Shown here: positions 1 to 24,000 of the stretch, one piece after another | How positions within the stretch are numbered: position 1 is the first letter of the stretch | Layout of the letters: each line of letters begins with the position of its first letter | DNA from: Alphaproteobacteria bacterium | Lineage (GTDB): Bacteria; Pseudomonadota; Alphaproteobacteria; JBHICW01 | Reading direction: 5' to 3' | DNA length: 24,000 bases | NCBI GenBank assembly: GCA_046759785.1 | Contig: JBHICW010000006.1 | Location: forward strand, 1,459-25,458 | Position numbers and translations under genes: made by a program | The notes under the pieces: model-generated | What the model saw: the letters and a program-made list of their open reading frames with translations, nothing else | The model's database searches: none | Told to the model about the DNA's origin: nothing

Positions 1-835
1 GCTGACGCTCCTGGCGCCGGAGCTCTTGCTGCCTGAGCTCGTAACGGGTCAGGGTCTCGGCTCCAGGATGCACGACCACGCGGCCGGCCTGTCCGTCGAT
101 CACGATGGGGTCGCCGGAGCGGACCTTGTTGACGAGCCCGGGGACGCCTACCACCGCGGGCAGGCCGAGGGAGCGGGCCATGATCGCCGTGTGCCCTTCC
201 GCACCCCCGAGAGCGGTCGCGAAGCCGCCGACGCGCTGAGGATCCATGAGGGCAATGTCCGCGGGCGTCAGCTCCTCGGCCACGACGAGCGTGCCTTTAG
301 GCAGCCCGGTGAAGGCCTTGTATGGCGTGTTGGTGAGGCTGCGGACCAGCCGCGCGCCCACGTCCCGAACGTCCTGCACGCGGGCGGCGAGGTAGGCGTC
401 GGTCATCCCCGCAAAGGCACGGGTGATCTCGGCGAGCTCCTCGTGCACGGCCGCTTCGGCGTTGATCCGCCGGTCGGCGATGCGCCGCTCGACACCGCGG
501 ACGAGGCGCGAGCCCTTGAGCATCTGGGCGTGAGCGTCCAAGAGGTAGCCCAGCTCCTCGGCGGCGCTACCGCGCAGGTTCCGCACCTTCGCGCGCAACC
601 GGCCGATCTGCCGCTGGGCGAGCGCCACGGCCGCCCCGAAGCGCTCGCGCTCGGCGCTGACCCCCTCAGGCGGGATCTCATAGACCGGCACGTCGACGGC
701 GCCGCTTTCGACGACGTGGGCAGGCCCGATCGCGATTCCCGGCGCAACGCCGAGCCCGGTGAAGCTGGCTTCGGCCTGGGCCTTGCGGTCGGTGGGCGCC
801 GCCTCGGGCGGCGGGGCTGTGGGTTCAGCCTTCAT
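1..835 (-). CDS. ptsI: PEP-protein phosphotransferase Enzyme I, N-terminal ~278 codons; the gene runs off the left edge
   Basis: Absent from the ORF track because no stop lies in the window. Reverse-complement translation from ATG 835-833 gives MKAEPTAPPPEAAPTDRKAQAEASFTGLGVAPGIAIGPAHVV...LTPADIALMDPQRVGGFATALGGAEGHTAIMARSLGLPAVVGVPGLV...IVIDGQAGRVVVHP. The GHTAIMARSLGxPAVVG phospho-His motif and the N-terminal PGIAIGPA motif are EI hallmarks. The start overlaps the HPr stop by 11 nt. Confidence 0.9.
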   Translation of the reverse strand, partial: MKAEPTAPPPEAAPTDRKAQAEASFTGLGVAPGIAIGPAHVVESGAVDVPVYEIPPEGVSAERERFGAAVALAQRQIGRLRAKVRNLRGSAAEELGYLLDAHAQMLKGSRLVRGVERRIADRRINAEAAVHEELAEITRAFAGMTDAYLAARVQDVRDVGARLVRSLTNTPYKAFTGLPKGTLVVAEELTPADIALMDPQRVGGFATALGGAEGHTAIMARSLGLPAVVGVPGLVNKVRSGDPIVIDGQAGRVVVHPGAETLTRYELRQQELRRQERQ

Positions 836-1127
836 CGAACCGGGTGGCGATGAGCCTGGCCAGGGCCTCCACGGCCGCTTCCGCGTCCGAGCCCGTGGCC
901 AGGAGCTCGATTTCGGTCCCCGGCACCGCGGCCAGCATCATGAGCCCCATGATGGACAGCCCCGACACGACGACGCCGCTCTTGGCGACGCTGATCTCGG
1001 CGTCGAACCCACCCGCCGTCTCGACGAACCTTGCCGCGGCCCGGGCGTGGAGACCAAGGTCGTTCTCGATGGTCACCTTGCGCCGGACCACCGGGGTGTG
1101 GCGCGCCTCGACTCGGGGCGCGCTCAT
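825..1127 (-). CDS. ptsH: Phosphocarrier protein HPr/NPr (100 aa)
   Basis: The ORF contains the active-site block NDLGLHARAAARF (His15 equivalent). It also contains GLSIMGLMMLAA (Ser46 equivalent, the HprK target). It sits between the EIIA and EI genes. Confidence 0.9.
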   Translation of the reverse strand: MSAPRVEARHTPVVRRKVTIENDLGLHARAAARFVETAGGFDAEISVAKSGVVVSGLSIMGLMMLAAVPGTEIELLATGSDAEAAVEALARLIATRFDEG

Positions 1128-1531
1128 GACTTCTCCTTCTTGAGAAGCCAGCTCGCCACGTTGATGTACTTGCGGCCCGACTCCTGGGCGCTGGCGATTG
1201 CCTCGGCCAGGCTCTCGGTCTGCCGGATGCTGGCCAGCTTGATCAACATGGGCAGGTTCATGCCGGCGATCACCTCCACGTTGGCCTTCTCCATGATGGA
1301 GATGGCGAGGTTCGAAGGGGTCCCGCCGAACATGTCGGTGAGGAGAATCACTCCCTGGCCCTCGTCCACTTCGGCGATTGCCTGGAGGATGTCCTGGCGC
1401 CGCTGCTCCATGTCGTCGTCGGGTCCGATGCAGATGGCGCGGACGTTCGTCTGCTCGCCCACGACGTGCGCGGTCGCCGCGATGAACTCCTCGGCCAGCC
1501 GGCCGTGGGTCACGAGAACCATTCCGATCAT
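1124..1531 (-). CDS. PTS EIIA component, mannose/fructose family (135 aa)
   Basis: Only the last 135 aa of track ORF 1124..2128 are credible: MIGMVLVTHGRLAEEF...LLTDMFGGTPSN...NLPMLIK. The VTHG phospho-His and DMFGGTP motifs are typical of EIIA-Man. ATG at 1531-1529 lies inside an ATGA overlap with the rapZ stop. The rest of the 334-aa ORF is out of frame over rapZ. Confidence 0.85.
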   Translation of the reverse strand: MIGMVLVTHGRLAEEFIAATAHVVGEQTNVRAICIGPDDDMEQRRQDILQAIAEVDEGQGVILLTDMFGGTPSNLAISIMEKANVEVIAGMNLPMLIKLASIRQTESLAEAIASAQESGRKYINVASWLLKKEKS

Positions 1532-2478
1532 CGCTCGATCGCCTCCCTCGCCGGTCTCGGTGCCTCCTCGAACATGTCCCGGTGGTGAACCCTCACCCGC
1601 TCCCTGTGCTCTTTCAAGACGGCGGCCAGCCGTTCGGCGACGAAGACCGAGCGATGGCGGCCGCCCGTGCATCCGATGGCGATGGTGAGGTAGCTCTTGC
1701 CCTCCGTTTCGAAGCGGGGCAACAGGGGCAGAAGCATCGTGACGAGGCCGTCGAAGAAAGGCTGGAAACCGGGGTCTGCCTCGATGTAAGCGCCCACCTC
1801 GCGATGGCGTCCGGTGAGAGGCCGGAGGCGTTCGTCGTAATGGGGGTTGGCGAGGAAGCGGGCGTCGAAGACAAGATCCGCCTCGCGCGGTAGCCCCAGC
1901 CGATAGGAGAAGGACGTGACGAAGACGCTGAGCGACGGCCTGTCGTCGAGGGCGAAGTTGCCGGCGACGAGCCGCCTCAGGTCTGCCGCAGCCAGGTGCG
2001 TGGTGTCGATCACGAGGTCCGCCCTCTTGCCGAGCCCGGCCACCAGGCGTCGCTCGTGCTGGATGCCATCGATGACCGGTCGGTCGCTCGCCAAGGGGTG
2101 GCGACGCCGGGTTTCCGTGTAGCGGCAACGGAGCACCTCGTCGTCACAGTCGATGAACAGGAGCTTTGCATCGTAGTCCCCGCGGGCGAGCACCGGCTCG
2201 ACGATCTCGGCGAAGGCTTCGGGGCTGAAGTCACGGGTGCGGATGTCGACGTCGACGGCGAGGGGGCGCCGATTCGTCCCGACCGGACGGAGCACCTGCT
2301 CGAGCAGAGACAGGGGCAAGTTATCGACGGCCTCGTAGCCGATATCCTCCAGCGCCTTGAGGGCGGTGGTCTTGCCGGCTCCCGACATGCCGGTGATCAG
2401 GACCAAACGAGGCCGGTCGGCCGCCGGTCCGGTGTGCGCCGCAGCCGCCTCGGGGGAACAACCGGGCCGCGCGTTCAT
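1528..2478 (-). CDS. rapZ: RNase adapter / P-loop NTPase RapZ (YhbJ) family (316 aa)
   Basis: Walker A GMSGAGKTTALKALEDIGYEAVDNLP. C-terminal block IAIGCTGGRHRSV typical of RapZ. Position matches the classical rpoN-operon context. Confidence 0.9.
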   Translation of the reverse strand: MNARPGCSPEAAAAHTGPAADRPRLVLITGMSGAGKTTALKALEDIGYEAVDNLPLSLLEQVLRPVGTNRRPLAVDVDIRTRDFSPEAFAEIVEPVLARGDYDAKLLFIDCDDEVLRCRYTETRRRHPLASDRPVIDGIQHERRLVAGLGKRADLVIDTTHLAAADLRRLVAGNFALDDRPSLSVFVTSFSYRLGLPREADLVFDARFLANPHYDERLRPLTGRHREVGAYIEADPGFQPFFDGLVTMLLPLLPRFETEGKSYLTIAIGCTGGRHRSVFVAERLAAVLKEHRERVRVHHRDMFEEAPRPAREAIER

Positions 2479-2909
2479 GACGATGCCATTATATCCTGGT
2501 GCACCGCGCGCGCGGCAAGCCGCACCTTGGCGCAGGCCGAAGCGGTCAAGGCGTCAAGGCGCACGAGCGGGAGGCTCACGCCCAGGAGCGTGCAGGTGGC
2601 CGGCTGTGGAAGGCGCTCGACGGCCTCCGGCGGAACCAGCTCCACGACCAGTCCAAGTTGCGCGCTGGCGACGGTGGGCATCCGCACGACGCCCAGCCCG
2701 CGAACCTCGAGGAGGCCGGCGATCGCTTCCGGAGCCGAGGCGCTGAGCGTCCCCTGGGCCTCTTCGACGACGAGCTGGTCGTCCGCGACCAGGCGGCCGC
2801 CTCCGTCGATGAGCCGGAGGGCAAGGTCGGACTTGCCGCTCCCCGGAGGGCCGCGGAGCAGCACACCGGTGCCGTCGAGTTCGATGCAGGTACCGCGGAT
2901 GAGCGCCAT
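2475..2909 (-). CDS. hprK: HPr kinase/phosphorylase, short catalytic-domain-only form (~144 aa)
   Basis: MALIRGTCIELDGTGVLLRGPPGSGKSDLALRLIDGGGRLVADDQ...LLEVRGLGVV has the HprK P-loop and the LEVRGLG signature. I prefer ATG 2909. The track ORF begins at a TTG (2990) and adds 27 non-conserved residues. The stop overlaps the rapZ ATG (ATGA). Confidence 0.8.
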   Translation of the reverse strand: MALIRGTCIELDGTGVLLRGPPGSGKSDLALRLIDGGGRLVADDQLVVEEAQGTLSASAPEAIAGLLEVRGLGVVRMPTVASAQLGLVVELVPPEAVERLPQPATCTLLGVSLPLVRLDALTASACAKVRLAARAVHQDIMASS

Positions 2910-3014
2910 AGGGCGGCAAGCGTGGAGAGCGGGACGGGCTGAGTCAATCGCCGGCGGCGCTCGCCAAGGCCCGGGAGTCCAGGCCGCCAATCCTTGCGCA
3001 GGAGACGGTGCGCT

Positions 3015-3479
3015 TCAGGCCGCCTTCGACGCCTCCGACTCGCTGATCAGCGCGTGGATTGCCTCGCCGGTCTCCGAGCGGCGGAGTTTCTCGCACAGGG
3101 ACGTGTCCCGGAGCAGGCGCGAGATCCGCGCCAGCGCCTTCAAGTGGTCGGCGCCGGCTGATTCGGGTGCGAGCAACAGGAAAAGGAGGTCCACCGGCTG
3201 GTCGTCAATCGCGTCGAAGTCCACCGGGGTCTGCAGTCGCGCGAAAAGGCCGTAAAGCCGGTCGAGCTCCTTGAGCTTGGCGTGGGGGATCCCGATCCCG
3301 TGTCCGACGCCGGTCGTGCCGAGCCGTTCCCTTTCGAGGAGGGAGTCGAAGATCACCCGCTGGTGCAGCCCGGTGAGGGCCGCGGCCCGACGGGCCAGCT
3401 CCTGGAGGGCTTGTTTCTTGCTGGTCGCCCTGAGGTCGGGGATGACGCCCTTGGGCAAGACGAGATCGGCTATCTCCAT
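3015..3479 (-). CDS. ptsN: Nitrogen-regulatory PTS protein EIIA-Ntr (154 aa)
   Basis: TTGVGHGIGIPHAK phospho-His block and LLFLLLAP...HLKALARISRLL are typical of PtsN. It lies immediately downstream of hpf and rpoN. Confidence 0.9.
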   Translation of the reverse strand: MEIADLVLPKGVIPDLRATSKKQALQELARRAAALTGLHQRVIFDSLLERERLGTTGVGHGIGIPHAKLKELDRLYGLFARLQTPVDFDAIDDQPVDLLFLLLAPESAGADHLKALARISRLLRDTSLCEKLRRSETGEAIHALISESEASKAA

Positions 3480-3495
3480 GACCCTTCCTCACGCC

Positions 3496-3828
3496 TCAAA
3501 CGCCGCCGCCCAGGCCGGCCGCCTCGCTACCCTTGTGGTGGTCGCGTAGGCGGCGCTTGTGGCGGCGCAGCTGCTTCTCCATGTGTCCCGCCGCAGCGCT
3601 GAAACTCTGGTAGATGTCGGTGCCATCGGCGTGACTCTCCATAAAAATTCCCTTGCCCACGCGGACCGAGATACGGATCCGGTAGCCCGGCCCCTCGTGA
3701 GAGAAGGCCACGTGGGCCTCGATGGCGCCGTCAAAGTACTTGCTGACGCCACGGGTGAGCCGTGCCTCTATGCGGCGCTGCAGGTCTTCGCCAATGTCGA
3801 TGTGTTTGCCGGTGACGGTCACAAGCAT
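3496..3828 (-). CDS. hpf: Ribosome hibernation promoting factor / sigma-54 modulation protein, short form (110 aa)
   Basis: MLVTVTGKHIDIGEDLQRRIEARL...YFDGAIEAHVAF...VRVGKGIFMESHADGTDIYQSF..A...EKQLRRHKRRLRDHH matches the HPF/YfiA fold pattern. Canonical position after rpoN. Confidence 0.85.
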   Translation of the reverse strand: MLVTVTGKHIDIGEDLQRRIEARLTRGVSKYFDGAIEAHVAFSHEGPGYRIRISVRVGKGIFMESHADGTDIYQSFSAAAGHMEKQLRRHKRRLRDHHKGSEAAGLGGGV

Positions 3829-3995
3829 GGTCGTTGACGTGCGACCCCGGATGGTTGGTGTTTCGTGGTGCTGCCGCCCATCGCTGCCCTATGTGGCGAC
3901 GGGGCGGCCCGAATGGAAGCGCTCGACCATAACATGATGACCGAAAGACGGCCAGACCACCTGTCAACCCCGCTTGCGACCATCGGCTCCATCCC

Positions 3996-5531
3996 TCAGC
4001 ACAGCACCTTCTTGAGACGCCGGCGCTGCGCCGATGAGGGGATCTTGAGCGTACCGCGATACTTCGCCACCGTGCGCCGGGCGATGTCGACCCCATCCTG
4101 TCCCAGGATGTCCACGATATGGTCGTCGGACAGCACGTCGTCCGCGCTCTCGTTCTCAATGAGCTCTTTGATCCGATGGCGCACGGCCTCGGCCGAGTGC
4201 ACCTCGCCACCGGTCGTGCTGCCGACGGCCGAGGTGAAGAAGTACTTCATCTCATAGATGCCCCGTGGCGTCGCCATGTACTTGTTCGTGATGGTGCGGC
4301 TCACCGTGCTTTCGTGCATGGACAGCGGCTCGGCGACGTCGCGGAGAACCAGGGGGCGCAGATGCTGGACGCCGTGGATGAGGAAGGCGTCCTGCCGGCG
4401 TACGAGCTCGCCGGCGACCCGGAGGACCGTGTTGCCCCTCTGGTGAAGCGACTTCACCAGCCAGTTGGCGGAGCTGTATTGCTCGGTAACGTAGTCCCGC
4501 TCTTCCGTCGTCTTCGCCGCCCCGACCACCTCGATGTAGTAACGCTCGTTCACCAGCACGCGCGGCAGGGTTTCCGTGTTGAGCTCGATGAGCCAGCCCC
4601 CGTCGGGACGCTGGCGGACAAAGACGTCCGGCACGATCGGCTGCACGACCTCGCGGTCGAACGCGAGGCCGGGCTTGGGGCTCAAACACCGGATCTCGGC
4701 CACCATTTGGCCGAGGTCCTCCGCGTCGACCCCGCACCGCTTCATGAGACCCGCCATGTCGCGCCGCGCGACGAGGTCGAGGTTGTCAAGCAGGCGTTCC
4801 ATGAGCGGGTCCAGGCGGTTCCGATCCTTGAGCTCAAGGGCCAGGCATTCCTTGAGGCTGCGCGCGAAGACCCCGGCCGGGTCGAAGCCCTGGAGCTTGG
4901 CCAGGGTCGCCTCGAGCCGGTCGAGGCCGCAGCCCAGGAGCTCCGCGGCCGAGGCGAGATCGGCGGTGAGGTAGCCCGCCTCGTCGATCATGTCGATGAG
5001 GTGGACCCCAATGATCCGTTCGGCCGGGTCCAGGAGGTCCATGTTGAGTTGGTCGAGCAGGTGCTCGCGCAGGGTCTTGGGCTGGCTCAGTGTCTGCTCG
5101 AGGCTCGCCGGCTCGCGGTCGAAGTCGGCCTGCCGGCTTCCGCTCCGCCAGGATCCGAACGGCGCCGTGGCGGCCGCCGAGTCGGCCCCGGCAGCGTCCG
5201 AGGACCAGAGGTTTTCGTAGTCCGTATCGAGCGGGGCCTCGTCTTCGGCCGGCAACCCGGCGTCCGTGGTGATCGCGGTGCTGTCCCGCTCCAACCCTGG
5301 TCCTGCAGCGGTCTCCGCCGCCTCACCGTCGCCGTCCAGCGTCGGCTGGTGGAGCTCGCCCTCGTCATCCTCGAGCAGGGGGTTGCGCTCGAGCTCCTGC
5401 GCCACGTAGTCGGCAAGTTCCAGGTTGGACAACTGCAGCAGCTTGATGGCCTGCTGCAGCTGCGGTGTCAGCACCAGCGCCTGCGTCTGGCGCAGGTGGA
5501 GACGTTGGGTGAGGGACGGGCCGCGGGGCAC
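3996..5531 (-). CDS. rpoN: RNA polymerase sigma-54 factor (511 aa)
   Basis: N-terminal region I LTQRLHLRQTQALVLTPQLQQAIKLLQLSNLEL. An acidic region II follows. C-terminal RpoN box ARRTVAKYR. GTG start at 5531, 2 nt after the lptB stop. Confidence 0.95.
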   Translation of the reverse strand: MPRGPSLTQRLHLRQTQALVLTPQLQQAIKLLQLSNLELADYVAQELERNPLLEDDEGELHQPTLDGDGEAAETAAGPGLERDSTAITTDAGLPAEDEAPLDTDYENLWSSDAAGADSAAATAPFGSWRSGSRQADFDREPASLEQTLSQPKTLREHLLDQLNMDLLDPAERIIGVHLIDMIDEAGYLTADLASAAELLGCGLDRLEATLAKLQGFDPAGVFARSLKECLALELKDRNRLDPLMERLLDNLDLVARRDMAGLMKRCGVDAEDLGQMVAEIRCLSPKPGLAFDREVVQPIVPDVFVRQRPDGGWLIELNTETLPRVLVNERYYIEVVGAAKTTEERDYVTEQYSSANWLVKSLHQRGNTVLRVAGELVRRQDAFLIHGVQHLRPLVLRDVAEPLSMHESTVSRTITNKYMATPRGIYEMKYFFTSAVGSTTGGEVHSAEAVRHRIKELIENESADDVLSDDHIVDILGQDGVDIARRTVAKYRGTLKIPSSAQRRRLKKVLC

Positions 5532-5533
5532 GT

Positions 5534-6388
5534 CTATAGGCTGAAGCTCTCGCCCAGGTAGAACCGCCGTACATCCTCGTGCGCGACGATCTCCGGCGGT
5601 GCCCCTTCCATCAGGACCATGCCGTCGTGAAGGATGTACGCGCGATCGATGATGTCGAGCGTTTCGCGCACGTTGTGGTCGGTGATGAGAACGCCCAACC
5701 CATGGTCCTTGAGGTGGACCACGAGGTCACGGATTTCGCTCAGCGCGATCGGGTCGATCCCGGAGAGAGGCTCGTCCAGCAACATGAAGCTGGGCTGGGA
5801 GGCGAGCGCGCGGGCGATCTCGACGCGGCGCCGCTCGCCGCCGGAAAGGGCAAGCGCGGGCGTACGCCTGAGGTGCGTGATCGAGAACTCGGCGAGCAAC
5901 TCGTCCAGCATCGCTTCGCGCTTCTCCCGGATGGACTCCACCACCTCGAGGACGGCGCGGATGTTGTTCTCCACCGACATCCCCCGGAAAATCGAGGCCT
6001 GCTGGGGGAGATACCCCACGCCGAGCCGCGCTCGGCGGTACATCGGAAGGCCCGTGATGTCGTGCCCATGGAGCCAAATGGTGCCGTAGTCGGGCGCGAG
6101 TAAGCCGGTGATCAGATAGAAGCAGGTGGTCTTCCCGGCCCCGTTGGGGCCGAGAAGGCCGACCACCTCCCCCCGCTGCACCGAGATGCTGACCCCGCGC
6201 AGGACCAGGTGCTTACGGTAGCGCTTGGAGAGGCTGTGAGCGGCCAGACCCGCGTTGTCGGCGACCAGCCGGGGTGATGCGCCCTTATTCTCGCCGGCCC
6301 CGTCACGGTTGGGGCCGGTGAAAACGGGCTGCGCCTGGTCTAGCCCGCCTTGACGCCCAAACGAACCCGCAGATACAGGCCCGACCAT
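5534..6388 (-). CDS. lptB: LPS export ABC transporter ATP-binding protein LptB (~284 aa, with N-terminal extension)
   Basis: Walker A GPNGAGKTTCFY, signature LSGGERRRVEIARAL, Walker B FMLLDEP and H-loop ITDHNVRE. Located between lptA and rpoN. I prefer ATG 6388 (GGAGA about 9 nt upstream) over the track GTG at 6397. Confidence 0.9.
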   Translation of the reverse strand: MVGPVSAGSFGRQGGLDQAQPVFTGPNRDGAGENKGASPRLVADNAGLAAHSLSKRYRKHLVLRGVSISVQRGEVVGLLGPNGAGKTTCFYLITGLLAPDYGTIWLHGHDITGLPMYRRARLGVGYLPQQASIFRGMSVENNIRAVLEVVESIREKREAMLDELLAEFSITHLRRTPALALSGGERRRVEIARALASQPSFMLLDEPLSGIDPIALSEIRDLVVHLKDHGLGVLITDHNVRETLDIIDRAYILHDGMVLMEGAPPEIVAHEDVRRFYLGESFSL

Positions 6389-6405
6389 GTCGTTCACTCT
6401 CCCCG

Positions 6406-6975
6406 CTAGTTCTCAGACTCCGATCGCCGCGGCACGAACAGGCCCTTCACCCGCTGGCCCGAACTGCCTGAGGCGTAATCTCCTTCGACCCGGGTCAACC
6501 CCGTCACGAGGTTAACCTCAAGCCGCTCGCCGCGGATGACATTCTGACCCCGGGTCAACACGACCGAGCCGAGCAAGTTTATCGTACTGGTCTTGACGTT
6601 GTAGACACCTTTCTCGCCTTGGGCCGTGTCGGCGGGCGACAAGAGCAACACGTTTCCCTGCGCCTCGATGCGCGAAATCGTCGTGCTGCCGTCCTCGCCC
6701 TCGCTGTAGTGGACGGTGAGCCTGTCGGCCTTGAGATGCAAATCGCCCTGCACGGCGTCGACGTTGCCGCGGAAGATCGCGATCCGCTGGTCCTGCTGGA
6801 CCTCCAGGCTGTCCGCGGCGATCTCGATGGGAAGCGTGGTGTCGTGTCGCTCCTTGAGATCGAGCTGGGCGCGCGAGGCGATGCCGCCGAGCGCGAGCCA
6901 GAGGACGACCGCCGAAAACAGGACAAGGGCGCGCACGCAACCGAGCCAGGTCCGGGCTGGCATATGCCTTCGCAC
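6406..6975 (-). CDS. lptA: LPS transport periplasmic protein LptA (OstA-like domain, 189 aa)
   Basis: Signal-like N-terminus followed by an OstA-type repeat pattern: IEIAADSLEVQQDQRIAIFRGNVDAVQGDLHLKADRLTVHY...IEAQGNV. Position is between lptC and lptB. An alternative start is ATG 6963. Confidence 0.8.
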   Translation of the reverse strand: MRRHMPARTWLGCVRALVLFSAVVLWLALGGIASRAQLDLKERHDTTLPIEIAADSLEVQQDQRIAIFRGNVDAVQGDLHLKADRLTVHYSEGEDGSTTISRIEAQGNVLLLSPADTAQGEKGVYNVKTSTINLLGSVVLTRGQNVIRGERLEVNLVTGLTRVEGDYASGSSGQRVKGLFVPRRSESEN

Positions 6976-6980
6976 CGTCG

Positions 6981-7631
6981 TTAGCCTCCCGCCGCGGGGT
7001 AAAGAATTAGTTTCACACGGCCGGTGAAGTATATCCTTTCCCCCTTGTCGACCGCGCGGAAGCCCGCGGCGGTGAGTAGACCCAGAGGCCCCTGGCCCTC
7101 TATGGGAACCTGACCTTCGGCCAGCCCCGCGTTGAAGTCGATCCGCGCGCTCGCGGTGTGCAGCTCATAGCCTTGGTCGGCGTAGAAGCTCACCGCGCCG
7201 TTGAGCTGAAGGGCCTTCGTCTCGTGGTTGAAGACCCCGGAGTCGGCAGTGAGCGCGAGCCAGTCTCCGTTGGCTAGCAAGATGTCGGCCTGAAGCCCTT
7301 TGAGAACGATCCGCTCCGGGTCCGACGGTTCTTGCGTGGCGGTCTCGGCGGTGACCGTGAACGGCTGGTTCTTGCCATCCGTGCCAAGGTACCGGGCGTT
7401 GGTCATGGAGAGCGTGCCGCTCTCGCTCTCCTTGATGTCGGCGAAGGAGATCCCGAGGCCCTCGTCGCGCTCGGTCATGTACGGCCAAGCCACCACAAGG
7501 GCCACGAACACGGCGGCGCTCAGCGGCAACACCAGCTTCATCATGGCGACGAAGCGGCTGTATCGGCGCCTCAGGGCGACGGGGCGGGACCGGACGCGGC
7601 GCGGCCGGGCGAACTGACGAGCGAAGGCCAT
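6981..7631 (-). CDS. lptC: LPS export system protein LptC (216 aa)
   Basis: Basic N-terminus and a single TM helix (LVLPLSAAVFVALVVAW), then a beta-rich periplasmic domain. The stop lies 5 nt before the lptA start. The call rests mainly on topology and synteny. Confidence 0.7.
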   Translation of the reverse strand: MAFARQFARPRRVRSRPVALRRRYSRFVAMMKLVLPLSAAVFVALVVAWPYMTERDEGLGISFADIKESESGTLSMTNARYLGTDGKNQPFTVTAETATQEPSDPERIVLKGLQADILLANGDWLALTADSGVFNHETKALQLNGAVSFYADQGYELHTASARIDFNAGLAEGQVPIEGQGPLGLLTAAGFRAVDKGERIYFTGRVKLILYPAAGG

Positions 7632-7852
7632 CGCCTCTGCTCAAACTCCTTGGGCGGCAGCCGAAGCCGCCGTGGCGACCGGGCGCCGAAGGCGGCGGAC
7701 GGAGCGGTGCAGTCGATTGCCCGCACGGCGTCCGACGGGCCGGGAACGGGCCCAACCGGCTTCGAAGACCATCGTCCAAACCTTCCGAAGTAAGACGGGC
7801 TGGGCACAAGCGCGGTTCTTCGGCACCGACGGATTATGGCGGCCCACCGAAT

Positions 7853-7881
7853 GGAAATCAACAAACGGAGCCGGCCGCTCC
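7853..7881 (-). terminator. Possible intrinsic terminator after the tri-domain ligase gene
   Basis: The minus strand reads GGAGCGGCCGGCTCC (5-bp GC stem), followed by GTTTGTTGATTTCC, which is T-rich for this genome. It starts 16 nt after the stop at 7897. The stem is weak. Confidence 0.3.
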
Positions 7882-7896
7882 ATCGCTCCATATGGT

Positions 7897-10557
7897 CTAG
7901 TCGAAATCGCGAAGGCCACCCCCGCCGCCCTCGCCGGCGAGGCTGGCGACGGCGGCCTGCAGGGCATGGGCGATCTTGGCCTCGGCACTCTGGCCCCGGC
8001 CTGAGGCCTCGAGCGCCTGGGGCTCGAGCGGCGCACCGAAGATGATACGCAAGGGCCTGAGCCGGGGGAGGCGCCGGCCCCTGGGCAGGGCCTCGAACGT
8101 GCCGCGGATCACCGCCGGCACCGCCACCGCGCCCGTCTCCTTCACGAGCCGCCCCACCCCGGGGAGGAATGGCTGGAGCCTTCCGTCGGGCGAGCGCCAC
8201 TCCTCGGGGAACCAGACCAGGAGCTTACCCCGCCGCAGCACCTCCACCCCCACGGCGAGGCTCGCGCCAGGTGTGCGGTCGTCGACCGGGAAGACGCGCG
8301 CCGCCCGGGCGACGAGCCGCCGCGACCGGCCGGAGAACATCCGTTGGGCGTCGCCGCCCCAGTGTATGCGCCGCGTTTGCCGCCAGGGGAGCGCCGCGGC
8401 GACGGCGAAGGTGTCGAGGTCGCTTGTGTGGTTTGAGGCGAGGAGCAGCGGGCCATCCGGCTCGGGCAGCCGGTCCAGCCCCTCCACCTTGAGGCCGAAG
8501 AGACCACGGATCAGCGCCCGGTTCAACAGGTAGAGGGCGAAGCCGAACGCCCTGAGCCCCGGCCCCGGCGGCGCGAGCCAGTCCCTCTCGACCGGCGCGC
8601 CGGCCGGCGCCGCTTCGCCCTCGCCCGCCGCCTCCGCGGCCCGGAGGAGGTCGCGCAGCGTCATCACGCTCGCCAGCGCTTCCTCGCTGAGCTTGACGCC
8701 CGTCCGCTCCTCCATCTCGAGGCTTAAGCTTACCCAGGCGAGCGAGTCGACACCCAAGTCGAGCTGCGGGCTCACATCGAGGGTGAGCCTCTTGTTGGGG
8801 AATCTCGTCTCAACCCACGCCCACACCCGGCGCGCGCGCGGCGACTTGAAGAGGGCCCGGTCCAATTCGGTCAGAGGTGCCTCCGGCGGCCGCCCCTCAC
8901 CCTTAGCGGCACGCTCGTAGACGCCCAAGAGCTCGTGGCGTTGGTACTTGCCGAGGCGCGTCCTGGGCAGGGTCTCGCGCGTCAAGGCGTAGCCCGACAC
9001 CCGCTGGTAGGGCCGAAGCCGCCGTGAAAGCTCGGCCAGCGTCACCCGGATCAGGTCGTCGATGCGACCTGTTCCGGCGTCTCGGATCGCCTCGAGCTCC
9101 GGGACCACGAGCGCCATCAGCGCACCGTCCTTTTTCAGCACCGCTACCTCGCGGATGTACGGGCTCTCCGCGTAGACGGCCTCCACGTCCTCGGGCGCCA
9201 GGTTCTTGCCGCCCGGGAGCACGATCATCTCGTTCGCGCGCCCGGTGACGTAAAGGTAGCCGTCGGCGTCCAGCCGTCCGAGATCCCCGGTGCGAAACCA
9301 GCCGTCCTCGGTGAACGCGGCCCGGTTTGCCGCCGGGTCGTTCCGGTAGCCCTTAAAGACGTTGGGACCGCGGAGCCAGACCTCGCCGGGCTGGCCTTCG
9401 CGGGCGGCGGCGACGCGCACCTCGCCGCCGGGGGCGGGGAGCCCCACCGAGCCTACCCGCGTGCGCCCGCGCGGGTTGAAGGTGGAGATGGAGGCGGTCT
9501 CGACGAGTCCGTAACCGTTCAAGATCTCGAAGCCGAGTCCCTCCAACGCCCGCTCGACCTCGGGCTCGAGCCTGGCACCGCCGCAGGCGAGGAGCTTAAG
9601 CTCCGGGCCCAGCTCCTCATGGAGCCGGTGGAACAGTAGCCGTCCGGCTCTGAGCCGGGCGTAGCGTCGGAGCGCCATGGAGAAGGTGAGGAGGGCGCGG
9701 AACAGGACCAGGGCAGGCCGCCCGCGCGCCTTGAGCTTCGCCTCGACGCCGGCGAGCATCGCCTCGTAGAGCCGCGGCACCCCGACCACGGCCCGCACCT
9801 GCCCCTCCCGGAGCGCCCGCACGATCTCGGGCCCAGTCACGTCCGCCGGGAGCACGATCGTCGCGCCGGCGGCGAGCGGTAGCAGCATGCCGGCGAGGAA
9901 GGGGTAGGAGTGGTGGAGCGGCAGGGGCAACAGAACCCGCTCGGCAGGCGCGATGAAGCGGCCGGCGAGCAGAGTCTCGAGGTTGCTCATGATGTTGCGG
10001 TGGGTGAGCGGCACGCCCTTGGGCGCCCCGGTGGTGCCCGAGGTGTAGAAGAGCGCCGCCGGCTCTTCGGGTCCGGGCTCGGGGAGGCTCTCGGGTGCCT
10101 CCCGGAGAAGGCTGCGCCAGTGCCGCGCCCCCTCCGGCCCCGGCCCGCCGTCGTCGAGAAGGATGGGCTCAAGGCGCTCCGCTCCATCCGTTCCCTGGAG
10201 TGTGGCGAGCTGGGCGCGGGTCGTGAAAATGCGGCGGCACCCACTGTCCGCCAGAACGTGGGTGAGGTGAGAGCCAGCCAGGAGGTCGTCGACCGGCACG
10301 GCGAGCGCCCCCACCGCAAGGAGAGCGAGGCGCGCCAGCACCCACTCGGGCCGGTTGGGGGCGAAGAGGGCGACCGGTTCCCCGGGCTCCACCCCGAGCT
10401 CCTTCAAGCCCCCTGCGAGGCGGGCTGCCTGGTCCCAGAGCTGGTCGTACGACCAGGTCAGGGTCGCCTCTTCGCCCACCGCGATCAGCGCCGGGGCCTC
10501 ACCGCGGGCGGCGACGCTCCGGACGACGAACTGAAGGGTGCCGCTCTCGACCGTCAT
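7897..10557 (-). CDS. Three-domain protein: acyl-AMP/acyl-CoA ligase (ANL), phosphopantetheine carrier domain, 1-acylglycerol-3-phosphate (PlsC/LPLAT) acyltransferase (886 aa)
   Basis: ANL motifs: LFYTSGTTGAPKG (aa 169-181), YGLVETAS, TGDLGRLDADGYLYVTGR, PRTRLGKYQR. Carrier motif LDLGVDSLAWVSLSLEME (Ser605). LPLAT motifs NHTSDLD (H710-X4-D), VFPVDD and FPEEWRSPDG. Confidence 0.8.
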   Translation of the reverse strand: MTVESGTLQFVVRSVAARGEAPALIAVGEEATLTWSYDQLWDQAARLAGGLKELGVEPGEPVALFAPNRPEWVLARLALLAVGALAVPVDDLLAGSHLTHVLADSGCRRIFTTRAQLATLQGTDGAERLEPILLDDGGPGPEGARHWRSLLREAPESLPEPGPEEPAALFYTSGTTGAPKGVPLTHRNIMSNLETLLAGRFIAPAERVLLPLPLHHSYPFLAGMLLPLAAGATIVLPADVTGPEIVRALREGQVRAVVGVPRLYEAMLAGVEAKLKARGRPALVLFRALLTFSMALRRYARLRAGRLLFHRLHEELGPELKLLACGGARLEPEVERALEGLGFEILNGYGLVETASISTFNPRGRTRVGSVGLPAPGGEVRVAAAREGQPGEVWLRGPNVFKGYRNDPAANRAAFTEDGWFRTGDLGRLDADGYLYVTGRANEMIVLPGGKNLAPEDVEAVYAESPYIREVAVLKKDGALMALVVPELEAIRDAGTGRIDDLIRVTLAELSRRLRPYQRVSGYALTRETLPRTRLGKYQRHELLGVYERAAKGEGRPPEAPLTELDRALFKSPRARRVWAWVETRFPNKRLTLDVSPQLDLGVDSLAWVSLSLEMEERTGVKLSEEALASVMTLRDLLRAAEAAGEGEAAPAGAPVERDWLAPPGPGLRAFGFALYLLNRALIRGLFGLKVEGLDRLPEPDGPLLLASNHTSDLDTFAVAAALPWRQTRRIHWGGDAQRMFSGRSRRLVARAARVFPVDDRTPGASLAVGVEVLRRGKLLVWFPEEWRSPDGRLQPFLPGVGRLVKETGAVAVPAVIRGTFEALPRGRRLPRLRPLRIIFGAPLEPQALEASGRGQSAEAKIAHALQAAVASLAGEGGGGGLRDFD

Positions 10558-10716
10558 TGGCCCGTTGCCTCGGAGCGAGGCCCGGCCGCGTGGTCTCGCG
10601 CGGCCGCCCGCTCCATGTCGTCGTGGCCTCCGGTGGAGGCCACCTCAACCTCTAGAATGCGGCGCGCGGCGGGCGCCGGCAAGTCCCCCGCGCCGACTCG
10701 GGAGGGCCTAACGCGG

Positions 10717-11655
10717 CTAAGGACGGAACCCATGGACGCGTCGCGCCCTGACGCGGAGAACGCCCGGGCGTCCCCGCCGGCGCGGGCGCGGCGGCGCCCG
10801 GGGTGCCGACCAGGGGGCCCTCAAGGGGCGGTCGGGGACGAGGCCGCGTCCAAGCCGCTCCCCCGGGATCTCGACCCGGGCGGCGGGGACCAAGAGGCGC
10901 CAGTCGTGGTCGACCGGCAAGACGTCGTGCAAGTAGTCCTTGCCCGCGGTCCTTTCGCCCACGACCTCGGCGTCAGCGTAGCGCCTCAAGAGCGCGGCCA
11001 GCATCTCGGCGCTCGACGCGGTCTCAGGGCCGACGAGGACGGTGAGCCGCTTGACACCCCCGGCCCTGCCGGCCGAGGGAATCGCCTGGGAGGTGCGCTC
11101 GCCGTCGCGCACGAGGTAAAGCGCCGCATTCACGGGTCCGGTAAACACGCCGGCGACCCTGAGCATGCGGGCGAACGGGCCGCCCCTGTTCGAGCGGAGG
11201 TCGAGGACCACCGAGGCGCCGTCAACCCCGGCGACGGCCGTGAGCGCGTCCTTGACCTCCTGCTCCGCCTGACGCTCGAAGCGCTCAAGCGGGATGAGCC
11301 AGCGGCCGTCCTCGAGCCGGCGAAGCGCCCCCAGGGAGCGGCGCCAGGTGACGCCGCGGATCGTGTCGGTGTCGGGGTGGGGAACGCGCTCGAGCGCGGC
11401 GCGCCCGTCGAACACGCCCGCGAGCGCCGTCGCCGCACAGACGAGGTCGGAGCCGCAGGAGGCGCGCACGACGGCAAGCGGCCGCACCCGCGCTACGGCG
11501 GGCGCGCGGGCGGTCACCGCCTCGTAGAGCCGTGCCAGCGCATCCGGCTGGGCTTCCGCCCTGCCCATGAGCGCCAGGACGGCAGCCGCGGCGAGGCTAG
11601 TGGCAATAATTGCGGGCGCCGACCATCGTCGCGCCCCAGGGTTCCTCGCCCACAC
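10717..11655 (-). CDS. S41-family (C-terminal processing peptidase-like) serine peptidase, short, with predicted signal peptide (312 aa)
   Basis: S41 blocks: VVLDLRSNRGGPF, VLVGPETASSAEMLAALL (nucleophile Ser region) and GERTAGKDY (general-base Lys). The N-terminus RRWSAPAIIATSLAAAAVLALMGRAEA-QPD looks like a signal peptide. GTG start at 11655 lies inside the 3' end of the upstream gene. The alternative ATG 11568 would remove the signal peptide. Confidence 0.7.
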   Translation of the reverse strand: MWARNPGARRWSAPAIIATSLAAAAVLALMGRAEAQPDALARLYEAVTARAPAVARVRPLAVVRASCGSDLVCAATALAGVFDGRAALERVPHPDTDTIRGVTWRRSLGALRRLEDGRWLIPLERFERQAEQEVKDALTAVAGVDGASVVLDLRSNRGGPFARMLRVAGVFTGPVNAALYLVRDGERTSQAIPSAGRAGGVKRLTVLVGPETASSAEMLAALLRRYADAEVVGERTAGKDYLHDVLPVDHDWRLLVPAARVEIPGERLGRGLVPDRPLRAPWSAPRAPPRPRRRGRPGVLRVRARRVHGFRP

Positions 11656-12766
11656 CGTCGATCATGCCGAGAAGCTGCTGAGTCTTGACGTCGATCACGG
11701 CCACCCGGTCCGAGCCGCTGAGGGCAACATAGAGCTTGCGGCCGTCGGGTGTCGTGACCCCGGTCTCCGGCGAGCCGGGAAGCGGGATCTCGCCGACCTT
11801 CGCCATGGCCTCGAGGTCGAGCACGACCGCCTTGTCCTCGCCCCGGCTGATGACGAACGCGACCGTGCCGCCGGGGTCGCTGTTGACGCCGGTCATGTCC
11901 TTCGCACCCGGGAGCGTCGCCACGACCTCGAGCGAGGAGGTCGAGATCACGGAGATCGTCGCGTCGCCGTTGTTCGGCACCAGCATGTGGCGGCCTTGCG
12001 CCGTGGCATAGGCGCGCCACGGCATCGGTCCGAGGGCGATCCGCCCGAGCCCCTGGCCCGTGGTGAGGTCGATCACCGCGAGGACGCCGGCCTCCCCGTG
12101 GGCGGCGAAGCCCAGGCGGCCGTCCGGCGTCGGCGTCACGTTGATGATGCCCTGGTACGCCTGGGGCGCGGCCCCGAGCGCGCCGACGGCCGCGGGCCCG
12201 GCCACCGGAACCTCGTCTATGATCCGCGCCTCGGCCACGTCGATGACGCTCACGTGGTTGGCGCCCAGGTTCGCCACGTAGAGCCGCGAGCCGTCGCGAC
12301 TGAAGGTCAGGTTGTGCGGCTCGAACAATCCGCGGATGCGGGCGACCTCTCGCGCCTCATCGAGCGCGACCAGGGAGACCGTGCCACCCCCGATATTCCC
12401 GACGGCAACGAGTCGGCCGTCGGGGTGGAGCTGCATGTGCTCCGGCTCGCTGTCGAGGCGGAGGGTCGCCACCGATGCGAGAGTCTCGAGGTCCACGATC
12501 GAGATGGTGTCGTCGCCGGTATTGGTGGCGACGAGCCTGTTCAGCGACTCCGAGACGACCACCTGGTGGGGGACGTTGCCGACGTCGAGGTGCGCGACGA
12601 CCCGGTCCGTCAGGCTGTCGATCACGGCCACGTCGGCGGAGGCACGGTTGGGCACGAACACGTACCGGGCCACGTCATCGAGGGCGTGGGCGCACGGGAT
12701 CCAGAGGAAAGCCGCGGCGAGCGCGGCGGGTAAGCTGACTCGGGCGACGGTCTTCATCTCATTCAC
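11597..12766 (-). CDS. Secreted YVTN-family beta-propeller repeat protein (389 aa)
   Basis: Signal peptide MKTVARVSLPAALAAAFLWIPCAHA. Eight recognisable units of about 45 aa, e.g. SRDGSRLYVANLGANHVSVIDVAEARII and TPDGRKLYVALSGSDRVAVIDVKTQQLL. Ends in GARNYCH. GTG 12766 has GAGGA 8 nt upstream; ATG 12757 is an alternative. Confidence 0.8.
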   Translation of the reverse strand: MNEMKTVARVSLPAALAAAFLWIPCAHALDDVARYVFVPNRASADVAVIDSLTDRVVAHLDVGNVPHQVVVSESLNRLVATNTGDDTISIVDLETLASVATLRLDSEPEHMQLHPDGRLVAVGNIGGGTVSLVALDEAREVARIRGLFEPHNLTFSRDGSRLYVANLGANHVSVIDVAEARIIDEVPVAGPAAVGALGAAPQAYQGIINVTPTPDGRLGFAAHGEAGVLAVIDLTTGQGLGRIALGPMPWRAYATAQGRHMLVPNNGDATISVISTSSLEVVATLPGAKDMTGVNSDPGGTVAFVISRGEDKAVVLDLEAMAKVGEIPLPGSPETGVTTPDGRKLYVALSGSDRVAVIDVKTQQLLGMIDGVGEEPWGATMVGARNYCH

Positions 12767-12864
12767 TTCTCTTGTCCTCGTTTCTGCGCGGGCCCGCCCC
12801 GGAAGGGCGTGTCACCACACGGGAGGAGTCCCATCCCGCCAGAATGCCCCGTCCGGCGGTGAGT

Positions 12865-13040
12865 GACGCGTGACAGCAGGTCTCCTGGCTCGCGGTTCAA
12901 GGTCCTTGCGCTGGCCTTCCCTGTTTGCCCAATGGCGCGGCCTGCAAGACCTCACCGCCTACAGTTGCGGTGACAGCCCTGGCTTTGACCCCGGCAAAAG
13001 GTCTGACCGTGTTCCCTTTTCATCCTCGTGAGGGGAGCCG
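12865..13040 (-). promoter_or_regulatory. Cobalamin (B12) riboswitch aptamer in the 5' leader of the beta-propeller gene
   Basis: The minus strand shows the conserved blocks in the correct order. These are AAAAGGGAAC (rc 13011-13020), GGTCAAAGCC (rc 12981-12990) and GCTGTCACCGCAACTGT (rc 12961-12977). Then come GCGCCATTGGGC (rc 12927-12938), GGGAAGGCC (rc 12913-12921) and the B12 box CCGCGAGCCAGGAGACCTGC (rc 12876-12895). The 5' part seems to carry an extra hairpin relative to the consensus. No covariance model was run. Confidence 0.8.
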
Positions 13041-13048
13041 TCGGCGGA

Positions 13049-13077
13049 ACTATAGGGGGCTCAAGGGTCGTCCGCAA
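13049..13077 (-). promoter_or_regulatory. Sigma70-like promoter for the riboswitch transcript
   Basis: The minus strand reads TTGCGG (rc 13072-13077), a 17-nt spacer, then TATAGT (rc 13049-13054). This places the TSS near 13042, just upstream of the aptamer. Confidence 0.4.
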
Positions 13078-13093
13078 CAACGGGGCGGCGCGC

Positions 13094-13195
13094 CCGGAGC
13101 GTACTTACGACCTCATGGTCATCGGCGGCGGCATCAATGCGGTGGGCGTCGCCCGCGATGCCGCCGGCCGCGGCCTTTCGGGCCTGTTCTGCAGG
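13094..13195 (+). pseudogene. glpD: Remnant of glycerol-3-phosphate dehydrogenase (GlpD) N-terminus, FAD-binding fold only
   Basis: The plus frame reads ERTYDLMVIGGGINAVGVARDAAGRGLSGLFC. This closely matches the GlpD N-terminal YDLxVIGGGINGxGIARDAAGRGLxVxLxE block. Similarity stops abruptly at about 13195, and only about 220 nt remain before the next gene on the opposite strand. Confidence 0.65.
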
Positions 13196-13414
13196 ACCTC
13201 CGCCGCCAATGAACGACGCTGGACTTCAGCGATGGCTCGGCCCGTGGACGGGTGGCGGCGCCGCCTTGGGAAAGGTCCGCCAGCCCCTGGCGGCTCGCCT
13301 CGCCCATGTTGCCGCCCACGGTCTGGGCAGGGCTTCCGAAGGTTTCGGCGCGCGGCCTGAATGCCGCCGTGATCGGGGCGCGCCGCTCCTTCCTATGCTG
13401 CCGTCCGGCCGGCG

Positions 13415-14209
13415 TCAGCGTACCGCGAGAAGCGCCTCTGCCAGTTCGGCGAAGCCATGCCCGCCCGGTCGCTCCGTCACCCAGCGTGGCTCAGCCGCCA
13501 GGCGCCCGGCGAAGCGGGCGATGTTCGCGACCCCGGTCGCGTGCGGGAAGTACGCGAACATCGGCACGTCGTTCGGCGAATCCCCGACGAACACGCAGGC
13601 CTTCCGCCGCCGGTCTAAGTCCAGGCGGAAGATCTCCTTCAGCATCACCTTCGTCATCGCGAGCTTGTCGAAGTCGCCGAACCAGCCGTTCACATGGATC
13701 GAGCTCACCTTGGCGCAGGCCCCGGCGGACTCGAAGAGCGCAACGACGCGGTCGACGTCGACCTCTGAGAGCGGTCCTACGTCCTCGGCGAAGTCGATCG
13801 CGAGGTCGGCCTCGCGGTAAGGCTGGTCGGCTGCGACTGCCGCCTCCGGGACGGCGGCCAGAATCCGCGCCTTGAGCCTCTCCAGCCGCCGACGGCCGGC
13901 GCCGCGCTCCGCCTCGTTGAGCCAGTAGCGGCGCACCATCCGCCGCCGCTCCCCATGGTAGTGGAAGTAGAACGCCCCGTTTTCGCCGACGACCCCGTCG
14001 ACGGGCCACATCCGCGCGATGTGGTCGCACCAGCCGGCCGGGCGTCCGGTGACCGGAATCACCTTCACCCCCGCTTCGCGCAGCCGCTCGAGCGCCCCAT
14101 AAGCCGTGGCGGGAACCCGTCCCTCATGGGTGAGGGTGTCGTCGATGTCGGTGAGGACGACCGCGACGCGCCGCCGCGCCTCGGCCGGAAATTCTTTGAG
14201 CGGTCGCAT
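13415..14209 (-). CDS. HAD-superfamily hydrolase, subfamily IIB (Cof / sugar-phosphate phosphatase-like, 264 aa)
   Basis: Motif I VVLTDIDDTLT, motif II VIPVTGRP, motif IV FVGDSPNDVPMF. A cap insertion lies between motifs II and III, as in type IIB. Confidence 0.8.
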   Translation of the reverse strand: MRPLKEFPAEARRRVAVVLTDIDDTLTHEGRVPATAYGALERLREAGVKVIPVTGRPAGWCDHIARMWPVDGVVGENGAFYFHYHGERRRMVRRYWLNEAERGAGRRRLERLKARILAAVPEAAVAADQPYREADLAIDFAEDVGPLSEVDVDRVVALFESAGACAKVSSIHVNGWFGDFDKLAMTKVMLKEIFRLDLDRRRKACVFVGDSPNDVPMFAYFPHATGVANIARFAGRLAAEPRWVTERPGGHGFAELAEALLAVR

Positions 14210-14404
14210 GGCGGGGCCATGGTGTCAAACGACGTCCGGGCTGTCCAACGTTCGCGTGTCGCGGGCGCGGTCGAGGACGGCGGACACGTCTCGCATGGGT
14301 CGGGGGTCCGGTCTGACCCCCCAGTAGAGGGCCACGCGCGCGCGACCGACCCGGTCCAGTTGCCCGGGCTTGGCCGCGCCGGCGGCGCGGTTGCCGGCCT
14401 CAGG

Positions 14405-14629
14405 CTACTTGAGGCCGAAGCCCTTGAACCGGCGCTGGAAGCGCGCGACCTGGCCGCCGCTATCGACGATGCGCTGCGCCCCGCCGGTCCAGGCCGGGTG
14501 GGACTTGGGGTCGATCTCGAGGGTCAAAGTGTCCCCGGGCTTGCCCCACGTGGAGCGGGTCTTGAAGGTCTCCCCGTCGGTCATGACGACGGTGATCTCG
14601 TGGTAATCGGGATGGATCCCCTTCTTCAT
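14405..14629 (-). CDS. rpmE: 50S ribosomal protein L31 (74 aa)
   Basis: [50 protein letters not shown]...RFQRRF is the L31 signature. AAGGAG lies 9 nt upstream of ATG 14629. The track ORF (136 aa) over-extends upstream. Confidence 0.9.
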
Positions 14630-14778
14630 GATAGCGTATCTCCTTGCGCGGCCGCCGGCCTTATAGCCAAGGCGGCAAGCGAGGGCAATGCCCTCGCGCG
14701 GGCTTGTTGGTCTCATGCGCGCTTGGTATAGGGAAAACGACGCTGCGCCGACCGTCTGGCAGGCGGGTGCCGGTAAGT

Positions 14779-15102
14779 ATGGACGAAGGTGGGTTCGAAT
14801 CGGCCGTCGACGCACTGCACCACCGGCTCCCGGGCCGGTTGGAGAGGGCGGACACGGACCTTGAGGTCGGCCTTGAAAGGGGCGTTCTCACCATCGAGCT
14901 GGCTTGGCGGCAAAATTACGTGAACGGCAAGGACGCGCCCAACCGGGAGATGTGGATGGCGTCGCCGGTGAGTGGCGCTAGCCACTTCCCCTGCGGGCCG
15001 GCCGCGGGACGCTGGGTCTGCAAACCGGGAGGCGAAGCTCTCATCGATCTGCTGGCGCGGGAGCTCGAGGCCGCGGCCGGCGCCGAGTTCGACCTTGGCT
15101 AG
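14779..15102 (+). CDS. cyaY: Frataxin-like iron-sulfur cluster assembly protein CyaY (107 aa)
   Basis: [12 protein letters not shown]...[15 protein letters not shown]...[16 protein letters not shown]...[17 protein letters not shown] follows the CyaY/frataxin pattern (GVLTI..., IW(L/M)AS..SG..HF). ATG at 14779; the upstream 45 codons of the track ORF are not conserved-looking. Confidence 0.8.
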
Positions 15103-16993
15103 CGGCGCGTTCCAAGGCCGGGCGAGAGGTGAGCTCGGCGCCGGCCTTGCGGAGGGCGGCGCGGGTCCAAGCGAGCGGCCGGCGAGCCGCGACCTCCGCC
15201 ACCTCCGCCACGTCGTAAGGTTCCTCAGGCCTTACCGGCTTCAGGTGGCTGGCGCCGTGGCGGCGCTGACGGTGGCGGCGGGGACGGTACTGGCGATCGG
15301 CGTGGGGCTGCGCCGCCTCGTCGACGAAGGGTTCGCCAAGGGCGAGGCGGCGCTGTTGGATCAGGCCTTGGTGGCGCTCTTCGCGGTCATCGCGCTGCTC
15401 GCGCTGGCGAGCTATGGGCGGTTCTTTCTCGTCTCCTGGATCGGCGAGCGCCTTGTCGCCGACATCCGGCGTGCCGTGTACGATCACATCATCGGGCTAA
15501 GCCCCAGCTTTTTCGAGATCACCAAGACCGGCGAGGTCCTCTCGCGGCTCACGACCGACACCACTCTCCTACAGGCCGTCATCGGCTCCAGCGCGTCGAC
15601 GGCGCTCAGGAACCTTCTTCTCCTCGTCGGCGGGACGGTAATGCTGGCGATCACGAGCCCGCGGCTCACGGCGCTCGTCTTCGTGATTGTGCCGCTCGTC
15701 ATCCTCCCCATCGTCGTGGTCGGGCGCCGGGTGCGCAGGCTGTCCCGCTTAAGCCAGGATCGCGTGGCCGACGCGGGGGCCCATGTCGAGGAAACCATAA
15801 ACGCTGTCCGCACGGTCCAGGCCTTCGCCCACGAGGACCTCGAGCGCCGCCGTTTCGGGCGCCGGGTGGAGGAGGCCTTCGCCACCGCCGTGCGCCGCGT
15901 GCGTGCGCGGGCCTTGCTCACCGCGCTGGTGATCCTGACCGTCTTCGGGGCGGTTGGGGTGGTACTGTGGATCGGCGGCCACGACGTGCTCGGCGGGCGG
16001 ATCACGGCGGGCGAGCTTTCGGCCTTCGTCTTCTATGCCGTGGTCGTAGCCGGGTCGGTCGGAGCGATCAGCGAGGTCGTCGGGGACCTCCTGCGCGCCG
16101 CCGGCGCGACCGAGCGCCTCGTCGAGCTGCTGGCCACGCGCCCGGTCATCACGGCCCCCGCTCGGCCGAAGGCCCTGCCCGAGCCGGCGCGCGGCGCGGT
16201 GGCTCTGGATGGCGTCACGTTCCGCTACCCGGCGCGGCGGAATCGACCCGCACTGCGGGACTTCACGCTCAGGGTCGAGCCGGGTGAAACGGTCGCGCTC
16301 GTGGGGCCGTCGGGCGCTGGGAAGAGCACCGTCTTCCAGCTTCTCCTCCGTTTCTACGATCCTGACACCGGGACCGTGCGGCTGGACGGGGCGGCCATCC
16401 GCGAGGCGGCGCCCGAGGCGGTGCGCGCCCGGATCGCGGTGGTCCCGCAGGATCCGGTTATCTTCGCGGCCGACGCGTGGGACAACATCCGCTACGGCCG
16501 GCCCGGGGCGTCCGACGCCGAGGTGCGCGCCGCCGCCGAGGCGGCCGCGGCGAGTGAGTTCCTCGACCGCCTGCCGCAGGCGTTCGCAACCTTCCTGGGC
16601 GAGCGCGGGGTGCGTCTCTCCGGCGGCCAGCGCCAGCGGATCGCGATCGCGCGGGCGATCTTGCGAAACGCGCCAATCCTTCTGCTCGACGAGGCGACGA
16701 GCGCGCTCGATGCTGAAAGCGAGCGCGTGGTGCAGGCGGCGCTCGAGACGCTCATGAAGGGCCGGACGACGATCGTCATCGCCCACCGGCTCGCCACCGT
16801 GCTGAAGGCGGACCGCATCGTCGTCATGGATGCGGGCCGGACCGTGGCCACCGGCACGCACGGCGAGCTCATCGCCCAAGGCGGCCTTTATGCCCGCCTT
16901 GCCGCGCTCCAGTTCGATACCGACCGCGCTTTGAGAGGCGAGGACGAGCCGGGCGCCGCCGAGGCCGGGTCATCGCGGCTGTCGGCGGAATAG
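15095..16993 (+). CDS. ABC exporter, fused permease/ATPase (ABCB / MsbA-like half-transporter)
   Basis: N-terminal LRHVVRFLRPYRLQVAGAVAALTVAAG followed by six predicted TM segments. NBD motifs: GPSGAGKST, LSGGQRQRIAIARAIL, LLLDEATSALD, IAHRL. The start is unresolved. Between 15098 and the conserved N-terminus there is no in-frame ATG, GTG or TTG. The candidates are therefore TTG 15095 (8-nt overlap with cyaY) and GTG 14972 (131-nt overlap). Confidence 0.85.
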   Translation: MASGAFQGRARGELGAGLAEGGAGPSERPASRDLRHLRHVVRFLRPYRLQVAGAVAALTVAAGTVLAIGVGLRRLVDEGFAKGEAALLDQALVALFAVIALLALASYGRFFLVSWIGERLVADIRRAVYDHIIGLSPSFFEITKTGEVLSRLTTDTTLLQAVIGSSASTALRNLLLLVGGTVMLAITSPRLTALVFVIVPLVILPIVVVGRRVRRLSRLSQDRVADAGAHVEETINAVRTVQAFAHEDLERRRFGRRVEEAFATAVRRVRARALLTALVILTVFGAVGVVLWIGGHDVLGGRITAGELSAFVFYAVVVAGSVGAISEVVGDLLRAAGATERLVELLATRPVITAPARPKALPEPARGAVALDGVTFRYPARRNRPALRDFTLRVEPGETVALVGPSGAGKSTVFQLLLRFYDPDTGTVRLDGAAIREAAPEAVRARIAVVPQDPVIFAADAWDNIRYGRPGASDAEVRAAAEAAAASEFLDRLPQAFATFLGERGVRLSGGQRQRIAIARAILRNAPILLLDEATSALDAESERVVQAALETLMKGRTTIVIAHRLATVLKADRIVVMDAGRTVATGTHGELIAQGGLYARLAALQFDTDRALRGEDEPGAAEAGSSRLSAE

Positions 16994-17127
16994 GAACGGC
17001 GCCGCGGCCGATCGGCAACGGCTCGAAACGCGCGGAACTCGTTTCCCTCGATGTCTTGACTGGCGAAGGGCTGGTGGCTTGCCCGGCGCCGCCCACGCCT
17101 GACCCCGCGTTCCGGGACGGGCCCAAG

Positions 17128-18552
17128 TCAGCGCTGGGTGAGCTTTAGCTCGATGCGTCGGTTGCGGCGGAAGGCGATCTCGTCGTCGCGAGCGTCGAGG
17201 GGCTGGAACGCGCCGAACCCGGTCGCGGCCAACCGCTCGGGCGGGACCCCGTGGTCGATCAGGAAACGCACGACCGAGATCGCCCGGGCGGTCGACAGCT
17301 CCCAGTTGGAGGGGAATTGGAAGGTCTGGATCGGCCTACGGTCGGTGTGCCCGTCGACGCGCAGGGTCCAGGGGAGGTCGGCGGGGATCTCTTGCGCGAT
17401 CTCCAAGAGCGTTGCGGCAAGGGCCGCGAGCTGGATCATGCCGGGCTCCTCCAGCTCGGCAGAGCCCGAAGCGAAGAGCACTTCCGACTGGAAGACGAAA
17501 CGGTCGCCGACCACGCGGATGTCCGGCCGGTCGCCCAGGACTTCGCGCAAGCGGCCGAAGAACTCCGAGCGGTACCGCTCCAGTTCTTCGACCTTGCCGG
17601 CGAGGGCGATATTGAGGCGCTGGCCGAGGTCCGCGATGATGACCTTCTGCTCCTCGTCCTTGGCCTCGGCCGCCTCGAGGGCGGCGTTGAGTGCCGCAAG
17701 CTGTTGGCGCAGGGCGGCTATCTGCCGGTTTAAGAGTTCGAGCTGTCTTTCCGCCTCGCTGGAAATCTTCCGCTCCTCTGTGAGGTCCCGGTCGCTCTGC
17801 TCGAGGAGGTTCACGACCTCGGCTAGCTGGATTTCCCTTTCCTCCAGCTGCGTCTGGGCCAGCGCCGTGCGCTCCTCCTCCTCCGCGACGCGCGTCTCGA
17901 GCTCGGCCGAGCTGTCGCGCAGCGCGGTGAAGTCCTTTTCGAGCCTCGCCGTCTTGTCCTGACTCTCGGCGAGCGAGGCCGCCATCTGGCTCACCTGGGC
18001 CTCGAGCTCGGCGCGGACCTGCTTGAGCGCCGTGATGTCGCGGCGGAGCCTCTCGATCTCAATGAGCCTTATCTTAAGTGTGTCCTCGCCCACCTCGATC
18101 TCGGTCAGCGCCTGGTCGAGCCGCGTCTTGGTGTCGGCGGCCGCGGCCTCGGCCCCTTCGGCGCGCTCAGTGAGCGTTGCGATCTCTTCCTCCAGGGTCT
18201 GGAGCCTCAGGGTCAGCGTCTCCCGTTCCCCGAAGAGGTTGGCGAGCTGTGCGCTCAGCTCGTCGCGCTCTTCCGTTGAGCGCTGAAGCTCGGCCGAAAG
18301 CTGCGCCATGCTGAGGCGGAGATCGGCGTTCGCCTCGCGCTCGAGAGAGAGCTGCTCCGCAAGCTCGTTGACCTGCCGCTGGAGCTGTCCCAGGGCTTGG
18401 TTTTGCCCCGTCAGGGTGTATCTCAGGAAGAAATCCGCCAGCATGAAGGCCACCAGCAGGAAGATGATGACCATGAGGAGGGCGGCCAGGGCGTCGACGA
18501 ACCCGACCCAGATGTCGCTGGTGCGCGCGGCACGACGAGAGGGGAGGGCCAT
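17128..18552 (-). CDS. MotB-like stator subunit: N-terminal TM helix with conserved Asp, ~300-aa coiled coil, C-terminal OmpA/MotB peptidoglycan-binding domain (474 aa)
   Basis: TM segment IWVGFVDALAALLMVIIFLLV carries an Asp placed as in MotB, ExbD and TolR. A heptad-rich Q/E/L/A region spans about aa 45-330. OmpA-like C-terminus: FQSEVLFASGSAEL...LRVDGHTD...SNWELSTARAISVVRFL...NRRIELKL. Confidence 0.8.
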   Translation of the reverse strand: MALPSRRAARTSDIWVGFVDALAALLMVIIFLLVAFMLADFFLRYTLTGQNQALGQLQRQVNELAEQLSLEREANADLRLSMAQLSAELQRSTEERDELSAQLANLFGERETLTLRLQTLEEEIATLTERAEGAEAAAADTKTRLDQALTEIEVGEDTLKIRLIEIERLRRDITALKQVRAELEAQVSQMAASLAESQDKTARLEKDFTALRDSSAELETRVAEEEERTALAQTQLEEREIQLAEVVNLLEQSDRDLTEERKISSEAERQLELLNRQIAALRQQLAALNAALEAAEAKDEEQKVIIADLGQRLNIALAGKVEELERYRSEFFGRLREVLGDRPDIRVVGDRFVFQSEVLFASGSAELEEPGMIQLAALAATLLEIAQEIPADLPWTLRVDGHTDRRPIQTFQFPSNWELSTARAISVVRFLIDHGVPPERLAATGFGAFQPLDARDDEIAFRRNRRIELKLTQR

Positions 18553-18564
18553 GGGACGGTCGAG

Positions 18565-19710
18565 CTAGTGTCGCTTCGTCTCGTTGGCGGCGGCAATCGT
18601 GCGGGCGAGTAGCTTGATCTCGCTGCGGAGCTCCTCGACCATCTGGGTCCGCCCCGAGACGGTTTCCTCCAGAAGCCGCATCATGCAGACGTCGATGTTG
18701 CGGATGTGGGCGCGGCTCGCGTCGTCGATCCCGGCCTCGTCCCGGCCGGAGATCTCGCTGAGCTTCTGGAGCAGCGGCTTCATGCTCATCTGGCTCTCCC
18801 CGAGCTTCATCATGAGCTGCTGCTCCGTCCGCATCTGGTCGGAGAGGGTGGCGAGCTTCTCGGTGAGCTGCTGGAGGTTCGCATTCGCCGCCATGCGGCC
18901 CTCCTCGCCGCGGGCGAGGGTCCGCTGCAGGTTCTCGAGGCTGTCGGCCGTCTGCTCGAGGAGGGCGCTCACATAGGCCGGGATCGACGGGTCACCCTCG
19001 CCGATCGTCGGAAGGCCGCTCGACAGGCGGGTGAGGCTCGACAGCCAGTCCTCCAGCTCGTTGTAGAAGCGGTTCTGCGCCTGGCTCGCCTGGAGGTCCA
19101 GGAAGCCGAGGAGGAGCGAGCCGGCGAGTCCGAAGAGCGACGAGCTGAACGCCGTGCCCATGCCGCCGAGAGGTGCCGTGAGCCCCTCTTTCAGGCTGCC
19201 GAAGATGTCCGCCACGTTGCCCTCGCCAGCCGAGAGCCCCCCGACCACGTCGCCCACCGAGTAGATCGTCTGCAAGAGGCCCCAGAAGGTTCCCAGCAGC
19301 CCGAGGAAGATGAGGAGCCCGATCAGATAGCGCGAAATGTCGCGCGATTCGTCGAGACGCGCGCTGATCCCGTCGAGAAGCGAGCGCATCGAGATCGCCG
19401 ACAGCGACAGCCCGCCCGCTCGCTCGCCGAGCATGGTCGCCATGGGCGCCAACAGCCGCGGGGGCCGCTGCACCGACAGGCCCGGTTGGCTCCGCCGGAA
19501 GGTCTCGATCCACTTGACCTCGGGGTAGAGCATGGCGACTTGGCGGAAGATGTAAATCACCCCCAGCGCCAGGACACCCAGGATCACGCCGTTGATCACG
19601 GCGTTGGCCATGAAGAACTGGCTGAGCGTGGCGAAGAAAGCCGCCGCGACCAGCAGCACGATCACCAGGAAGCCCAGCATGCGATAGAGAAAGACCTGCG
19701 GGCGACTCAT
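18565..19710 (-). CDS. MotA/TolQ/ExbB-family proton-channel protein with ~165-aa helical cytoplasmic tail (381 aa)
   Basis: Two N-terminal TM helices. Then LIGLLIFLGLLGTFWGLLQTI and GMGTAFSSSLFGLAGSLLLGFL, which is the MotA_ExbB core pattern (LGLLGT..G ... AF..T..GL). The C-terminus is predicted helical or coiled. The stop lies 12 nt before the MotB-like start. Confidence 0.8.
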   Translation of the reverse strand: MSRPQVFLYRMLGFLVIVLLVAAAFFATLSQFFMANAVINGVILGVLALGVIYIFRQVAMLYPEVKWIETFRRSQPGLSVQRPPRLLAPMATMLGERAGGLSLSAISMRSLLDGISARLDESRDISRYLIGLLIFLGLLGTFWGLLQTIYSVGDVVGGLSAGEGNVADIFGSLKEGLTAPLGGMGTAFSSSLFGLAGSLLLGFLDLQASQAQNRFYNELEDWLSSLTRLSSGLPTIGEGDPSIPAYVSALLEQTADSLENLQRTLARGEEGRMAANANLQQLTEKLATLSDQMRTEQQLMMKLGESQMSMKPLLQKLSEISGRDEAGIDDASRAHIRNIDVCMMRLLEETVSGRTQMVEELRSEIKLLARTIAAANETKRH

Positions 19711-19749
19711 TGTGGGACCTCTATCCGCGTGCTTGAGGCCATGCCGCCG

Positions 19750-20652
19750 TCACCGGGGCAGCAGGAAGATGTCGACCCGGTCGGGCGGCCCGCCTTCCGA
19801 CTTGTTGCCGAGCGCACGGACATCGATGCGGGTGCTCCGCACACCCTGGTCAAGGAGGAACGCACGAACCGAAAGCGCGCGCGACAACGACAGACGCCGG
19901 GCCGCGCTCACGGTTCCGGACGTCCCGCCTGCATAGGCCTTGAGCTGCGCGCGGGCAACGTCGCTGGTCGCGAACTTCGCCGCCAGGGCCTTGAGCTCGG
20001 GCTTGACTGCCTCAGGGACCTCCGTCTCGCTGCCGTCGAACCCGATGCGAAGGAGACGCCCTGGCTTGCTCACGTCGAAGTCGACCGAGGGCGGCAGCGC
20101 GGCCACCGCGGTCTGCGTCGCGCTGGCGGCCCGGGTGGGCTCCGGGAGCGGGGTCGGCGCAGGCGGAGGCGGCTCGGGCGTGGCCGCCGCCGGGGCGGGG
20201 ACGGCTGTATCGGTCGGCTCCGGCTCCGGGAGCGGCGTCGGTACGACGACCGTTCCGGAGGCAGGGGCCAGTGCCCCGAGCGCCGCCTCCTCCGATGGCG
20301 GAATGAGCTTGATGGGCGCCAGGCTTGGAGGCGACGTCCCGGGCACGAGCAGCCACCTCGGGTCGCCGCGGGTCAGCACATCGGCATAGGGTGACGGCTG
20401 ACCCAGGGTATCGAGAACGTCCAAATTAACTTCGACGGCCGGCAGGCGGCTGCCACCGATGATCACCGTCTCCTGCGCGTCGCCCGTGGACGGCCAGCCA
20501 CCTGCGGCAACGGCCAGTGTCGCCGCCAGAAGGGCGCATGAGGGACGCGTCGGCGCCCGCGTGCGCCGCCTAATCCAAGCAGCCACGAAAACTCTTCGGT
20601 CTCTTCGGGTTCGGGCCCGTGAGTTCAGTCGCTTCCAGTGCTGCGGCACCAT
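19750..20652 (-). CDS. Exported protein with Pro-rich linker and C-terminal OmpA-like domain
   Basis: Signal-like CALLAATLAVAAGGWPSTGDA. Pro/Glu/Thr linker with PTPLPEP duplicated. C-terminus ARRLSLSRALSVRAFLLDQGVRSTRIDVRALGN resembles the OmpA_C peptidoglycan-binding helix. Start is uncertain among TTG 20676, ATG 20652 and GTG 20586. Confidence 0.6.
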   Translation of the reverse strand: MVPQHWKRLNSRARTRRDRRVFVAAWIRRRTRAPTRPSCALLAATLAVAAGGWPSTGDAQETVIIGGSRLPAVEVNLDVLDTLGQPSPYADVLTRGDPRWLLVPGTSPPSLAPIKLIPPSEEAALGALAPASGTVVVPTPLPEPEPTDTAVPAPAAATPEPPPPAPTPLPEPTRAASATQTAVAALPPSVDFDVSKPGRLLRIGFDGSETEVPEAVKPELKALAAKFATSDVARAQLKAYAGGTSGTVSAARRLSLSRALSVRAFLLDQGVRSTRIDVRALGNKSEGGPPDRVDIFLLPR

Positions 20653-20739
20653 ACCGTAGGTACGTCTTGAGAACAACCGGTTTGGGCGGAGACCGGCGTG
20701 CCGGGGAGGGGTCGGCGAGGCCAGGGTGGGCCTGCTCGC

Positions 20740-21561
20740 CTATGGCCGGCCGGCGGCGCCCGCAGCCCTTTCTTCCCGGCGGACCAGCCTCAGCAACTGG
20801 GGATGCAGGGTGGGGTTCGCGGCGAGAACGCCGCCCGTGCCCAAGACGTCGTCGCCGCCCTCGAGGTCGGTCACATAGCCGCCCGCCTCGCGCACGAGGA
20901 GAATTCCGGCCGCCAGGTCCCACGGGGCGAGGCCAGCCTGCCAGAACCCGTCGAACCGTCCGGCGCTGACGTAGGCGAGATCGAGGGAGGCGGAGCCGAA
21001 GCGGCGCACCCCGACGGTCTCGGCGGCCACGCCCTCCAAGTGGATCAGGAGGTCGGGCCGTTCGCCGGCGCGCCGCCCCGGTTTGCCGACGGCGACCACG
21101 GCGTCGGCCAGCGTCCGGCGCGCGGAGACCCTGAGACGCCGGTCGTTGAGGTACGCGCCGACGCCTTGCTCGGCCCGGAAGAGCTCGTCGCGGAGCGGGT
21201 CGTAGACCACGCCCGCGACGATCTGGCGGTCCCGCTCGAGCGCGATTGAGATCGCGAAGTGGGGGATGCCGTGGAGGAAGTTGATCGTCCCGTCCAGGGG
21301 GTCGACGATCCAGCGCCGCCGGGGGTCACCGCCCTCGATGGTTCCGCTCTCTTCGAGGAGGAAGCCGAAGCCGGGACGAGCCCTGGACAGTTCGGCGTGC
21401 AAGACTTTCTCTGCCTGGAGGTCGGCGGCGGTCACGAAGTTTCTCGGCCCCTTCAGGGAGACCTGGAGGTTCTCCACCTCCCCGAAGTCCCGGATCAGCC
21501 CGCGCGCCGCCTTGTAGGCGGCCCCCGCCATGACCGTGATCAGGGCGGACCGGCTGGCCAC
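20740..21561 (-). CDS. suhB: Inositol monophosphatase family protein (SuhB-like, 273 aa)
   Basis: IMPase motifs: FLLEESG, WIVDPLDGTINFLHGIPHFAISIAL, WDLAAGILLVREAGG. Confidence 0.85.
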   Translation of the reverse strand: MASRSALITVMAGAAYKAARGLIRDFGEVENLQVSLKGPRNFVTAADLQAEKVLHAELSRARPGFGFLLEESGTIEGGDPRRRWIVDPLDGTINFLHGIPHFAISIALERDRQIVAGVVYDPLRDELFRAEQGVGAYLNDRRLRVSARRTLADAVVAVGKPGRRAGERPDLLIHLEGVAAETVGVRRFGSASLDLAYVSAGRFDGFWQAGLAPWDLAAGILLVREAGGYVTDLEGGDDVLGTGGVLAANPTLHPQLLRLVRREERAAGAAGRP

Positions 21562-21574
21562 GGCCGACGACCTT

Positions 21575-22141
21575 TCAGTCCCTGGCGCGTTCGCGGTAGG
21601 TGCCGTCGGCGGTATTGACGACGATCCGCTTCCCGGGCTCGACGAACGGCGGCACCATCACACGCACTCCGTTGTCGAGCTGGGCCGGCTTGAAGGAAGA
21701 GGCGGCCGTCTGTCCCCTCACGACCGCCTCCGTGTCGACGACCGTCGCCACCACGGTCTCGGGGAGCAAGACGGTGATGGGTGTGCCCTCGTGGCTTTCG
21801 ATCGTGACCTCCATCCCCTCCTGGAGAAACACGGCCTGCTCTCCCACCATCTCGCGGTCCACCCCAATCTGGTCGTACGTCTCGGTGTCCATGAACACGA
21901 AGCCGTCGTTCTCCGCGTAAAGATACTGGTAGGGCCGCTGGTCGAGGCGCACGCGCTCCACGCTCTCGGAGGAGCGGAACCGCTCATTGAGCTTGGTTCC
22001 GTCGCGGATGTCCTTGAGCTCGACCTGCATGTACGCCCCACCCTTGCCCGGCTGGGTGTGCTGCACGCGGGTGGCGAGCATGAGCCGACCCCTGTGCTCG
22101 ATGACGTTCCCGGGACGAATGTCGTTGCCGCTGATCTTCAT
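21575..22141 (-). CDS. efp: Translation elongation factor P (188 aa)
   Basis: MKISGNDIRPGNVIEHRGRLMLATRVQHTQPGKGGAYMQVELKDIRDGTK... is the full EF-P pattern, including the PGKGGA loop. ATG at 22141. The 296-aa track ORF over-extends into thiE in another frame. Confidence 0.95.
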   Translation of the reverse strand: MKISGNDIRPGNVIEHRGRLMLATRVQHTQPGKGGAYMQVELKDIRDGTKLNERFRSSESVERVRLDQRPYQYLYAENDGFVFMDTETYDQIGVDREMVGEQAVFLQEGMEVTIESHEGTPITVLLPETVVATVVDTEAVVRGQTAASSFKPAQLDNGVRVMVPPFVEPGKRIVVNTADGTYRERARD

Positions 22142-22193
22142 GCGCCGGCGCCCGCGCCCGGCAGCCGCCCCGGCCGCCGGCGGGCGGAAACTA

Positions 22194-22835
22194 TCAGCTT
22201 GCCCCGACCCTGACAATGACGTCATTGAACGCCCGGATCGCCGCTTTCGACCCCTCCCGATGGTCCCAGACGGCGGCGGAGACCGCGAGAAAATCGGCGC
22301 CGGCCTCGATGAGCGGCGCGCAGTTCTCGAGCGTGACGCCACCCCACGCCACGCAAGGGACGGCGGCCACCGTCGTCCACCAGGTGAGGATCTCTGGGTC
22401 GACGGGCACGATCTCTCCGGCCGCGGGCGAGGGAAAGAAGGGGCCGAAGGCGACGTAGTCCGCACCGGCTTCGCCCGCCACCATCGCCCGATGGCGGGAG
22501 GTGCCGCAGCTCACGCCTAAGATGGCCTCACGCCCAAGCCGACGGCGCGCGGTCCGCAGAGGCGGTCGGGAGGCCTCGAGGTGAACCCCTTCGGCGCCGA
22601 GCTCGACGGCGAGGTCCATCCGATCGGCGATCACGAAGGCCACGTCGCGGGCGTGGCAGAGTGGCATAAGCCTGGCCACCGCTTGCCGCACGTCCTCGTC
22701 GGCGGCACGCGCAAGCCGAAGCTGAAAGCAGGCGACGTCGCCGCCTTCAAGGGCGGCCTCGAGCAGCCCCGCGAACGCCTCAGGCTCTAGGCCGGGCGGA
22801 CTGACCAGGTAGAGCCGGCAGCGCGGCTGGCTCAG
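22194..22835 (-). CDS. thiE: Thiamine-phosphate synthase ThiE; 5' end uncertain
   Basis: The track ORF (GTG 22691) begins mid-domain. The same frame upstream reads LSQPRCRLYLVSPPGLEPEAFAGLLEAALEGGDVACFQLRLARAADEDV, which is the conserved ThiE N-terminus (RLYLV..P). That frame opens just after a TAG at 22839-22841. The only near-cognate start there is CTG 22835. Downstream motifs: DRMDLAVELGAEGVHL, ADYVAFGPFFPS. Confidence 0.75.
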   Translation of the reverse strand: MSQPRCRLYLVSPPGLEPEAFAGLLEAALEGGDVACFQLRLARAADEDVRQAVARLMPLCHARDVAFVIADRMDLAVELGAEGVHLEASRPPLRTARRRLGREAILGVSCGTSRHRAMVAGEAGADYVAFGPFFPSPAAGEIVPVDPEILTWWTTVAAVPCVAWGGVTLENCAPLIEAGADFLAVSAAVWDHREGSKAAIRAFNDVIVRVGAS

Positions 22836-22971
22836 CCCCTACCCCGGTGCGCCTTGGGGGCCGGCCGGCCCCTGTCGATGTGGAGAATCGGGTCGAGCAC
22901 GGCGACGACCTGCGCCCGCAGCCTGCCAAGGCTGAGGGCCCGCCTCCATCCTTGCGCAACGAGGGCGGCTT

Positions 22972-24000
22972 TCAGGCGGCGACCTCCCTCTCCATCTCCT
23001 CGCTGTACTTTCCAAAGCGCGCGGCGCCGGTGAGCTTCGCCCGGTGATGGAAGGCCTGCTGCGCGCTGGGGACGTTTTTTGCCTCACCCTTCCAAGCCTT
23101 GAGGGGCGCCGCCTGCAGCGCACGGCCGTAAGAGAAACTAAGCTGCCATGGATGTCCATCGGCCATAGCGTTCATGGCGTTCAGGTGGGCTGTAGCCTGT
23201 TCATCGCTCTGTCCACCCGAGAGGAACACGGCACCCGGTACGGCTGCGGGCACGGTGCGGCGCAAGCAGCGCACCGTCGCCGCGGCCACGTCGTCGACGC
23301 TGGCCTGGGGCCGGTGGTCCTTGCCCGGGAGCACCATGTTGGGTTTGAGGAGCATCTCCTCGAGCACGACGCGGTGCTCGAAGAGAGCGTGGAAGACGCT
23401 GTGCAGCGTCGCTTCGGTGGCGTCGAAGCACCGCTCGAGGCTGTGGCCGCCGTCCATCAGGACCTCGGGCTCGACGATCGGGACAAGGCCGGCCTCTTGG
23501 GACAGCGAGGCAAACCGGGCGAGCGCGTCGGCGTTCGCGGTGATGCAGTAGCCGCTGGGGATGTTCTCGCCGATCGTGATCACCGCACGCCATTTGGTGA
23601 ACCGGGCTCCAAGTTCGCGATACTCCGCCAGGCGGTCGCGCAGACCGTCGAGGCCTTCGGTCACCTTTTCACCGGGGGCCCTTGGCAAGGGCTTGGCGCC
23701 TTTGTCGACCTTAATTCCAGGGATCACGCCCTCGCGCCTTAGCACCTCCACGAAGGGCGTACCGTCAGGGGTGTTCTGACGAATGGTCTCATCGAAGAGG
23801 ATCACCCCGCTGATAAAATCTCCGATCCCGGGGGTCGTGAAGAGCAGCTCGCGATACGATCGGCGGTTCTCTTCGGTCGACGGAACGTCGATGGCCTTGA
23901 AGCGCTTCTCGATGGTGGGAAGGCTCTCGTCGGCCGCCAGAATTCCCTTGCCCTCGGCGACAAGCGCCCTCGCGGTGGTTTGAAGTTCCTGTGCGATCAT
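22972..24000 (-). CDS. fba: Fructose-bisphosphate aldolase, class I (342 aa)
   Basis: GKGILAADES, VILFDETI, IPGIKVDKG, LVPIVEPEVL, LLKPNMV (Schiff-base Lys region) and VFLSGGQS are class I aldolase blocks. The ATG is exactly at the window edge (24000). Confidence 0.9.
   Translation of the reverse strand: MIAQELQTTARALVAEGKGILAADESLPTIEKRFKAIDVPSTEENRRSYRELLFTTPGIGDFISGVILFDETIRQNTPDGTPFVEVLRREGVIPGIKVDKGAKPLPRAPGEKVTEGLDGLRDRLAEYRELGARFTKWRAVITIGENIPSGYCITANADALARFASLSQEAGLVPIVEPEVLMDGGHSLERCFDATEATLHSVFHALFEHRVVLEEMLLKPNMVLPGKDHRPQASVDDVAAATVRCLRRTVPAAVPGAVFLSGGQSDEQATAHLNAMNAMADGHPWQLSFSYGRALQAAPLKAWKGEAKNVPSAQQAFHHRAKLTGAARFGKYSEEMEREVAA

Follow-up and report, generated by a model that had tools for sequence, protein, structure and literature searches.

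How cobalt travels through the Gram-negative envelope toward B12 synthesis is poorly understood, with no confirmed component specific to cobalt either in the outer membrane or among soluble periplasmic proteins (PMC7689651). Cobalt transporters were predicted earlier from their position in B12 operons (PMC7689651, section 5.1.1; PMC545781, Cobalt section), and CbiMNQO, CbtAB, CbtJKL, NiCoT, CbtX and the B12-regulated NikKMLQO share an adenosylcobalamin (AdoCbl) riboswitch, a place in a B12 operon and an adjoining cobalt chelatase with the gene family described here (PMC7689651, PMC545781, PMC2667541). There is no kinship of sequence or fold, and those systems are membrane transporters, whereas the beta-propeller and the S41 protein of this family are soluble and exported. 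NikK and CbtJ are periplasmic components of the known cobalt-uptake systems. NikK presumably belongs to a different periplasmic family from the propeller. Since the family differs, NikK was dropped as a propeller homologue, and PMC2667541 serves as a functional precedent only.

Described propellers offer several points of comparison. BtuG is, like ours, of the YncE/YVTN type and serves B12 acquisition under a B12 riboswitch, but it is a 7-bladed surface lipoprotein encoded with and bound to BtuB, whereas our propeller is 8-bladed, carries an SPase-I signal peptide and stands without a btuB partner. The heme-d1 propellers (the d1 domain of cd1 NirS, NirN and NirF) are, as in our case, periplasmic and 8-bladed, and they bind a modified tetrapyrrole in a central pocket via His and Arg; however, identity to them is 16–19%, our protein has neither a cytochrome c domain nor a nir context, and its C-terminal Tyr-Cys-His (YCH) tail is absent from them. 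AztD, a zinc metallochaperone, and the PedA2/TIGR03866 propellers of metal ABC uptake systems are periplasmic and serve metal import, making them the functional model for what we propose below; AztD binds its metal by conserved His on the propeller. They differ from our protein in that AztD model NF038015 scores 14.7 bits against it (cut-off 400) and TIGR03866 scores 137 (cut-off 287), and in that the locus has no adjacent ABC transporter. As for the peptidase, CtpA-LbcA and Prc-NlpI share with it the S41 core, the Ser/Lys dyad and the pairing of a periplasmic protease with a non-catalytic partner, but our S41 protein is PDZ-less, ~280 aa long and has its own N-terminal helical bundle, and its partner is a propeller as opposed to a TPR protein.

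The window, meaning the whole 24,000-nucleotide stretch that was analysed, carries the two genes behind a riboswitch (Table 1). The riboswitch had been recognised from the letters alone (the sequence-only reading) and is genuine, with RF00174 matching the minus strand over the whole model (1-189) at 76.7 bits (gathering score 31.5, E 1.4e-17) and the B12 box GAGCCAGGAGACCUGC found in the aptamer. The outermost P1 pairs are non-canonical, and the aptamer lies 92-101 nt upstream of the propeller start (GTG or ATG). The promoter-like element from the same reading is present and is kept in the closest relative, L066, but a consensus scan did not call it because its -35 TTGCGG fits only 3 of 6 positions. 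Transcription would start ~7 nt past TATAGT, at about 13042, where the inner P1 helix begins on its 5′ side.

Table 1. Features of the riboswitch-propeller-S41 locus, in window coordinates
Feature	Coordinates	Strand	Basis
Promoter-like element: TTGCGG (13077-13072), 17-nt spacer, TATAGT (13054-13049)	13049..13077	(-)	sequence
Cobalamin (AdoCbl-type) riboswitch aptamer including B12 box	12858..13057	(-)	RF00174
Hairpin CCGCCGGACGGGGCAUUCUGGCGG directly 3′ of aptamer	12836..12859	(-)	MFE and centroid folds
Remaining platform and start region: GGGACUCCUCCC (12832-12821), GAGGA (12779-12775), GTG (12766), ATG (12757)	12755..12835	(-)	
Exported 8-bladed YVTN/YncE-type beta-propeller, C-terminal NYCH	11597..12766	(-)	Pfam, NCBIfam, AF2 model
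S41-family Ser/Lys hydrolase without PDZ	10717..11655	(-)	PF03572

The hairpin that follows the aptamer has the same sequence across 25 platforms. Its position appears to be that of the regulatory P13 kissing-loop hairpin and, given the known cobalamin-riboswitch architecture, it may act as the kissing-loop partner. The stretch from aptamer to start codon contains no U-tract terminator, in agreement with the sequence-only reading; a single terminator-like match fell inside the signal-peptide coding region, within chance expectation, and was rejected. That reading had also suggested that a CUCCUC tract could pair with the Shine-Dalgarno sequence. This pairing is kept in L066 but in no other relative, and shuffled sequences fold just as well as the platform (z = 0.14), so the single-sequence fold was dropped as a basis for mechanism. 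The window platform is a variant common only to L066 and is without the GGCAUGGG/CCC-AUG helix, which sequesters the start codon in 24 relatives. We consider control by the AdoCbl riboswitch to be probably translational.

The propeller gene encodes 389 aa from the GTG or 386 aa from the ATG, and the ATG seems the more likely true start because NCBI annotates it and the frame from the GTG meets a stop in L066. An exported 8-repeat YVTN propeller ending in NYCH had been predicted, and this is borne out by matches to Pfam PF21783 YNCE (66.4 bits, cut-off 27.1) and TIGR02276 YVTN repeats (135 bits, cut-off 27.85), by an AlphaFold model with eight blades (pLDDT 90.4) in keeping with eight A-strand motifs, and by an AxA-type signal peptide that ends AHA/L and is without a lipobox. 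One homologue of the propeller has a possible Tat signal. The C-terminal YCH is invariant in 52/52 relatives, as are H67, Q68, H110, H151, Q205, W250, R251, E334, T335 and W377, the tail residues being Y387, C388 and H389. The L-NosZ, AztD, PedA2, YncE and PQQ-associated propeller equivalogs were all rejected, far under their curated cut-offs.

The second gene encodes 312 aa from a GTG and overlaps the 3′ end of the propeller gene by 59 nt, suggesting translational coupling. NCBI annotates an alternative start, ATG 11568, giving 283 aa; export hinges on the upstream GTG, since starting at the ATG removes the signal peptide. The prediction of an exported Ser/Lys-dyad S41 protein therefore holds, its export only from the GTG start. 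PF03572 matches at 77 bits (cut-off 24, E 1e-21), the TASS-E and GK-D motifs with Ser214/Lys239 are invariant in 35 homologues, and the AF2 model (pLDDT 84) has a core that matches CtpA/Prc. No PDZ family matches the protein, and the NCBIfam Ctp models all score far under their cut-offs (TIGR00225, 55 vs 218.6). IRBP is the best PDB sequence match, but a non-catalytic, IRBP-like S41 protein was dismissed because the dyad is intact and invariant here.

The arrangement recurs widely, answering the question the sequence-only reading had raised about synteny. A riboswitch lies upstream of the propeller orthologue in ~45 of 62 assessable alphaproteobacterial loci (~17 have none), an Rfam scan placed homologous aptamers of 88-129 bits before the orthologous propeller gene in 17 of 19 loci, and the S41 gene immediately follows the propeller in 42 of the 47 loci where this could be judged. 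A second propeller clade from other phyla (40% identity, E 2e-82) has the same invariant residues and YCH tail, and of its 36 assessable metagenome loci 30 have RF00174 ahead of the propeller, often as two or three tandem copies of the riboswitch. The module occurs in Alphaproteobacteria and also in unrelated lineages that differ in GC content. No characterised B12-regulon family includes either protein, and our literature searches found no published description of the propeller/S41 family; the module has been overlooked because annotation pipelines label its genes "YncE family protein" and "S41 family peptidase".

The propeller-S41 partnership is ancient, with S41-like genes beside the second-clade propeller in 11 loci, and it is worth asking whether the two form a protease-adaptor pair, in which the propeller delivers or gates substrate for the PDZ-less S41 enzyme and envelope proteins are remodelled under B12 limitation with no small-molecule ligand. 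LbcA-CtpA, NlpI-Prc and the tricorn propellers are analogues, PDZ-less S41 enzymes would need some other substrate recognition, and the intact dyad, the CtpA/Prc-like core and the gene overlap all fit. Still, we judge this improbable: the propeller often occurs without an S41 gene (most second-clade loci, as well as L022, L025, L032, L046 and L052), no candidate substrate is evident, and the pairing explains neither the invariant His and Cys-His residues nor the link to cobalt chelatase.

That link comes from the gene order in relatives. At least 16 alphaproteobacterial loci have the order riboswitch-propeller-S41-(cobU)-cobW-cobN-cobO, and the second clade has riboswitch-(OprB porin)-propeller-cbiX-cbiC-cbiD, with cbiX in at least 12 loci. 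The module thus forms the first cistron or cistrons of B12 operons of both the aerobic (cobU-cobW-cobN-cobO) and the anaerobic (cbiX-cbiC-cbiD) route, and the propeller, in many cases with S41, opens B12-synthesis operons beside cobalt chelatase in dozens of other bacteria. The sequence-only reading had placed the pair outside every known cobalamin regulon class; the relatives overturn this by putting the module at the head of B12 biosynthesis operons. Its remark that the window has no transporter gene stands, and no cob gene adjoins the pair in the window either. The window neighbours, an 886-aa acyl-CoA ligase/ACP/acyltransferase fusion and a HAD phosphatase, adjoin the pair in 0 of 58 loci and were rejected as members of the unit. 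An OprB-family porin is found in 21 loci, and in two (L036, L048) a CbiM-like permease comes after the riboswitch and before the propeller. Across ~100 loci of both clades no btuF/CD or btuB gene occurs within the propeller transcription unit.

This genomic signature is that of the classical cobalt-supply class, as opposed to corrinoid scavenging. The class is recognised by a riboswitch and by clustering with B12 or chelatase genes; the family has both, and the window has the riboswitch part only. We propose that the operon encodes a new periplasmic module that would capture cobalt and pass it on for B12 synthesis, a tentative reading that we place a little short of an even chance. When AdoCbl is plentiful the riboswitch would shut off the two-gene operon, probably at translation. 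The propeller would be a periplasmic metal-binding protein, with cobalt as its presumed ligand, that captures Co(II) past the outer membrane and may hand it to an inner-membrane importer. The invariant residues are predicted to form a ring around the central channel at the top face (His67, His110 and His151 with Gln, Trp-Arg, Thr, Glu-Thr and Trp), about one for each blade, which the C-terminal Tyr-Cys-His tail would join; the His ring and the terminal Cys-His are the putative metal ligands. The S41 Ser/Lys hydrolase would be a conserved catalytic partner that might free the ligand, or act on the propeller or its partners by processing or turnover.

The cobalt reading is supported because the riboswitch before orthologues is conserved in both clades, because the module heads B12 operons beside a cobalt chelatase or metallochaperone, because its partners (CbiM-like permease, OprB porin, Sco1/PCuAC, and the DsbD-like, Sco1 and HMA or DsbA genes by more distant YCH propellers) handle metals or small solutes, because the propeller transcription unit has no btuF/CD or btuB gene, and because the invariant residues include His, Cys and Glu, which commonly coordinate Co(II). 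Thiol-redox partners also suit a functional lone cysteine. By our own reasoning, an OprB-type channel would also be too narrow for a corrinoid of ~1.3 kDa. The reading is weakened by the alphaproteobacterial loci that have no riboswitch, by a hydrolase with no obvious metal-ion task, by the absence of an adjacent cob gene or transporter from the window, by a window platform without the start-codon-sequestering helix of its relatives, and by the homologue that may carry a Tat signal. If cobalt handling is true, it would fill a gap in B12 and cobalt metallostasis and provide a marker by which marine and soil metagenomes could be screened for cobalt limitation, and as a metallochaperone the propeller would be the first soluble protein of the periplasm dedicated to handling cobalt. 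Slightly less probable in our estimation is the broader possibility that YCH-tailed 8-bladed propellers are widespread, unrecognised periplasmic cobalt metallochaperones that act with an OprB-type porin and/or an S41 hydrolase, making up a new envelope route by which cobalt reaches B12 synthesis in several phyla.

The ring also holds two Trp and an Arg, which weakens the case for cobalt in that these suit a large organic ligand, as in tetrapyrrole pockets. The best full-length Foldseek matches of the propeller point the same way: they are cd1 NirS, NirN and NirF (TM 0.74-0.78, E ~1e-18), all tetrapyrrole binders. It is possible, though we think it unlikely, that the propeller is a periplasmic corrinoid or tetrapyrrole binder for salvage or storage, with the ligand in the central pocket and His or Cys of the tail as axial cobalt ligand, and that the S41 protein frees or trims this ligand; this sharpens the corrinoid capture/release model of the sequence-only reading. 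PF02239 (Cytochrom_D1) scores above threshold, covering residues 38-132 and not the full length of the propeller, and the family profile finds NirF at E 1e-10, its alignments to NirF and NirS being too fragmentary to place the heme-d1 axial His; however, the PDB has few 8-bladed YVTN propellers, which means that blade number alone may account for the cd1 match, and no locus examined has nir genes. BtuG had been thought to come from an unrelated lineage, but it too is a propeller of the YncE family, and BtuG2 (PDB 8ptf) is picked up by the family profile at E 2.5e-6. That a B12 binder is a detectable relative counts against cobalt, but the comparison that had been suggested shows a distant homologue and a poorer structural match (TM 0.56, 7 blades, rank 49) than the 8-bladed heme-d1 propellers.

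Gene context bears on corrinoid binding as well. In riboswitch-less loci S41 shows translational coupling with a HugZ/HutZ-like gene (PNPOx plus DUF2470), and a divergent riboswitch-TonB receptor unit lies near the propeller in seven loci, both of which favour such a ligand; btuCD-like (FecCD/ABC) genes occur upstream of the propeller in two loci. Against it, btuF/CD is co-transcribed with the propeller in neither clade, the outer-membrane partner is an OprB-type porin and not a TonB receptor (none was found in the propeller operon in the window or the alphaproteobacterial loci), and the module sits in operons of de novo producers, adjoining the chelatase. If corrinoid binding is true, the protein would join BtuG as a second, independent propeller that binds B12. 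Either ligand makes for a testable soluble protein pair, with obvious point mutants in the His ring and the C-terminal Cys-His.

Sco1 and/or PCuAC genes are beside the pair in 8 loci, two of them with the riboswitch (L014, L037), and distant YCH propellers are flanked by DsbD-like, Sco1 and HMA genes or by a DsbA gene. Sco1 and PCuAC act as chaperones for copper rather than cobalt, which tells against our preferred cobalt reading. These neighbours would suit a copper/thiol-dependent periplasmic redox protein, loaded by Sco1/PCuAC and switched on under B12 depletion, that detoxifies a B12-destroying agent (N2O) or reduces Co(III) complexes before import. Sullivan et al. are said to have found in 2013 that B12 is inactivated by N2O and that the gas derepresses the regulons of B12 riboswitches. 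In Streptomyces, GlxA, a cuproenzyme with a propeller, is matured by chaperones of the Sco and PCuAC type, and there is weak NCBIfam similarity of the window protein to lactonase-type NosZ. That L-NosZ model (NF052460) scores 81 bits against a cut-off of 700, however, and the window protein is a 389-aa propeller only, without a CuA domain or electron-entry site, whereas L-NosZ (~480 aa) would include a copper electron-entry domain. With no nos, nir or cytochrome genes adjacent, copper chaperones at a minority of loci only, and the position before cobW-cobN or cbiX left unaccounted for, we hold a redox role to be a long shot. A further idea is single-Cys heme attachment through an xxxCH motif at the propeller C-terminus, and the one point in its favour is that it is compatible with the DsbD/thioredoxin-fold neighbours.

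The only match in the window to any Rfam family is the RF00174 cobalamin riboswitch, whose score exceeds the gathering score of 31.5 and confirms the B12 riboswitch claimed in the sequence-only reading. The promoter proposed there, TTGCGG-17-TATAGT, stands as to its presence and its conservation in L066, the closest relative of the window, but not as to detection by a consensus scan, for which the element is too weak. As had also been claimed, our scan found no terminator in the stretch from the aptamer to the start codon of the propeller gene. The suggested CUCCUC pairing with the Shine-Dalgarno sequence needs correcting: it is conserved in L066 only, and the fold predicted for the window's expression platform is no more stable than that of shuffled sequence (z = 0.14). 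The start codon is sequestered in 24 relatives by a conserved helix of GGCAUGGG paired with CCC-AUG-UC, downstream of a conserved hairpin at the P13 kissing-loop position, and a U-tract is found in almost none of the roughly 40 platforms, which argues that translational control would be the norm for the riboswitches of this family. This helix is missing from window positions 12755-12835 and from L066 (alignment A4), and the two have a different 3′ platform from the other relatives. The L066 platform additionally holds a 62-nt insertion.

Features of the window and of loci carrying related propellers
Feature	Sequence or locus	Coordinates	Strand	Remarks
Cobalamin riboswitch RF00174	window	13057-12858	minus	76.7 bits, E 1.4e-17; whole model, B12 box included
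P13-like hairpin	window	12859-12836	minus	retained along with the aptamer
Propeller ORF	window	12766-11597	minus	389 aa; YNCE-like family 66 bits, YVTN repeat model 135 bits
S41 ORF	window	11655-10717	minus	312 aa; Peptidase_S41 E 1e-21; overlaps propeller ORF by 59 nt
Tandem aptamers ahead of porin-propeller genes	L069, L081, L083-L086, L088, L089, L091, L094
Tandem aptamers, example	L088	295-461, 641-806, 960-1143
Divergent riboswitch-TonB receptor-PepSY_TM unit	L101, L102, L103, L105, L108, L109, L113			adjoins riboswitch-propeller-cbiX unit
Divergent unit, example	L108	riboswitch 4999-5200; TonB receptor 2649-4844; PepSY_TM 1203-2630	minus (riboswitch)
YCH propeller between DsbD/CcdA-like membrane protein and Sco1	L070	1-1404 / 1417-2586 / 2597-3277		HMA gene opposite
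YCH propellers without His ring, same group as L070	L071, L072			with DsbD/CcdA-like protein and Sco1, or directly after DsbA
PNPOx/CREG/DUF2470 gene	L063	8954-9448
PNPOx/CREG/DUF2470 gene	L067	9960-10715
PNPOx/CREG/DUF2470 gene	L060	12582-13034
PNPOx/CREG/DUF2470 gene	L010, L022, L023

Recurrence of the riboswitch-propeller-S41 arrangement had been set in advance as a point on which the idea could fail, and the arrangement recurs. Scanning one genome per species gave 55 loci of the propeller family, from MAGs of Kiloniellales, Geminicoccaceae, Hyphomicrobiales, Thalassospiraceae and Sneathiella and from the isolate Thermopetrobacter sp. TC1. Of the 47 loci whose sequence extends far enough downstream, 42 have the S41 gene directly after the propeller, and in the Rfam scan 17 of 19 loci have a riboswitch immediately before the propeller (88-129 bits). 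With a profile built from these riboswitches and further Rfam scans, about 45 of 62 assessable alphaproteobacterial loci have the riboswitch and about 17 lack it. The pair finding is real and above routine interest. Annotation pipelines name its members "YncE family protein" and "S41 family peptidase", and our literature search found no paper on the propeller family in connection with B12 or cobalt.

No gene of the cob, cbi or btu type or for cobalt transport lies in the window itself, and its neighbour genes are not conserved beside the pair. The claim that the pair lies outside every known regulon class was nevertheless overturned by its relatives, in which the module heads operons of the late-insertion (cobW-cobN) and of the early-insertion (cbiX) type as their first cistron. 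At least 16 loci continue the operon with cobU/cobP, cobW, cobN, cobO and cobQ, and a CbiM-like permease is placed between riboswitch and propeller in two loci of Hyphomicrobiales. A further observation from such an operon is a 148-aa internally deleted propeller remnant (L057, 1265-1711), its first blade fused to its last, which keeps the signal peptide and NYCH end and heads cobU-cobW-cobN-cobQ behind a riboswitch.

A second clade of propellers in other phyla has a similar setting. The window family forms one cluster at 50% identity in a search of 1.8 billion representatives, and P0276, the example of the second clade, is 40% identical to the window propeller (E 2e-82), shares its His ring, and is preceded by two riboswitches in tandem and the gene of an OprB-family porin. 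A metagenome scan gave 43 loci with this subfamily (GC content 37-67%), and same-strand upstream RF00174 matches occur in 30 of the 36 that could be assessed, often as two or three tandem copies. The usual order is riboswitch(es), OprB porin, propeller, CbiX cobaltochelatase, CbiC, CbiD and methyltransferases, with the porin gene in 21 loci; riboswitch-propeller-CbiX and riboswitch-propeller-CobO-CbiD also occur. In two loci the gap between porin and propeller genes matches the Acido-Lenti-1 sRNA (RF01687, 52 bits; L087 1002-1047 and L095 5887-5932, minus strand), a clue to the phylum from which these contigs come.

Known members of the cobalamin regulon fall into the classes biosynthesis, transport of B12 and its precursors, cobalt transport and B12-independent isozymes (PMC3766115). 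Cobalt transporters were found largely through their place in B12 operons, beside a chelatase or behind a riboswitch (PMC7689651; PMC545781), and an OprB-type porin was likewise proposed for Fe2+ uptake from gene position (PMC545781). By the same reasoning, operon position and the porin, CbiM-like permease or metallochaperone partners most likely assign the propeller/S41 pair to the cobalt-supply class. The pair is a new protein solution inside a known class. As to function, the position in B12 operons, these partners and the fact that btuF/CD were never co-transcribed with the module in the loci examined lead us to favour, tentatively, a propeller that would capture cobalt in the periplasm and hand it off, with the His ring and Cys-His tail as ligands. 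An OprB-type porin would, we reason, be too narrow to pass a corrinoid. In 2 loci FecCD/ABC genes are found upstream of the riboswitch, and in 7 loci a separate, divergent riboswitch-TonB receptor-PepSY_TM unit beside the module may take up a chelated substrate under B12 control. The PepSY_TM partner resembles a siderophore-reductase-type protein.

The start of the propeller gene is likely ATG 12757 (386 aa), since NCBI annotates this codon and the GTG frame meets a stop in L066. The propeller has more than 950 homologues, the best 120 at 64-79% identity. All end in Tyr-Cys-His, and among 52 full-length members from genome loci, with or without riboswitch, H67, Q68, H110, H151, N152, Q205, W250, R251, M261, N266, N295, E334, T335, W377, Y387, C388 and H389 are invariant. 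Most of these (including the His, Gln, Trp-Arg, Glu-Thr and Trp positions) start the innermost strand of successive blades, so propeller topology predicts that they encircle the central channel on one face. The AlphaFold model (pLDDT 90.4, pTM 0.87) has eight blades, as do the solved structures that it matches best over full length, those of the heme-d1 propellers cd1 nitrite reductase, NirN and NirF (TM 0.74-0.78); residues 38-132 also match the cytochrome d1 family. BtuG2 ranks only 49th (TM 0.56), while by sequence the family profile picks up both NirF (E 1e-10) and BtuG2 (E 2.5e-6). Corrinoid binding draws support from a fold like that of the heme-d1 proteins, from kinship with BtuG and from aromatic and Arg residues in the invariant ring, and is a serious rival, yet an unlikely one. 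The chelatase-adjacent position and lack of btuF/CD co-transcription mean that the corrinoid scavenging first proposed is not the best-supported reading. In the Thermopetrobacter homologue (L038, ~7908) the best-supported start gives MSKINRRRFLHSAF..., a twin-arginine-like signal unlike the Sec-type signals of most other members; if real, it implies folded, possibly cofactor-loaded export.

We consider a copper or thiol redox role improbable. Sco1 and/or PCuAC periplasmic metallochaperone genes adjoin the pair in 8 loci, 2 of them with a riboswitch. The YCH ending is shared by dozens of exported propellers (~370-420 aa) that are more distantly related, some of which retain the His ring. More distant propellers without the ring adjoin DsbD-like, Sco1 and HMA genes, or a DsbA gene. 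This setting suggests that the lone C-terminal cysteine may need periplasmic thiol-redox care.

Domain matches and an invariant catalytic dyad bear out the propeller and S41 pair as claimed. In structure, the S41 model (pLDDT 84) agrees with the CtpA and Prc catalytic core, and Ser214/Lys239 (TASS-E ... GK-D) is invariant in 35 homologues, but the protein scores far below every curated Ctp model and a domain search found no PDZ domain in it. In the second clade, S41-like genes with an intact dyad occur in 11 loci, 3 of them with their own riboswitch. The hydrolase is ancient and looks catalytic, yet is dispensable in many loci, and none of the models accounts for its role; we give little credence to a pure protease-adaptor role. 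In L081, L083 and L085 the S41-like gene lies between two aptamers. Several riboswitch-less loci have a PNPOx/DUF2470 gene translationally coupled to S41, a possible tetrapyrrole or flavin link. The encoded protein is cytoplasmic and HugZ/HutZ-like, with a weak TIGR04110 match, and its gene overlaps the S41 stop codon by 4 nt.

In the window, an 886-aa Aas-like fusion (7897-10557, minus strand) of AMP-dependent ligase, phosphopantetheine-binding domain and PlsC-type acyltransferase follows the S41 gene after 160 nt; it is not conserved beside the pair. Positions 1528-7631 (minus) and 14972-24000 form a housekeeping block with a rapZ-like gene, hprK, ptsN, hpf, rpoN, lptB, lptA and lptC, and further along encode an ABC exporter, two OmpA-family proteins, inositol monophosphatase, EF-P and a class-I aldolase.

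What the first reader, a model, noticed from the sequence alone, without database searches (positions are those of the whole stretch)
17128..20676. Orphan three-gene stator-like (MotA/MotB-type) module with a ~300-aa coiled coil in the B subunit and a helical tail on the A subunit
Three co-directional genes are separated by gaps of only 39 and 12 nt. Gene 1 is an exported Pro-rich protein with an OmpA-like C-terminus. Gene 2 is a MotA/ExbB/TolQ-type 4-TM channel protein with an extra helical cytoplasmic tail of about 165 aa. Gene 3 is MotB-like. Its TM helix keeps the conserved proton-binding Asp (FVDALAALLMV), and it has a canonical OmpA/MotB peptidoglycan-binding domain. A heptad-rich coiled coil of about 300 aa is inserted between the two. 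No flagellar, Tol-Pal (tolA/tolB/pal), TonB/ExbD or gliding genes are adjacent. The module therefore looks like a distinct PMF-driven 5:2-type motor of unknown output. A tailed A subunit plus a PG-anchored B subunit recalls ZorA/ZorB of the Zorya anti-phage system. However, there are no ZorC/D/E-like partners, and the flanking genes are housekeeping (ABC exporter, suhB, efp). That context argues for a conserved envelope function instead. A fully extended 300-aa coiled coil would be about 45 nm, longer than a typical periplasm, so a folded or lateral arrangement is implied.
Basis: partly seen in the sequence, partly recalled or inferred. Interest (0 to 1): 0.65.

Follow-up and report, generated by a model that had tools for sequence, protein, structure and literature searches.

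The report
Conserved Zorya-like envelope motor with periplasmic rod
The genes encode an uncharacterised, vertically inherited alphaproteobacterial relative of the proton-driven MotAB/ZorAB "5:2" motors; its wall-anchoring subunit carries a periplasmic coiled-coil rod whose length varies from about 22 to 105 nm in whole heptad steps, and what the machine drives is still unknown.

Summary
Three co-directional minus-strand genes lie 39 and 12 nt apart. They encode an exported Pro-rich OmpA-like protein (g1), a 4-TM MotA/ExbB/TolQ/ZorA-fold protein with a ~175-aa helical tail (A), and a MotB-like protein (B) with TM Asp20, a ~285-aa coiled coil and a canonical PG-binding domain.

The conserved unit is the A-B pair. 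It was adjacent in 80/80 loci and is also present in Rhizobiaceae, Sneathiella and an AT-rich lineage, always among the same housekeeping neighbours (efp, suhB, ABC exporter, rpmE). No relatives turned up in phage records or viral contigs, and the only plasmid-database hits are 3.5-4.6 Mb replicons. g1 is an accessory, present in 56/73 loci and absent in Rhizobiaceae.

A is closest to ZorA by sequence profile. It matches no NCBIfam MotA, TolQ, ExbB or PomA model.

New finding: the distance from the B Asp to the PG-binding module ranges from 169 to 729 residues, yet 21 of 28 distinct lengths share one residue class mod 7. That indicates one continuous parallel coiled coil, too long to stand upright in the periplasm.

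The "motA/motB" genes studied in non-flagellated Komagataeibacter hansenii belong to this family. They are non-essential and affect cell length.

Verdict: a new variant of a known kind; the output is unknown.

The parts
19750..20676 (-). g1: longest ORF (TTG start) of the exported accessory protein. Likelier starts are ATG 20652 or GTG 20586. The stop codon is 19750-19752.
   Evidence: A g1-like ORF lies directly upstream of A in 56/73 related loci.
20476..20676 (-). g1 N-terminal region with a Sec signal peptide (...ALLAATLAVAAGGWPSTGDA|QE); predicted cleavage after Ala67.
   Evidence: Homologues show short canonical signal peptides ending AxA, followed by Q.
20401..20475 (-). g1 mature N-terminal conserved motif QETVIIGGSRLPAVEVNLDVLDTLG (residues 68-92).
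   Evidence: Conserved directly after the cleavage site in 17 homologues found by BLAST and 26 found by HMM.
20062..20400 (-). g1 variable Pro-rich linker (residues 93-205, including EPPPPAP).
   Evidence: Not conserved in sequence or length.
19753..20061 (-). g1 degenerate OmpA-like domain (residues 206-308).
   Evidence: Pfam OmpA at 32.7 bits. The alignment shows GHTD replaced by AYAG and Asn replaced by Ala; the Arg of the LSxxRA motif is kept.
18565..19710 (-). A subunit gene (381 aa), with a MotA/ExbB/TolQ/ZorA fold.
   Evidence: More than 8000 homologues.
19096..19689 (-). A membrane core (residues 8-205): TM1, TM2, a cytoplasmic segment with the conserved RLDESRDxSRY motif, TM3 (FLGLLGTFWGL), a periplasmic loop, and TM4 (GMGTAFSSSLFGLAGSL).
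   Evidence: AF2 pLDDT is 80-91 in the TM helices. Foldseek hits TolQ, ExbB and ZorA at probability 1.0. Invariant columns are listed.
19288..19290 (-). A Thr141, the predicted ion-pathway Thr of TM3.
   Evidence: It aligns with the Thr of TolQ YIGLFGTVWGI and ExbB FVGLFGTVWGI and with Shewanella ZorA GVIGTFMGL. It is invariant in 104 sequences.
18568..19095 (-). A cytoplasmic tail (residues 206-381): membrane-proximal helix, flexible G/P linker at ~229-245, then helices 246-323 and 330-380.
   Evidence: AF2. The ZorA1 HMM match extends to residue 318. The C-terminal ~50 aa are strongly conserved within close relatives.
17128..18552 (-). B subunit gene (474 aa), a member of NCBIfam PRK09039.
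   Evidence: 472 bits against a 305 cutoff. It is adjacent to A in 80/80 loci.
18427..18510 (-). B transmembrane helix (residues 15-42) carrying the W-x-G-F-V-D motif.
   Evidence: The motif is conserved in all 74 aligned homologue N-termini.
18493..18495 (-). B Asp20 codon (gac), the predicted proton-binding Asp.
   Evidence: Read directly. Invariant.
17575..18426 (-). B periplasmic coiled coil (residues ~43-326), about 43 nm if straight.
   Evidence: A single heptad register runs throughout. The a/d positions are hydrophobic at 0.69/0.49, against 0.08-0.14 at the other five positions, and the Pro fraction is 0.0001 over 16,112 residues of homologues. Length is heptad-quantised.
17131..17574 (-). 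B PG-binding module (residues 327-474): conserved RYRSEFFGRLR helix plus a canonical OmpA/MotB domain (GHTD; SNWELSTARA).
   Evidence: Pfam OmpA at 58.5 bits. The best PDB relatives are MotS, MotB and PomB PG-binding domains. The N, L and R positions match the ZorB PG-binding residues N152, L155 and R159.

Best explanation
A and B form an ion-driven stator-type complex. By homology the stoichiometry is most likely A5B2. The complex belongs to a distinct, vertically inherited alphaproteobacterial family whose nearest characterised relative is the ZorAB core of Zorya.

Proposed mechanism:
1. Protons pass between B-Asp20 and A-Thr141 plus the Ser/Thr residues of TM4.
2. The two B chains leave the A ring as one continuous parallel coiled-coil rod (~43 nm here; ~22 to ~105 nm in relatives). 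The rod ends in a canonical peptidoglycan-binding dimer.
3. The rod is much longer than the inner-membrane-to-wall gap, so it must bend at the conserved Gly just outside the membrane and lie roughly parallel to the membrane. It then anchors the complex to the wall at a distance.
4. With B held by the wall, the A ring turns. The output is taken from its conserved cytoplasmic part (the RLDESRD motif and the ~135-aa helical tail), as in MotA and ZorA.

The physiological role is most likely in envelope, pole or division housekeeping, not flagellar rotation or phage defence. g1 is a periplasmic accessory found in many lineages. It probably docks on the complex through its conserved mature N-terminus.

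Status of the steps:
- Shown: homology, residue conservation, coil continuity, distribution.
- Inferred: stoichiometry, rotation, lateral orientation, cytoplasmic output, physiological role.
For: Fold and family:
- Foldseek top hits are all 5:2 A subunits: TolQ 8ODT, ExbB 5SV0, and ZorA 8VVN_D (TM-score 0.55 normalised to the target). MotA and PomA are weaker.
- 66/66 diverse family members hit the PADLOC ZorA1 and ZorA3 models (best E 1e-15 to 1e-16), whereas 49/66 hit Pfam MotA_ExbB (best 1.7e-6).
- The only membrane-protein hit in the PDB by profile is type I ZorA 8VVN.
- No NCBIfam MotA, TolQ, ExbB or PomA model matches A.

Ion path:
- The Asp is invariant.
- Thr141 is invariant and aligns with TolQ T145 and ExbB T148.

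Rod:
- A single heptad register runs through it, there is no Pro, and a/d occupancy is canonical.
- The Asp-to-PGBD distance spans 169-729 residues. 21 of 28 distinct values are 1 mod 7 (binomial P 8e-13), and the rest are offset by +4 or +3.
- Single-heptad steps (169/176, 260/267/274, 302/309/316) fit one parallel coil.

PG anchor: the GHTD and N..L...R residues are canonical.

Housekeeping character:
- A and B are adjacent in 80/80 loci and share the same efp-suhB / ABC / rpmE neighbours in Rhodospirillales, Rhizobiaceae, Sneathiella and the P0205 lineage.
- There are no phage or viral hits.

Experimental hints from a family member in flagella-less K. hansenii: knock-outs are viable, over-expression gives elongated cells or chains, and GFP fusions form polar foci. 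Membership is shown by primer-derived termini, MTRPTTY at the MotA N-terminus and EFRLTDR at the MotB C-terminus.
Against: - No multimer model or stoichiometry test could be run, so rotation is inferred by homology only.
- The window's A scores below Pfam's gathering threshold. Mean AF2 pLDDT is 73.5, and the loops and linker are poorly modelled.
- Structure search does not separate ZorA from TolQ/ExbB. The ZorA preference rests on HMMs from a defence-only library with no competing MotA-like models.
- Heptad-multiple indels are what any continuous coiled coil would show. They prove continuity, not function.
- The lateral orientation uses the E. coli IM-PG distance of ~9 nm. Alphaproteobacterial periplasm geometry was not examined.
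- The K. hansenii data are over-expression phenotypes. A C-terminal GFP on a Sec-exported periplasmic domain is not expected to fluoresce, so the polar foci may be aggregates.
- No cytoplasmic partner for the tail is evident in the conserved neighbourhood.
Confidence: 0.5

Rival explanations
1. Periplasmic force transducer (Tol/Ton/Gld-like). The energy of the A/B motor is delivered outward through the B rod, with g1 as a Pal/TolB-like partner where present. The target would be the wall or outer membrane, for example to remodel or move along peptidoglycan or to help outer-membrane constriction. The cytoplasmic tail would be only structural.
For: - The most elaborate and variable element is periplasmic.
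- g1 is a periplasmic OmpA-like protein encoded 39 nt upstream, and only 2 nt upstream in Sneathiella.
- GldM/PorM set a precedent for a long periplasmic B-type shaft (general knowledge of 5:2 motors; review listed).
- Over-expression in K. hansenii gives chains or filaments, as reported for tolQR over-expression.
Against: - B ends in a canonical, apparently functional PG-binding domain, as in MotB and ZorB, where B is the anchor and not the output.
- g1 is absent from many lineages that keep A-B.
- The rod length varies fivefold, and g1 linker length does not co-vary with it.
- The cytoplasmic tail of A is conserved across the family.
Confidence: 0.2
2. Non-rotary tether or regulated channel. 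B is mainly a long structural inner-membrane-to-wall tether, a periplasmic 'cytoskeletal' rod. A is a gated proton channel or chaperone for it, without mechanical output.
For: - The rod dominates the protein and its length evolves freely.
- Knock-outs are viable, with mild morphological effects in K. hansenii.
Against: - The Asp, the Thr and the whole TM core are invariant across orders. The A proteins are 66-83% identical among the 120 closest hits in the protein search and 37-57% across more diverse members. That degree of conservation is more than a passive tether would need.
- All characterised relatives with this residue set are motors.
Confidence: 0.1
3. A minimal or novel Zorya-type anti-phage system, in which ZorAB-like sensing is coupled to unknown effectors encoded elsewhere.
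For: - The best sequence-profile relatives are ZorA models.
- The only PDB membrane-protein profile hit is ZorA.
- The pairing of a tailed A with a PG-binding B matches Zorya.
Against: - No ZorC, D, E, F or G-like genes are present; all neighbours are housekeeping.
- The chromosomal position is fixed and deeply conserved across alphaproteobacterial orders.
- Sequence conservation is high.
- It is absent from phage records and 2.9 million viral contigs, and the only 'plasmid' hits are 3.5-4.6 Mb replicons.
- The tail is ~135-175 aa against the ~500 aa that is present in all Zorya types and required in E. coli.
- NCBIfam ZorA_4 scores 16 bits against a 500 cutoff.
Confidence: 0.04
4. An auxiliary flagellar stator, as the database name 'flagellar motor protein MotA' implies.
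For: - NCBI names many homologues MotA.
- The PG-binding domain of B is most like MotS, MotB and PomB.
- A has the 4-TM topology of MotA.
Against: - No NCBIfam MotA model matches A, and hhalign probability to E. coli MotA is 10%.
- There is no MotB plug match.
- There are no flagellar neighbours in any locus.
- The family is present, and was studied, in flagella-less Komagataeibacter.
- A 22-105 nm rod is incompatible with docking on a flagellar basal body as MotB does.
Confidence: 0.03

Closest known systems
ZorAB core of Zorya anti-phage systems (type I; PDB 8VVN, 8QYD)
   Same: - The A subunit is the best sequence-profile relative.
- Both have a TM Thr and a Ser/Thr facing the B Asp.
- In both, the B subunit has a PG-binding OmpA/MotB-type domain with the same N..L...R residues.
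- In both, A has an all-helical cytoplasmic tail.
   Different: - ZorA has 3 TM helices and a ~500-aa, 70-nm tail. Here A has 4 TM helices and a ~135-175-aa tail after a flexible linker.
- ZorB's PG-binding domain is fused to the TM helix with no linker. Here a 150-700-aa coiled coil intervenes, so the long rod is on the opposite side of the membrane.
- There are no ZorC, D or E effectors.
- The locus is core and syntenic rather than a patchy defence island.
Flagellar stator MotAB/PomAB
   Same: 4-TM A topology, a B subunit with one TM Asp, and a C-terminal PG-binding domain most similar to MotB, MotS and PomB.
   Different: - There is no MotA-family HMM match and no plug motif.
- There is no FliG-interacting loop signature and no flagellar context.
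- The family is present in a non-flagellated genus.
- The MotB linker is short and flexible, not a rigid heptad rod.
TolQR-TolA-Pal and ExbBD-TonB
   Same: The best structural superpositions of the A membrane core are with these proteins, and the GLxGTxWG motif is shared. They are housekeeping envelope machines. TolA also has a long periplasmic helical domain.
   Different: - TolQ and ExbB have 3 TM helices and no tail.
- TolR and ExbD lack an OmpA-type domain.
- The long helix here is part of B itself, not a separate TolA/TonB-type protein.
- g1 is Sec-cleaved, not membrane-anchored.
- hhalign aligns only 22 columns.
GldLM/PorLM (type IX secretion and gliding motor)
   Same: The B-type subunit forms a long dimeric periplasmic extension from the TM helices of a 5:2 motor.
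   Different: GldM and PorM are built from globular domains and reach outer-membrane partners. Here the extension is a pure coiled coil of variable length ending in a wall-binding domain. No sequence relationship was tested or found.
'MotA/MotB' of Komagataeibacter hansenii (Jacek et al. 2018, 2019; PMC6315621, PMC6570709)
   Same: It is the same family. Evidence: a 348-aa 4-TM A and a 321-aa B with one TM helix plus an OmpA-like domain; primer-derived termini MTRPTTY and EFRLTDR that match family signatures; and the IEFRLTDR C-terminus shared with the Acetobacteraceae loci L048, L049, L054, L058, L062 and L065.
   Different: Those papers treated the pair as motility genes. They did not note the ZorA relationship, the coiled coil or its quantised length, or the conserved synteny. 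The K. hansenii B is shorter (321 aa).

Membership tests
MotA/ExbB/TolQ/ZorA superfamily (A subunit of 5:2 ion-driven motors) | Sequence match to Pfam PF01618 MotA_ExbB | tested here: inconclusive
   The window protein scores 18.9 bits against a gathering score of 22.9, with E 0.0014. 49 of 66 diverse family members match at E<0.01, best 1.7e-6.
MotA/ExbB/TolQ/ZorA superfamily (A subunit of 5:2 ion-driven motors) | Characteristic fold of long TM helices extending into the cytoplasm | tested here: met
   The AF2 model (pLDDT 73.5) gives TolQ, ExbB and ZorA chains as all top Foldseek PDB hits, at probability 0.99-1.0 and TM-score up to 0.55.
MotA/ExbB/TolQ/ZorA superfamily (A subunit of 5:2 ion-driven motors) | Conserved Thr in the GLxGTxxG helix and Ser/Thr in the last TM helix, lining the ion path | tested here: met
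   T141 is invariant, and T186, S189 and S191 are conserved. T141 aligns to the TolQ and ExbB Thr and to the ZorA motif.
MotA/ExbB/TolQ/ZorA superfamily (A subunit of 5:2 ion-driven motors) | Adjacent B subunit with a single TM helix carrying an essential Asp | tested here: met
   The B gene lies 12 nt downstream. Asp20 is conserved in all 74 aligned homologue N-termini and in 6 further loci.
MotA/ExbB/TolQ/ZorA superfamily (A subunit of 5:2 ion-driven motors) | A5B2 stoichiometry and ion-driven rotation | not testable with these tools
   No multimer prediction or experiment was available.
Zorya anti-phage system (ZorAB plus effectors) | ZorA-type A subunit by curated model | tested here: inconclusive
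   PADLOC ZorA1 gives E 8e-14 but covers only model positions 105-272 of 683. NCBIfam ZorA_4 scores 16.2 bits against a 500 cutoff.
Zorya anti-phage system (ZorAB plus effectors) | Long (~500 aa, ~70 nm) ZorA cytoplasmic tail, present in all Zorya types | tested here: not met
   The tail here is 176 aa in total, of which ~135 aa are structured helices.
Zorya anti-phage system (ZorAB plus effectors) | ZorB PG-binding domain fused directly to the TM helix | tested here: not met
   About 285 aa of coiled coil lie between the TM helix and the PG-binding domain.
Zorya anti-phage system (ZorAB plus effectors) | Co-encoded soluble effectors (ZorC/D, ZorE, ZorF/G) | tested here: not met
   The neighbours are efp, suhB, thiE, fba, cyaY, an ABC exporter and rpmE. 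The same holds in related loci.
Zorya anti-phage system (ZorAB plus effectors) | Patchy, mobile, defence-island distribution | tested here: not met
   Synteny is fixed across orders. No hits were found in phage records or viral contigs. The only 'plasmid' hits are 3.5-4.6 Mb replicons.
Flagellar MotAB/PomAB stator | Match to MotA/PomA family models, and a MotB plug next to the TM helix | tested here: not met
   No NCBIfam MotA or PomA hit for A. hhalign probability to E. coli MotA is 10%. No PF13677 hit for B.
Flagellar MotAB/PomAB stator | Association with flagellar genes and flagellated organisms | tested here: not met
   There are no flagellar neighbours in the window or the loci. The family occurs in Komagataeibacter, which is reported as non-flagellated.
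TolQR/ExbBD energisers | TolQ/ExbB family model match, an ExbD/TolR-type B subunit, and a TolA/TonB partner | tested here: not met
   No NCBIfam TolQ or ExbB hit. hhalign aligns only 22 columns, at probability 45-54%. B carries an OmpA domain instead. g1 has a cleaved signal peptide, not a TonB/TolA-type anchor.
NCBIfam PRK09039 'peptidoglycan-binding protein' (B subunit) | Score above the curated cutoff of an equivalog model | tested here: met
   NF006543 scores 472 bits against a 305 cutoff, NF006544 388.5 against 362, and NF006545 373.4 against 372. The family name carries no functional information.

The most novel reading that the evidence does not exclude
This is a housekeeping sister (or ancestor-like relative) of Zorya's ZorAB, present as a core gene pair across Alphaproteobacteria. 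In it the long helical element has moved from the cytoplasmic A tail to the periplasmic B subunit. The result would be a proton-driven rotary device tethered to the wall by a 20-100-nm coiled-coil rod lying between inner membrane and peptidoglycan. On this reading it is a previously unrecognised envelope machine that couples wall or periplasm mechanics to a cytoplasmic output affecting cell length, division or polarity. It would also show that Zorya was built on, or gave rise to, a cellular envelope-sensing motor.
Probability: 0.3. Interest if true: 0.8.

Novelty: new variant of a known kind. Interest (0 to 1): 0.62.

Why it matters
Five functional classes of 5:2 ion-driven motors are known: flagellar, Ton, Tol, gliding/T9SS and Zorya. 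A sixth, housekeeping class would matter for several reasons.

- It is conserved in model alphaproteobacteria (Sinorhizobium, Rhizobium, Magnetospirillum, Acetobacteraceae), so it would be directly testable by genetics.
- It would bear on where the Zorya sensor came from.
- The heptad-quantised rod is a natural length series (about 22 to 105 nm). It could be used to ask how torque or conformational signals travel along a periplasmic coiled coil, and what occupies the space between inner membrane and wall.
- Thousands of database entries named 'flagellar motor protein MotA' are probably misnamed.
- The cellulose-engineering work in Komagataeibacter has been manipulating this machine without knowing what it is.

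Tried and rejected
1. AF2 of A with a shallow alignment (41 sequences, at least 66% identical) gave pLDDT 57.7 and was discarded. A 104-sequence alignment from three searches gave 73.5.
2. Direct phmmer of A against the PDB found only coiled-coil noise. The full-length profile was dominated by coiled-coil and apolipoprotein hits, apart from ZorA 8VVN. The TM-only profile gave ZorA at a non-significant E of 1.3.
3. TonB/TolA-like idea for g1 (anchor, Pro-rich spacer, C-terminal domain): rejected, because homologues have cleavable AxA|Q signal peptides.
4. g1 linker length against B rod length: no correlation (Spearman -0.31, P 0.14, n=24).
5. Mobility and defence context: no phage or viral hits. 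The five 'plasmid' hits are 3.5-4.6 Mb replicons of Sinorhizobium and Shinella.
6. Promoter and terminator scans gave nothing usable in this 68% GC DNA; the terminator-like hits lie inside genes. Co-transcription of efp-suhB-g1-A-B therefore remains an inference from spacing.
7. CcfM, the membrane-anchored coiled-coil curvature protein of Magnetospirillum, was considered as a possible identity for B. The primary paper (PMC7749328) is not held. Secondary text describes interactions with the cytoplasmic proteins MamK and MamY, which does not fit a periplasmic coil. The idea was set aside but not formally excluded.
8. Cluster look-ups to extend the taxonomy returned only unnamed alphaproteobacterial MAGs. 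Presence in Caulobacterales, Rhodobacterales, Sphingomonadales and Rickettsiales remains untested.
9. Literature searches on PRK09039, ZorAB homologues, and stator-like or MotAB-like terms found nothing on this family apart from the Komagataeibacter papers.

Full report
**What is there.**
The finding covers three minus-strand ORFs: g1 at 19750-20676, A at 18565-19710 and B at 17128-18552. They are separated by 39 and 12 nt. The window is ~68% GC chromosomal DNA. Every other gene I could identify is housekeeping: EIIA-Man, rapZ, rpoN, lptB, lptC-like, an AMP-binding/ACP/acyltransferase, an S41 peptidase, a HAD hydrolase, rpmE, cyaY, an ABC exporter, suhB, efp, thiE and fba. No flagellar, Tol-Pal, Ton or gliding genes are present.

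**The A subunit.**
- A (381 aa) has four hydrophobic helices and a long C-terminal helical region.
- Pfam MotA_ExbB matches only weakly: 18.9 bits, below the 22.9 gathering score.
- No NCBIfam MotA, PomA, TolQ or ExbB model matches at E<=0.1. The only NCBIfam hit is a faint ZorA_4 match.
- PADLOC ZorA models match clearly. ZorA1 gives E 8e-14 over residues 123-318. All 66 members of a diverse family alignment hit the ZorA1 and ZorA3 models (best 1e-15 to 1e-16), whereas 49/66 hit Pfam MotA_ExbB (best 1.7e-6).
- A family profile searched against all PDB sequences finds one membrane protein, type I ZorA of Shewanella ANA-3 (8VVN), at E 4.5e-4. With a TM-only profile it is still the only membrane-protein hit, but at a non-significant E of 1.3.
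- hhalign of the TM profile against E. coli TolQ, ExbB and MotA aligns only the 22-column GLxGTxWG motif for TolQ and ExbB (probability 45-54%). MotA reaches 10%.
- An AF2 model built on 104 sequences (pLDDT 73.5; TM helices 80-91) returns only 5:2-motor A subunits at the top of a Foldseek PDB search. TolQ, ExbB and ZorA score equally well (TM-score up to 0.55) and MotA/PomA are weaker.

A therefore has the fold of the superfamily and sits outside the MotA, TolQ and ExbB families. By sequence it is nearest to ZorA. Thr141 (FLGLLGTFWGL) is invariant and aligns with the ion-pathway Thr of TolQ, ExbB and ZorA. TM4 carries the conserved GMGTAFSSSLFGL motif.

**The B subunit.**
- B (474 aa) belongs to NCBIfam PRK09039, 'peptidoglycan-binding protein' (472 bits against a 305 cutoff). 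That name carries no functional content.
- Its N-terminus is basic and is followed by one TM helix with the motif W-x-G-[FY]-V-D. The Asp (D20 here) is present in all 74 aligned homologue N-termini taken from related loci, and in six further loci.
- The C-terminal domain is a canonical OmpA/MotB domain. Its closest solved relatives are the MotS, MotB and PomB PG-binding domains. It keeps the GHTD Asp and the N..L...R residues that are required for PG binding in ZorB.

**The rod.**
- Residues ~43-326 lie between the TM helix and the PG-binding module. They contain no proline and keep one heptad register throughout.
- Across 59 homologues (16,112 coil residues), I phased the heptads from the TM Asp. 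Two heptad positions are hydrophobic (0.69 and 0.49) and the other five are not (0.08-0.14). The Pro frequency is 0.0001.
- The distance from the Asp to the conserved RYRSEFFGRLR helix that opens the PG-binding module varies from 169 to 729 residues.
- Of 28 distinct distances, 21 are congruent to 1 mod 7. Six are offset by +4 (a stutter) and one by +3 (a stammer). The binomial P is 8e-13 on distinct values, though the sequences are related and so not independent.
- Four loci fetched afterwards as an independent check all fell in the main class.
- Steps of a single heptad (169/176, 190/197, 260/267/274, 302/309/316, 365/372) fit one continuous parallel coiled coil. They do not fit a hairpin, which would need paired insertions.

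At 0.1485 nm per residue the periplasmic rod is ~22 nm in the shortest proteins, ~43 nm here and ~105 nm in the longest. The inner-membrane-to-wall distance quoted for E. coli is ~9 nm. The rod therefore cannot stand upright. It must bend near the membrane, where a conserved Gly follows the TM helix, and run roughly parallel to the membrane. This last step is inference.

**g1.**
- The window ORF is over-extended at its 5' end. Homologues show short Sec signal peptides cleaved at AxA|Q.
- The mature protein starts with a conserved ~25-aa motif, Q-x-V-I-I-G-G-S-x-x-P-x-V-E-V-N-L-x-V-L-D-x-L-G.
- Next comes a variable Pro-rich linker, and then an OmpA-like domain in which the GHTD Asp and the Asn of the PG site are replaced and a helix is missing.
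- A g1-like ORF sits directly upstream of A in 56 of 73 loci with enough flank. It is also present in Sneathiella and two further MAG loci.
- It is absent in 17 loci (in the ones examined, a XerC/D-type recombinase gene or suhB sits there instead). It is also absent in S. meliloti, in Rhizobium sp. Root482 and in the AT-rich P0205 lineage.

g1 is a frequent accessory, not part of the obligatory unit.

**Distribution and context.**
- A has more than 8000 hits in the large protein collection. The best 120 are 66-83% identical.
- There are 3022 50%-identity clusters at E<1e-3, of which 619 score below 1e-30.
- In one genome per species, 440 relatives were found using close-relative patterns alone. 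The 80 loci kept are Rhodospirillales-type genomes: Caenispirillum, Telmatospirillum, Oceanibaculum, Inquilinus, Acidisoma, Magnetospirillum, Terasakiella, Pacificispira and many MAGs.
- A and B are adjacent in all 80 loci. efp-suhB lie upstream in most, and the ABC exporter and rpmE lie downstream in many.
- The same neighbours surround the pair in S. meliloti (thiE-sel1-suhB-A-B-ABC-rpmE), in Rhizobium sp. Root482, in Sneathiella chungangensis and in a deep AT-rich lineage (rpmE-cyaY-ABC-efp-suhB-A-B).
- No relatives were found in 50,697 phage records or 2.9 million viral contigs. The five 'plasmid' hits are 3.5-4.6 Mb replicons.

This is the pattern of an old, vertically inherited core gene pair, not of a defence system.

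**Literature.**
Searches on the family name, on Zorya homologues and on stator-like systems found no description of this family. One search surfaced work on 'motA' (348 aa, 4 TM) and 'motB' (321 aa, one TM plus an OmpA-like domain) of the non-flagellated Komagataeibacter hansenii.

The published primers encode MotA N-terminus (V/M)TRPTTY and MotB C-terminus EFRLTDR-stop. MTRP... is the dominant N-terminus of the family, and one family representative starts with the identical seven residues. IEFRLTDR is the C-terminus of the six Acetobacteraceae B proteins in my loci. These genes are therefore members of the family.

Reported results:
- Disruptions of motA, motB and motAB are viable and give denser cellulose.
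- Over-expression gives elongated cells, chains or filaments, threefold wider colony spreading and looser cellulose.
- C-terminal GFP fusions form polar foci, unipolar in short cells and bipolar in long ones.
- The authors state that the partner receiving the energy is unknown.

Caveats are my own. These are over-expression effects. In addition, a GFP fused to the Sec-exported end of B should not fluoresce in the periplasm, so the foci may be aggregates.

**How it most likely works.**
- Shown: A and B have every sequence feature of an ion-conducting stator pair. B ends in an apparently competent wall-binding domain. The B helices form one continuous coiled coil of variable, heptad-quantised length. 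The pair is core and syntenic.
- Inferred by homology: A5B2 stoichiometry and proton-driven rotation of A around wall-anchored B.
- Inferred from geometry: the rod lies laterally and anchors the motor to the wall 20-100 nm away.
- Inferred by analogy with MotA and ZorA, where a wall-anchored B leaves the A cytoplasmic face as the output: the conserved cytoplasmic motif RLDESRDxSRY and the helical tail (helices 246-323 and 330-380 after a flexible linker) carry the output to an unidentified partner.
- Physiological role: the K. hansenii phenotypes point towards cell length, division, pole or envelope processes.

I give this composite about 0.5. The motor part alone is much more likely than that, and the direction of output and the physiological role much less.

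The main rival places the output in the periplasm, in the style of Tol or Gld, with g1 as partner (0.2). A passive tether or channel (0.1), a Zorya-type defence system (0.04) and an auxiliary flagellar stator (0.03) are each contradicted by specific tests listed in the membership table.

**Comparison and novelty.**
It works like a MotAB/ZorAB-type wall-anchored stator. It is not a member of Zorya: the tail length, the TM-to-PGBD fusion, the effectors and the distribution were all tested and not met. It is not a member of MotAB or of TolQR/ExbBD either.

It differs from every described 5:2 system in having a rigid periplasmic coiled coil of 150-700 residues inside the B subunit. Relative to Zorya, the long helical element lies on the opposite side of the membrane.

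The family exists in databases under uninformative or misleading names, and it has been touched experimentally once under the name MotAB. Its architecture, its relationships and its function have not been described in anything I could search. I class it as a new variant of a known kind, with interest 0.62.

Noticed in passing
window 14740-15102 (+) and 14972-16993 (+): A frataxin-like cyaY (Pfam Frataxin_Cyay, 67 bits) lies just upstream of the ABC exporter and overlaps its listed ORF start, so the exporter's true start is probably downstream of 15102. cyaY next to rpmE recurs in distant alphaproteobacterial loci, together with the ABC exporter in L082/L083 and without it in L087.
   Followed up: partly
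window 21575-22141 (efp), 20740-21561 (suhB), 20062-20400 (g1 linker): efp and suhB are 13 nt apart and precede g1-A-B on the same strand, an arrangement kept across alphaproteobacterial orders. g1 contains a PPPP run (EPPPPAP), the kind of sequence whose translation depends on EF-P. No terminator or promoter could be called, so co-transcription is untested.
   Followed up: partly
window 18502-18504 (B residue 17 region; motif WVGFVD): The window's B has Val where almost all of the 74 aligned homologues have Pro in the W-P-G-F-V-D motif just before the essential Asp; one homologue (L074) has WPAYVD.
   Followed up: no
L057 8001-10157: In a Magnetospirillum MAG, A and B read as a single 718-aa ORF. 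This could be a real fusion, a frameshift or an assembly error; it was not resolved.
   Followed up: no
L010, L012, L013, L015-L021, L023, L025, L028 (upstream of A, about 5300-7830): In the three loci of this MAG clade that were checked (L016, L017, L025), the gene directly upstream of A is a XerC/XerD-type tyrosine recombinase (Phage_integrase plus SAM-like N domain) instead of g1. The tblastn scan detects no efp or suhB in any of these 13 loci.
   Followed up: partly
window 1124-7631 (-): A classic rpoN neighbourhood is present: EIIA-Man-type PTS protein, rapZ, rpoN (3996-5531), lptB (5534-6397) and an lptC-like gene (6981-7631).
   Followed up: no
window 7897-10557 (-): An 886-aa three-domain protein (AMP-binding, phosphopantetheine attachment site, acyltransferase). 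This is an Aas-like architecture for lysophospholipid re-acylation, with its own carrier domain.
   Followed up: no
L084 8595-10585: In Sneathiella chungangensis two glycosyltransferase genes (the GT9 heptosyltransferase family and GT4) are inserted between B and the ABC exporter. This is the only locus seen where envelope-biogenesis genes directly follow the pair.
   Followed up: no
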